Assembly: GCA_048941265.1 (NCBI GenBank) | Contig: JBHLNT010000013.1 | Span: 1 to 51,367, forward strand | Reading direction: 5' to 3' | DNA from: Promethearchaeota archaeon | GTDB lineage: Archaea; Asgardarchaeota; Lokiarchaeia; Sigyniarchaeales; SOKP01 | Length of the DNA stretch: 51,367 nucleotides | In this document: piece by piece, positions 1 to 51,367 of the stretch | Position numbering within the stretch: position 1 is the first letter of the stretch | Layout of the letters: every line of letters begins with the position of its first letter | Translations under genes and position numbers: made by a program | The notes under the pieces: generated by a model | Told to the model about the DNA's origin: nothing | Databases searched by the model: none | Seen by the model: the letters and a program-made list of their open reading frames with translations, nothing else

Positions 1-1069
1 CAGATACTATTGATATATTTTTTTTATCATCAGAATTATTTTCCCCTAAATTTATTGATTCAATTGATTTTCTAAGTCTAATATTAAAACTTACATTATA
101 AATCAACTGGAGTCCGGAAACATTAGTACTTATAGGAATGTTGAAATTTTTATAGTCTGGATTAAAATTTAAATTTGTTAAAGATATGTTTCCATTACCA
201 GCTTGAGTCTCATTCATAATATTATGATAATTATTATCTATTAATGCTTGCATCTGAATTTCCTCGGGGAAATAAGTTCTATTCACTTTTTCAAGTAATC
301 TTATCAAAAAGGGATCTCCTGGAGGTTCTATAGCATGAAATCCAAAATAATCTCTTTCACCCCAATATAATGATGGATATTGAGGATTTATCCCATTAAA
401 TGCAAAAAAATATGTCGGTACATTGTCTGGATCCTCTTGAATATAAGAGCGTCCATCTATTGCAAAATAATAAGAATCAGCGAAAAAATTTTTGGGTATA
501 GTAGAAAAATCTTGAAAATACCAGTCTAAACTATTTGAAATGTTCAAAGTTTGGTTATAATATATTGTCGAGTTGTATATATGAGTATCATCATCAAAAC
601 CTAATACCAACACTTTAACAACTTCCTGTGGAGTTAAAATTGTTTTAAAACCATAAAAGTAAATACCATATAGTTTTGTATATTCAGGAAAAAATATTTC
701 TTGACCATAAGAAACTCTGTATTGCCAACTTGAACTTTTATATAACTGTCTAAAAGTGGCTGCTGTTATATTCCCCTCTATGGTTCTTAACTGGCGATAT
801 TGGCTTATATTAGTAAAATTTAGTTTTATTTCAGTAATATTCCAAGTTAAATCCGGCAACTCAATTTGAATAGATGTTGTATTGTTTTTCGTGCCAACTA
901 TTTCGTAATATTCAGTTTGCGCAGCATTTCTCAAATCTTTAAGTGAAGGTCGTTTTTGCTGAGGATTTGAGGAATTATCTACATAAAACTGGGGATTTAA
1001 GTAAGTAAATAATGATATTTGGATTAATAACACTAAGAATATGAACTTACAAACCCCGAGCTTTCTCAT
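1..1069 (-). CDS. Secreted/surface glycoprotein, partial (runs off the left edge; not in the ORF track)
   Basis: Manual translation from ATG at 1069: MRKLGVCKFIFLVLLIQISLFTYLNPQFYVDNSSNPQ... The frame stays open to the window edge (~356 aa). Basic N-terminus plus hydrophobic stretch suggests a signal peptide; many N-x-S/T sequons. Confidence 0.8.
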   Translation of the reverse strand, partial: MRKLGVCKFIFLVLLIQISLFTYLNPQFYVDNSSNPQQKRPSLKDLRNAAQTEYYEIVGTKNNTTSIQIELPDLTWNITEIKLNFTNISQYRQLRTIEGNITAATFRQLYKSSSWQYRVSYGQEIFFPEYTKLYGIYFYGFKTILTPQEVVKVLVLGFDDDTHIYNSTIYYNQTLNISNSLDWYFQDFSTIPKNFFADSYYFAIDGRSYIQEDPDNVPTYFFAFNGINPQYPSLYWGERDYFGFHAIEPPGDPFLIRLLEKVNRTYFPEEIQMQALIDNNYHNIMNETQAGNGNISLTNLNFNPDYKNFNIPISTNVSGLQLIYNVSFNIRLRKSIESINLGENNSDDKKNISIVS

Positions 1070-1205
1070 AAGATCTCTTTAAATTATTGGTTAACAAGAT
1101 AATAAATTACAAATATTTAATTTTATCTTACGGTTGGCTGATATGAAAAGGAGTATATAGAGCGTTTATCGATAAAAGATATTAATGTTATATTTAAAAA
1201 ATTGA

Positions 1206-2051
1206 TTATTTTAATGGATATTTTGGTTTTCTTTTTTCAAAGAAGGCACTTGAAGCTTCATTGACATCTTTGGAAGAAAATGTAATCATAATAGAACTAT
1301 TTTCAAACTGAACAATGTTTTCTAGACTTGGAGAATCTAAAGAAAGATTGATAGCTTCTTTGGTCATTCGTAAACCAAGGGGACTTTTTGTTAATAATTC
1401 TTCTGCCAATTCAAGTCCAGCATTCAATAAATCTGGCTCATCAACAAGTTTTACTGCTAAACCTATATGTTCAGCCTCAACTCCATCAACAATCCTACCA
1501 CTCATTAAGATTTCAGAAGCTCTAGCCCTTCCTATTAATCGGGGAAGAAAATAGCTTCCTCCCATATCTGCACCAGTAAGCCCAATATTGATGGATGCAT
1601 TAATGAATTTGGCATCCTTCGTAACAATCCTTATATCGGACGCCAACGCGAAAGCAAGCCCTCCTCCTGCTGCTGCGCCTTGAATGAGAGCAATAATTGG
1701 TTGTGAGATTTTACGCATCTTAACAATTATCTGGGTAATATGCCATTGGTGATACATTTTTCTTTTTATAGGTTCTTTTACATTTAAAAAATAAAATCTC
1801 TCATATCCTTCAGGAGTTTTTTTAGTGTTTAAAGTTAAGCCTTCTTGAAGATCAGTTCCCGCAGAAAAGGCCCGCCCTTCTCCTCTTAAAATAAGAACCC
1901 TACAATCTAAATTCACCATTAAATGATCTAAAACTTGATGGAAATCTTCTTCTAATTGGAAAGATATTGCGTTCAGTTTTTCGGGTCTATTTAATGTTAA
2001 TATACCTATTCCATCTTCACGTAATTCAAATTTCATGGTTTCTAATTCCAT
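1206..2051 (-). CDS. Enoyl-CoA hydratase/isomerase (crotonase) family protein
   Basis: LTLNRPEKLNA, AFSAGTDL, IIALIQGAAAGGG, LPRLIG and C-terminal FFEKRKPKY motifs. Confidence 0.93.
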   Translation of the reverse strand: MELETMKFELREDGIGILTLNRPEKLNAISFQLEEDFHQVLDHLMVNLDCRVLILRGEGRAFSAGTDLQEGLTLNTKKTPEGYERFYFLNVKEPIKRKMYHQWHITQIIVKMRKISQPIIALIQGAAAGGGLAFALASDIRIVTKDAKFINASINIGLTGADMGGSYFLPRLIGRARASEILMSGRIVDGVEAEHIGLAVKLVDEPDLLNAGLELAEELLTKSPLGLRMTKEAINLSLDSPSLENIVQFENSSIMITFSSKDVNEASSAFFEKRKPKYPLK

Positions 2052-2072
2052 GTCTCATCCCTTCTTTATTAT

Positions 2073-2933
2073 TTATAACTTTGGGTATTTAGGTTTTCTT
2101 TTGTCAAAGAACGCATTTACACCTTCCATAAGATCTGCTGAAGTTGAGCAAAGCATTTGCGATCGATTCTCAATTTGCATCATTGTCTCCAAACTCGGTG
2201 AATCCATAGTTAAATTTATAGCTTCTTTGGTCATACGTAATCCAAGAGGACTCTTAGTTAATAATTCTTCTGCTATTTCCATTGCAGCTTCAAATAACTT
2301 ATTCTCATCACCTTTTACTAGCCTAAAAACTAGGCCAATTTTTTCAGCTTCTTGGGCATCAACAAACCGTCCGGTATATAAAATCTCAGCAGCTCTTGAC
2401 ATGCCAATTAATCGGGGCAGATGATAACTACTAGCTAAGTCGGCGCCAGAAAACCCAATATTAATAAAAGAATTGGCAAATTTTCCATTCTCACCTATTA
2501 TTCTAATATCTGATGCAAGGGCGAATGCAAAACCGGCACCCGTAGCAGGTCCTTGGATAATTGCTATTATAGGTTGGTTTATTTTTCTCATTTTAGGAAT
2601 TAAATGAGATGTTCTCCATTGCCCATACATTTTTGCTTTAATTAAATCTTTATCTGGAGCCCTTATATAAAAAAATTTCTCTTTCAGCTCTGGAGGTTTC
2701 TTTTTGGTTTGAAGAACTGTAGATTCTCGCAAATCCAATCCTGCACAAAAAGCCCTTCCGGCAGCTTTTAGTATGAGAACACGGCAATTTAGATTTACCA
2801 TCAGATAATCAAAAATTTGATGAAGATCTTCTATCATTTGAAAATTCATAGCATTTAATTTATCTGGACGATTAAGAGTTAAAATACCGATACCGTCCTC
2901 CCTCAATTCAAATAAAAGAGTTTCAAATTCCAT
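2073..2933 (-). CDS. Enoyl-CoA hydratase/isomerase (crotonase) family protein
   Basis: LNRPDKLNAM, AFCAGLDL, GPATGAG, LPRLIG; tandem paralog of both neighbours. Confidence 0.93.
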   Translation of the reverse strand: MEFETLLFELREDGIGILTLNRPDKLNAMNFQMIEDLHQIFDYLMVNLNCRVLILKAAGRAFCAGLDLRESTVLQTKKKPPELKEKFFYIRAPDKDLIKAKMYGQWRTSHLIPKMRKINQPIIAIIQGPATGAGFAFALASDIRIIGENGKFANSFINIGFSGADLASSYHLPRLIGMSRAAEILYTGRFVDAQEAEKIGLVFRLVKGDENKLFEAAMEIAEELLTKSPLGLRMTKEAINLTMDSPSLETMMQIENRSQMLCSTSADLMEGVNAFFDKRKPKYPKL

Positions 2934-3028
2934 TTTTTTCCAATTTATACAAGTTATTTGTAAGGATTATATATTATAGTTTTAATTAAAGGTATCAATC
3001 ATTTTAAATGCATTTGTATAAAATATTT

Positions 3029-3880
3029 CTAAAGTTTAGGGTATTTTGGTTTTCTTTTTTCAAAAAAGGCTAACATTCCTTCTAAAACATCACTCGAAGC
3101 ACTAGTTATCATCTGAGCCCGATTTTCTAATTGGATTAAAGTTTCTAAACTGGGTGAATCTTGTGATAAATTAATGGCCTCTTTTGTCATTCTTAAACCA
3201 AGAGGACTTTTTGTTAACAATTCATCTGCAATGTCCATCGCCGCTTCTAATAATTTACTTTGATCCCCCTTCACTACTTTAAAAACAAGACCTATTTTTT
3301 CTGCTTCTTCAGCGTTAATAAATCGGCCGGTGTATAAAATTTCAGTAGCTCTGGATAAGCCTATTAAGCGGGGTAAAAAATAGCTAGTACCTACATCAGA
3401 ACCAGAAAGCCCAAGATTGATAAAAGCATTATTAAATCTTGCCTTTTCTCCTGCTATTCTAATATCAGAAGCTAATGCAAGTGCAAATCCTCCACCCGTA
3501 GCCGGACCGTGGATTATAGCGATTATAGATTGGCTGATTTTTCTCATTTTCACGATGGTGCGGCTTAATCTCGACTGAAAGTATATCCTATTTTTCAATA
3601 CTTCGGGAACGTCCAAATAATAGAATTTTTTGTATTCTTCCGGTTTTCTTTTAGTATTTAATACATTCATTTCCTTCAAATCTAATCCCGCACAAAACGC
3701 CCGTCCTCTGCCTTTTAGGATGACGACCCTACAATTTAAATTTATCATTAAGTTATCAAAAATGTGGTTTAGATCTTCGAACATTTGAAAAGACATCGCA
3801 TTCAAATTTTCTGGTCTGTTGAGAGTAATAATTCCGATTCCATTAGATTTCAATTCAAAATCCAGAGTTTCAAATCTCAT
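3029..3880 (-). CDS. Enoyl-CoA hydratase/isomerase (crotonase) family protein
   Basis: LNRPENLNAM, AFCAGLDL, HGPATGGG, LPRLIG; third tandem paralog. Confidence 0.93.
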   Translation of the reverse strand: MRFETLDFELKSNGIGIITLNRPENLNAMSFQMFEDLNHIFDNLMINLNCRVVILKGRGRAFCAGLDLKEMNVLNTKRKPEEYKKFYYLDVPEVLKNRIYFQSRLSRTIVKMRKISQSIIAIIHGPATGGGFALALASDIRIAGEKARFNNAFINLGLSGSDVGTSYFLPRLIGLSRATEILYTGRFINAEEAEKIGLVFKVVKGDQSKLLEAAMDIADELLTKSPLGLRMTKEAINLSQDSPSLETLIQLENRAQMITSASSDVLEGMLAFFEKRKPKYPKL

Positions 3881-3984
3881 AATTCATAAAATGTCATTTA
3901 AAGGTAATAACTAAGAAAATATAGATTTGAAATAATTTAAGACTATTTAATTGAAATTCATTAAAAATAAGGAAAAAATAAGCT

Positions 3985-5046
3985 TTAATTGATATTATTT
4001 ACCGACACCTCATGGCTATCGAGGCGTTTTGTATCTGGTATTTTTAGTATAAAGTCTTTTCCAAAAGCCAAAGCAGGAGTTAAAGTACCTTTAGGAGATA
4101 ATTTGAAGACTTGTTCAACACTTCTAACACCTGCGACAGCAGTAAATTTATAACCCTCCATTGTCTCAAGCCAAGCTTGAATTTCCTGTCCATTGTTATT
4201 TGATACTTTAGCCCATATATAAGATCTTGCTGTATTTCTTGTAAACTCATCTGGACCGTGTACATTTTTTTCAATCCATTCTCGGACTTTATCTTTCTTT
4301 AATCTTGTAGCTTTCATTAAATCAACTAAGGTTTGTGAATAAGGCATATAAACAATGATATTTGGTATTTTAGTCGTAATATAAGCAGTAATTAAATCTC
4401 CCCAAACTGTAGGGGTGACGGTTCGTATTTTATCAGAGAAGGTGACTTCTCGAGCCCCATTTCCAGGAGTTAATTTTGTGAGTTTTCCATTTTCACGGAT
4501 TAATAATCCTGTAGAAGTATGCTCGAATATTGTTTTAAGCGTTCCAGGACTTATTCCTCCTTCACCAGCAATGGCTAGTTCTAAGTGTGTGGGATTTAAA
4601 ATCTGGTCACTTACATATTTAGCCATACAATCGGTAGGTAAGACATCAAATCCAACTCCAGAAATTATAGATATGCCTTTCTCACGGGCCTCCTCGTCGT
4701 ATTTAAAGTTCTGTTCGAATACAGGGATTTCACCTGTAATATCCAGGTAATTTATTCCTGCTTTTAAACATGCTTGAACCATTGGTTTACTTGTATGGAT
4801 ATAAGGACCTGCAGCATGAAAAACCAAATCAAATTCTGAGATTGTTTTATATAGCTTAATTTTATTTTCTAGATCAAATACTCTATAATCTAAATTCAAT
4901 TCATTCGCTAAAGGAATAAGTTTTTCAGGAGAACGCCCCCCTAATACAGGCCGATGACCACGAGATATAGCTTCTCGAGCAATTAGTTTACCGGTATATC
5001 CATATGCCCCATACAAAATCCATTCCTTTTTCATAATGTCCACCAT
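3985..5046 (-). CDS. Saccharopine dehydrogenase-like NAD(P)-binding oxidoreductase (trans-acting enoyl reductase family)
   Basis: YGAYGYTG Rossmann motif, HAAGPY, YLDITGE, GVGFDVLPTD, TPALAFG. Confidence 0.85.
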   Translation of the reverse strand: MVDIMKKEWILYGAYGYTGKLIAREAISRGHRPVLGGRSPEKLIPLANELNLDYRVFDLENKIKLYKTISEFDLVFHAAGPYIHTSKPMVQACLKAGINYLDITGEIPVFEQNFKYDEEAREKGISIISGVGFDVLPTDCMAKYVSDQILNPTHLELAIAGEGGISPGTLKTIFEHTSTGLLIRENGKLTKLTPGNGAREVTFSDKIRTVTPTVWGDLITAYITTKIPNIIVYMPYSQTLVDLMKATRLKKDKVREWIEKNVHGPDEFTRNTARSYIWAKVSNNNGQEIQAWLETMEGYKFTAVAGVRSVEQVFKLSPKGTLTPALAFGKDFILKIPDTKRLDSHEVSVNNIN

Positions 5047-5338
5047 TCTTTTATAATTAGTAGAGTGTTAATACCCAAATAATTTGGATTTAGTTCAATA
5101 AAATCTTTAATCCTTATTATAAAAACAGTTTATCATGATCTCTTTTATTTTTAAAAATATAATTCTTTCTTTAATGAATTATTAGACTTTCTTTAACAAA
5201 GGATATTAAAATATTGAACTTATAGGACTTTAATTATAAAAATATATAAATAAGGACCTATCTTAATGATTTCTCAAATCTATTACAAAATTTGCTTAAT
5301 CCAAAACATTTCAAATAATTTTGAGTTGATCTTATTAA

Positions 5339-5734
5339 ATGCCAGAAGTAACAAAAGAAATTAAAATTATTCTACTAATCGATGCGATAGCAGCACTGAT
5401 CTTTACATTTCTTTATTTAATAATACCAGAGATATATGCTGGTTTAGTAGATCCACTAGTGTTTGATCCATATTATTGGAGGGCATTTGGAGGGACACTT
5501 TTAGTTCCTGTTATTATGGCTCTGATTGCTTTAAATAGGGCAGAAGTAGAACAGGTAAAATTTATAATTGAATTTGCGATATTGTGGTGCATTGTAATTC
5601 TTGCTTTGAACATATGGGAATTAATAGTACTTCCTCTTTCCCCAACATATACACAAACTACGTGGTTTGATAGCATATTGTTGATAGTATTAATAATTCT
5701 TAACTTCTATTTCTACAATCGAGATTTAAAATAG
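5339..5734 (+). CDS. Hypothetical membrane protein (~4 TM)
   Basis: Four hydrophobic segments; ATG start; sits between AT-rich intergenic regions. Confidence 0.75.
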   Translation: MPEVTKEIKIILLIDAIAALIFTFLYLIIPEIYAGLVDPLVFDPYYWRAFGGTLLVPVIMALIALNRAEVEQVKFIIEFAILWCIVILALNIWELIVLPLSPTYTQTTWFDSILLIVLIILNFYFYNRDLK

Positions 5735-5757
5735 GAAAAAACAATTTAAATCTACAA

Positions 5758-5811
5758 CTAAATTTTTTTTTTTTTAAAAATTTTATAAAAAAGAGAAAGA
5801 AAAGAAAAAAA
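5758..5811. terminator. Bidirectional T-tract terminator region between convergent genes
   Basis: A long T run on + (around 5763-5775) followed by A-rich runs (T tracts on -), between stops at 5734 and 5812. Confidence 0.5.
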
Positions 5812-8523
5812 TTAGCTTTTAGTATATTTCATTGAACGGCCTCTGTAAAAACTTGATAACATTTCGGCAATAATTCTAATGAGCTCGTCTTGTTGGGTTA
5901 TAGTACATACCATTTCATTTGGATTTTCAGTATAAGGACCATAAAATGCCTCTTCTTGGTCTCTATCTGCTCCAATAGCAGAGACAATCATCTCTGTGAT
6001 AGAACGCAAATCAACATTTCCTTTTTCAACAAGTTTATTTGCCATTTCTTTATCAGTAATCTTACATGCAATTGTTATTTTCTGCATCATTTTAGTTTTT
6101 AATATCGCATTTACAGGTAGTAATGACATGTCAGGAACTACGATTAATAAATGAGCTTTTGTTCTATTTACCATCGCTTCGAGATAGGTCATAATTGTAT
6201 GTTGAGATGTGATTTGCCATGTATTTTCGGCATTCATAAGCTCAATTGATTTTACATCACTCCATATGTTTTCAAAAGTGCTTTTTCCGTTATTGGCAAC
6301 TTCAACAGCTTTATTGACAGGTTCCGATACACCTGCAACGGCATTATCGAACGATTTTAACATTTGATTTGTGAGATTATCAATTTTATTAAGAGTTTCG
6401 CTCCCTATTTTATCAGTGGAACCTTGGAATCCATCATTCATACTGTTGATTTGACTTGGAAGGGTCTCTTTTAATCCATTAACAGAGGATATAAAATTCT
6501 CATCCGCACTACCAATTGTTTCTAAATAAGATTGTATTAATGATTCCAGGTTAGCATTTAAACTAGATTTTGAAGAATTTACTGTATTTCCAAGTTTCTC
6601 ATTAAATGAATTGACTGGTCCCTCGATATTTTTTATAAAACTTGAGAAGTGTTCGCTACTTATTTGAGTCCCTTTTGTTATTGATTCTATTATTTTCCCT
6701 TCTATTTCATCTGATTTTGCCGAAATATCTTTAATTGCGGCTTCAGTATTACTATTTATTTTTTCCTCAAACATGTTTGCTAAATCATTAAAACTAGTGC
6801 TAGCCTTAGAAATAATTTCATTTATTATATCCTTGGAACTTGTTATGTTTTTCTCTAAACTCGCTTTAGTCTCATTGAATGCACCCTCAGTACCTATTTC
6901 GATTTGAGATAAATCGGTATCTAATTGATTAGAATAATTATTCGTATTTTTAACGAGTTCATTCTCTAGACTTTCTAACATAGTTATTTGTTGCGATTTC
7001 ACTTCATCATTAAATTGAGCCGATTTTTCTTTTACTTCATTTCCAATCGATTCTATGTTTGATAAAGATGATCCCTTTAAATTCTCAATAACCTCAGTTA
7101 TATCTCCTGAGAACTCCTTAAATTTTGCATCTACTTCACTCTTAATTACATTCAACTGAGCATTAGTGGCGGCTTCATATTCGTTAAATTTTTCTTTAAT
7201 AAATTCAATTACCGATTGAATTTTCCCTGCGAATTGATCTTTAGTCTCATTAAAAAAGGTTTTTCCGAATTCCAAAAATTTATTTAATTGCTCATCCATT
7301 TTATCGTTAAAATTGTCTTTTTGTTCATTTAAACCCGAATCTAAAGAAGTGATTTGTTCGCCGAAACTATTATTTAAATCTGAAGATGTTTGAATTAGAT
7401 AATCATTAAGAGAATTCTTTTGCTGCTCTAAAGTGCTGTTTAAGGCAGACTTTCCTTGTTCTAACACTTGTGATAATCCATTTTGAAGTTCTGAGAGATT
7501 ATTTACTGTTTTTTCATCCAGTTTTGTGAGCGCTTCGCTTAGTTTATTACGACTTGTAGTAATATTGTTGTCAATATTCATTTTGAAAGTATTTTTCTGC
7601 TCAGTTATGTTCTCCTTAAGAAATTTTGAATTTTCCAAATTTTTCGTTTTTAAATTGCTTAAATTTATATCTAGTTTATCTCCCGTTGTTTTTGACAAAT
7701 TATCAAATTCAGTGTAAGTCTCAGTTTTCCAATTATTTATTTTTTCCAAAGATTGTTCTTGTTGTGATTTATTGTCTGCTATGGATTTATCTCTAGCGGA
7801 ATTCAATGTACCCGCGAATTGTTGTTTTGAGAAGCTTATAACACTTTTTACTTCCTCATCCAAACCTCCAAATTTACTAATAATTGTATTTTTTACTTCA
7901 TTAGCCTGGTTTATTGACTCTTCTTTAAAATTGGCAAAATTACCCTTACTCTCGTTCTCAAACTTTTCCAATTCTGCTCCTATATTTGCTTTTGATGAAT
8001 TGATAAGCTCATCAACTTTCTGTTTACTTTTTTCTGAAGCTCCGTTATAGTCTGAATTAGAACTTTCAATAACTTGAGAGATATTATTATTGGCTTGAAA
8101 AACATCATTAGTAATAGCAGCTTTCTCATCTATAATTATAGTTTCAACATTGGTGCGGATTTCAGAAACTTCCTTTTTAGTCTCATCTTTAAGGGTTTGC
8201 AAAGTTGTGTCAATTTGATTTTTTAAATCACCTATTTCTTTAGAAAAATCATTTAAATGATTTATTAAACCCTCGAAAGGGGGAACTCCTGTGTAAACAT
8301 CAACTAATCCCTTAGCTTTCGGGAGTTTTTGCGCAAGACCTCTTTGAACAAAGTTATCTAAAATTCCCTTGATTGTTTCATAATCGGTCTCTTCATCAAG
8401 CTTAGCATAAATACAGACTTCTCCAGCAGTTAATTTACCTTTAATAAGAAGTAACTCATAGCAAAGTGCCTCAGTCTCGCTTAAACCTAATTTGTCTTGG
8501 GCTATTTTTTTGAACTGTAGCAT
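5812..8523 (-). CDS. TrmB-like wHTH protein with a long central hendecad helical/coiled-coil insert and a C-terminal TrmB/PLD-like domain
   Basis: N-term LGLSETEALCYELLLIKGKLTAGEV...LDNFVQRGLAQK...YTGVPP is TrmB HTH-like. C-term NTWQITSQHTIMTYLEAMVNRTKAHLLIVVP resembles the TrmB effector/PLD-like fold. Start placed at MLQFKK (8523); the ORF track starts at 8568. Confidence 0.75.
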   Translation of the reverse strand: MLQFKKIAQDKLGLSETEALCYELLLIKGKLTAGEVCIYAKLDEETDYETIKGILDNFVQRGLAQKLPKAKGLVDVYTGVPPFEGLINHLNDFSKEIGDLKNQIDTTLQTLKDETKKEVSEIRTNVETIIIDEKAAITNDVFQANNNISQVIESSNSDYNGASEKSKQKVDELINSSKANIGAELEKFENESKGNFANFKEESINQANEVKNTIISKFGGLDEEVKSVISFSKQQFAGTLNSARDKSIADNKSQQEQSLEKINNWKTETYTEFDNLSKTTGDKLDINLSNLKTKNLENSKFLKENITEQKNTFKMNIDNNITTSRNKLSEALTKLDEKTVNNLSELQNGLSQVLEQGKSALNSTLEQQKNSLNDYLIQTSSDLNNSFGEQITSLDSGLNEQKDNFNDKMDEQLNKFLEFGKTFFNETKDQFAGKIQSVIEFIKEKFNEYEAATNAQLNVIKSEVDAKFKEFSGDITEVIENLKGSSLSNIESIGNEVKEKSAQFNDEVKSQQITMLESLENELVKNTNNYSNQLDTDLSQIEIGTEGAFNETKASLEKNITSSKDIINEIISKASTSFNDLANMFEEKINSNTEAAIKDISAKSDEIEGKIIESITKGTQISSEHFSSFIKNIEGPVNSFNEKLGNTVNSSKSSLNANLESLIQSYLETIGSADENFISSVNGLKETLPSQINSMNDGFQGSTDKIGSETLNKIDNLTNQMLKSFDNAVAGVSEPVNKAVEVANNGKSTFENIWSDVKSIELMNAENTWQITSQHTIMTYLEAMVNRTKAHLLIVVPDMSLLPVNAILKTKMMQKITIACKITDKEMANKLVEKGNVDLRSITEMIVSAIGADRDQEEAFYGPYTENPNEMVCTITQQDELIRIIAEMLSSFYRGRSMKYTKS

Positions 8524-8829
8524 AAAGATAATGAGATAATTTATACTTTTTAAGCTGATTAAAAACATAAATATAAAAATATGAACGACTCGAAATTTTT
8601 CAAAAAAATCCTCTTAAGCATAATATATTTATCTTTTTAAAATCTTTATATTTAGTTTCTGACAAATCTGCTTAATATCTATGTATATTATCGAGAAACA
8701 AAATAAATTATAGATCATTTTAAAATTCAAAAATAAAATAAATAATTCTTTTTTTTATCTTTCCATAAATTAATAAAAAAAATCTCATTTTACAAACCAT
8801 AAGAATATTGTTCTATCCTTGCTAACCTT

Positions 8830-10251
8830 ATGACTCAGAAATTATTAGAAGATTCTGATTTCAATCTTTTCAAAAAGATATGGCCTTTCTATATGCTAAC
8901 TGGATTCTTCTCTATGTCATTTAGCGGGATATTCATTTTAATTGTTCCCTTATCCTTTTTATTTTGGCCTGGAGAACCTTTTCATGCATTTGAAATGGGA
9001 CTTCTTATCACATCAATGCTATGGGTAACCTCGGTATCGGGGGTAATATTCGGGAAGTTTATTGATAATCATAATATTAAACGTACGTACATTCTTTTCT
9101 TAGTGGCTCTTGCGAGGGGTTTTAGTTTTATTATGTTAAGTTTTGCGAATGAAGGTAGGGGTATGGAAACATGGTGGTACTTTTTTTTCTTTATTATGAT
9201 TTTTGCATTCTTCGCAGGTGGAAACTATACTAGTGTAATTTCACTTTCTAATGATATTATTCCGAAATCACACCGATCAAGATTTTTTGGAATATATTCA
9301 GTATCAAGACATACTTTTCAGTTAGTTGGTTTTGTAATAGCAGGCTATTTAGTCCAAATTGGATTTTGGAGACTTGTTTTTAGTGTGATGGGATTAGCAA
9401 TTATTATTTCTGGAATAATTATGGTTTATAAAATAAAAGAACCTAAAAGGGGTGCCCAACAGAAAGAATTGTTGGGTGTGCTAAAAAAAGATTCCATAAA
9501 ATACGATTTTCAGATCGACAGGGAAATGATGAAGAAAACAATGTTGAGTAAAACTAATTTGGTTGCTCTAATCGAGGGAATTTTTACAAGCGTTTTTTTA
9601 GGGAGTCTTATAATCATTATACTCCCCTATATCCAAACAGAACCGCATAATTTTTCTCCCTTCGCTACTGGAGTATTCCTGGCTTTTTTTGGTCTTACAG
9701 GAGGATTTATCGGTCAAGTGGTCTTAGCAAGGTTTTCTGATAAAGTATCACAAGAAAATCATACCCGGCGATTATATTTTATTATAATAGCCTTATCATA
9801 TGGCGCTTTTGCTTTCGTCATTATGTTTTTTCTACCATTACCCAATTTAACACCAGAACAGGGAAAAGATCTTGCTTTATTGTTCTCATTTCCGATTATA
9901 TGGTTATTTGGTTGTATTTATTTGAGTTCTAGGGCAATATCTTCATTGTATGAGATAAATCAACCACCAATTTTACAAGATATAAACTTACCTGAGGCAC
10001 AAGGACAAATCACATCTTGGAATCGATTATTAGAAACAATAGCTTTTGGCTCCGGTCCTTTAATCGCAGGAATATTGATTTCAATTACGGGTTATGATTA
10101 TCGATTAGTCGCTATTATTATAGGATTAATAGCCATACCAGGAATATTGTTATGGGTTTTGGCGTTAAGATATTTTGAAGAAGATCATCAATATATTAGT
10201 AACATTCTTTCTGAAAGGGCAAAAATTCTAAACTCGCGAAATGTCAGCTAA
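8830..10251 (+). CDS. MFS transporter
   Basis: ~12 TM segments, GKFID..KR and ARFSDK motif-A-like loops, KEPKRG linker. Confidence 0.88.
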   Translation: MTQKLLEDSDFNLFKKIWPFYMLTGFFSMSFSGIFILIVPLSFLFWPGEPFHAFEMGLLITSMLWVTSVSGVIFGKFIDNHNIKRTYILFLVALARGFSFIMLSFANEGRGMETWWYFFFFIMIFAFFAGGNYTSVISLSNDIIPKSHRSRFFGIYSVSRHTFQLVGFVIAGYLVQIGFWRLVFSVMGLAIIISGIIMVYKIKEPKRGAQQKELLGVLKKDSIKYDFQIDREMMKKTMLSKTNLVALIEGIFTSVFLGSLIIIILPYIQTEPHNFSPFATGVFLAFFGLTGGFIGQVVLARFSDKVSQENHTRRLYFIIIALSYGAFAFVIMFFLPLPNLTPEQGKDLALLFSFPIIWLFGCIYLSSRAISSLYEINQPPILQDINLPEAQGQITSWNRLLETIAFGSGPLIAGILISITGYDYRLVAIIIGLIAIPGILLWVLALRYFEEDHQYISNILSERAKILNSRNVS

Positions 10252-10376
10252 TTTTATGTATGAAGACAATTGAAGCAATAAAAGATCCAATAAATAAAAT
10301 AATTGTTCAAGATGCTCTTCAATATTTTCAAATTATTAACTGAAGGTTTAAAACTTAAATTAACTAAGATTTACTT

Positions 10377-10529
10377 ATGACAGAAGTCAAATTAATAGTA
10401 AATGAAAAAGAAATTCCATTAAACGATCTTATGAGAGATATGTTAACTAATTTAATTCTCGGATATTTAAAATCAGCTAAAAATGTCCCTGATGATAAAA
10501 AATCCGTTAAGATCGAAATTAGTTTATAA
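10377..10529 (+). CDS. 50-aa small protein resembling the C-terminal domain of archaeal MobB (not in the ORF track)
   Basis: MTEVKLIVNEKEIPLNDLMRDMLTNLILGYLKSAKNVPDDKKSVKIEISL, ATG to TAA; matches a recalled VxLxVNxKxIPLN...LxNxIxGxxxSxK pattern. Confidence 0.7.
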   Translation: MTEVKLIVNEKEIPLNDLMRDMLTNLILGYLKSAKNVPDDKKSVKIEISL

Positions 10530-10577
10530 ATTAATTAACTTTTTTTTTAATCTTTAATTCTTTTAAGTTGATGATTT

Positions 10578-11015
10578 ATGGCGGAAGAGATAGATTATTT
10601 AACCGAAAAAGAGTTTAAAGAACTTTCCGATAAAGACAAATGGAATCTGATTCAGACTTTAAAAAAAATTATCGGAGAATTAAAAATCAGAGCAGAAAAG
10701 AACTGTGAAGAATGCGAAAAGACCCTATTAACTGCTGATGATGTTAATATAGACCTTTTTTTTCAAGACTGGAGGAATTGTGCTGAACATTGTGATGAAT
10801 GTAGCACTGAAGATTTGGTAAACATGTGTGAAACTCAATTCCAACTTATGAACCATATAGCTAATACTTTACTTGAACTTCAAAGAAAACAGAATATATT
10901 AACTCAAATAGTACTTAAACGTGATGAAACCGGTTCAAAATTGCTAAAAGAATTTGTACAAAAGAAAGAGGAGCTGGAAAAGAAAGATAAACGTTCAACT
11001 GACATGTATCAATAA
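10578..11015 (+). CDS. Hypothetical Cys-rich coiled-coil protein
   Basis: CEEC ... CAEHCDEC ... C flanked by helical/coiled-coil segments. Confidence 0.75.
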   Translation: MAEEIDYLTEKEFKELSDKDKWNLIQTLKKIIGELKIRAEKNCEECEKTLLTADDVNIDLFFQDWRNCAEHCDECSTEDLVNMCETQFQLMNHIANTLLELQRKQNILTQIVLKRDETGSKLLKEFVQKKEELEKKDKRSTDMYQ

Positions 11016-11115
11016 ATCTTATTTTATTTAATCTCCAACCCTTTTTTTTAACTTAATATTTCTTTTTGACCAAGATAGAATCATAAAAAAAGAAAAAAAT
11101 TAAATATACCAACAT

Positions 11116-12429
11116 TTAAAGTTCTTGTAGTGCCTTCTTTTTTGCTAATTTTTGTTCTTCTGTTAATACTGCTTCCTCTCTTTTAACGAAAAACATCAAA
11201 ATTAACGCAACTATAAGGAAAATAGCCCCATTCAGAAAGAAATAATCCCATCCAGTTAAATCTGTTATTAATCCTACTAATCCTGGTCCAAATATTTCAG
11301 CCGAAAAGGTGAATAAATAGTACATTCCAGTATAAGTACCAATTTTCTTTTCAGAGGGAGCTAATCCCCAGATTATTACGATAGTATTAACTATGATACA
11401 AGCATATGCAATCCCAATAAATAAAATTATTATCGAAATAATTAACAAATCTCGAATGAAAAATCCAAGTATTAAACATATACTAAATATAGTAAGTCCG
11501 ATTTTAATAAATAACCTTCTACCGTATTTTTCTGCTAAAACTGCTAAAGGAAAAGCGGAAACTAAAAATGCTATTGCTCCATAAAGCATTAAACCTCCTG
11601 CCTGTCCTCGGGTTAAACCTAGCACGATTACTCCATATGGACCGAGTAAAGCATTTAAAGCAGCCCACCCAACAGAGATAAAAAATATTGCGAACAACAT
11701 GGTGATGGTGCTTTTATCATCCTCTTCAAGTACATCTTTAAAACTTGCTTTTAAACCAACTCTTTCTCTCTCCTCTTTAATTTTTTCTCCTAGTTCAGCT
11801 TCAGTTTTTAAAAGCAACTGATAACTGTATGCATTTTTTTCTTTTACTGTTAATAATAAAACGATTAATCCCAAAATCATTATTACTGAGACAGTTATAA
11901 ATGCAAGTTGCAGACTAATATCAACTAAAAAAATACTGATAAGTGATGCCGCTACGAGAGAGATAGCACTCATCATGTTAATGATTGAATTGGCTTTACT
12001 TCTATGTTGAGGTTGAATAAAATCTGGCATCAAAGCAACTGTTTGGGATCGATAGAAAGACATGGCAATTATAAAACATATCATGAAAAATAGCAAACTC
12101 AATAAAGAAGTTTCAAACGCAATTAAGGCAAAAAAGATTGCTGAAACGGGGATACCTATTATAATATATGGCATCCTTCTTCCCCATTTTGTTCTCGTAT
12201 TATCTGAGACATTTCCCATTATAGGTTGAACAAATAGGCCAACAAGATTATCAAGCCCCATTAATAGACCGACTATCGCAATGCTACTAATATATGCTAG
12301 AAGACTGATGGGCACTTGAGCATTATACAAATTCCATGATATTGAGGTGCAGAAAAAGGCCAAACCGATGAGGAAAGTAAGTTTAATATCTAATTTTTCT
12401 TGTATTTCATATTCTGGCATATTAATCAA
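11116..12429 (-). CDS. MFS transporter (SLC45/maltose-sucrose-like)
   Basis: QPIMGNVSDNTRTKWGRRMPY, ALMPD, AEKYGRR; 12 TM. Confidence 0.88.
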   Translation of the reverse strand: MINMPEYEIQEKLDIKLTFLIGLAFFCTSISWNLYNAQVPISLLAYISSIAIVGLLMGLDNLVGLFVQPIMGNVSDNTRTKWGRRMPYIIIGIPVSAIFFALIAFETSLLSLLFFMICFIIAMSFYRSQTVALMPDFIQPQHRSKANSIINMMSAISLVAASLISIFLVDISLQLAFITVSVIMILGLIVLLLTVKEKNAYSYQLLLKTEAELGEKIKEERERVGLKASFKDVLEEDDKSTITMLFAIFFISVGWAALNALLGPYGVIVLGLTRGQAGGLMLYGAIAFLVSAFPLAVLAEKYGRRLFIKIGLTIFSICLILGFFIRDLLIISIIILFIGIAYACIIVNTIVIIWGLAPSEKKIGTYTGMYYLFTFSAEIFGPGLVGLITDLTGWDYFFLNGAIFLIVALILMFFVKREEAVLTEEQKLAKKKALQEL

Positions 12430-12552
12430 TTTTTTTTTAAAAATAATTATTATTTTTTATCTTTATTTAAAAGAATTTAAAATTATTCCTCATTTTTCTT
12501 AATTAGAAAATTTATTCTATTTCCTAATACTAAATATTTCTTTTATTTTAAA

Positions 12553-13455
12553 ATGAGATTGGAGCCAGAATGCATAGGATGCCTTTTTAACCAAATCCTA
12601 AGAGCATTTTTAATGATCAAACCAAATATTTCCCGCGATATAATTATTTCTGCTCAAAAAAGATTAATGGAATATCTTATTGAAATTGATATAAATAGTA
12701 TTACTGCTCCAATTGTTGGTGCCTTTACTTATAATCTTGTTGCTGAGATTTTAGGTTTAGAAGATCCATATAATATTGTAAAAGATAAATATAATAAGCT
12801 TGCTTTAGAATATTACGATCAAGTTAAATCAATCATCCAAAATGCCAAGGATCCTCTTTTTGAAGCAGTTGCAGTAGCGGCCATAGGAAACACTGTCGAC
12901 TTTGCTTCACAACATGAAATAGATTTTATTAATGACATCAAAAACTTCTCCTCAAAACGGTTTAAAATTAACGATTACAATGAATTTAAAACTGCACTTA
13001 AAAGAGCAAATGAAAATAAAGGACAATTATTAATTCTTGCAGATAATTCTGGAGAAATTGTGTTTGATAAACTATTGGTAGAAACAATTAAAAAAATGTA
13101 TCCTCACCTTGAAATTATCGTTGCTGTACGTTCAAAACCGATTATAAATGATGCGACAATAAAAGATGCTGAGTTTATTGGATTGACAGATATTGCAAAT
13201 GTTCGAGTTATTGAAAGCTGTCCTATACCGGGAATAGATTTATTAAGTGCCACTGAAGAATTTAAAAAATACTTTTATGAAAAGAATGGAATTATATTAT
13301 CAAAGGGACAAGGTAATTTTGAAACATTGTACGGAATGGAAATACCTAATAAAGAGCTTTTTTACTTATTAAAAGCTAAATGTATTTTAATGAAACGGAT
13401 TTTTAAAGTAAATATTGGAGATTTAATTTTTAAGAAAAAAACTGCTAGTTTTTAG
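12553..13455 (+). CDS. DUF89/ARMT1-like damage-control metal-dependent phosphatase
   Basis: ECIGC, DPY, AIGNTVDF, DNSGEIVFD, PIINDAT, SKGQGNFETL, LKAKC. Confidence 0.92.
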   Translation: MRLEPECIGCLFNQILRAFLMIKPNISRDIIISAQKRLMEYLIEIDINSITAPIVGAFTYNLVAEILGLEDPYNIVKDKYNKLALEYYDQVKSIIQNAKDPLFEAVAVAAIGNTVDFASQHEIDFINDIKNFSSKRFKINDYNEFKTALKRANENKGQLLILADNSGEIVFDKLLVETIKKMYPHLEIIVAVRSKPIINDATIKDAEFIGLTDIANVRVIESCPIPGIDLLSATEEFKKYFYEKNGIILSKGQGNFETLYGMEIPNKELFYLLKAKCILMKRIFKVNIGDLIFKKKTASF

Positions 13456-13567
13456 AAAAATCTAAATTAAAAATCAATTTAAATATGGAGTATAAATAGT
13501 TTTATATCACATATCTAATTTAAAGGAATTAAATTAAAATTAAATATAGTTTGAGTTAGCATCTAAA

Positions 13568-14437
13568 ATGTGTAAATTTTGTTTAAAACATGGCGCAAAC
13601 GGTAAATGGTATTTAAACGCTCAAAATTATTTAAAAAAAGAATCTGAGAAATTTGAGGACACTCGGGAATATTTAGAAGTATTATGGGGGAATCTTGAAA
13701 GAATATATTTAGGGAAAACATATGGTTTATCAATAAATAAAACTTTAGATTATAGACTAAAAATACCTCTTTTAGGGCGAGTTATTAAAGCTGTTGTACA
13801 TAGGAAGCTTGAAAAAGAGAAAAATCCAAATCCATTAATAGCAGAAGGTCATCTCGGGCAAGTAATACCACTAGAGGAGGCAAAAATGGTAACTACAACT
13901 TTAGCTGACGTCTGTATAAAGGCTTATTGCCCATGCAGATTTAATCATCGAGGTATAAAAGAAGCAAGTTGCTTAGGATTTACAGCTTTAGCAGAAGTAT
14001 TACCTAAACTTCCACGATATATACCGGAAAATGGTCTCGAGATTTTAGACGCCGATAAGGTAGAGTTATTTTTGGATACCATGAATAAAGAAGGGAAAGT
14101 TCATACGATTTGGGCTGGACCACTTCCGTATATAGCTGCAATATGCTCATGTGAATATCCACAATGCATTGGACTTCGGACCCGCATTGATTTTGATGTT
14201 AAAGCTGTTTATAAGGGTGAATATATTGCATTAGTTGAACCTGATAGTTGCATTGGATGTGGTAAATGCGTTTCACGTTGTCAATTCGGAGCAATTACTT
14301 TTGCACCAACATTAAATCGTCCAATAATTGATGTAAAAAAATGTTTTGGATGTGGCTTATGTAAAGAAACTTGTGAACAACAAGCAATAAAGTTAATTGA
14401 TAGAAATGAGATTCCGATTACAAGAGGGAAATATTAA
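13568..14437 (+). CDS. 4Fe-4S dicluster domain protein
   Basis: C-terminal CIGCGKCVSRC and CFGCGLCKETC; additional CKFC, CPCR and ICSCEYPQC motifs. Confidence 0.85.
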   Translation: MCKFCLKHGANGKWYLNAQNYLKKESEKFEDTREYLEVLWGNLERIYLGKTYGLSINKTLDYRLKIPLLGRVIKAVVHRKLEKEKNPNPLIAEGHLGQVIPLEEAKMVTTTLADVCIKAYCPCRFNHRGIKEASCLGFTALAEVLPKLPRYIPENGLEILDADKVELFLDTMNKEGKVHTIWAGPLPYIAAICSCEYPQCIGLRTRIDFDVKAVYKGEYIALVEPDSCIGCGKCVSRCQFGAITFAPTLNRPIIDVKKCFGCGLCKETCEQQAIKLIDRNEIPITRGKY

Positions 14438-14667
14438 TGAATAAAACAAAAATAAAAGTAGATTATTCAAAATGTACTGCACCTGAGGAGTGTAAGCAGT
14501 GTTTGGATGTTTGCCAACCCGCAGTATTAATCCTTACATTTACCGATAAAGACTTTTATGATCCTAAAGATTGGAAGATATTCCCCGTTTTCCCCGGTCT
14601 TTGCATAGGATGCAATCTATGCGTTGAAAAATGCCCTAAAAACGCAATAAGTGTGAATGCAAAATAG
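14437..14667 (+). CDS. Ferredoxin (2x[4Fe-4S] type)
   Basis: CTAPEECKQCLDVCQP and CIGCNLCVEKCP; TAATG overlap with the upstream gene. Confidence 0.85.
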   Translation: MNKTKIKVDYSKCTAPEECKQCLDVCQPAVLILTFTDKDFYDPKDWKIFPVFPGLCIGCNLCVEKCPKNAISVNAK

Positions 14668-14845
14668 GTCAAATATACTCTAATTTTCGAGAATAATTAA
14701 CTTTGTTGTCACTATTGGAACATAATAGCAGAATATTATGCAAGGTTATAAAATCATGTACTTTTTTATAATTATTATTAGAAACTAGATTGAGTATGGT
14801 ATTAAGAAAGAGGTTTTAAAAATTAAGAAGTTCATCAAGGGAGTA

Positions 14846-15298
14846 GTGATCTGTAAAGAGAGCGGTGAATATTTGCTCGATCTTATCTTAGATACAGAGA
14901 TTAATCCAGTGTTATTATCATCGTTCGTTGGCGCATTATCGCTGTTTGGTAAAGACAATCTCGGGAAAATCGAAGAAATCAATATTAAAGGCTTAGATGT
15001 TGATATGATCATCGTGTATAAGTATAATTTAATCTTAATTGCGATCTTAACTCACGGAGTAAAACTTGACCACCTAAGAGAAGAGGTTGAAAAAGCTTTG
15101 GATATGTTTTATAGTTCATATGTAGAAGAACTTAGTAATCTAGAATGCTTGAATGTCTCAATTTTTGATGAGTTTAGAAAAGTATTATATATACAGATTG
15201 AAGATTATTTTGAAATCTTAAAAGATAAAGAGAAAGAAACGATACAAGACTTTGGATTTTTCACAGAGGCAATTCGTAAACTAAGAAATGGGGCATAA
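14846..15298 (+). CDS. Longin-like domain protein (true start probably upstream, e.g. ATT at 14822)
   Basis: Longin-like pattern: ICKESGEYLLD, LLSSFVGALSLF, IEEINIKGLDVDMIIV, LILIAIL, LDMFYSSY, FDEFRK; paralog of the convergent gene. Confidence 0.7.
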   Translation: MICKESGEYLLDLILDTEINPVLLSSFVGALSLFGKDNLGKIEEINIKGLDVDMIIVYKYNLILIAILTHGVKLDHLREEVEKALDMFYSSYVEELSNLECLNVSIFDEFRKVLYIQIEDYFEILKDKEKETIQDFGFFTEAIRKLRNGA

Positions 15299-15355
15299 AC
15301 TTCTTTTTTTGGTTTTTTAATATCATCTTTTCTAAAATGAAATTCTTATATTTAG

Positions 15356-15853
15356 TTATAATCTATCCTTTGATTTGCGTATTACTTCGGTAAACCACCC
15401 AAAATCGCCGATTTCCTTATTTTTCTCTAAGCGATTTATTTCGTCTAAATAATCTTTAATCTGTATGCCTAAAATTCTTTTAAATGATTCAAATACTTCT
15501 GTATGATAAGAATTCTTAAGATCTTCTTTATATAATAAATAAAACATATCCAAAGCTTTTTCTGCCTCATCTCTAATATTATCTCTTACATAATCTTTAT
15601 CCATGATTGTGATTAGTATTAAATCATATTTAGAAACAATTATCATTTCTAAATCGAGACCTTTTACAGTAATTTCTTTAATCTTTCCCATATTATCTTT
15701 TCCAAAGAGAGCTAAAGCGCCGATAAATGAAGATAATAGCATAGGATTTATGTTTGAATCTAAAATTAAATCTAATAAGTATTCTCCCGATTCTTTGCAT
15801 ATTACGATTGCTTTCATAAAGTGATAATCTAATTTCTCTTTCTGATCGCTCAT
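15356..15853 (-). CDS. Longin-like domain protein
   Basis: MKAIVICKESGEYLLD, LLSSFIGALALF, IKEITVKGLDLEMII, ALDMFYLLY, FESFKR; close paralog of 14846..15298. Confidence 0.72.
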   Translation of the reverse strand: MSDQKEKLDYHFMKAIVICKESGEYLLDLILDSNINPMLLSSFIGALALFGKDNMGKIKEITVKGLDLEMIIVSKYDLILITIMDKDYVRDNIRDEAEKALDMFYLLYKEDLKNSYHTEVFESFKRILGIQIKDYLDEINRLEKNKEIGDFGWFTEVIRKSKDRL

Positions 15854-16012
15854 CTTATAAGTACTTAGTTTTTAAAATATTACTATTTCTTTTAAATGCT
15901 TAGTATTATTAAAATCTTAATTCCATTTAAAAGATAATAATTTAATTAATTAGTATTGTAAGTGAATAAAGAATTAATCTTCATTATCCATAAAAAGTAG
16001 AAAAAAAATTTA

Positions 16013-16864
16013 CTATTTTTCCAAAATTCCTCTTATTTTCTTTACGATTTCCTTAAATGCTTTAGAACTATCCGATTCGGGGTATTTCAGTACAAATGGT
16101 AGGCCTTGATCTCCTTGCTGTCCAACTTCTGTTTCAAAAGGTATTTTTCCGAGTAATGCAATGTTGAAATCTTTAGCAGCTTTTTCCCCTCCGCCTGGAG
16201 GATAAAGATCTATATATTTACCACAATGTGGGCATTTAAAACCACTCATGTTTTCAATTAATCCAAGCACTTTCCTTTCCATCACCATTGCCATTTTTAT
16301 TGTTTTTCGAGCATCCATTATCGCAACCTCTTGAGGTGTAGAGACGACAATTATATTTTCGTCAGGGATAAGTTGGAGAATATCTAATGTTTCATCCGAA
16401 GTCCCTGGAGGTAAATCACACACAAGATAGTCAAGCTCATCCCATACAGCATCACCTAAAAATTGGCGTACAACCCCCATTTTCATAGGCCCTCTCCAAA
16501 TAACAGGCTCATCTGGATTTAGAGTAAGAAAAGCCATGCTCATTACTTTGATATTTACAGGGCCAGTAATCGGATAAAATCTTTTTGCATCGGGATCTAT
16601 TCTTGGCTTCAATTCTGAACTTATACCTAACATCTTTACTACATTTGGACCAGTAATATCCACGTCTAATATTCCAACACGTAACCCAACACTCGCTAAA
16701 TTTATAGCAAGATTTACCGCCACAGTTGTTTTGCCAACTCCGCCTTTTCCAGAAATAACCACTATTTTGTGTTTTATTTTCTCCATATTTTTTTTAATAC
16801 TTTGTATTTTTTGATCCATCATTGCCTCTTTTACAGCATCTTCCGTAATTTCTTCATTTTCCAT
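16013..16864 (-). CDS. Mrp/NBP35 (ApbC-like) Fe-S cluster carrier ATPase
   Basis: SGKGGVGKT, DVDITGP, VIWRGP, DLPPGTSD, TPQ, ENMS..CPHC. Confidence 0.95.
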   Translation of the reverse strand: MENEEITEDAVKEAMMDQKIQSIKKNMEKIKHKIVVISGKGGVGKTTVAVNLAINLASVGLRVGILDVDITGPNVVKMLGISSELKPRIDPDAKRFYPITGPVNIKVMSMAFLTLNPDEPVIWRGPMKMGVVRQFLGDAVWDELDYLVCDLPPGTSDETLDILQLIPDENIIVVSTPQEVAIMDARKTIKMAMVMERKVLGLIENMSGFKCPHCGKYIDLYPPGGGEKAAKDFNIALLGKIPFETEVGQQGDQGLPFVLKYPESDSSKAFKEIVKKIRGILEK

Positions 16865-17072
16865 AATTTCACATCAACTTTAATTTGTAATATTAATTAC
16901 ATATTTGCTCTAAATTTATTTGTATTATAAATAGCTTTTTTCAAAATAACTATTTCGCTTATTGTTTATGAATTTTTTACCATTTTTGATTATAATTTTA
17001 TCTCAATTTAACCTAAATTTTTATACAAATATTATTTTAGCAAATGAATAAAAAAAGAAAATAAAAATAAAA

Positions 17073-18473
17073 TTAGAATTTAAGTTCTTTAATCTTTGCT
17101 TTAATTTCATCCATACGTTCCGTGGTAAGGTTATACCATTTCCAGAAAATAACGGCTCCTAATAAAAGAGCAATTCCCGGAATCAATGACATATGCACTT
17201 TTATTCCTAATAAAGCAAGTGGTGTCTGATTTTCGACGGCAGGATTAAAACCTGTAGTAATATGAACTACTGCTAGTGTGATAAATACAAAGATATTTGA
17301 AAATCGTCCAATGAAAAACTTAATTCCGAAATATGTACCTTCCCTCCGCTCATTATCTAAAGTGACTGCTTCATCGATTACGTCAGCATTTATTACGTCT
17401 TGCATAACAAAGAAGATGCCACCCCCGAGTCCTACTAATGCAATAACAACTATTAACATAGAAAGTGTATTTACAAACATAATTAGTAGAGTCATAGAGC
17501 CCATAACGACAGAGCCTATGGTTATCATTTTTTTATTATCATTCACTTTTTGAGCCACCTTTATCCATATTGGAATTGTTATCAAACTTACAATTAAGTA
17601 TGCGCCCATTACAAGTAAAAATGCGGAAGGATCTTCTTTAAGATTATATCTTAAAATATAATTTCCTGATGCGATCAATAAACCGGTTAAAATGCTGTAT
17701 AGAAAATGAAGAGTAATCATAATTAGAAAATTCTTTTTCTTTAATGCTTCAATTAATGCCTTGAAAAAGCTAATATCTTTTTTATTTTCTTTTACAGATT
17801 CGATATATTGTCCTACTAATGATTTATCTTCCCAATGACCTGGTAACATTAAAACTCCGAGAATCACGACAATAAAAGTTAAAACAATAGCCTGAGTAAC
17901 GTAACTTGATTTGTTTCCATATTTTACAAAAAGGGGGGGTACAGCTATGCCAAGAACCAGACCGATAATCCCCCAGACCGCTTTAATACCCGATACTTTT
18001 CTTCTTTCATCAAAATCTCGAAATTTAAAGGGCATTAATGCTTCAGAATTTATATTCCATATTGTATAAAAAAGATCGTATATAACTAGGATAATTAAAA
18101 GATATGTAAAAATTAACCAACCAGCTGTATTGGGATCAACATCAGGAGTAGTAAATATAAAAATATATAGAATAGCCCATGGAAAAACACCAATGGCCAC
18201 CCATGGAAAACGACGGCCCCATTTTTTAGTAAAGCTAAATTGGCGATCAGTTAAATTTCCCATCCATGGATCGTTGATGGCGTCCCAAGCAGCATACAAA
18301 CTCATGGCTAATGTCAGTATCACCACATTAAGCAAAACCTCCGTCTCATAAAAAAAAAATACATAGGCACCAAAAGCACCGGTATTAAAATTAATTAATC
18401 CTTGAGATATGCTATATGAATTAATTTCAAGGAAACCATGCTTCTTTTCAGATATTTCTACACGATCACTCAT
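17073..18473 (-). CDS. GPH-family (MelB-like) MFS sugar:cation symporter
   Basis: WDAINDPWMGNLTDR...KWGRRFPW, ADVIDE...RREGTYFG. Confidence 0.9.
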   Translation of the reverse strand: MSDRVEISEKKHGFLEINSYSISQGLINFNTGAFGAYVFFFYETEVLLNVVILTLAMSLYAAWDAINDPWMGNLTDRQFSFTKKWGRRFPWVAIGVFPWAILYIFIFTTPDVDPNTAGWLIFTYLLIILVIYDLFYTIWNINSEALMPFKFRDFDERRKVSGIKAVWGIIGLVLGIAVPPLFVKYGNKSSYVTQAIVLTFIVVILGVLMLPGHWEDKSLVGQYIESVKENKKDISFFKALIEALKKKNFLIMITLHFLYSILTGLLIASGNYILRYNLKEDPSAFLLVMGAYLIVSLITIPIWIKVAQKVNDNKKMITIGSVVMGSMTLLIMFVNTLSMLIVVIALVGLGGGIFFVMQDVINADVIDEAVTLDNERREGTYFGIKFFIGRFSNIFVFITLAVVHITTGFNPAVENQTPLALLGIKVHMSLIPGIALLLGAVIFWKWYNLTTERMDEIKAKIKELKF

Positions 18474-18610
18474 ATTTAAAAACTCTTATATCTACTTTAG
18501 CATTATAAAAAAAATAATTCTAATTTTATTGTCATAATTTTTTTAATTACTATTTGATTTTATGAATTAAAAAAGATATTATTAGGGCATAATCGATTTT
18601 GTATTTAAAA

Positions 18611-19318
18611 TCATTCTTTGAGGATAAAATACATTCTTCGATTATTTTTTCCTTTATTTACGGTTTTGATCATTTGGATTTTTCCAATTTCTTTTAAACG
18701 ATTTACATGGGTTCCCCCATCAACTTGTTTATCTATTTTACCAATATTTACAATTCGAAATTTATTTAGGTCCGGGAGACCTTTTGCTAATCGTGCAAAT
18801 TCGGGATTTTGTAAGACTTTTTCTTTAGACATATAATTGATTGTGATAGGTAAATCATTTTCAATTATATTATTAGCCTCATCAACATAGGCTTTTAGCT
18901 TTTCAGGAGAGTAGTCTGTCATAGAAAAATCTATTCTGGTTTTATCCATTTCAATTTGATTTCCTGTGATTTTCGCATTAGTTCTAGTATATAATACATT
19001 AGAGATTAAATGACTAGCAGTATGATATCTCATGAAGGTATATCTCCTCTCCCAGTCCAGCTCACAAGTTACTTGATCACCCTCGCTTAATCCGGATTTG
19101 TCTACTTCATGACTAATTTGGCCCGAAAACTTACCTACATAGATAACTTTAAATTTCTGACCTTTTTTAATAATATAGCCTTCATCCCAGGGTTGACCTC
19201 CTCCCTGAGGGTAAAATGCTGTTTTATTCAACACAACATATTTGTTATCTTTGACACTGATAACCTCTGCTGTCCATTCTTTTAAATAGGAATCATTCAT
19301 ATATAAAGCTTCAATCAT
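18611..19318 (-). CDS. alaXM: AlaX-M alanyl-tRNA editing protein
   Basis: LYMNDSYLKE, TAFYPQGGGQP, MRYHTASH, DGGTHV, NKGKNNRR. Confidence 0.92.
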   Translation of the reverse strand: MIEALYMNDSYLKEWTAEVISVKDNKYVVLNKTAFYPQGGGQPWDEGYIIKKGQKFKVIYVGKFSGQISHEVDKSGLSEGDQVTCELDWERRYTFMRYHTASHLISNVLYTRTNAKITGNQIEMDKTRIDFSMTDYSPEKLKAYVDEANNIIENDLPITINYMSKEKVLQNPEFARLAKGLPDLNKFRIVNIGKIDKQVDGGTHVNRLKEIGKIQMIKTVNKGKNNRRMYFILKE

Positions 19319-19502
19319 AGTGAAAAAAGAACGAATTTTATTTTAAATATTTTACTTGCATTCTACTTCATTAATTTTATTAAATTCTCACATTTATTAA
19401 AAATGTATAAAGTAAACAATAATTTATAATACATAAACTAAAGAAATTAATTGTATTGTAAACATAGTTTTACTGGAGATAAGAGAAATTTAACAAATTT
19501 AG

Positions 19503-19997
19503 GTGATCACAATTCCCGTTTCTAATTTTATGGAGTTATATAAATTCTTACCTAAGACCAATTGTAAAAAATGTGGTAAGCCCACCTGTATGGCCTTTGC
19601 CCTAGATCTATTACAAGGTAAAGTAAAAATTGATGATTGTACTCCTTTATTAGTCCCGAAATATAAAAAACAATATGAAACTTTAAAGGAATTATTGGGT
19701 ACTGAAGAAGGTAAGAAAAAAGAGCTAAGAATTGATGTTGATGAAGATTTATGTGATGGATGTGGTATATGTGTTACTGTTTGCCCTGTAAATGCCAGAT
19801 ATTGTCCGCCGACATTGAGTGGAAAAGCTCCAGATTTTCCTCCTGAATCACATCAATTATTTCAAGTTAAGGGAGGAAAGTGCGAATTATTAAATCTAAA
19901 ACACTGTCGACGATTAGAGGCAGAGGGTCGAGAACGGGAATGTAGAGTTTGTGAAACATATTGCCCTCGAAAGGCTATTAAAATAGATTACCAATAA
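19503..19997 (+). CDS. Fe-S domain (LPxxNCxxCGxPTC) fused to an FwdG-like ferredoxin
   Basis: N-term LPKTNCKKCGKPTCMAFA..C as in CdhE/RnfB N-domains; C-term CDGCGICVTVCPVNA...SGKAP resembling FwdG; first gene of the fwd-like operon. Confidence 0.8.
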   Translation: MITIPVSNFMELYKFLPKTNCKKCGKPTCMAFALDLLQGKVKIDDCTPLLVPKYKKQYETLKELLGTEEGKKKELRIDVDEDLCDGCGICVTVCPVNARYCPPTLSGKAPDFPPESHQLFQVKGGKCELLNLKHCRRLEAEGRERECRVCETYCPRKAIKIDYQ

Positions 19998-20028
19998 AAA
20001 TTTAACAAGAATTTTTGGTGGTTTTATA

Positions 20029-21327
20029 ATGGAGAGAGTTACTTGCTCAGGATGTTCTTTACTTTGTGATGATATTATTGTAAGAAGCGATGGTTTATTT
20101 ATTGATGAAGTTATAGGAACATGTTTAAAAGGTAAAGAACGATTCGATCAACTTACCTCAAGCAATCGAATTTTAAGTCCTATGATAAAAAAAAATGGAG
20201 TTTTAGAAAATTGTTCTTGGGAGGAAGCTTTAAAAAAAACAATAGAAATTATTAAATCCTCCTCTAAACCATTATTATATGGTTTTTCTAATTCGACTTG
20301 TGAAGCTCAACTTAAAGGAATTGAATTAGCAAAAGCAATTGATGGTTTTATTGATTCTAATTCTTCAATTTGTCAAGGAAAAGTATTAGATGCCGTGAAG
20401 AAAACGGGAATAACTGTAACGACCCTAGCTGAACTCATTAATAAGGCAGATTTAATAGTTCTATGGGGTGCTAATGCTGCAGAGTCAATCCCACGTCTGC
20501 TAAATAAAATTCTTTTTTCGAGAGGAAAATTTCGAATGACGGGACGCGAGATAAGAACTCTTATTATTATTGATCCCGTAAAGACGGCATCATTTAACGT
20601 AATGGGCGTCCGAGATTTAGCCCTGCAAATCCAACCCCACAAGGATTTAGAATTAATCCGAGAATTGAAAGAAGAATGTTGTGTTGCCGGTAGCATATCT
20701 TCTGAAGGAGTTGCTGGTCTTGACAGAGAGGATCTTAAAAGGTTACTATTACATTTGTCTGAAACAGAGAATGGTGTAATAATCATAGGACAAGGTCTTT
20801 TAAGCCCTCGATCTGGCGAAAACGTTATCGAGGAATTATTGGAATTAATACAAATGGTTAATATAAAACAAGAAAAGGGACGTATCTCTTTAATAATGAT
20901 GGGAGGTCATTTTAATATGGCGGGCTTTGATCATATAGCTTTATCAATGTATGGGAAAAATGGTAGTTTACAATTTAAGAATCATCAGGTGTCTGATAAC
21001 GAAGATAATATTGTCTCAAAAATAGATAAAGAAGATTTTGATTGTTCGATAATTGTGGGAACCGACCCAATTTCTCACCTACCTCGTAGTCTAAGTCAAA
21101 AATTAGCAAAAAAACCTATAATCGTTGTGGATAATAATAAATCTGCAACCTCTTACATAGCAGATATTGTGTTACCTTCAGCAATTACGGGAATCGAAGT
21201 ACCAGGAACAGCTTATAGACTCGATCTAGTTCCAGTTGAATTAAAAGGAATTCTTAAACCTCCAAGTAATGTTCCTTCTGATGAAGAAATATTAACCAAA
21301 ATAATAGAAAAAATAAATCAAACTTGA
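20029..21327 (+). CDS. fwdB: Formylmethanofuran dehydrogenase subunit B homolog (divergent)
   Basis: CSGCSLLCDD..C.KG Fe-S motif, TCEAQ, ADLIVLWGAN, RG.F...GR..RTLIIIDP, GHFN..GF, GIE..GTAYRLD.VP, PSDEEIL. Confidence 0.88.
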   Translation: MERVTCSGCSLLCDDIIVRSDGLFIDEVIGTCLKGKERFDQLTSSNRILSPMIKKNGVLENCSWEEALKKTIEIIKSSSKPLLYGFSNSTCEAQLKGIELAKAIDGFIDSNSSICQGKVLDAVKKTGITVTTLAELINKADLIVLWGANAAESIPRLLNKILFSRGKFRMTGREIRTLIIIDPVKTASFNVMGVRDLALQIQPHKDLELIRELKEECCVAGSISSEGVAGLDREDLKRLLLHLSETENGVIIIGQGLLSPRSGENVIEELLELIQMVNIKQEKGRISLIMMGGHFNMAGFDHIALSMYGKNGSLQFKNHQVSDNEDNIVSKIDKEDFDCSIIVGTDPISHLPRSLSQKLAKKPIIVVDNNKSATSYIADIVLPSAITGIEVPGTAYRLDLVPVELKGILKPPSNVPSDEEILTKIIEKINQT

Positions 21328-21342
21328 TTTGGTGTTTAAATA

Positions 21343-21717
21343 ATGGAAATGCTATTAAATTCTATAAGAATGGTTGACCATGACCAAGCTCGAGAGTATG
21401 CTTTGGGAAATGAGAAATCTTTAGAACAAAAACTTCCAATCGGAATGCTTAATCCAAAAGATTTTGAAAAACTAAATTTAACCCCAAGTTTGCACATTAA
21501 AATATCTAATAAAAATGGAGAAATCATCGTAGGAATTAAAAAGGATGAAAATGTGCCCCAAGGTACAGTTCTTATGCCTGTCTCCATTTGGGTCAATCAA
21601 CTTACGAGTGTTGAATCTAAGGAATTAATTTACAAAAATATTAAGGTAAATATAGAGGCAACAAGAGACCCAATAACTAACTTTAATCAAATAATAACTT
21701 CAATAAAATCTAAATGA
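21343..21717 (+). CDS. fwdD: Formylmethanofuran dehydrogenase subunit D homolog (molybdopterin dinucleotide-binding domain, divergent)
   Basis: LNPKDFEKL, V.QGTVLMP..IWVNQL, YKNIKVNIE; lies between fwdB and fwdA. Confidence 0.8.
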   Translation: MEMLLNSIRMVDHDQAREYALGNEKSLEQKLPIGMLNPKDFEKLNLTPSLHIKISNKNGEIIVGIKKDENVPQGTVLMPVSIWVNQLTSVESKELIYKNIKVNIEATRDPITNFNQIITSIKSK

Positions 21718-21737
21718 AAATAAGGAGAGCGGGAAAA

Positions 21738-23414
21738 ATGGAAAAATTGATGATTAAAAATGGTTTAATTTATGATCCATTAAACAACATTGCGGGAGAA
21801 ATAAAAGATATCCTTATTCAAGATGGAAAAATCGTAGAAAAATTTTCAAGTGAAAAAGATATAAAAACTATTGATGCGAAAAATAAAACTGTTATACCTG
21901 CCGCTTTAGATATTCATACTCATATTGCCTCACAACAAGTAAATTGGGCTCGTTTAATTGGCGCTAATAATAGTGAATTTAAAAAATTTTGGAAAGGCTT
22001 AACATTGGAATACATAGCCAAATCTTACATATCAAATGGATATACATTTATTCTTGAAGCCAATGTATTTCCTTCCTTGGCAAGGCAGACTATTTTCAAT
22101 TTTAAAAATTTACCTATTTTGGATAAAGCAATGTTACTGAATGTAAGCAATCTTTGGCCATTAGAATTAGAGTTTCAGAGGGGAAAAATCGATAATCTCG
22201 CAGTATTTTTATCAGATCTATTATCAATAACGAAAGGTTTTGGATTTAAAGTTTATAATCCTTTTGAATCGGAGAATTGGAACTTTAAAACTCTAAGAAA
22301 AGAAGTATCCTCCAAGGGAAGGTTATATAATTTTTCTGCTTTAGACGTCTATGAAAATTTAACAAAAACAAATGAGTATCTAGGTATGCCTCATTCTCTT
22401 CATGCCCATATAGAAGGATATGAACAATTAAAAGCAAAAAATAATTTATTTACAATTTTAAACAAGATAAAATCATTAGGTTTAGAATCCATATCTCAAA
22501 GAGAATCTAAACTGAATCGTACCCAATTTTTTCATATAGCTCATGCATCTGCTTACAACGTGGATGGTAATAATCGAGAATTAATTAATTTCCTAAATGG
22601 AAATAATACCATTGATGTTGACTTAGGATTTATTGGATTTGATAAAATCAATCCTTTAATTACTTCAGATCGGAGGTTAATCAATTTATTTTTAAAAAAT
22701 AGTGGAAATGGGAACGCCAACGCATTAATAAGTTCAGCAGTAGAGTTTGAAGGTGATACGTTTTCCACACTAAGAACTTTTGATAAAAAAACTATTCAAG
22801 ATTGTATTTTATGGGCAAACGGGATTGAATTAGCTCTAATGGTAGATAATAAATGGCAGCTGCAATTTTCGGTAAATTACCCCAATTATGCTGATATTAA
22901 TAATTCACCCGAAATTGCTACATGGTTGTTGAGCAAGGATGCGAGAGATAAATTTATGACTGGAATGAACAAGGAATTCTTGACTAATAACGTTTTACAA
23001 AACATTGATAAAGTATTGACTTTTAGCGAGTTTATTATTTTAACTCGAGCGAGTCCAGCGAAATCATTAGGATTAGGAAATATAAAGGGTTCTTTGCGTT
23101 TGAGTGCAGATGCTGATGTTAATATTTTAGATCTCAATATTGATGAGCTCGATATTTCTACAGATTATGAAAAATTAAAAAATGCATTATCCAATATAGA
23201 ATACGTTATCAAATCTGGTGAAATTATTAAGCATAAAGACAAAATTAATTTAAACCATCAAGGTAAAATATATTGGTCAAGAGGGACCGTGGAAGTTGAA
23301 GATAAGGAATTAATTATGAAGAGTAAGAGGGATTTTTATAAAAAATACAGTTCAGTTTTTTATGAATCTTTAAAAATATCAATAGATGGGAATTACTTAA
23401 AGCTAATTTCATAA
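21738..23414 (+). CDS. fwdA: Formylmethanofuran dehydrogenase subunit A homolog (amidohydrolase fold, divergent)
   Basis: IKNG.IYDPLN, DIHTHIA, GFKVYNP, LGMPHSLHAH, TRASPAKSLGL..KGSL...ADADV. Start moved from 21714 to MEKL, downstream of an AGGAG site. Confidence 0.88.
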   Translation: MEKLMIKNGLIYDPLNNIAGEIKDILIQDGKIVEKFSSEKDIKTIDAKNKTVIPAALDIHTHIASQQVNWARLIGANNSEFKKFWKGLTLEYIAKSYISNGYTFILEANVFPSLARQTIFNFKNLPILDKAMLLNVSNLWPLELEFQRGKIDNLAVFLSDLLSITKGFGFKVYNPFESENWNFKTLRKEVSSKGRLYNFSALDVYENLTKTNEYLGMPHSLHAHIEGYEQLKAKNNLFTILNKIKSLGLESISQRESKLNRTQFFHIAHASAYNVDGNNRELINFLNGNNTIDVDLGFIGFDKINPLITSDRRLINLFLKNSGNGNANALISSAVEFEGDTFSTLRTFDKKTIQDCILWANGIELALMVDNKWQLQFSVNYPNYADINNSPEIATWLLSKDARDKFMTGMNKEFLTNNVLQNIDKVLTFSEFIILTRASPAKSLGLGNIKGSLRLSADADVNILDLNIDELDISTDYEKLKNALSNIEYVIKSGEIIKHKDKINLNHQGKIYWSRGTVEVEDKELIMKSKRDFYKKYSSVFYESLKISIDGNYLKLIS

Positions 23415-23513
23415 TGAATTAAGTTATTACTAACTGCTGATAAGAGTTTGTGTTTTTTAAAAGAATATCACAAAAATAGTTATGTGGAAAAAAAATAAAA
23501 AAATTTAGAGATT

Positions 23514-23531
23514 AGGTCAAATCCTTGACCT
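23514..23531 (-). terminator. Short hairpin just after the acyl-CoA ligase stop
   Basis: Perfect 7-bp inverted repeat AGGTCAA-atcc-TTGACCT 3 nt past the stop at 23535, followed on the minus strand by T tracts. Confidence 0.5.
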
Positions 23532-23534
23532 TAC

Positions 23535-25214
23535 TTATTCCATTTCTCTCAGTTTCCTTCGAAAGATTTTTCCTACTGCTGTTCGAGGTAATGCTTTTAT
23601 AAACTCTACATGACGCGGATATTTATAACCTGCTAATCGCTCTTTAGCCCATTCTATAATTTCTTTTTCGGTAATCTCTTTATCTCTGTATTCGGGTTTA
23701 AGTACTACCCATGCTTTAATCGTTTCACCGATATTGGGATCTGGAATACCCGCAACGCCTGCTTCTAAAATTGCTGGATGTTCCATTAGTTTTTCCTCAA
23801 CTTCTCTCGGCATTACCTTGTAGCCCTTATACTTTACCATGTCTTTAGTACGTCCCTCAATATAGAAATATCCTTTTTCGTCCATCCTTGCTAAATCTCC
23901 AGTTCTTAACCAACCATTAACAATTGTTTTTTCCGTTACTTCAGGATATTTCCAATATCCTAACATTACCTGAGGTCCGTGGATTAATAATTCACCTACC
24001 TCATTTGGTGGAAGTTCCTCTAAAGTGTCCGGATTAACAATTTTTGCATCCGTATCGAGAATAGGAACACCTATACTCTCTGCAATGATATCCATCCATA
24101 GCACAGCTCCATGTGTGATAGGTGATGTTTCAGTGAGCCCGTATCCTTGACCAACTTTAGTCCCTATCACTTCCTCCCATTTTCTTGCGAGCTCTGGCGC
24201 TAATGCAGCCGATCCAGAGGCAGCTCTCTCAAGGCTGGATAGATCCCGTTCCGTAAAGTCGGGGCAATTTATTAACATTTGAAACATTACAGGCACGCCT
24301 ACAAATAATTCAATTTTATAATATTCAATACCTTCAAGCACTTCTACAGGATCAAAAGAAGCAAACATAACGAGCATCATAGCTGCTCGCATCGCAATAA
24401 TAACCACTGTAAATCCAAAAGTATGGCATAATGGTAATATAGAAAGGTTTACTCCGGTTCCAGCAGTTTCTTCTAATTCATCTATAGGTTCATCAGTATG
24501 ATATATTGTTAAAAGTGAATCTGCTACTAAATTAGTGTGGGAGAGCATAACACCTTTAGGTAAACCTGTGGTACCGCCAGTGAATAATAATGCTGCGATA
24601 TCTTTGTCAGGGTCAATATCCACATCAGGCTGCTTAGGAGCAAAACCGTTTATAAATTCTGTAAGTGTAACAGCATCATCTTTGCCTTCCTCATCTGCAA
24701 TTATAATTACCTCTGGAACTTCAACTTCCTTTCTGGTTTTTTTAATAGTTCGATAGTTAGCCCTTGTAACAAATATTGCCTTTATATTTCCAGATTCTTT
24801 AACAATATGAGTTACGTCCGTCTCTTTGAGTAGCGGATTAATAGGCACCACTGCAGCTCCTGTTTCTAAAATTCCTAAAACACAAAAGAGGAATTCAGGA
24901 CAGTTTCCTGACATAATACCGACGGCATCCCCTTTCCCGACTCCAGAATCATGTAAAGCATGAGCTATTCTGTCAGCATAATGAATTAATTCTCTGTATG
25001 TGTACTTTTTATCAGTAGGTTTATGATATACACAAACGTTATTAGGAAAATTGTTGGCAGATTGCCTTATAAATTCATGAACCGGTATCGGTTCGAATTT
25101 TATTGTTTTGGGTACAGTAGGTGGCCGAGCTTTTAGCCATGGTCTATTGGGATCCACCCACGGGGAGTTATTTTCAAAATCTATAATGGGTTCCCATTCT
25201 GAATAGTCTTTCAT
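23535..25214 (-). CDS. Long-chain fatty acid-CoA ligase (AMP-binding)
   Basis: FTGGTTGLPKG, QGYGLTETSP, WLRTGDL, PREVEE, LPRTAVGK. Confidence 0.93.
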   Translation of the reverse strand: MKDYSEWEPIIDFENNSPWVDPNRPWLKARPPTVPKTIKFEPIPVHEFIRQSANNFPNNVCVYHKPTDKKYTYRELIHYADRIAHALHDSGVGKGDAVGIMSGNCPEFLFCVLGILETGAAVVPINPLLKETDVTHIVKESGNIKAIFVTRANYRTIKKTRKEVEVPEVIIIADEEGKDDAVTLTEFINGFAPKQPDVDIDPDKDIAALLFTGGTTGLPKGVMLSHTNLVADSLLTIYHTDEPIDELEETAGTGVNLSILPLCHTFGFTVVIIAMRAAMMLVMFASFDPVEVLEGIEYYKIELFVGVPVMFQMLINCPDFTERDLSSLERAASGSAALAPELARKWEEVIGTKVGQGYGLTETSPITHGAVLWMDIIAESIGVPILDTDAKIVNPDTLEELPPNEVGELLIHGPQVMLGYWKYPEVTEKTIVNGWLRTGDLARMDEKGYFYIEGRTKDMVKYKGYKVMPREVEEKLMEHPAILEAGVAGIPDPNIGETIKAWVVLKPEYRDKEITEKEIIEWAKERLAGYKYPRHVEFIKALPRTAVGKIFRRKLREME

Positions 25215-25354
25215 TTTTCCTCTATCTTTTTTTTTTTTATTTAAATTTTGATTTATATTAGATCTGATAATTTTTTTTTCTTTTTATTATTTATATAATT
25301 AATTACCAATTTTGTTATTCTCTAAAATATTAAATTTTATAGAATGGTTTAAGT

Positions 25355-26881
25355 GTGAAGCTCAATCAAACTAAAGTGCTCTCGAAAGATGAAATAGAAA
25401 GAATACACTCAGCCACAATTGAATTATTTGAAAACATAGGAATTAAAATCGATTGTGAAGAAACTCGAAAGTTGCTTGAAGATCATGGTGCAGAAGTAGT
25501 TAATAACTCGCAATTTGTTAAATTTCCAGAAGCTTTTGTCAAGGAGCACTTGAAACTAGTTCCTAGTTCCTTTAAATTACATGGACCGGATGGGACATAT
25601 AATTTTGAAGTTACTACTAAAAATTGTTATTTTCTTCCAATTGGCTCTTCTGTAAAGATGTATGATCCTACAGGAAAAAAAGGAGTAAGAAAATCCATTT
25701 TGCAAGACACAATAAATCAAATGCGGATTGTTGACAACTCAGAGCATTTATCAGCCTCACAAATTGATTTTTGGCCGAATGATGTAAAATATACCACAAT
25801 TCATGTTGTATGTCTGTACCATTGGATGAAAAATTTACGCAAACCTTATGGCCACGGAGTTTTTGGTAAAGTTGTTAGCCAAGATTCCATTAACATGGCC
25901 TCAATCATTGCAGGAGGAGAAGAAGAGCTTGTTAAGCGACCGCGATTATTTGGCATTTTTAATCCTACAAGCCCATTGCAATTACCTAAAATAATGACCA
26001 ATGGTCTTAAAGTATTTGCTAACTACAAACAGCCTGTTGTTATCGCACCAGAAGCTTTAGGAGGTACCTCTGCTCCTGTTACCCTAGCTGGACTATTGAC
26101 ACAAACTAATGCTGAAATACTTGCAGGTATAATCCTTGCTCAAATATATAGTCCCAATTCACCAGTTTTTTACGGTTCTGTTTCTCATACCACCGATATG
26201 CGTTCGGGAAATTCAGCTATAGGGGCTATAGAAACAGGTCTAATCACCACTGCTATTGCACAATTATCAAAGTTTTATAATATTCCCTCAAGAGCTGTAG
26301 CAGGAGTTACTGATTCAAAATGTTTTGATATCCAAAATGGATTTGAGCGTTTTCTAACATTAATGTTTGCAGCACAGGCGGGCATCAATTTTATAACATG
26401 TGCCGGGACTTATGAGGCCACCCTAGCTGGAGCGCTTGAATTAACTGCGATTGATAATGAATTGGCTGGTATGATTAAACGAAGTTTCGAAGGAATTGAA
26501 ATAAATGAAAATACAATAGGATTAGATGTCATTAAAAAAGTTGCCACAAGTACTCAGAAAGGAGTAAGCTTCTTAGGAGAAAAACATACCAGAAAATATA
26601 TGAAAACTGAGTTATTTATCCCTAAACTAGTAAACCGAAACCGAAGAACTTCTTGGTTTAAGAAAGGAGCAAAAGATATAATAGCAACCTCGACCGAAAA
26701 AGTTAATGAAATACTTCAAAATTTCAAAGAATATGAAATATCAGCTGAAATAGACGCAAAATTAAAAGAATATATGAAAAAAGTCGACGAAAGAACTATA
26801 GATTATTATATGAAAGAAGAAGGGATATCAGCGACCAGTGTAACTGTTGTGGATGGTGTAGAAATTAAATCTGATGATTAA
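25355..26881 (+). CDS. Trimethylamine methyltransferase (MttB) superfamily, non-pyrrolysine
   Basis: IHSATIELFE.IG, SPLQ, APVTLAG.L.QTNAEILAG, DMRSG, TDSK..D.QNGFE, DNE; no internal TAG. Confidence 0.9.
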   Translation: MKLNQTKVLSKDEIERIHSATIELFENIGIKIDCEETRKLLEDHGAEVVNNSQFVKFPEAFVKEHLKLVPSSFKLHGPDGTYNFEVTTKNCYFLPIGSSVKMYDPTGKKGVRKSILQDTINQMRIVDNSEHLSASQIDFWPNDVKYTTIHVVCLYHWMKNLRKPYGHGVFGKVVSQDSINMASIIAGGEEELVKRPRLFGIFNPTSPLQLPKIMTNGLKVFANYKQPVVIAPEALGGTSAPVTLAGLLTQTNAEILAGIILAQIYSPNSPVFYGSVSHTTDMRSGNSAIGAIETGLITTAIAQLSKFYNIPSRAVAGVTDSKCFDIQNGFERFLTLMFAAQAGINFITCAGTYEATLAGALELTAIDNELAGMIKRSFEGIEINENTIGLDVIKKVATSTQKGVSFLGEKHTRKYMKTELFIPKLVNRNRRTSWFKKGAKDIIATSTEKVNEILQNFKEYEISAEIDAKLKEYMKKVDERTIDYYMKEEGISATSVTVVDGVEIKSDD

Positions 26882-26992
26882 TAAGATTTTTTACCACGAC
26901 AGAAAAAGATTACAAACTAGATATACCTAAAGCGAAAAAGAGTCTTGGAAAATAATTCTTTTTTTTGATTTTATTTCTATTTTATCCAGATT

Positions 26993-27673
26993 TTATAAGA
27001 ATTTAAAAACTTCTTTCAAGAAAGAAATTTTTTGGCCATTCCATTCTTCCTTGTCAAGATAATAAGGATCTTTTTGATGTGGGTCGCGAATCAAAATTGC
27101 ATCCATTCCAACTTCAGAAGCCCCTGTCAATTCATGACTATCTCCATCACCAATGTATAAACAGTTTTGAGGTGTAATATCCAATTTTTCGCAGGCTAAA
27201 TTGTAGATTTTCGGATCTGGTTTTTTCAAACCAACGGAACACGATAATATAGCTACATCTATAAATTTGGCAAATTTAGTATTTTTCCAGAGAATTGGGA
27301 CATCTGCAGAACAATTACTAATAAGGCCTATTTTAAGATCTCTATTCTTTAATTCGGACAATGTCTTTATAGCATCGGATTTAGGCGTTAATCCTTTTCG
27401 AGTGAAATCCAGTTTAAATTGTATTACCTTTTTCAATTGATTTTCATTCACATTGATTTGGAGTGCGTTATGAATATATCTTAAATTCTCTTCCGTAGTC
27501 TTAAAAATCCCAATAGCTCTGTTTTGAGCCGTTTCAATCCAAAGGTCAGAAAATTTCTTAGATGGTAAAGAAAGAACGGAAGCCATTTGAGACAGTAATT
27601 GATTATAATCTTGAAATGTAGGATTGTCAACTAGTGTGCCAAAAAGATCAAAAATAATAGCATCATACTTCAT
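26993..27673 (-). CDS. HAD-superfamily hydrolase
   Basis: FDLFGTL, ISN, KPDPKIY, GDGDSHE. Confidence 0.92.
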   Translation of the reverse strand: MKYDAIIFDLFGTLVDNPTFQDYNQLLSQMASVLSLPSKKFSDLWIETAQNRAIGIFKTTEENLRYIHNALQINVNENQLKKVIQFKLDFTRKGLTPKSDAIKTLSELKNRDLKIGLISNCSADVPILWKNTKFAKFIDVAILSCSVGLKKPDPKIYNLACEKLDITPQNCLYIGDGDSHELTGASEVGMDAILIRDPHQKDPYYLDKEEWNGQKISFLKEVFKFL

Positions 27674-27819
27674 ATTAGGTCTTTTTAATTTGTTCTGTAA
27701 CTATATTTTTCAAACATTTTATCTCTTTCAATTCTCTACAATTATTGAAAATGCACTGAGAAATTAAAACAAATGAGTTAAAATTTAAAGAAAGAGGGAT
27801 AACTTATTCCGTTATTCTT

Positions 27820-29244
27820 TTAATATGTGAATCCTTTTAGTTTCTGTACTGTAGTAAAAATATTTTTCCCGCCTTTTCTCAGAAAATCCATAGCCTCTTC
27901 GATCCCTTCAATGGTTAAATTGAACATTGGAATTAGACTGGAAATGATTTTTCTGGTCCACGGTTGCCACTCATCTCTGATAAGTTCAGGGTTTAGCCAC
28001 ACTATATTATCTTTAAAATGATAGGCAAGCTCTCTGATATAGTGAATTCCAGGCATCTCATTTCGGTGATAATAATAAATTGATCCATACCGTTCGGTAA
28101 GCTCATAGCTGGCCATTGCAGCATCTCCTACCATTACCACCTTATATTTATTATCATATTTCTTTAAGAAATCCTCGAAATCAATAGCTTCATCTGGATT
28201 GCGTTGTGCGTTGAAAAATAACTTTTCATAGACGCAATTATGAAAATAGTACGGTTTAAAATCCTTCCAATGAGACATATTATTCGCGGCCGAAAATAAA
28301 AGGTTGACCAAATGCGCATAAGGCGTCATACTCCCTCCAACATCCATTAGTAATAAGAGTTTCACATCGTTTTTACGCCGTTTATCGAAAATGATATCAA
28401 TATCTCCTCCGTTTTTTGCGGTATGGTCGATGGTTTTATCGATATTTAGTTCATCTCTCTTTCCAATTTCTTCAAGTTTTTTAAGTCGTTTAAGTGCAAC
28501 CTTTATTTGTCTTGTATCCAAGACAATATCCTTACGATAATCCTTAAAAATTCTTTTTTGCGCAATTTGAATTGCCATACGCATTCCCGAAGAACCACCT
28601 ACCCGCATGCCCATCGGGTTTTGCCCCATATTCCCAAATCTGGAATCTCCCTGTGTACCTATCATGTGATGCCCGAAATTATGCTCCTCATCTTGCTTCC
28701 TTAATAATTCTTCAAAATGTTTCTGCATTGCTTCTAAGTCAAATTTCCCATCTATGAGCTGTTGGAAACTTCCGGATAATTCTTCAGGACTCATATTTTT
28801 TTGAAGCCATTGCAATAGTTCATCAGTGATCTGGCTAGGGTCACTTATCAATATCTTCCCATCCAATTTGGCACCTTCTTTTTTCAATAGTTCCTCAAGA
28901 AACTTCTTTAAATCTTCAACTATTATATATTGACCATATTCACTCATCATCATTTGTAAACCCATTGCTAATTCTTCAAGGGTTAATTCTTTATTAAGCC
29001 AATCCCAGATTTCTTGTTTTATATCTTCTGGAAAATTTACCATGGCATCCTTAAAAAAATTAGCGAATGCGATGTCGTAAATATCAAACTGATGTTCACT
29101 CTTACAAAGAATGGATCGAGATATATAATAAAATTCTACCATGTTACGAATTAATCCTTGATTTAAAGCGTCCATTAAAGTCATGTACTCAGTTATACTT
29201 ACGGGAAGTCTTTCTTTAAGGTAATAAAAATATTCTACGAACAT
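27820..29244 (-). CDS. CoxE-like VWA domain protein
   Basis: MIDAS-like DVGGSM, YFHNCVY, VGDAAM, VWLNP; carries an internal duplication. Confidence 0.85.
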   Translation of the reverse strand: MFVEYFYYLKERLPVSITEYMTLMDALNQGLIRNMVEFYYISRSILCKSEHQFDIYDIAFANFFKDAMVNFPEDIKQEIWDWLNKELTLEELAMGLQMMMSEYGQYIIVEDLKKFLEELLKKEGAKLDGKILISDPSQITDELLQWLQKNMSPEELSGSFQQLIDGKFDLEAMQKHFEELLRKQDEEHNFGHHMIGTQGDSRFGNMGQNPMGMRVGGSSGMRMAIQIAQKRIFKDYRKDIVLDTRQIKVALKRLKKLEEIGKRDELNIDKTIDHTAKNGGDIDIIFDKRRKNDVKLLLLMDVGGSMTPYAHLVNLLFSAANNMSHWKDFKPYYFHNCVYEKLFFNAQRNPDEAIDFEDFLKKYDNKYKVVMVGDAAMASYELTERYGSIYYYHRNEMPGIHYIRELAYHFKDNIVWLNPELIRDEWQPWTRKIISSLIPMFNLTIEGIEEAMDFLRKGGKNIFTTVQKLKGFTY

Positions 29245-29353
29245 TATAAGACTAATATTTTTTTTATTAAGAATATTATATTCTTAATTTAATTAAATTT
29301 AGACGAATTAAATAATCTTTTTCTAATTTTTTAAAAAAGAACTTCATTGCTTC

Positions 29354-30592
29354 TTAATAATATGCTAATTTTACTCCTTTAAGCAAATCTACAGAACTGA
29401 AAATATTTTTTCCATTATTTCTTAAAAAATCCATAGCTTGTTCAATACCTTGAATTGTTAAAGGAAAGGTAGGGATAACTTTGGATATAACGAGTCTGGT
29501 CCAGGTCATCCATTCAAAAGAGAAATCTTCTGGATTTAACCAAACTACATTTTTTTTATAATGACGAACAAGTCTTTTTATATAATAAATGCCAGGTTTT
29601 TTATTGCTAGCACCATCATAAATAGCTCCGCGGGGGTCTTTCAATTCACTTCTGTGCATGGTTTGATCTCCTATGATTATTATTCGATATGAACTATCAT
29701 ATTTCCTTAAGAACTCTTCGAAATCCATTGATTCGTCTACATTACGACGAGCATTAAAGTATAATTTATCATAAATACAATTATGAAAATAGAAATACTT
29801 AAAATCTTTCCAGTGGGATAAACTATAAGCTGCGGAGAATAGGAGATTGACCATATGAATGTAGGGATCCATTGTTCCCCCAACATCCATTAAAAGCACA
29901 ATTTTTACGTTGTTTTTTCTTCTTTTTTTGAGGATTAGTTCAATATCTCCACCATTCTTACATGTCTCATCAATAGTTTTATCAAGATCTAATTCGTCCT
30001 TTTTACCAATATCATCTAACTTCTTAAGTCGTTTTAAAGCGACTTTTATTTGACGTGTATCAAGGGTTAAATCTTTTCTGTAATCTTTAAAAATTCTCTT
30101 TTGGGCAATTTTAATAGCGGTATACATACCGTATTCACCTGCAACTCTTATTCCCATAGGATTTTGACCCGAATGCCCGAAAGGGGATGTTCCTTGAGTC
30201 CCAATCCACTTATTTCCGAAATTATGCTCCTTATCTTGTTCTCCTAATAATTTTCTAAATTGCTTCTCTAAATCTTCTGAATTAAAATATTGAGACCATT
30301 GTCCTAGATCAAAAGGAAGATGTAATATTTTCACGTTTTTCTCTAACCATTTCCATAACTCTTCTTTTATTTCGTCAGGAAATTTTAGTCCCGCGTCTTT
30401 AAAAAAATTTACAAAAGCTATATCATATAAGTCAAAATGATGTTCATTTTTACATAAAATTGATCGAGAAATGTAATAAAATTCGACCATATTTCCAATT
30501 AGACCTTGATTTAGCGCTTCCATTAAAGTCATATATTCGGTGATACTAACCGGAAGCCTCTGTTTCAGATAAAAAAAATATTCAACAAACAT
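29354..30592 (-). CDS. CoxE-like VWA domain protein (paralog)
   Basis: DVGGTM, YFHNCIY, IGDQTM, VWLNP; tandem paralog of 27820..29244. Confidence 0.85.
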   Translation of the reverse strand: MFVEYFFYLKQRLPVSITEYMTLMEALNQGLIGNMVEFYYISRSILCKNEHHFDLYDIAFVNFFKDAGLKFPDEIKEELWKWLEKNVKILHLPFDLGQWSQYFNSEDLEKQFRKLLGEQDKEHNFGNKWIGTQGTSPFGHSGQNPMGIRVAGEYGMYTAIKIAQKRIFKDYRKDLTLDTRQIKVALKRLKKLDDIGKKDELDLDKTIDETCKNGGDIELILKKRRKNNVKIVLLMDVGGTMDPYIHMVNLLFSAAYSLSHWKDFKYFYFHNCIYDKLYFNARRNVDESMDFEEFLRKYDSSYRIIIIGDQTMHRSELKDPRGAIYDGASNKKPGIYYIKRLVRHYKKNVVWLNPEDFSFEWMTWTRLVISKVIPTFPLTIQGIEQAMDFLRNNGKNIFSSVDLLKGVKLAYY

Positions 30593-30726
30593 CTAAGATA
30601 ATTAATGAAATTAGTGAGAATTAAATAATTTTTGTCTATGTCAAAAGAAATTAAAAATTTATATATCTTAGGAATAAAGTATATTTTAATTAATATTTAA
30701 AATCCAAAAAAAATAAAATTATTTAA

Positions 30727-32400
30727 TTAATTGCTTTTTTCTTCTTCTTTTTCTCTAAGACTTCGTCTAAGTACTTTTCCTATGGCAGATTTTGGTAAGC
30801 TGCTAACAAACTCCACCATCCTCGGATATTTATAAGCAGCTAAATTTTCTCTAGACCATTCAATAATTTCATTTTCAGTTATTTTTCCAATATAATCATT
30901 TTTAAGTATGATAAATGCTTTAATATCTTCTCCCTTAACAGGATCCTTTACTCCAATTACGCTGCATTCTTGAACTGCGGGGTGTTCATATAAAATTTCC
31001 TCAACTTCTCTAGGATAAACACTGTGACCCTTATATTTTATTAAGTCTTTGACACGATCAAGGATGTAAATATAGCCTTCTTTATCCAATTTAGCAAAAT
31101 CTCCAGTTCTAAGCCATTTATATCCACCTGCCTCAAAAAAGACTTTTTCGTTTTCTTCTGGTCTATTATGATAACCTAACATAACCTGAGGACCTGATAC
31201 TACGAATTCGCCTGCTTCTCCTATAGGTAAAAATTCTAAGTTCTCATTAATTATTCCCACTAAGGTGCTGGCATCCGCATGTCCACAGCTTCCAGGTTTT
31301 TTTCTTGCCCAAGGTGGAGAATTAGTCACACCGGGACTAGTCTCACTAAGACCATATCCTTCACCTATTGCGAATCCTGTTCTTTTCTGCCATGCATTAG
31401 CCATTTCAATAGGCATCGCACTTGCTCCTACATTGACAAACTTTAAACAAGAAAAATCTATATCTTTACCGGCAGGATGACTTAGGAGACCAATGAACAT
31501 TGTTGGTACTCCGAGCATTGTATTTGGTCTTTCATTTTTCATTAATTCATAAATTTTTTCCATATCAAAGGTAGGAAAAATATATCCTTTTGCACCAGTC
31601 ATGGGAGCAAGAGCAAGATCACAAGTTTGTCCATATATATGATACCATGGAAGTACACAAATCGATTTTATGTCTTCTTTAAGATAAGTCGCTTTCATAT
31701 AATCAGAGATTTGTTTAATTTGTAAAATATTTGCTACAATATTATGATGAGATAAACATGCTCCTTTTGGGAGTCCCGTTGTCCCTCCAGTATATTGAAT
31801 TACTGCAATGTCTTGTTTAGGATTAATCTCTGCTTTGGGAATCAGAGTAGGCTCAAGATCCTGTCCCATTAATGTATTAAAATGAACTATTTTATCATTT
31901 TCAGGAACCTCTGGAGTTTTTCCCTCAATATTAACGACTATTACCTTGTCCAAAGGTAACTCATCCTTTACTTTTTCATATTGAGGAAAAAATCTATCAA
32001 GAATGATCAAAAATTTTGCTCCTGAATCTTTTACTTGATAAGCCAGTTCTCTTGCTACAAATAAAGGACTGACTGCTGTTAAGCTCGCCCCATTAAGTAA
32101 TATTGCATAATAACTTATGGAAAACTGCGGGCAATTAGGAAGCCATATAGCTACGATATCCCCTTTTTTTATATTTAACTTTGATAAAGCATTGGCAAAT
32201 CTTATAGTTAGCTGGTTTAATTCTTTATAACTAAATTCCTTTGGACCAAATACCATGCAAATTTTATCTGCATAGTTTTTAATTCCATTTTCAAAGACAT
32301 TAATTAGTGTCATATCTTCAGGGATATCAACTTCTAATGTCATACCGGCTGGTAGATAATCTTTCCAATATCGTTTTTTAATATATTTTGGTAATTTCAT
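30727..32400 (-). CDS. Long-chain fatty acid-CoA ligase
   Basis: QYTGGTTGLPKG, EGYGLSETSP, WLRTGD, LPKSAIGK. Confidence 0.93.
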   Translation of the reverse strand: MKLPKYIKKRYWKDYLPAGMTLEVDIPEDMTLINVFENGIKNYADKICMVFGPKEFSYKELNQLTIRFANALSKLNIKKGDIVAIWLPNCPQFSISYYAILLNGASLTAVSPLFVARELAYQVKDSGAKFLIILDRFFPQYEKVKDELPLDKVIVVNIEGKTPEVPENDKIVHFNTLMGQDLEPTLIPKAEINPKQDIAVIQYTGGTTGLPKGACLSHHNIVANILQIKQISDYMKATYLKEDIKSICVLPWYHIYGQTCDLALAPMTGAKGYIFPTFDMEKIYELMKNERPNTMLGVPTMFIGLLSHPAGKDIDFSCLKFVNVGASAMPIEMANAWQKRTGFAIGEGYGLSETSPGVTNSPPWARKKPGSCGHADASTLVGIINENLEFLPIGEAGEFVVSGPQVMLGYHNRPEENEKVFFEAGGYKWLRTGDFAKLDKEGYIYILDRVKDLIKYKGHSVYPREVEEILYEHPAVQECSVIGVKDPVKGEDIKAFIILKNDYIGKITENEIIEWSRENLAAYKYPRMVEFVSSLPKSAIGKVLRRSLREKEEEKSN

Positions 32401-32633
32401 TATTGATCACCACTCTGTTAAAATTTATTATAAATTTAAATATATTATTATAATTTCGTGATGAGAGATTAAAAAATCTTACTTTCTCCTCCATATAAAG
32501 TGACAGTAGAAAAATGATATTTATTAATCCAAATTAATTTCTATTTTTTTCAAGATCTAAATTTATATTGATATTATATTTAATTTCCCATCATTGCCTA
32601 AATTCAATATATAAAATTATAAAAAAAATTTAC

Positions 32634-34310
32634 TTACTTTTTTTTCTTTTTTTCTTCTTTTTCTCTTAGATCTTTTCTTAAAACCTTACCAATTGCACTT
32701 TTTGGCAAACTACGAACAAATTCTACCATTCGGGGGTACTTATAGGCGGCTAAATTCTCCTTAGACCAATCAATAATTTCTTGTTCTGTGATTTTTTTTT
32801 GGTATTCTTTCCTAAGGATGATATATGCTTTAATATCTTCTCCCTTAACAGGATCCTTTACTCCAATTACGCTGCATTCCTGAATTGCGGGATGTTCATA
32901 GAGAATTTCCTCGATTTCTCTAGGATAAACGCTGTGTCCTTTATATTTAATTAAATCCTTAACCCGGTCTAATATAAAAATATACCCTTCATCATCAAGT
33001 CTGGCAAAATCGCCAGTTCTTAACCACCTATACCCTCCCGCTTCAAAAAAGACGAGCTTATTTTCTTCTGGTCTATTATGATATCCTAACATAACTTGAG
33101 GGCCTGCTACAACGAGTTCACCTGCTTCTCCTATTGGTAAAAATTCTAACTTTTCATTAATTATTCCGACTAAAGTACTTGCCATTGGCGTACCGCAACT
33201 ACCATCCTTCTTTTTTGCCCATGGAGGGGAGTTAGTGACACCAGGGCTAGTTTCACTAAGTCCGTAGCCTTCTCCCATTGCAAATCCTGATCTTCTTTCC
33301 CATTCTTTTGCTGCCTCAATTGGCATAGCACTTGCCCCGACATTTACATACTTTAAGCACGAAAAGTCAATATCTTTAGCTTGGGGTACATTTAAAAGAT
33401 TGAGAAACATAGTAGGGACACCAAGCATCGTATTTGGTCTTTCATTTTTCATTATTTCGAAGATTCTTCCTATATCAAAGGTTGGAAGGATGAATCCTTT
33501 CGATCCAATAAATGGAGCAAGGGCTACCTCACAGGTTTGGCCATATATATGATACCAGGGAAGTACGGAAATAGAAACTATATCTTCCTTTAAGTAATTC
33601 TCTTTCATATACTCAGAAACCTGCTTAATTTGCAAAATATTTGAGACGATGTTATAATGAGATAATTCGGCACCTTTCGGAAGTCCCGTAGTTCCTCCAG
33701 TATATTGAATAACTGCAACGTCTTCCTTGGGATTAAACTTAATTTCAGGAAGGGGTTTAGGTTCGGGATTTTCATTCATTAGTGTATTAAAATGGACAAA
33801 TTTATCCGTTTCGGGCTCATCAGGTACTCCGCCCTCTATATTTACGATAATTGTTTTTTTTAGCTCAAATTCTTTTTCTGCCCTCTTAAACTGTTTTATA
33901 AATCTATCAATTACGATTACGAATTCCGCTCCTGAATCCTTAACCTGATAGGCCATTTCCCGTGCTACATATAACGGACTAATCGCGGTTACAATTGCTC
34001 CAATACTTAAGGTGGCAAAATAACTTATAGGAAAATGAGGGCAATTAGGTAGCCAAATTGCCACTACATCTCCTTTTTGAACTCCTAATTTTAGCAGCCC
34101 ATTAGCAAATCTTATAGTTAGGTCATATATCTCCTTGAACGTATATTCCTTCCCTGCGAACATCATGTTTACCTTATCACCGTAATCGTCAGCTCCCATT
34201 TGAAAGACATCTCTTAAGGAAAAATCTTCTGGAAGATCTATTTCTAAAGTGAGGCCGGGGGGCATATAATCCTTCCAAATCCGGTTTTTTATATAATCTG
34301 GTAAATCCAT
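32634..34310 (-). CDS. Long-chain fatty acid-CoA ligase (tandem paralog)
   Basis: Same motifs as, and high similarity to, 30727..32400. Confidence 0.93.
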   Translation of the reverse strand: MDLPDYIKNRIWKDYMPPGLTLEIDLPEDFSLRDVFQMGADDYGDKVNMMFAGKEYTFKEIYDLTIRFANGLLKLGVQKGDVVAIWLPNCPHFPISYFATLSIGAIVTAISPLYVAREMAYQVKDSGAEFVIVIDRFIKQFKRAEKEFELKKTIIVNIEGGVPDEPETDKFVHFNTLMNENPEPKPLPEIKFNPKEDVAVIQYTGGTTGLPKGAELSHYNIVSNILQIKQVSEYMKENYLKEDIVSISVLPWYHIYGQTCEVALAPFIGSKGFILPTFDIGRIFEIMKNERPNTMLGVPTMFLNLLNVPQAKDIDFSCLKYVNVGASAMPIEAAKEWERRSGFAMGEGYGLSETSPGVTNSPPWAKKKDGSCGTPMASTLVGIINEKLEFLPIGEAGELVVAGPQVMLGYHNRPEENKLVFFEAGGYRWLRTGDFARLDDEGYIFILDRVKDLIKYKGHSVYPREIEEILYEHPAIQECSVIGVKDPVKGEDIKAYIILRKEYQKKITEQEIIDWSKENLAAYKYPRMVEFVRSLPKSAIGKVLRKDLREKEEKKKKK

Positions 34311-34419
34311 CTTTTCTCACTAAATTATCATTTTTAGTTTAAATTAAAAAAATATTATAATAATTTATTTTCAGATATTAAAAATCTTTTCCATAAAGAA
34401 GATGACAACTTCAACTATT

Positions 34420-35826
34420 TTATTCCCATATTGATTTTATCTTCCAAATATCTAGAGTTTTAAGTTTTATTATATGCTTAGTAGTAAATAAATCAATACC
34501 CTCTGATTCCTCCGATTTCGGATAAATTCGGCTGGTTAAACATTCAATATAATTTAAATATACCTCTACTACAGATTTATCTAAAAATATATGGAATTTA
34601 ATTTTTTTATTATCCAGAGGAAGTTTAATTATACCTTTTTCTTTGCCTGCCCAGAGCTGTTTTTTCACCATATCATAACCGATAGTTTCGAATCCTTTAT
34701 AAGTTTTAGATTTGAAGATTTTAAAACCAAATGAGGTTAGCTGATCTACTTCGAATTCTGCTATAATTTCTAAACATTTACCAGAAAAATTTCCCAGCAT
34801 ATTGCTCGATTGAGGTGATAAATTTATATTATCCAGGTGAATATGAGATTCTCGTAGGATTTGAAGTTCAGGAACAGGAGTAAATTTCAATCTTTTGTCA
34901 TGATCTAAACTTAAAATACGGGGTAAAGTAATACAACCATTCCAACCCCCTGATCCTCCATTCATTATCCAAGCCCACATGATTACCCTTCCTTTTTTAT
35001 CAAACATAGTGTTTGGAGCATAAAATACTCGGCCATGATCTAAATATCTCCAATTATCAGGCAGAAACTTATGATTTATGTAGCTTCCTATAGCATATAT
35101 AACTTTTTTATGAGGGGATATTATTAATACATGTTTATCTCCAAGAGAAAAAAAATTAGGACATTCCCAGTTTACACCTGTCATTGTATCCTTTATTTCC
35201 CCTTGACATAGAGGGTTTAAGTATTCCCATTGCAAAAGATCGCGAGATCGATAGATTAATGCAATTCCTGTTTGAGTATTATGAATGTGTCCTCCTAAAG
35301 TCATATACCAATATTCTCCTTCCTTCCAAACATAGGGATCCCTCCATTCTCGGACATCTAATTCTCTATGCAAGCCTAAAGTCATTATAGGATTATGAGG
35401 TGATTTGTGCCAAGTTATCATATCATCTAAACTTGTAGCAAGCCATTGTTCTGCACTTGTAGAGTTCAATCTTTTAGGACCAATACTGGTATAGATAATG
35501 GTAGGAATCCCATTGTTATTAACACAACATCCAGAATAACAATGTTCTTCACCTAACTCATTTGAAGGAACTAACGCTATAGGGAGATGTTCCCAATGGA
35601 CTAAATCTTTACTTTTTGCATGCCCCCAATGCACAATGCCCCAATTATCCTCATATGGATTATGTTGATAAAAAAGATGATATTCCCCTTTATAAAAAAT
35701 AGGACCATTAGGATCATTCATCCAATTCGCTGGTGCCAAAAAATGGAATTTAGGACGAAATAGACATTTTTCTGCAACTTTTTTAGCTTTCTCAATGCTT
35801 TCCATTGCATTTTGGAAATCTTTCAT
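34420..35826 (-). CDS. Glycoside hydrolase family 32 (beta-fructofuranosidase/sucrose-6-phosphate hydrolase-like)
   Basis: WMNDPNG, WGHAKSKDL, YSGC, WRDP, WECP, DKSVVEV; no signal peptide. Confidence 0.95.
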   Translation of the reverse strand: MKDFQNAMESIEKAKKVAEKCLFRPKFHFLAPANWMNDPNGPIFYKGEYHLFYQHNPYEDNWGIVHWGHAKSKDLVHWEHLPIALVPSNELGEEHCYSGCCVNNNGIPTIIYTSIGPKRLNSTSAEQWLATSLDDMITWHKSPHNPIMTLGLHRELDVREWRDPYVWKEGEYWYMTLGGHIHNTQTGIALIYRSRDLLQWEYLNPLCQGEIKDTMTGVNWECPNFFSLGDKHVLIISPHKKVIYAIGSYINHKFLPDNWRYLDHGRVFYAPNTMFDKKGRVIMWAWIMNGGSGGWNGCITLPRILSLDHDKRLKFTPVPELQILRESHIHLDNINLSPQSSNMLGNFSGKCLEIIAEFEVDQLTSFGFKIFKSKTYKGFETIGYDMVKKQLWAGKEKGIIKLPLDNKKIKFHIFLDKSVVEVYLNYIECLTSRIYPKSEESEGIDLFTTKHIIKLKTLDIWKIKSIWE

Positions 35827-35981
35827 ATAAAGTATAAATTTTTAGTTTGCTTTTAGGATTATAGATTAAGTTCATTGGGTAAATTATCCAATAATTTGTT
35901 TAAAAGAAACAATGAATTTATTTAATATTTATAATTTATCATATATTATTTAGTAAGTGAAAAAAATCTGATAGAATAAAA

Positions 35982-37322
35982 ATGGCAGATGAGCCTAATA
36001 AAAATTTAAGACCACAGAATTCGTCAAATGGTTTAGATCATAAAGAAAAAATGGATAGATATCAAATTGACCATAAAGCCGCACAACTTACAATTATGAT
36101 GGCTATCTTCATAGATGTACTTGGATACTCCATGATATTACCTCTTATGCCTTTAATCGCTCAAACTTCTTTTGGTGCTACAAATTTTATGATTGGTCTG
36201 TTGATTGCATCAAATGCTTTGGCAGCCTTTATTTTTGCTCCGATTTGGGGTAAATTAAGTGATAAATTTGGGAGAAAACCTTTTTTAATTGTATCTCAAC
36301 TAGGTACACTGGCTGCATTTATGATTTTAGGCTTTTCTGATTCACTTACTATGGTATTTATATCCAGAATTGTTGATGGTATTTTTGGTGGTCAGATCCC
36401 AATAATAAGAGCATATATCATTGATATTACAGATCCTAAAACACGATCCGCTGAAATGGGTAAAATCACAGGATCAATGGCCTTTGGAATGATCTTTGGT
36501 CCTGCGATTGGGGGATTACTTGGAGTATTAAATTGGCGATACCCCGTATATGTTGCATGTTTTCTCTCTCTATTTACAATTATATTCACTTTTAGATATC
36601 TTCAAGAAAGTATGCCTAAAAAGCGAATCCATGATTTACGTCAGAAAAGAGAAGCTTTTAAAGCTCAAAATCGTGGGAAATCCCGCCAAGTTCTCACAAA
36701 AATTGTAATTTATAGATTGATTGAACTTTTTCTTGTTATTTTTGCATTTATTATGATAAATTCAAGTTTTCCTCTCGTTTTGACATTGAGATATAGAGTA
36801 AATGTAGCCATGATTGGATTATTTGCATCAATAGCAGGTATTATAATGATGATTACCGGTGGATTATTAATTAAACCCTTAATAAAAAGATTTGGCGAAA
36901 AAGCAATGATCTTAGTTGCATTGATGATCTGGATTGCGCTTTTTCTTATATATCCCTTTTTATTTGAATTTTGGTGGATATATCTTTTCATTTTTCCTTA
37001 CATTTTTGCTCACATGTTTATTCGTTCCATATTGATGACCAATTTAGCTGAAGGTGTTGATGAGGAAAATCAAGGCATTGTATCGGGCTATGCTGTAAAT
37101 ATGATGTCGATTGCTCAAATTTCGGCTCCAATTTTAGCTTATTGGTATTTAGACCTCTGGATGGTGACAATAATGGGAATACAAGTGGATTCTTATTCTC
37201 TTATAGGAATAACTTGTGCACTTACAACTGTTTTGCTTTTTTTCTTAATTTTATTTGATATAAAGAAGCATCCTGAAGTGTTCTCAAGAGATAATATAGA
37301 TAAAAAAGATATAAGAATTTAA
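35982..37322 (+). CDS. MFS transporter (TetA/DHA1-like)
   Basis: DVLGYSMILP, GKLSDKFGRKP, RIVDG, GMIFGPAIGG. Confidence 0.9.
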   Translation: MADEPNKNLRPQNSSNGLDHKEKMDRYQIDHKAAQLTIMMAIFIDVLGYSMILPLMPLIAQTSFGATNFMIGLLIASNALAAFIFAPIWGKLSDKFGRKPFLIVSQLGTLAAFMILGFSDSLTMVFISRIVDGIFGGQIPIIRAYIIDITDPKTRSAEMGKITGSMAFGMIFGPAIGGLLGVLNWRYPVYVACFLSLFTIIFTFRYLQESMPKKRIHDLRQKREAFKAQNRGKSRQVLTKIVIYRLIELFLVIFAFIMINSSFPLVLTLRYRVNVAMIGLFASIAGIIMMITGGLLIKPLIKRFGEKAMILVALMIWIALFLIYPFLFEFWWIYLFIFPYIFAHMFIRSILMTNLAEGVDEENQGIVSGYAVNMMSIAQISAPILAYWYLDLWMVTIMGIQVDSYSLIGITCALTTVLLFFLILFDIKKHPEVFSRDNIDKKDIRI

Positions 37323-37371
37323 GATGGAAATTTAGCTTTTTTTAGAGCAATTTCCAATTCCATTTTCTTTT
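37318..37371 (-). repeat. Degenerate direct copy of the 3' end of the MoxR gene (38046..38099)
   Basis: tttaagatggaaatttagctttttttagagcaatttccaattccattttctttt versus tttaagatggaaatttagctttttctacagcaatttccaaatccttttcctttt, ~5 mismatches in ~54 nt; encodes KKMELEIALKKAKFPS* versus KEKDLEIAVEKAKFPS*. Confidence 0.8.
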
Positions 37372-37734
37372 ATATCGGGGTCAAGAATAAGTATTGCATC
37401 AAACACTCTATCCTCGGATTGCGAATTTTAATAGTAGGGAATAAAAAAATAGAATACTGATAAGAAAGATTGAGTGTAAAAATAAGTTATAATCTCCCTT
37501 CTATGTATTTTAGGGATGTTTGACTAATTTTGGGTGGCATGCCATTTCTTTCTCGGTTATTTCTTATATAGAATAATAATTCATGTACCAAGAATGCAAG
37601 AGATCTAAAAGTTTTTATAAGCCATCTATTCTTTTACAAAATAATTAAATAAAAAAAAATGGGTTACCACTTAAAAAGTATTACCCACAAAAAGTTCTGA
37701 TTAAATTAATAATTAAAAATAGTGGAGAAAAAAA

Positions 37735-37869
37735 ATGGGAATAGTATGTCCAAAGTGTAAAGGAACCTTTTCTGCATTTACAACTGAAACTAAATCTATA
37801 ATAAAAACTACGTGTCCTTTTTGCAAACATAAGTTTAAAATCCCGAATCCTAATTATAGCAATAAGTAA
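37735..37869 (+). CDS. 44-aa zinc-ribbon microprotein (not in the ORF track)
   Basis: MGIVCPKCKGTFSAFTTETKSIIKTTCPFCKHKFKIPNPNYSNK; two CPxC motifs; GGAG upstream. Confidence 0.75.
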   Translation: MGIVCPKCKGTFSAFTTETKSIIKTTCPFCKHKFKIPNPNYSNK

Positions 37870-38046
37870 TAACTAGAAAAAAAAAGAATAAGGGCTGTAT
37901 TTATATTATTGAAGTTTATATTTTTTTTCCAAATTTTATGATGGTTTTATTCCTTTTTATTACTAATCTCACTATGTTAGGTAAATTGAATAAAGATTTA
38001 GATGTTGATTTTGAATTAAAATTTAATATTTTTAGAAAATGAAGTT

Positions 38047-38901
38047 TTAAGATGGAAATTTAGCTTTTTCTACAGCAATTTCCAAATCCTTTTCCTTTTT
38101 AAGGAGAACACCAAGAAAGGGTATTCCTTTCTTTAATTCTTCAATACTTATACCCGACTTTAATAAAACTCCAATCCAATCTAATAATTCAGAAGTTGAA
38201 GGCATTTTCCTAAGCTTGGTTATCGTTCTTAGCATATAGAAATGTTTTAAGCATTGATCAAGCAAGTTTTGCTTCAGATTTGGATAATGCAGCTTACAAA
38301 TTTCAGCCATAAATTCTCTTGATGGAAATTCAATCCAGTGAAATACACATCTCCGTAAAAAGGCATCGGGTAATTCTTTTTCATTATTAGACGTAATGAT
38401 TACTATCGGTCTATATTTAGCCTTCACGAATTCTTTTGTCTCTTTAATATAAAACTCCATTACATCAAGCTCCTGCAAAAGGTCATTCGGAAACTCGATA
38501 TCTGCCTTATCAATTTCATCAATCAAAAGAACAACTTGTTCGTCTGATACAAATGCTTCACCTAGAGGTCCAAGAGTAATGTAATCCTTAATGTTTTCAA
38601 CATTCCTATCCTCGCATCCAAATCGACTGTCATTTAATCTCTGGACTGTATCATACATATAGCAGCCATCAATTGCTTCTGTAGTACTTTTTATATTCCA
38701 AATAATTAAACGTTTACCGAGGGCCTCTGCTATAGCATGAGACAATAACGTTTTTCCGGTACCGGGTTCCCCTTTTACCAGAAGTGGTCTCGCAAGAGCG
38801 ATAGAGACATTGACAATATTTCTTAACTGAGGATCAGCAATATATCGAATTCGTTCAGTATTAACATTCCCCTTGAACTGATTAAACTCAGTATTACTCA
38901 T
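38047..38901 (-). CDS. MoxR-family AAA+ ATPase (CoxD-like)
   Basis: PLLVKGEPGTGKT, LLIDEIDKAD, ITSNNEKELPDAFLRRC, PSTSELLDW. Confidence 0.93.
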   Translation of the reverse strand: MSNTEFNQFKGNVNTERIRYIADPQLRNIVNVSIALARPLLVKGEPGTGKTLLSHAIAEALGKRLIIWNIKSTTEAIDGCYMYDTVQRLNDSRFGCEDRNVENIKDYITLGPLGEAFVSDEQVVLLIDEIDKADIEFPNDLLQELDVMEFYIKETKEFVKAKYRPIVIITSNNEKELPDAFLRRCVFHWIEFPSREFMAEICKLHYPNLKQNLLDQCLKHFYMLRTITKLRKMPSTSELLDWIGVLLKSGISIEELKKGIPFLGVLLKKEKDLEIAVEKAKFPS

Positions 38902-38971
38902 AATTAAAACAAATTATTTTAAAATTAAATAGTTTTTGACAATATTATTTATCACTATTATTAATATTAAA

Positions 38972-39886
38972 TTAATATAATGACAATGAATTATTAGATG
39001 ATCTGGAGAATATAGTACCAATAGCAAATTTCTCATCTAAAGAAAGAGCACCATTAAGATATCCACTATCTATTAAATTTAGATCATTAAAGATTTTAGG
39101 ATAATTAATATGGATATAATTTAGAAGTTTTTCAAAAAAGGAAAAATACCACCCGTATGGTATTTTATAATGTCTAAATTCTTTATAATTTAAGTGAAGG
39201 ATTATTTTTTTTACAAAATCTTCTTTTAATTTTTCTGGCAAAGCTTCAATTATGTGAAAAATATATTTAATATCATATTTTAAGGCAAAAAACAAGAGAA
39301 TATCAATTATTTCGGCAAGTTTCCAATACTTACTTTCCAAAATTTCACTCCATATAGACTGAAGCTCAATAACTATATTAGTAGTTAAATTAAAAGCTGT
39401 TTGATCTAAGAGGCATTCTATTTCTTCTTTATTTAAATAAGATAAATAATCGTTTTCAAGCAGATATATAATAGAGTTTAAATTTCCTTTTTCAAATCGT
39501 TTCGCAATTTCATCTTTAAAAACTTGTTTTGCTCGTGTATCACCTGCTTCAGTTAATTTTTTTAATAAGGGGAATGCTAAATTACTATCAAGTAGCTGTG
39601 TATTATAATTCCCTTCATACCATACTTGCAAATTTGAGCAATGCCCCCAAAACCAAGCTTCTGGTGTTAATGATGAAGGAATATGATCTTGAATTTCAAA
39701 AGAATTATCGGATAATTCTAAGAGATCATCAATTGAATTTACTAAGGAATCGGACTCAAATTTATTCTTAGAAATAGTTAATAAGAGAGATTTACAGTGT
39801 ATAAACAATTTATTGTTAACATAAATATTTGTTTTGTTATTTTCTAATTTTAAGCAGAGATGGGTATTTATTTTGAATAGTATCAT
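38972..39886 (-). CDS. Hypothetical protein of the Lokiarchaeia-expanded family often found N-terminal to LRRs
   Basis: FKIN..L.LKLEN.KTNIYVN, FWGHCSNLQVWYE..YNT.LL.SNLAFPLLKKL.EAGD..AK.VFK.EIAKRF (family recognised from memory). Confidence 0.7.
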   Translation of the reverse strand: MILFKINTHLCLKLENNKTNIYVNNKLFIHCKSLLLTISKNKFESDSLVNSIDDLLELSDNSFEIQDHIPSSLTPEAWFWGHCSNLQVWYEGNYNTQLLDSNLAFPLLKKLTEAGDTRAKQVFKDEIAKRFEKGNLNSIIYLLENDYLSYLNKEEIECLLDQTAFNLTTNIVIELQSIWSEILESKYWKLAEIIDILLFFALKYDIKYIFHIIEALPEKLKEDFVKKIILHLNYKEFRHYKIPYGWYFSFFEKLLNYIHINYPKIFNDLNLIDSGYLNGALSLDEKFAIGTIFSRSSNNSLSLY

Positions 39887-40002
39887 TGTTAGAATTTAAT
39901 GAGAAATTATCGATTTTAATTTTTATTGTAATGAATTTTAAAACATTATAACTTTCTAATAAAATATGTGAAGGTTAATTCAAAAACAAAGTATTATAGT
40001 TT

Positions 40003-40773
40003 TTATTTAACCTTTTTCTTGAGATATTCAATATTTTCTTTAATTGTTTCTGCTATCGGATGTTCTTTTATGTCCAGATCATTTAAAATCTTTAAAGATT
40101 CTTCAAATCGTTCCAGTGCTTCGGGAAATTTTCCACGTCGATAATAAACTCCTGCTATATTAAAGAACCTAAATTCCAATAAGGTGATAGCTGTGATAAC
40201 AACCCACAAGAAAATAAGGACGAATAATATCCATTCTATTATAGATGACCATGTAATATAAAATAGAATTAAGGCAATATTAATGCTAAATCCATAATAA
40301 GCTAAGACTTTTTTGAATATTGGCCCTGTATAAAGTTTTGATTTAGGACCCATGTACATTAAATAGCTATAAAGAGTAATATAAATACAGGAGCCTATAA
40401 AAGCAATAGATGCTACGAAATTATGAAAAATGAGAAAAATATCTAAATATGTTTCGTCTGGAATAATTCCAACTAAAGCAACGCAGACAGATGTAAAGAT
40501 AGATGCCCCTGTTGCAAGCCTTCTGACAGAATGATTGACATTAATCAATTCTCTTTCGAGATATATGAAGAATGGAATACCTAGCGAACCGCCAATTACA
40601 AAACCAATACTGAATAAAGATTTAAATTGCATGCCCCCTAAATCGCTTACATAATTTCTTGTAAAATCATAATCAGGAGTAAGAAATGCAGCAATAAATA
40701 CACAAATTGCGGTTGTAAGAGCCCCAATCAAACCAAAATAAACTTCCATATTTGAACTCAATCTTTCTGGCAT
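40003..40773 (-). CDS. DUF998-like membrane protein with a C-terminal TPR-like segment
   Basis: YDFTRNYVSDLG, ALVGIIP, H..VA..AF, IIEW; C-term NIAGVYYRRGKFPEALERFEESLKI. Confidence 0.75.
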   Translation of the reverse strand: MPERLSSNMEVYFGLIGALTTAICVFIAAFLTPDYDFTRNYVSDLGGMQFKSLFSIGFVIGGSLGIPFFIYLERELINVNHSVRRLATGASIFTSVCVALVGIIPDETYLDIFLIFHNFVASIAFIGSCIYITLYSYLMYMGPKSKLYTGPIFKKVLAYYGFSINIALILFYITWSSIIEWILFVLIFLWVVITAITLLEFRFFNIAGVYYRRGKFPEALERFEESLKILNDLDIKEHPIAETIKENIEYLKKKVK

Positions 40774-40989
40774 AATAAATCCCCTTTTTACTCTAAAAGA
40801 TTTACCTCATTTTTTCTTTTCAATTAATTTTTTAAAATTAATACCAGCAAATAAATATCTAAGAAGATAGTCTTATAAATTATTTAAGAAAGAAAAGATT
40901 TTTTTTATAAATATTATCTAACTTTAATTAAAAAATAATTTGTTTTGTAAATATTTAAAATTTCATAAAAAAACCAGAAGTGTGATCTA

Positions 40990-41544
40990 TTGACTGATAA
41001 TAAAGACAAGTTTGTTTTTAAAATAGTCGTGGTTGGAGATGCCGCAGTAGGAAAAACATCATTAATTAAGAAGTTTACACAGGGCACCTTTCAAGAAGAC
41101 TATATTCAAACAATAGGTGCCCAATTATCAAGTTATCAAGATGATGTAAATGGAGACAAAATTGAATTGTTCTTTTGGGATATCGCTGGACAAGATACTT
41201 TTCATTTCTTACGACCTGCATTTTATCAAGGGAGTAGAGGAGCCATTGTTGTATATTCCATTGAAGACTCTAATCATGGAAAAAAAAGCTTTGAACATAT
41301 AGATGAGTGGCATGAGGATATTAAAATATATTGCGGTGATCTACCAACTGTATTATTAGGAAATAAAGTTGATCTAGTTGATACCAAGAAACTCAAAGAA
41401 AAAAAAGTTTTAAAATTGATGAAGAAGAGAGGTTTTATTGGATATTATAAAACTTCTGCTAAGACTGGAGATGGAGTTATAAACGCATTCCAAGCTCTTA
41501 TTAAAGAATTATATAATAAATATAAAGGATTAATGTATCAGTAA
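40990..41544 (+). CDS. Rab/Ras-like small GTPase
   Basis: G1 GDAAVGKT, G2 QTIG, G3 WDIAGQ, G4 NKVD, G5 TSAK; TTG start; no C-terminal Cys. Confidence 0.95.
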   Translation: MTDNKDKFVFKIVVVGDAAVGKTSLIKKFTQGTFQEDYIQTIGAQLSSYQDDVNGDKIELFFWDIAGQDTFHFLRPAFYQGSRGAIVVYSIEDSNHGKKSFEHIDEWHEDIKIYCGDLPTVLLGNKVDLVDTKKLKEKKVLKLMKKRGFIGYYKTSAKTGDGVINAFQALIKELYNKYKGLMYQ

Positions 41545-41562
41545 TATTAATTATTTTTGCTT

Positions 41563-41859
41563 TTAGCCCTTTTCCTGCCAATATTCTTTTACAAATTTAG
41601 TTATTTCTAAAAACTTATCTTGATAATTTTCTTCTAATCTTGTTAAGTGTCCACGTCTGATCATTAATTTTATAAATGTTTTAAATTCATTACGTAGATC
41701 ACTTATCTTAAAATTCTCTTTTTTTTGAATTACGAATATAAAAGTATCAATTTGATCTTGAATTACCATGATATTAGGCTCTTCTTTATCTATTTCTTTC
41801 GACCAACTATATTCAAAAATGGGGAGCTTAATTTTTCCAGAACGATATTTTTTGATCAT
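41563..41859 (-). CDS. Hypothetical protein
   Basis: 98-aa ATG ORF filling the gap, convergent with the GTPase. Confidence 0.6.
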   Translation of the reverse strand: MIKKYRSGKIKLPIFEYSWSKEIDKEEPNIMVIQDQIDTFIFVIQKKENFKISDLRNEFKTFIKLMIRRGHLTRLEENYQDKFLEITKFVKEYWQEKG

Positions 41860-41977
41860 TAAAACCCCTAATTATATAATTTTTTACATTAGATTTGAAT
41901 TTAAAATCTCGTGTAGTTTAAATACATAGTCAATGATTTTAAAACCAATTGACTATATCAATTTTTTAATTTGTCGT

Positions 41978-42478
41978 TTATGAAAGGTTTTTATCGTGCT
42001 CATAAGCCCATTTTAAGGCGTCCTTGCTCCTTATAGGAAAATTAGATGCTAATACGCGAGCTGCTACTCGCTTAACTTCTATGTCTTCGTCAGAAAATAG
42101 GCAGTTTTCAAGAATCTGATAGATAATATCATTCTTAAGTTCAAGCAGCTTGATGGCCATAAGACAAATTTTTCTCACTTCTACTTTATTACTATTTTCA
42201 AGAAACGATCCTAAAAGGTCTGTGGCCTGGTTTTTATTTAATTGTTTAGATTGCACATAATAGAAAATTTTATCCACCGTTAGTTCATTATTCATTAATT
42301 CAAACGCATCTTGATAAAGAATATAGTTTTTATCAGAAATACCCTCTTTTGATCTGAGATCGAAAGGACAATTGTGATTCTCAGGTAATCTATGCTTTAT
42401 ACAAAAGGTCATACCACAAAATTTACATAGAAAAGGTAAATAACCCGCATCTTTACCACAAAAAATACATTCAGGCAT
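41978..42478 (-). CDS. AN1-type zinc finger plus HEAT-like repeat protein
   Basis: CIFC...[24 protein letters not shown]; C-term [21 protein letters not shown]. Confidence 0.85.
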
Positions 42479-42630
42479 AGTATTTTTAGATTTTAAATCA
42501 ATATTTATTAATTATTGTCCTAAGTGCTATAAGATAATTGGTAGGGGATCTATATAAATTCATATAGTTATATTTATATCTGATTTAAATGAATTGAGAA
42601 ACTAAATTCATAATCGCCCCTTAATATTAC

Positions 42631-42846
42631 TTAAAGAAAAAATAAACTAAATATGATGATAGGAATTCCAATTAAAGCAAGAATAATAATAGCAGTAATT
42701 ACCATCCTAACTTGTTTTAATCTTTTTTCATAACACTCAGTGCACATACCCATTTGAAAATGAAATTTACACATATCACTATTGCGTTTAAGACACATTA
42801 ATTCGGCAGTTTTATCATATAAATAACAATTTGGCAATTTTTCCAC
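42631..42846 (-). CDS. Small Cys-rich protein with a C-terminal TM anchor
   Basis: 5 Cys plus His (C..C..C.FH....CTEC), then KRLKQVR and a terminal hydrophobic helix; GTG start preceded by AGAGG. Confidence 0.6.
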   Translation of the reverse strand: MEKLPNCYLYDKTAELMCLKRNSDMCKFHFQMGMCTECYEKRLKQVRMVITAIIILALIGIPIIIFSLFFL

Positions 42847-43159
42847 TTTTCCTCTTTTTTAAATTAGATAAGATTAGATATTGTATGTATTTAATTTTAT
42901 TAAATATAAGATTAGTTCCAAATTTAAATACTAATAAGTAATTAATTTACTCTCAAATTTCAAACCCTCCTATTATTTAAACCTAATCGTATTATTTTAA
43001 GAACTCATGGCAAATAATAATAATTACCATTATATCATTTTCAAAGGGTATATTCACAAAATCCCTATAATCGACAACGATGAAGAGAGAGATAATTCTA
43101 ATAATAAAAAAGATCAAATAAAAAAAAAGAAAAAAGAAAAAGAGAGTTAATATTAAAAT

Positions 43160-44347
43160 TTATTTTGCTTGTCCTAGAATACTTACACTACAAACACTAA
43201 ATGCCCCACCAAGGTTATGTCCTAAACCAATTTTCGCATCAGGAACTTGTCTGCCCTCGGCACGGTTCTGAAGATGTTTAGTCACTTCAGTTAACATTCG
43301 GCAGCCAGTACTTCCGATGGGATGTCCGAAGGATTTTAATCCTCCGGAGGGATTTACAGCAGTTTCTCCATCCCAATTAAAAGTTCCGTTTTTTAACTCC
43401 TCTGCTGCTTGTCCTCGTTCGCAAAATTGTAAATCTTGGCAGTTTAACAACTCAGTTATGGTAAAACAATCATGAACTTCTGCTAAATCAATTTCCTTTC
43501 TGGGGTTTGTAATACCTGCTTCTTTATAAGCCATTGCGGCTGCCTTCTCTGTTGCAGGAAAATGAGTAAAATCACAACCCACGGCGCCTGGGGGAATATA
43601 CCATGGAGTATTTGTATAGCATGATATCGCGTTAGCTTTTACAACGATATAGTTATCACCATGAGCGTAGCTAGGAGCATCTTCCACTCTTGTTAATATA
43701 AGAGCAGCTGCACCATCACTCATAGCACAACAGTCAAATCTTCCAAGAGGATCAGCAATCATAGGAGCGCGCATTGCCTGCTCAATTGTAATTTCGCTGC
43801 GAAAATGAGCTTTAGGATGATGAACGCCATTGCTGTGATTTTTAACAGCAACACGGGCTAAATCTTCCTTGGTCCACCCATATTCGTGAAAACTTCTGGT
43901 TGCAGCCATGGAGAACATTGCAGGAGCAGAAGGAATAGGTAATACCGGATGTCCAAAAATTTTAAAACCAGGTAACCCAGAACTTCCTTCATCCATTAAT
44001 TTCTCTACACCACAGGCAAGCACTACATCATAAGCTCCACTTGCAACTCCAAAACAAGCATTACGAAACGCATCCATACCAGATGCACAGTAATTTTCAG
44101 TTCTGGTGACCGGCTTGCCGTCTAATCTTAACATATCTTCGACGGTTGCCCCTGACATACCAGTAAAATAATAAAATATTCCACACCAGGCAGCATCTAT
44201 ATCGTCTTTAACGATTCCAGCGTCTTTATTAGCGCCTTGAACAGCTTCAAACAGAAGATCATATTGACTTTTATCCCATAATTCACCATATTTGGTCATA
44301 TCACATCCAATTATGGCAACTTGATTCGCAATTCCCTTTTTAACCAT
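43160..44347 (-). CDS. Acetyl-CoA acetyltransferase/thiolase (archaeal SCP2-like type)
   Basis: ENYCASG, VKNH.NG, DGAAA, EVHDCFT, NPSGGL..GHPIG, HNLGG. Start at MVKK (44347) with an AGGAGGG site; the ORF track starts at 44407. Confidence 0.92.
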   Translation of the reverse strand: MVKKGIANQVAIIGCDMTKYGELWDKSQYDLLFEAVQGANKDAGIVKDDIDAAWCGIFYYFTGMSGATVEDMLRLDGKPVTRTENYCASGMDAFRNACFGVASGAYDVVLACGVEKLMDEGSSGLPGFKIFGHPVLPIPSAPAMFSMAATRSFHEYGWTKEDLARVAVKNHSNGVHHPKAHFRSEITIEQAMRAPMIADPLGRFDCCAMSDGAAALILTRVEDAPSYAHGDNYIVVKANAISCYTNTPWYIPPGAVGCDFTHFPATEKAAAMAYKEAGITNPRKEIDLAEVHDCFTITELLNCQDLQFCERGQAAEELKNGTFNWDGETAVNPSGGLKSFGHPIGSTGCRMLTEVTKHLQNRAEGRQVPDAKIGLGHNLGGAFSVCSVSILGQAK

Positions 44348-44360
44348 TTTTATCCCTCCT

Positions 44361-45800
44361 TTATTTTCTACCTCTTTCTGGTCTACAACTCCAATAATAA
44401 TTGACAAAATCGGCGCTTTCGTGTTGTTTTCTGAAAGTTAATTCAACACGCATGCCTATTTGTACATTTTCTTGTGGTTTTTCAATTTCGGTCATATTTA
44501 ACAAGATTCTACCGCCCCCATCAAGATCAATAACACATCTTGGTACAGGTGTATCATAATAGTTTCCACCTACAAGATGATCTAGAGTATAGGTAAAAAT
44601 TGTGCCTTTTAATGAAAGTTTTACGGGTTCAAATTGGTCGTCGGCCCTGCATTTATAGCAGGATCGGAACTGCTGGGGATATTGTATTGTACCGCAGCTC
44701 TTACATTTAATTCCATACATTTTATAAATAGAAGGGGTCTCCCGCCAATGGATAACGGCCGAACTTTTTCTAGAATATCTATCTTTTTCGAGAAGTTCCT
44801 TATTGTCGATGTACCAATCATAATTATTGATAGTAATCATTGATTTTTGATGAGCAGCAACTCCCATCCTGTTTTTATTCACATCCTTTAACATATTTTT
44901 ATCGCGAATTTGCATTAAGATCGCATCAGCTCCGTCACCAAAACCCGCAAGAATCACTTTAGCATCGGGTTTTGGTCTCCGCAATGCTGAAATTAGAAGT
45001 ATAAAAGGCATAGGGGTTCCAAGATCACCCAACTGAAAAAATACACTATCTTGAGCAACTCCCCCGGCAAATTTCATCATTTTTGCTATCCTGCCATGTA
45101 ATCTTGGATTATTATAGTAGTAAGCAGCGACTCCGATCTCTTCAGGTTTTAGATTACTCTTTTTTAACAGTCCAGACATGGCTTTTGTTAGACATTCGGA
45201 ATAAATTTGAGCGTCCATTTTTACTTCAAATGTTCTTATAAAAGGATCTTTCTCAGTCCTTTTCCAAGGTCCGGTTGAATTTGCCGAAACAGAATAATAA
45301 TCCTCTATTGAGAGAGGTAATACCTCCTCATCAGCAATAAGTAACGCTGCGGCACCATCAGCGAATCCAAATTCCCACATGGTTGAGGGCTCAGGTTTTC
45401 TAGTATCTGCAGCTATAATGAGGATACTCTTAATATCTTTATTTGCTTTTATAGTATCTACTGCCCTACATACAGCAGTAGTTCCTGCTTTTAAAGAATC
45501 TGTAAAGTCTGTGGTGATAATGTCTTCCCTTAAATCTAATACTGTAGCAATAAGTGATGCTGAATCTTTCTCTGTATAGACTTGAGTTGTGGTAGCATAG
45601 TATAAACCATCAATACTCTTAGGGTCGATCCCAACCAAGCAATCTAATCCCGCTTCTACAGCCATGGTTATAGAATCTTCATCCGCACTCGCTACTGCTT
45701 TAGTGCCGGGAACCGCAGGGAAATCCCAAGCTTTACTAATCAATTCTCTCGGTAGCAAATATCTAGGCAAATAAGCCCCGAAGGCTTTAATTCCAATCAT
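44361..45800 (-). CDS. HMG-CoA-synthase-like domain fused to DUF35 (Zn-ribbon + OB fold)
   Basis: GIKAFGAYLPRY, DEDSITMAVEA, DGAAA, GFGDGADA; C-term CKSC..QYP....CYKC, GTIFTYT, IGMRVELTFRK. Confidence 0.88.
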   Translation of the reverse strand: MIGIKAFGAYLPRYLLPRELISKAWDFPAVPGTKAVASADEDSITMAVEAGLDCLVGIDPKSIDGLYYATTTQVYTEKDSASLIATVLDLREDIITTDFTDSLKAGTTAVCRAVDTIKANKDIKSILIIAADTRKPEPSTMWEFGFADGAAALLIADEEVLPLSIEDYYSVSANSTGPWKRTEKDPFIRTFEVKMDAQIYSECLTKAMSGLLKKSNLKPEEIGVAAYYYNNPRLHGRIAKMMKFAGGVAQDSVFFQLGDLGTPMPFILLISALRRPKPDAKVILAGFGDGADAILMQIRDKNMLKDVNKNRMGVAAHQKSMITINNYDWYIDNKELLEKDRYSRKSSAVIHWRETPSIYKMYGIKCKSCGTIQYPQQFRSCYKCRADDQFEPVKLSLKGTIFTYTLDHLVGGNYYDTPVPRCVIDLDGGGRILLNMTEIEKPQENVQIGMRVELTFRKQHESADFVNYYWSCRPERGRK

Positions 45801-46023
45801 GTTAATATTTTACCCTTTTATTGATTATTTTTTTATTAAAAATTTTAAATTATATAAAGTTGAAATGATTAAGTTTAAAAATATTTCTTATGATTTAAAT
45901 GAGAACAAAATTACGAAAATTATTAAATTTCAACTGATAATTTTCAGAAATTAAGAAAAATGATATACAACTATGACATAAATTAAATAAAAGCTAAAAA
46001 ATTTTAAAAAAAGAAAGTTAGGA

Positions 46024-46521
46024 TTAATCTTCTTCAGTTATTTTTTTCTCAAGCACAATAAGTATTGGATTGAATCCTACCTTTCCAATAACATTTATTA
46101 ATTTTTTATCTGCATGATAACCGATATTAATACGTACAGATTCGCAACCCCAAGATTTTAAAATATATATTGCTCTTTTTGCAAGAATTTCACCAACACG
46201 TTTGCCAATATATTCTTTTTTTGTAGCCCAGTTATCCAAATAGCCGATATATTGTCCCAAATTATTTTTTACTGCCTCAAGCATGCCCATTCCAACAACC
46301 TCACCAGCAGGTTGATATTCGGCTATGAGGGTAATTCTCTTTAGATTTGGTTTAAACTGACGGAGACCAGATGATTCTTTCCATCTTTCCTCGTTTAAAC
46401 CGATATCATATATATTATGGAGTTGTCTTAAAATTTCTAAGGTTGCTTGATAATCAGAAGTTCGATAATTTCTAATTATGATATCATGTTTATTAATATA
46501 TTCTTCGTCTTGCTCTTCCAT
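46024..46521 (-). CDS. GNAT-family N-acetyltransferase
   Basis: IIIRNYRTSDY, EVVGMG, YLDNWAT.KEYIGKRVGEIL motif-A-like. Confidence 0.75.
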   Translation of the reverse strand: MEEQDEEYINKHDIIIRNYRTSDYQATLEILRQLHNIYDIGLNEERWKESSGLRQFKPNLKRITLIAEYQPAGEVVGMGMLEAVKNNLGQYIGYLDNWATKKEYIGKRVGEILAKRAIYILKSWGCESVRINIGYHADKKLINVIGKVGFNPILIVLEKKITEED

Positions 46522-46546
46522 ATTTTTTCCCTTTTTTTATAATTTT

Positions 46547-47575
46547 TTATCTTAATAAATTTATATCAATTTTTTTTGAGAGTAATTTATCTTTATTTTT
46601 ATCATCAATAATAAAAAAGAGGTATTCATTAATTTGAGGTAAAATAGGTGTAATAAATAAGAGTTCTTCCTTGGGAAACCAGATATCGATTAATTGATCC
46701 ATTATTTCTTTTTCAAAAAATTCTTTCACATGAGTGATTTTAACTCTTACATTATGAAATTCCTTTTCAGTTTTATTTTGTACAATTATTTCTAATTCGT
46801 TACTATCTTTGATTATATAGATGCTCGATATTGAAAGAGGGGCTTTAAGTGCTAATTCAGTTTTATCAGACTTTGATGGATCGAATAATTTAATGTTTGA
46901 AAATGAAAAATCACTAACACCACTTATAATATGGGATATATCATATCCTATAAGGGAGAGAAATGAAATAGCCTTTTGTTGTTTAATTGAAGTAGAATCT
47001 TTTTGTTTTACTACTGAAGCAAAATAATCATCCGTTATCTGAGCAATTAAAGTTCTTAACTCTTCTTTTATCTCGGTTCCCTCTTGAATACAAGTCTTTA
47101 TTTTTTCGGTTTTAATTATTTGTTCCTTCGCAATTTCGCATTCAATAATTTTATATAATTTCTCACCAAACTTATCCTGAATTGTTTTAGTTAATTTTCG
47201 GATGAGACCATCTCCAAAAATTACAATATCATTTGGCAGAGATACAATTATTACAATGGTTTCAGGGGTTTCTTCTTCAAGACCCGCCCTTCTTTTTTTG
47301 CGTTTCGATGTGGTAAGAAACTTCTTCCCAAAATAGGTAAATCCCTTATATTCTAAATCTATATGATCTAAAGCAGATAGGTCATCAGAAGATAAAAACC
47401 AGATGCTATGATATTTAATCGGGCGCATAAATTTTTTGTCTTCCATGTACTTATCGTCCGGATAAACTAAAAGTGGGATATGTCCTCTTGCTTCATCAAA
47501 ATATAACACATAGACTATAGATACTTCTTTGATATGTCTCTCTTCTAAGAATTTAGAGTCTTTAGGGCCGACCAA
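46547..47575 (-). CDS. Hypothetical protein with a uDENN/longin-like N-terminus and an Ig-like C-terminus
   Basis: VYVLYFDEARGHIPLLVYP start, YFGKKF and TIVIIVSL strands; C-term LEIIVQNKT..EFHNVRVKI beta-sandwich pattern. Confidence 0.6.
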   Translation of the reverse strand: MVGPKDSKFLEERHIKEVSIVYVLYFDEARGHIPLLVYPDDKYMEDKKFMRPIKYHSIWFLSSDDLSALDHIDLEYKGFTYFGKKFLTTSKRKKRRAGLEEETPETIVIIVSLPNDIVIFGDGLIRKLTKTIQDKFGEKLYKIIECEIAKEQIIKTEKIKTCIQEGTEIKEELRTLIAQITDDYFASVVKQKDSTSIKQQKAISFLSLIGYDISHIISGVSDFSFSNIKLFDPSKSDKTELALKAPLSISSIYIIKDSNELEIIVQNKTEKEFHNVRVKITHVKEFFEKEIMDQLIDIWFPKEELLFITPILPQINEYLFFIIDDKNKDKLLSKKIDINLLR

Positions 47576-47695
47576 TGGGTACCAAATTTAGTATTAATTT
47601 GAATTTAATAGGAACAAAAAAATTAATAATCCTTATTCTAAAAGTTTAACTATAAATTTATAATAAACAATTAAAATATCTTTAAATGAAATAAG

Positions 47696-48784
47696 ATGAT
47701 AATAACAGATGTTAAAACATATTTATTAGAGCTTGATTTTAAAATTAAAATTGGCTCAATGCCAAGGTTTAAAGCAACAGGATTATATACAAACATTATC
47801 ACTGATGAAGGTATAGATGGTTGGGCGCTATCCCACTGGAATTTAAGTAATTTAGCCCAAAAACAATTTATTGAAGAAGCTTTAAAAAGACTCGTAATTA
47901 AAAAAGATCCATTCATGATCGAGGAGATCTTTCATGAGATATATCAAAATAGTAACCGTATTATGTTTGGAATCCCGCAATCTACATCTGCTATTATGAT
48001 AGCATGTTGGGACATTATAGGGAAAGCTACTAAGCAACCTATTTACAAACTATTAGGTGGTAGGAAACAAAAAATTAAAGCATATGCCTCAATGCCCAGA
48101 GGATATTCTGCAAAAGCAGCTGTTGGAGCAGTACAAGCTGCTTTAGAACCCGAATTAGGGGGATTTGAAGCAGTGAAATTAAGAATTGGAAATGGCCCTA
48201 AAAAGGACGAAGAATTAATAAAGAATGTAAGAGATGCATTTCCTGATATAGATATCATGGTTGATGCAAATTCGGCGTACCATTCTGTCAATGAAGCCCT
48301 TAAAATCGCTGAACTTTGTGCCAGACATCGAGTAACCTGGTTGGAAGAACCTATTCCCACCGATAATTTGAATGGACTTGCGAAAATAAGGGAAAAATCA
48401 CCAATTGAAATCGCTGGCGGTGAGAACGATTTTGGTATTTATCGATTCGAAGATATATTATCAAAAGAATGCTTCGATATAATACAACCAGACGTAACCA
48501 GAAGTGGGGGATTTCTGCAATTGAAAAAAATTGATGCGATGGCAGAGGTTAAAGGAGTTCGCTGTATACCACATATATTTGGATTTGGGCATATTTTAGC
48601 AGCTAATCTTCACCTTGTCATGTCAACACGATGCGATTGGTGCGAGTTTCCATTTATCCCTGATGAATACCAAATGCTTGAAGAACCGATAAAAGCAGAA
48701 AAAGGTTGGGTTTCAGCTCTAGAAAAACCGGGTTTAGGAGTTGAAGTAAATAAAAAAATGTTGGAAGAGAATTTAGTTAAATAG
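47696..48784 (+). CDS. Mandelate racemase/muconate lactonizing enzyme family protein
   Basis: WDIIGK...PIYKLLGG, KLR, MVDAN, WLEEP, GEN, QPD, PH, PGLGV. Confidence 0.93.
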   Translation: MIITDVKTYLLELDFKIKIGSMPRFKATGLYTNIITDEGIDGWALSHWNLSNLAQKQFIEEALKRLVIKKDPFMIEEIFHEIYQNSNRIMFGIPQSTSAIMIACWDIIGKATKQPIYKLLGGRKQKIKAYASMPRGYSAKAAVGAVQAALEPELGGFEAVKLRIGNGPKKDEELIKNVRDAFPDIDIMVDANSAYHSVNEALKIAELCARHRVTWLEEPIPTDNLNGLAKIREKSPIEIAGGENDFGIYRFEDILSKECFDIIQPDVTRSGGFLQLKKIDAMAEVKGVRCIPHIFGFGHILAANLHLVMSTRCDWCEFPFIPDEYQMLEEPIKAEKGWVSALEKPGLGVEVNKKMLEENLVK

Positions 48785-48812
48785 AGTTCTGATAATCTCT
48801 TTTTTAATTTTT

Positions 48813-49217
48813 CTAATTATCGGAATAATTTAATTTCTTCGCATATATCATGTAAACTCATAATCTAGCGCTTAGGTTTTCCTCTCCTAGTTTAACTTCA
48901 AAATCTTTATTATTTAATAATACAATAATTTCGCTTAAGAGATTTTCACCCCCTTTTATATGTTCATGAACTTCCATTGAAATTTGTCTTATTATCTCCC
49001 AGTATTTATGCGCAATACCTCCAAGAATCTGTTTTTCATAATTCTCAGCATCTATTTTTTATAAGTCAATGTGATCTATATTATTTTCTTTTATAATTTC
49101 AGATAATGGTCTTAGTTGACATAAGGTTTTTTCACTTTCATATATTTTCTTTAATTCCTTGCCCTCACTACACGCTTTCGTAAAATTTTTGGTACTATTC
49201 GAGCGATCTTTAAAATT
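48813..49217 (-). pseudogene. FkbM-family methyltransferase fragment
   Basis: Manual translation ...CQLRPLSEIIKENNIDHIDL*KIDAENYEKQILGGI...IRQISMEVHE...LL...DFEV...L*VYMIYAKK; in-frame TAA (49059-61) and TGA (48858-60); N-terminal SAM motif absent. Confidence 0.8.
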
Positions 49218-49350
49218 TTAAAAGATTAAATTAAATTTAATATGCAAATTTAATAAAATTTTTATTTTTTCTTAGAAATTGTAAATTTATATTTCTAAAA
49301 TGATATATATTTCATATTACTGAATTTTAACGAAATAAAAATATAATTGG

Positions 49351-50040
49351 ATGATTTTATTGAGCCAACGTGTTTTAGGGAATGATTTTTGGTATAAGAC
49401 TCTGCCGGTTCTTATAATAGGAATGATTATTTGGGTTGTGGTCACATTATTATTTAGTGGTTTTTTAGGTTTAAGTGCTATACCATTATCTACTATCCTT
49501 ATATTTATATCAGTAATATTATACATTGTTTTCTGGATATTAACAATAATCTTGGCATTTATGAAGAAAAATTGGTTTTCTATGATTAGCTTTTTTATTT
49601 CTAGTATCTTTACAGGGATTATAAGCTCTTCGATCCTTATCTGGGCTGCTGCTGTAATTGCATTAGATTTGGTACTGGGTATTTTTTTTGCGGCATTTTT
49701 TATAGGAATAGGTGCAACGATTGGATTACTAATATTGGGTCTATTTTTAAGAGATAGGATTAGTCAACGATGGATTTATCCATTATTACTTTTTGGATTC
49801 TTACTTATTGGATTAGAATTTTCATTAATATTATTATTTGGATATAATCCGTATATTTTAATTACGAGTATCCTTGTCTTAATCTGGTTTTTCGCAGTAA
49901 TTTTATGGGATGGAAGCCATTTACCAAATACAATAGAAGAGGGTTATTGGATGGTCGCGGTAATAGATATCTTTTTGGACATGGTAAATGTAATAATAAG
50001 AATCTTTATAATCATCGTAGAACTATTATCTGGAGAATAA
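49351..50040 (+). CDS. Bax inhibitor-1/YccA-like 7-TM protein
   Basis: ~7 TM; C-term ILWD...WMVAVIDIFLDMVNVIIRIF resembles the BI-1 A..LYLD.INLF motif. Confidence 0.75.
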   Translation: MILLSQRVLGNDFWYKTLPVLIIGMIIWVVVTLLFSGFLGLSAIPLSTILIFISVILYIVFWILTIILAFMKKNWFSMISFFISSIFTGIISSSILIWAAAVIALDLVLGIFFAAFFIGIGATIGLLILGLFLRDRISQRWIYPLLLFGFLLIGLEFSLILLFGYNPYILITSILVLIWFFAVILWDGSHLPNTIEEGYWMVAVIDIFLDMVNVIIRIFIIIVELLSGE

Positions 50041-50201
50041 TTTGCCTTTACTTCCTAACTATTGATTTTTCAGAAGTTTTTTAAAATTTTTTTTTATACT
50101 TTTCAAATAAATTCTCATTAAGTAATTGATAACTTTGCGATTTAAATATGAGAGAACATTTTTTAAATCAATTTTTTTGAATAATTTTGAGAAGAATCAA
50201 T

Positions 50202-50987
50202 ATGGAATTTGAAAATCTTATTATAGAAAAACAAGATGATCATATTGCGATCGTTACCTTCAATCGTCCTATGAAACTCAACACCCTCAATTTGGACTTA
50301 ATGAGGGAAATCGAAAAAGTAACTGAGGAATTTCTTACTGATTTAGAAACCCGAGTTGTAATTTTTACGGGTGCGGGTAAACACTTTTGTGCAGGGGTAG
50401 ACTTAACCCAATCGCAACCTCAACCAACTTTACTTGGCAGACAAAGAGCTAATCAAATTGGCCCCCGGATGATTCATAAACTTCAGAGTATGGATCAGAT
50501 TACAATCGCAGCTATAAATGGAGGCGCTTTTGGAGGGGGAGCATGTATTGCTGCAGCTTTAGATTTTAGAATAGGAGAAGAAAATTGCTATGCAGGATTT
50601 CCGGAGAGTCGATTGGGAATGAATTTAAGTTGGAATTCACTTCCCCTGGTTGTGCATTTAATTGGACCAACTTATGCAAAGGAAATGGTCATCTTAGGAA
50701 AAAATAATGATGCAAAAACCCTATTAAAATGGGGATTTTTAAGTGAAGTAGTCCCTAAAGAAAAATTAATCGACCATGCCATCGAAATAGCCAAAGAATA
50801 TGCAGCAATGCCACCGATTCCAGCTCAAATGATAAAAAAAAGTATAAATCATATTAGCTCTGCTTTAGATAAAGCCATCATGCATATGGATATGGATCAA
50901 CTACTCTTAACATTCGGAACAAAAGATTTAAGAGAAGGGATGGCTGCCTTTTTTGGAAAACGCCAAAGTAAATATAAGGGCGATTAA
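50202..50987 (+). CDS. Enoyl-CoA hydratase/isomerase family protein
   Basis: FNRPMKLNTL, HFCAGVDL, AAINGGAFGGG, FPE..LG, EGMAAFF.KR; start at MEFEN. Confidence 0.92.
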   Translation: MEFENLIIEKQDDHIAIVTFNRPMKLNTLNLDLMREIEKVTEEFLTDLETRVVIFTGAGKHFCAGVDLTQSQPQPTLLGRQRANQIGPRMIHKLQSMDQITIAAINGGAFGGGACIAAALDFRIGEENCYAGFPESRLGMNLSWNSLPLVVHLIGPTYAKEMVILGKNNDAKTLLKWGFLSEVVPKEKLIDHAIEIAKEYAAMPPIPAQMIKKSINHISSALDKAIMHMDMDQLLLTFGTKDLREGMAAFFGKRQSKYKGD

Positions 50988-51367
50988 TTTTTATTTTTAT
51001 TTTCCATCTCAAGTCTTCTTTTGGTCATTAGTTCACGGCATTCATTATATTCTTTTGGATAATAAATAAATGGAATAATCCACAGAATTGATGATAACAG
51101 CCAAATAAATAATAATAGAGCTATTGCAAATGGGAGTAATTCTAAATCATTTATAATCAAGGCAGAAACAATTAAATTACCAATTATTCCGCCTATATTT
51201 GACATCAAACCATTTAATGAATTGGCAGTGCTTCTCGCCTCGGGAACGCAGACTTCTGAATATATTGCGTAGATATTTCCGTTAGAGAGAGAAGCGAAAA
51301 AATTTCCGAAAAATCCAATTGTTATAAAAAAAATCCAAGATAACACGATATCTAAAGTAGTTTCCAT
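50984..51367 (-). CDS. MFS transporter, C-terminal part (starts beyond the right edge)
   Basis: SEVCVPEARSTANSL..L..NIGGIIG followed by terminal TM helices. Confidence 0.8.
   Translation of the reverse strand: METTLDIVLSWIFFITIGFFGNFFASLSNGNIYAIYSEVCVPEARSTANSLNGLMSNIGGIIGNLIVSALIINDLELLPFAIALLLFIWLLSSILWIIPFIYYPKEYNECRELMTKRRLEMENKNKN

Follow-up and report, generated by a model that had tools for sequence, protein, structure and literature searches.

What would a protein do that carries a TrmB-type domain at either end and a single helix of several hundred residues in between? This question is raised by a gene on the minus strand at 5812..8523 of the window (the whole 51,367-nucleotide stretch of Promethearchaeota DNA analysed here), which encodes 903 amino acids and has its stop codon at 5812-5814. 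The original prediction described it as a TrmB-like regulator split by about 650 residues of 11-residue helical repeats, to be read either as a very long rod or filament tethering or organising DNA or as a transcription factor that senses membranes or lipids. What had been observed is confirmed as a whole and its interpretation is partly supported, with the long rod tethering or organising DNA remaining the best general reading. Going by its sequence and by a structure model, the 903-aa protein falls within the TrmB family and is of the TrmBL2 type, with a predicted pairing helix that has grown to ~660 residues.

Gene Model and End Domains

The longest open reading frame at this locus spans 5812-8568 on the minus strand (918 aa). 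The in-frame ATG at 8568, which would add 15 residues, is without homologue support, and the ATG at 8523 that had been proposed earlier is favoured by homologues beginning with MEQFKK or MEKFKK. Residues 1-82 (8278..8523, minus strand) form a TrmB-type winged helix-turn-helix with a putative DNA-binding role. PF01978 (TrmB) matches residues 11-69 of the full protein with 27.6 bits, above its cut-off of 25.6, and the score rises to 31.5 bits on the isolated N-terminus (residues 1-95). The single N-terminal sequence found no match in the PDB; it was the family profile alone that recovered TrmB 3qph (E 6.4e-12) and TrmBL2 5bpd (E 2.4e-9). Profile matches and the Pfam score together bear out the winged helix anticipated at this end, and the head may bind DNA. 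Its presumed recognition helix starts acidic (D43-E44-E45-T46-D47), and in the profile alignment, which is imprecise, Tyr50 and Asp51 of TrmB fall on acidic family-consensus positions instead of a Tyr/acid pair; in the 903-aa protein Y48-E49 lies nearby, after the acidic stretch D43-D47.

Residues 746-903 (5815..6288, minus strand) comprise the end of the rod helix and a predicted non-catalytic PLD-fold domain of the TrmB/TrmBL2 type. PF11495 (Regulator_TrmB) reaches only 17.5 bits here against a cut-off of 22.2 (E 0.0025, profile positions 3-133 of 233); a short family member, P0052, does pass it with 22.7 bits. Searched against the PDB with its sequence profile, the C-domain had no match better than E 0.1. 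A first AF2 model of the domain, from 5 sequences (pLDDT 62, best Foldseek E 0.015), was replaced by one built from 79 sequences with a pLDDT of 93.3. In VIA-align, residues 767-902 of this model, the folded part, align to TrmB 2f5t with Z 16.3 and an rmsd of 2.2 A over 130 residues (residues 110-243 of the TrmB chain), followed by 3qph with Z 15.5 and TrmBL2 with Z 14.5 (chain residues 123-264). Foldseek returned TrmBL2 at E 8e-10 and TrmB 2f5t at E 5e-8, the top seven matches all being TrmBL2 chains, and the Atlas model compared with PF11495 clusters at TM 0.71-0.75. The TrmB/PLD-like C-domain that had been predicted hence stands by its fold, while its Pfam family score stays below threshold.

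The structural alignment runs out at TrmB residue 243, which is also where the protein ends. In TrmB, the sugar-binding residues G320 and E326 are described as sitting in a further C-terminal subdomain (PMC4158304), which is absent here; of the "TrmB-like regulator" originally proposed, the TrmB-family termini hold and the sugar-binding part does not. The HKD motif (H.K....D, or HxK(x)4D) occurs neither in the 903-aa protein nor in any of the 51 family members in which both end domains are present. K789, E857 and E858 are nearly invariant in the family, and the residues before this conserved lysine are R-T and not H-x. A catalytic PLD identity is ruled out by the missing motif, and the loss of both the sugar-binding subdomain and the catalytic motif indicates a head of the TrmBL2 type. 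Since the N-terminal profile alignment extends into the start of the TrmB/TrmBL2 pairing helix and the C-domain matches what lies beyond that helix, the insertion falls inside the dimerisation helix itself.

Two other identities were considered and rejected. No Walker A motif is present in the 903-aa protein, which rules out an SMC-like ATPase; ATPase families are absent from its Pfam and NCBIfam matches, and the NCBIfam matches are all far below threshold (for example ZorA, 20 bits against a cut-off of 190). Searches of the 903-aa protein revealed no signal peptide, hydrophobic N-terminal segment or membrane segment, which rules out a membrane protein; the peak 19-residue hydropathy of 1.68 falls on a strand within the folded C-domain and so is not a membrane segment. 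Motif search and hydropathy scan therefore agree with the initial reading that Walker motifs and transmembrane segments are lacking.

A Continuous Hendecad Rod

Between the end domains, residues 83-745 (6289..8277, minus strand) make up an amphipathic helix of about 60 hendecad (11/3) repeats, its signal setting in at residue 83, right behind the winged helix. In a Fourier transform of hydropathy, residues 96-745 yield a single peak at a period of 3.67 with a power of 654, compared to a maximum of 107 in 200 shuffles and a power of 11.7 at 3.5, so that the expected period of ~3.67 rather than 3.5 is found and there is no heptad signal. From residue 83 to 740 the 11/3 phase drifts only between -52 and -149 degrees, which means that the hendecad register is never broken. 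The top self-similarity lags by BLOSUM are 11, 22, 92, 44, 55 and 33, with lag 11 above lag 22. With 3 prolines in residues 96-745, the region of about 650 residues first reported is indeed nearly Pro-free. Hydrophobic residues occupy hendecad positions a, d, e and h, and on the polar face acidic residues lie at the center with lysines towards the edges. The net charge of the rod is about -38 (counted over residues 86-751), and the family mean is -0.047 per residue.

The length of the rod is fixed among orthologues. The orthologues in two related genomes (L014 and L015), likewise 903 aa long, have no indel of at least 3 residues relative to the 903-aa protein, and neither has P0003 at 44% identity.

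Proposed Pairing of the Rod Halves

HMM-defined rod boundaries at residues 85 and 752 place the geometric center of the rod at residue 418, within the aromatic, Gly-containing stretch FLEFGKTFF (residues 416-424; 7252..7278, minus strand). Charges at mirrored positions were multiplied and averaged over 44 full-length members, with 601 offsets of the mirror center from the midpoint scanned; this mean is lowest at +1, -2 and -5, and smoothing puts its minimum at precisely offset 0 (z -5.8, against z -2.7 for the second-lowest minimum). Against hendecad-block shuffles the signal amounts to z -8.1, a value as extreme being attained by 0 of 300 shuffles; it remains at z -4.8 after detrending, persists without P0001-P0005 (P0001 being the 903-aa protein), and runs along the whole of the arms, tip included. 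A parallel half-shift control, in which arm 1 is set against arm 2 in parallel and not chain against chain in register, gave z -0.65. Prolines are also enriched at the center, 9 of the 44 members having one within 12 residues of the midpoint versus 3.5 expected (simulated p 0.006). The members are related, so that both the charge and the proline statistics overstate independence. Taken over the family, charge complementarity and midpoint prolines favour an antiparallel pairing of the two predicted halves, proposed arm 1 at residues 83-418 (7270..8277, minus strand) and proposed arm 2 at residues 421-745 (6289..7263, minus strand), both drawn from the rod boundaries and mirrored charges.

For the 903-aa protein by itself antiparallel pairing is weakly suggested, its own mirrored charges giving z -1.9 with 31 of 1000 shuffles reaching that value, and neither P0003 nor P0004 shows the signal individually. 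When local hendecad power is correlated between mirrored positions, no peak appears at the midpoint (family mean -0.017 at offset 0, with the maximum elsewhere). Complex prediction of residues 240-418 against 421-600 gave 0.09, 0.31 and 0.33 around a mark of 0.32, with controls at 0.00, and speaks neither for nor against pairing. Mirrored compensating indels were dropped as a further line of evidence, since the 33-residue indels that MAFFT placed at approximately mirrored sites in P0004 and P0005 moved in pairwise alignments. The EFGK motif of the midpoint is kept in P0001 and P0003, and in P0002 it is found in the second of two duplicated tip copies. The chance of a Gly lying so near the midpoint is about 1 in 5, and the helix phase continues straight through it; FLEFGKTFF might form a hairpin tip or, in an antiparallel dimer, lie on the two-fold axis.

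These features can be assembled into one model, which we hold to be about evenly poised between right and wrong: a TrmBL2-type head on a hendecad helix of ~660 residues, its halves antiparallel about residues 416-424, serving as a DNA-anchored structural rod. The short amphipathic pairing helix of the TrmB family would have become an unbroken hendecad helix, the halves of which would pair with each other in the manner that the short TrmB helix does between subunits. Folding back of a single chain would unite its winged helix with its PLD-fold domain in a TrmBL2-like head, carried by a stiff and acidic stalk ~50 nm long, and two chains arranged head to tail would give a rod of ~100 nm with a composite head at either end. 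The protein may form either the fold-back monomer or the head-to-tail dimer, between which its sequence does not discriminate. We infer for it the cellular role of a DNA-anchored structural rod, a nucleoid spacer, tether or bridge, in place of a sugar-sensing switch or lipid sensor.

Alternative Explanations

Among the alternatives, an extended parallel homodimer or tetramer fares best, and we consider it unlikely. Here the chains would lie in register in a straight ~100 nm coiled coil, the two winged helices together at one end and the two PLD-fold domains at the opposite one, tethering DNA to a partner of the C-domain. Such a rod would suit a hendecad phase that is unbroken throughout with no discontinuity at the midpoint, and the lack of a central helix breaker in most members (35 of 44 are without proline within 12 residues). 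A parallel arrangement is also what is known from right-handed coiled coils of the hendecad type, tetrabrachion among them. The family-wide mirrored charge complementarity centred on the midpoint stands against it, as do the enrichment of prolines there and the half-shift control without signal, though this last compares arm 1 with arm 2 only and not in-register chains. The homologous helix of TrmB, moreover, is described as pairing antiparallel, with contacts Phe81/Ile91' and Phe84/Leu88' (PMC4158304).

It is quite unlikely, in our judgement, that the protein is an ordinary gene-specific TrmB regulator controlling either the divergent MFS gene (8830-10251) or CoA-ester genes that lie downstream, with a helix that is merely a long dimerisation element. 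The MFS gene lies 260 bp upstream, an arrangement kept in L015, and TrmB-family proteins are reported typically to regulate adjacent transporter genes (PMC4158304). However, the effector-binding subdomain is absent, the MFS neighbor is missing beside the homologues in L016-L019, and rod length and periodicity are conserved across the phylum, which points to selection on the rod itself.

A helix lying on lipid or membrane like those of apolipoprotein, perilipin or synuclein, and coupling lipid state to the TrmB-type head, is very improbable: in its favor are a PF01442 (Apolipoprotein) match above cut-off (97.7 bits versus 90, in 4 stretches), ApoA-IV 3s84 as the best PDB sequence match (E 5e-4), the polar face with its acidic center and lysine edges, the three enoyl-CoA hydratases and three acyl-CoA-synthetase-like genes in the window, and the antiparallel, salt-bridged pairing also known from apolipoprotein double belts, but the rod is strongly acidic, lacks Pro-punctuated 22-residue repeats, has neither signal peptide nor membrane segment beside it, and keeps a strict length that fits a ruler-like rod and not a lipid coat. 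The PF01442 cut-off is reached by just 6 of the 30 family proteins scanned, and the match reflects a common 11-residue amphipathic pattern rather than any demonstrated shared ancestry. The neighborhood of enoyl-CoA hydratase, saccharopine-dehydrogenase-like and MFS genes is kept only in L014 and L015 (78-81% identity) and gone in L016-L019. The surrounding lipid genes, once taken to support lipid sensing, are accordingly conserved only within the genus, and with the acidic rod and mirrored charges that suggest helix-helix pairing, the membrane- or lipid-sensing transcription factor of the original prediction finds no support.

Comparison with Known Proteins

The DNA-anchored rod preferred here has its closest counterpart in TrmBL2 (PF0496/TK0471; PDB 5bpd, 5bpi, 5bqt, 5box), a chromatin protein and global repressor of Thermococcales. 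In both, a TrmB winged helix is followed by an amphipathic pairing helix and then by a PLD-fold C-domain, and both end without the sugar-binding subdomain. TrmBL2 has 264 aa and its helix only some tens of residues, whereas the 903-aa protein has its ~660-residue hendecad helix, and the C-domains share 12-15% sequence identity. TrmBL2 is described as forming tetramers that bind DNA non-specifically and build stiff DNA filaments (PMC4877046). TrmBL2 is also reported to stall SMC complexes and loop extrusion (PMC11840125). TrmB of Pyrococcus and Thermococcus (3qph, 2f5t), a sugar-sensing transcription regulator, provides the best structural match of the C-domain and the best N-terminal profile match, and its antiparallel pairing helices, as described in PMC4158304, have the geometry proposed for the rod. 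It differs in the extra sugar-binding subdomain, before which the 903-aa protein ends, and in a helix of ~35 residues, about 20 times shorter.

Likeness to other proteins is confined to periodicity or geometry. Apolipoproteins A-I, A-IV and E (PF01442; 3s84) share tandem 11-residue amphipathic helical repeats, and these exchangeable apolipoproteins are secreted by animals, their 22-residue repeats being punctuated by Pro; the 903-aa protein, in contrast, is by prediction cytoplasmic, nearly Pro-free, in one register and flanked by TrmB domains at both ends. The 11/3 period and a-d-e-h core recur in the stalk of tetrabrachion and in the E-G peripheral stalk of A/V-type ATPases, hendecad stalks being described in archaeal rotary ATPases, but these coils are parallel, belong to other families and have no DNA-binding head fused. 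SMC and Rad50 resemble the proposed fold in geometry only, with a long intramolecular antiparallel coil uniting N- and C-terminal parts in a DNA-binding head. The 903-aa protein has no ATPase head and no hinge or zinc hook, its coil is hendecad and not heptad, and there is no sequence relationship.

Family Distribution and Significance

The 903-aa protein belongs to a family of 157 cluster representatives (50% identity) at E <= 0.001. Of 301 genomes sampled from the phylum, 175 contain a match, and these cover 55 of 70 genera. Rods range from ~90 to 1,530 residues, and 3.67 is the top period in 95 of 109 family proteins of at least 500 aa; the occurrence and varied length across Asgard genomes for which the original prediction had asked are thereby established. 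Neither the antiparallel midpoint pairing nor the membership of so large a family had been foreseen in it. That the genome belongs to the Asgard archaea is supported by its relatives, which are Promethearchaeia MAGs and Ca. Harpocratesius repetitus (L018), and in the Atlas the long clusters (652-872 aa) come from Promethearchaeota only, taxa that rest on few records. Orthologues keep one fixed rod length, paralogues form a graded series of lengths, and the repeat is strictly hendecad.

A literature search found no paper describing the long-rod TrmBL2-like architecture, in agreement with its having been called uncharacterised. The short-helix TrmBL2 is a known kind, and the hendecad-rod form is a member of a large family whose description we found in no paper. 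A "TrmBL" chromatin class is tallied in a preprint (10.64898/2026.07.02.735847), and may include long-rod members.

At its widest, the finding would mean that Asgard archaea possess phylum-wide, length-graded and DNA-anchored rulers, TrmBL2-type heads on antiparallel hendecad stalks that fix distances in the nucleoid, a proposal we offer with reserve as rather doubtful. If folded back, such stalks would span ~15 to >100 nm. If the proposal is true, the rulers might bridge DNA segments, space chromatin from membrane or cytoskeleton, or serve as roadblocks or partners of SMC complexes, and would present a prokaryotic equivalent of the coiled-coil tethers of eukaryotes, in those archaea that are most closely related to them. 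TrmBL2 is among the few archaeal chromatin proteins of known structure. The idea is directly testable by way of members in relatives with closed genomes such as Ca. Harpocratesius repetitus, and the family, in which nature provides a hendecad coiled coil of great length and unusual regularity, is useful for structural work on coiled coils. Fixed and graded as they are, these hendecad rods suggest that unstudied architectural, distance-setting DNA proteins may exist in the lineage closest to eukaryotes.

Gene, Rod and Periodicity

On the minus strand of the window, the rod gene lies on a single open reading frame spanning 5812-8568 (918 aa). Its homologues start with MEQFKK or MEKFKK, which matches the second in-frame ATG, and the gene was therefore placed at 5812-8523 (minus strand), encoding a protein of 903 aa (P0001). 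Comparison of P0001 with NCBIfam gave no match near any cut-off. Its precomputed Pfam list includes PF28217.1, so that a curated domain entry may exist.

The original prediction of an 11-residue rather than heptad repeat in a nearly proline-free central region is borne out. When the hydropathy of residues 96-745 was Fourier-analysed, a single dominant peak appeared at 3.67 residues with a power of 654, compared to 11.7 at the heptad period of 3.5 and to a maximum of 107 among 200 shuffles. In sliding windows of 44 residues, the 11/3 phase drifts just from -52 to -149 degrees over residues 83-740 and the signal collapses at the start of the C-domain; such a small drift implies a register that runs on without a stutter for about 60 hendecads. 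Self-similarity is highest at lags of 11, 22, 92, 44, 55, and 33, and with the rod set out 11 residues to a row, hydrophobic side chains fall at a, d, e, and h. The region contains 3 prolines and has a net charge of -38. Scanning P0001 for Walker A, an HKD motif, and a membrane segment found none, in agreement with what had been predicted for Walker motifs and transmembrane segments.

Family Size and Spread

A word-indexed search picked up just four relatives, and an exhaustive one yielded 157 representatives at E ≤ 0.001, including 47 at E ≤ 1e-10. The 153 family proteins examined range from 83 to 2,863 aa, and the top Fourier peak lies at 3.64-3.69 in 95 of 109 with at least 500 aa. PF01978 is carried by 21 of 30 proteins scanned with Pfam. 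With domain boundaries defined by HMM, rods span 87 to 1,533 residues across 51 members, and the short-rod forms P0050, P0052, and P0112 bridge the family to ordinary TrmB proteins. Among 301 sampled genomes of the phylum, 175 matched at E ≤ 1e-5, representing 55 of 70 genera, but close orthologues of P0001 are few; the window's own genome holds one copy. Named relatives come from Promethearchaeia/Promethearchaeota MAGs and Ca. Harpocratesius repetitus, which marks the window's genome as Asgard and of Loki type. Every ESM Atlas cluster of the long forms (652-872 aa) is listed under Promethearchaeota, on taxa drawn from few records.

Judging from the sequences, orthologues keep strictly to one rod length; P0003, at 44% identity to P0001, aligns without indels of at least 3 residues. 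P0002 (1021 aa), encoded on a 4-kb contig, carries a 105-residue insertion relative to P0001 at residues ~388-492 that repeats the tip region, the copy KFFEFEKNYFTE... resembling KFLEFGKTFFNE...; here the rod midpoint is duplicated in tandem, or the repeat may be an assembly artefact. Eight proteins of 106-174 aa (P0010, P0013, P0027, P0039, P0065, P0086, P0116, and P0124) consist of the family's PLD-fold C-domain alone, and may be either free-standing genes or fragments at contig ends.

Terminal Domains

Both ends were predicted to be TrmB-like, and both assignments hold. Residues 11-69 match the TrmB winged helix in Pfam (27.6 bits, cut-off 25.6), and a profile of family N-termini finds TrmB 3qph (E 6.4e-12) and TrmBL2 (E 2.4e-9), with the alignment extending into the beginning of the pairing helix of both proteins. 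The last 172 residues reach PF11495 only below cut-off (E 0.0025). Modelling the C-domain from 5 sequences gave a poor result (pLDDT 62), and a model from a 79-sequence alignment (pLDDT 93.3) was used for comparison. Its top seven Foldseek matches are TrmBL2 chains (E 8e-10 to 3e-8), followed by TrmB 2f5t (E 5e-8) and then PLD-fold proteins. VIA-align superposed it on residues 110-243 of TrmB 2f5t (Z 16.3, rmsd 2.2 Å, 130 residues), on 3qph (Z 15.5), and on residues 123-264 of TrmBL2 (Z 14.5), and an independent ESM Atlas model of P0001 matched PF11495 clusters at TM 0.71-0.75.

The C-domain stops where TrmBL2 stops, without the sugar-binding subdomain of TrmB, described as carrying G320 and E326 (PMC4158304), and none of the 51 family members with both end domains detected has the HKD motif. 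Together with the TrmBL2-like end, these absences indicate, on the modelled structure, that the head is of TrmBL2 type, with the rod placed within the family's dimerisation helix.

Proposed Pairing of the Rod Halves

With boundaries set without reference to any tip, the rod of P0001 covers residues 86-751 and its midpoint, residue 418, falls in KFLE/FGKTFF, an aromatic stretch with a glycine (the chance of a glycine so near is about 1/5). Among 44 members with rods of at least 400 residues, which are related and not independent here or in the charge statistics below, 9 have a proline no more than 12 residues from the midpoint, where 3.5 would be expected (simulated p 0.006). In the 650-675-residue class, a second proline cluster lies about 200 residues before the midpoint (P0033, P0058, P0061, P0096, P0117, P0087, and others), and some members have a proline similarly far after it (P0121, -184/+201; P0025, -233/+258); these may form a mirrored elbow.

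For the most powerful of these tests, we multiplied charges at positions mirrored about each of 601 trial centres. Minima of the family mean fall at offsets +1, -2, and -5 (half-residue units), and the smoothed minimum lies exactly at offset 0 (z -5.8, next minimum -2.7), a value reached by none of 300 hendecad-block shuffles (z -8.1). The signal runs from tip to arm ends and persists after detrending (z -4.8) and without P0001-P0005. Because this minimum sits at the rod midpoint and a parallel half-shift control gave no signal (z -0.65), the charges support the two halves pairing antiparallel and in register; the short helices of TrmB are likewise described as pairing antiparallel (Phe81/Ile91'; PMC4158304). 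Counting against it, P0001 by itself gives a weak signal (equalled in 31 of 1000 shuffles), the signal is missing in P0003 and P0004 taken singly, local hendecad strength correlated between mirrored positions showed nothing, and indel positions change with the alignment used. Antiparallel pairing could arise in a fold-back monomer, where arms of ~335 residues, each adding 0.15 nm, would span ~50 nm, or in a head-to-tail dimer of ~100 nm, and the mirrored-charge statistic is compatible with both. In a less favoured rival reading, the rod would be a parallel 100-nm tether.

Neighbourhood and Possible Lipid Binding

Another, unlikely reading takes the rod as a lipid-binding helix. The middle of P0001 matches Apolipoprotein A1/A4/E in Pfam in four stretches (97.7 bits, cut-off 90), and the best match in a PDB sequence search is apolipoprotein A-IV (E 5e-4); PF01442 matched in 27 of 30 family proteins at E ≤ 0.001 and reached its cut-off in 6. 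The lipid-gene-rich neighbourhood offered as support for lipid sensing did not survive comparison. Downstream of the rod gene, at window 1206-5046 (minus), enoyl-CoA hydratase/isomerase paralogues of 281, 286, and 283 aa form a tandem row of three, after which comes an NAD(P)-binding protein resembling saccharopine dehydrogenase. A convergent gene at 5339-5734 (plus) encodes a membrane protein of 131 aa that is multi-pass and falls in no Pfam family, and upstream lies a divergent MFS gene. Only the loci L014 and L015 (78-81% identity) retain this arrangement, including the enoyl-CoA hydratase/saccharopine-dehydrogenase-like block; it is missing in the relatives' loci L016-L019, where the genes around the rod gene encode, among others, an ABC transporter, GNAT acetyltransferases, a sugar kinase, and a hydroxyacyl-CoA dehydrogenase. 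The lipid-gene context is therefore no conserved association. That the protein is an ordinary local regulator is a further rival reading, made unlikely by the same changing neighbours and the missing sugar-binding subdomain.

Copies of the 131-aa membrane protein occur in L015 (7351-7758 and 10798-11193) and L014 (166-561 and 3625-4020), each locus having a second, diverged copy (36-38% identity) on the rod gene's other side. A gene 7 kb from the rod gene (window 15356-15853, minus) encodes a protein of 165 aa that matches no Pfam family and has homologues adjoining the rod gene in three less close relatives (L016 5550-6056; L017 6850-7695; L018 6750-7670 and 10890-11387), fused in L018 behind a glutaredoxin-like N-terminus; the two genes may show a weak conserved linkage. 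Elsewhere, window 23535-34310 holds three AMP-binding (acyl-CoA-synthetase-like) paralogues, two VWA/CoxE-like proteins, and a HAD hydrolase, with an MttB-family methyltransferase gene at 25355-26881. At 34420-37322, genes for an MFS transporter and a GH32 glycoside hydrolase of fructan or sucrose type diverge, and in this Asgard archaeon the two may work together in taking up fructan or sucrose.

Proposed Function and Novelty

TrmBL2 is described as coating DNA as tetramers and stiff filaments (PMC4877046) and as stalling SMC complexes (PMC11840125). By likeness of its head to TrmBL2, the rod protein is taken to be DNA-anchored and its acidic, fixed-length stalk to be a structural spacer, tether or bridge, with the caution that the presumed recognition helix of P0001 starts acidic (D43-D47). 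In the literature searched on TrmB/TrmBL2, hendecads, apolipoprotein, Asgard, and PF28217, no TrmB protein with a long rod is described; Asgard chromatin proteomes tallied in a 2026 preprint (10.64898/2026.07.02.735847) include a "TrmBL" class, and the supplements of that preprint may bear on this.
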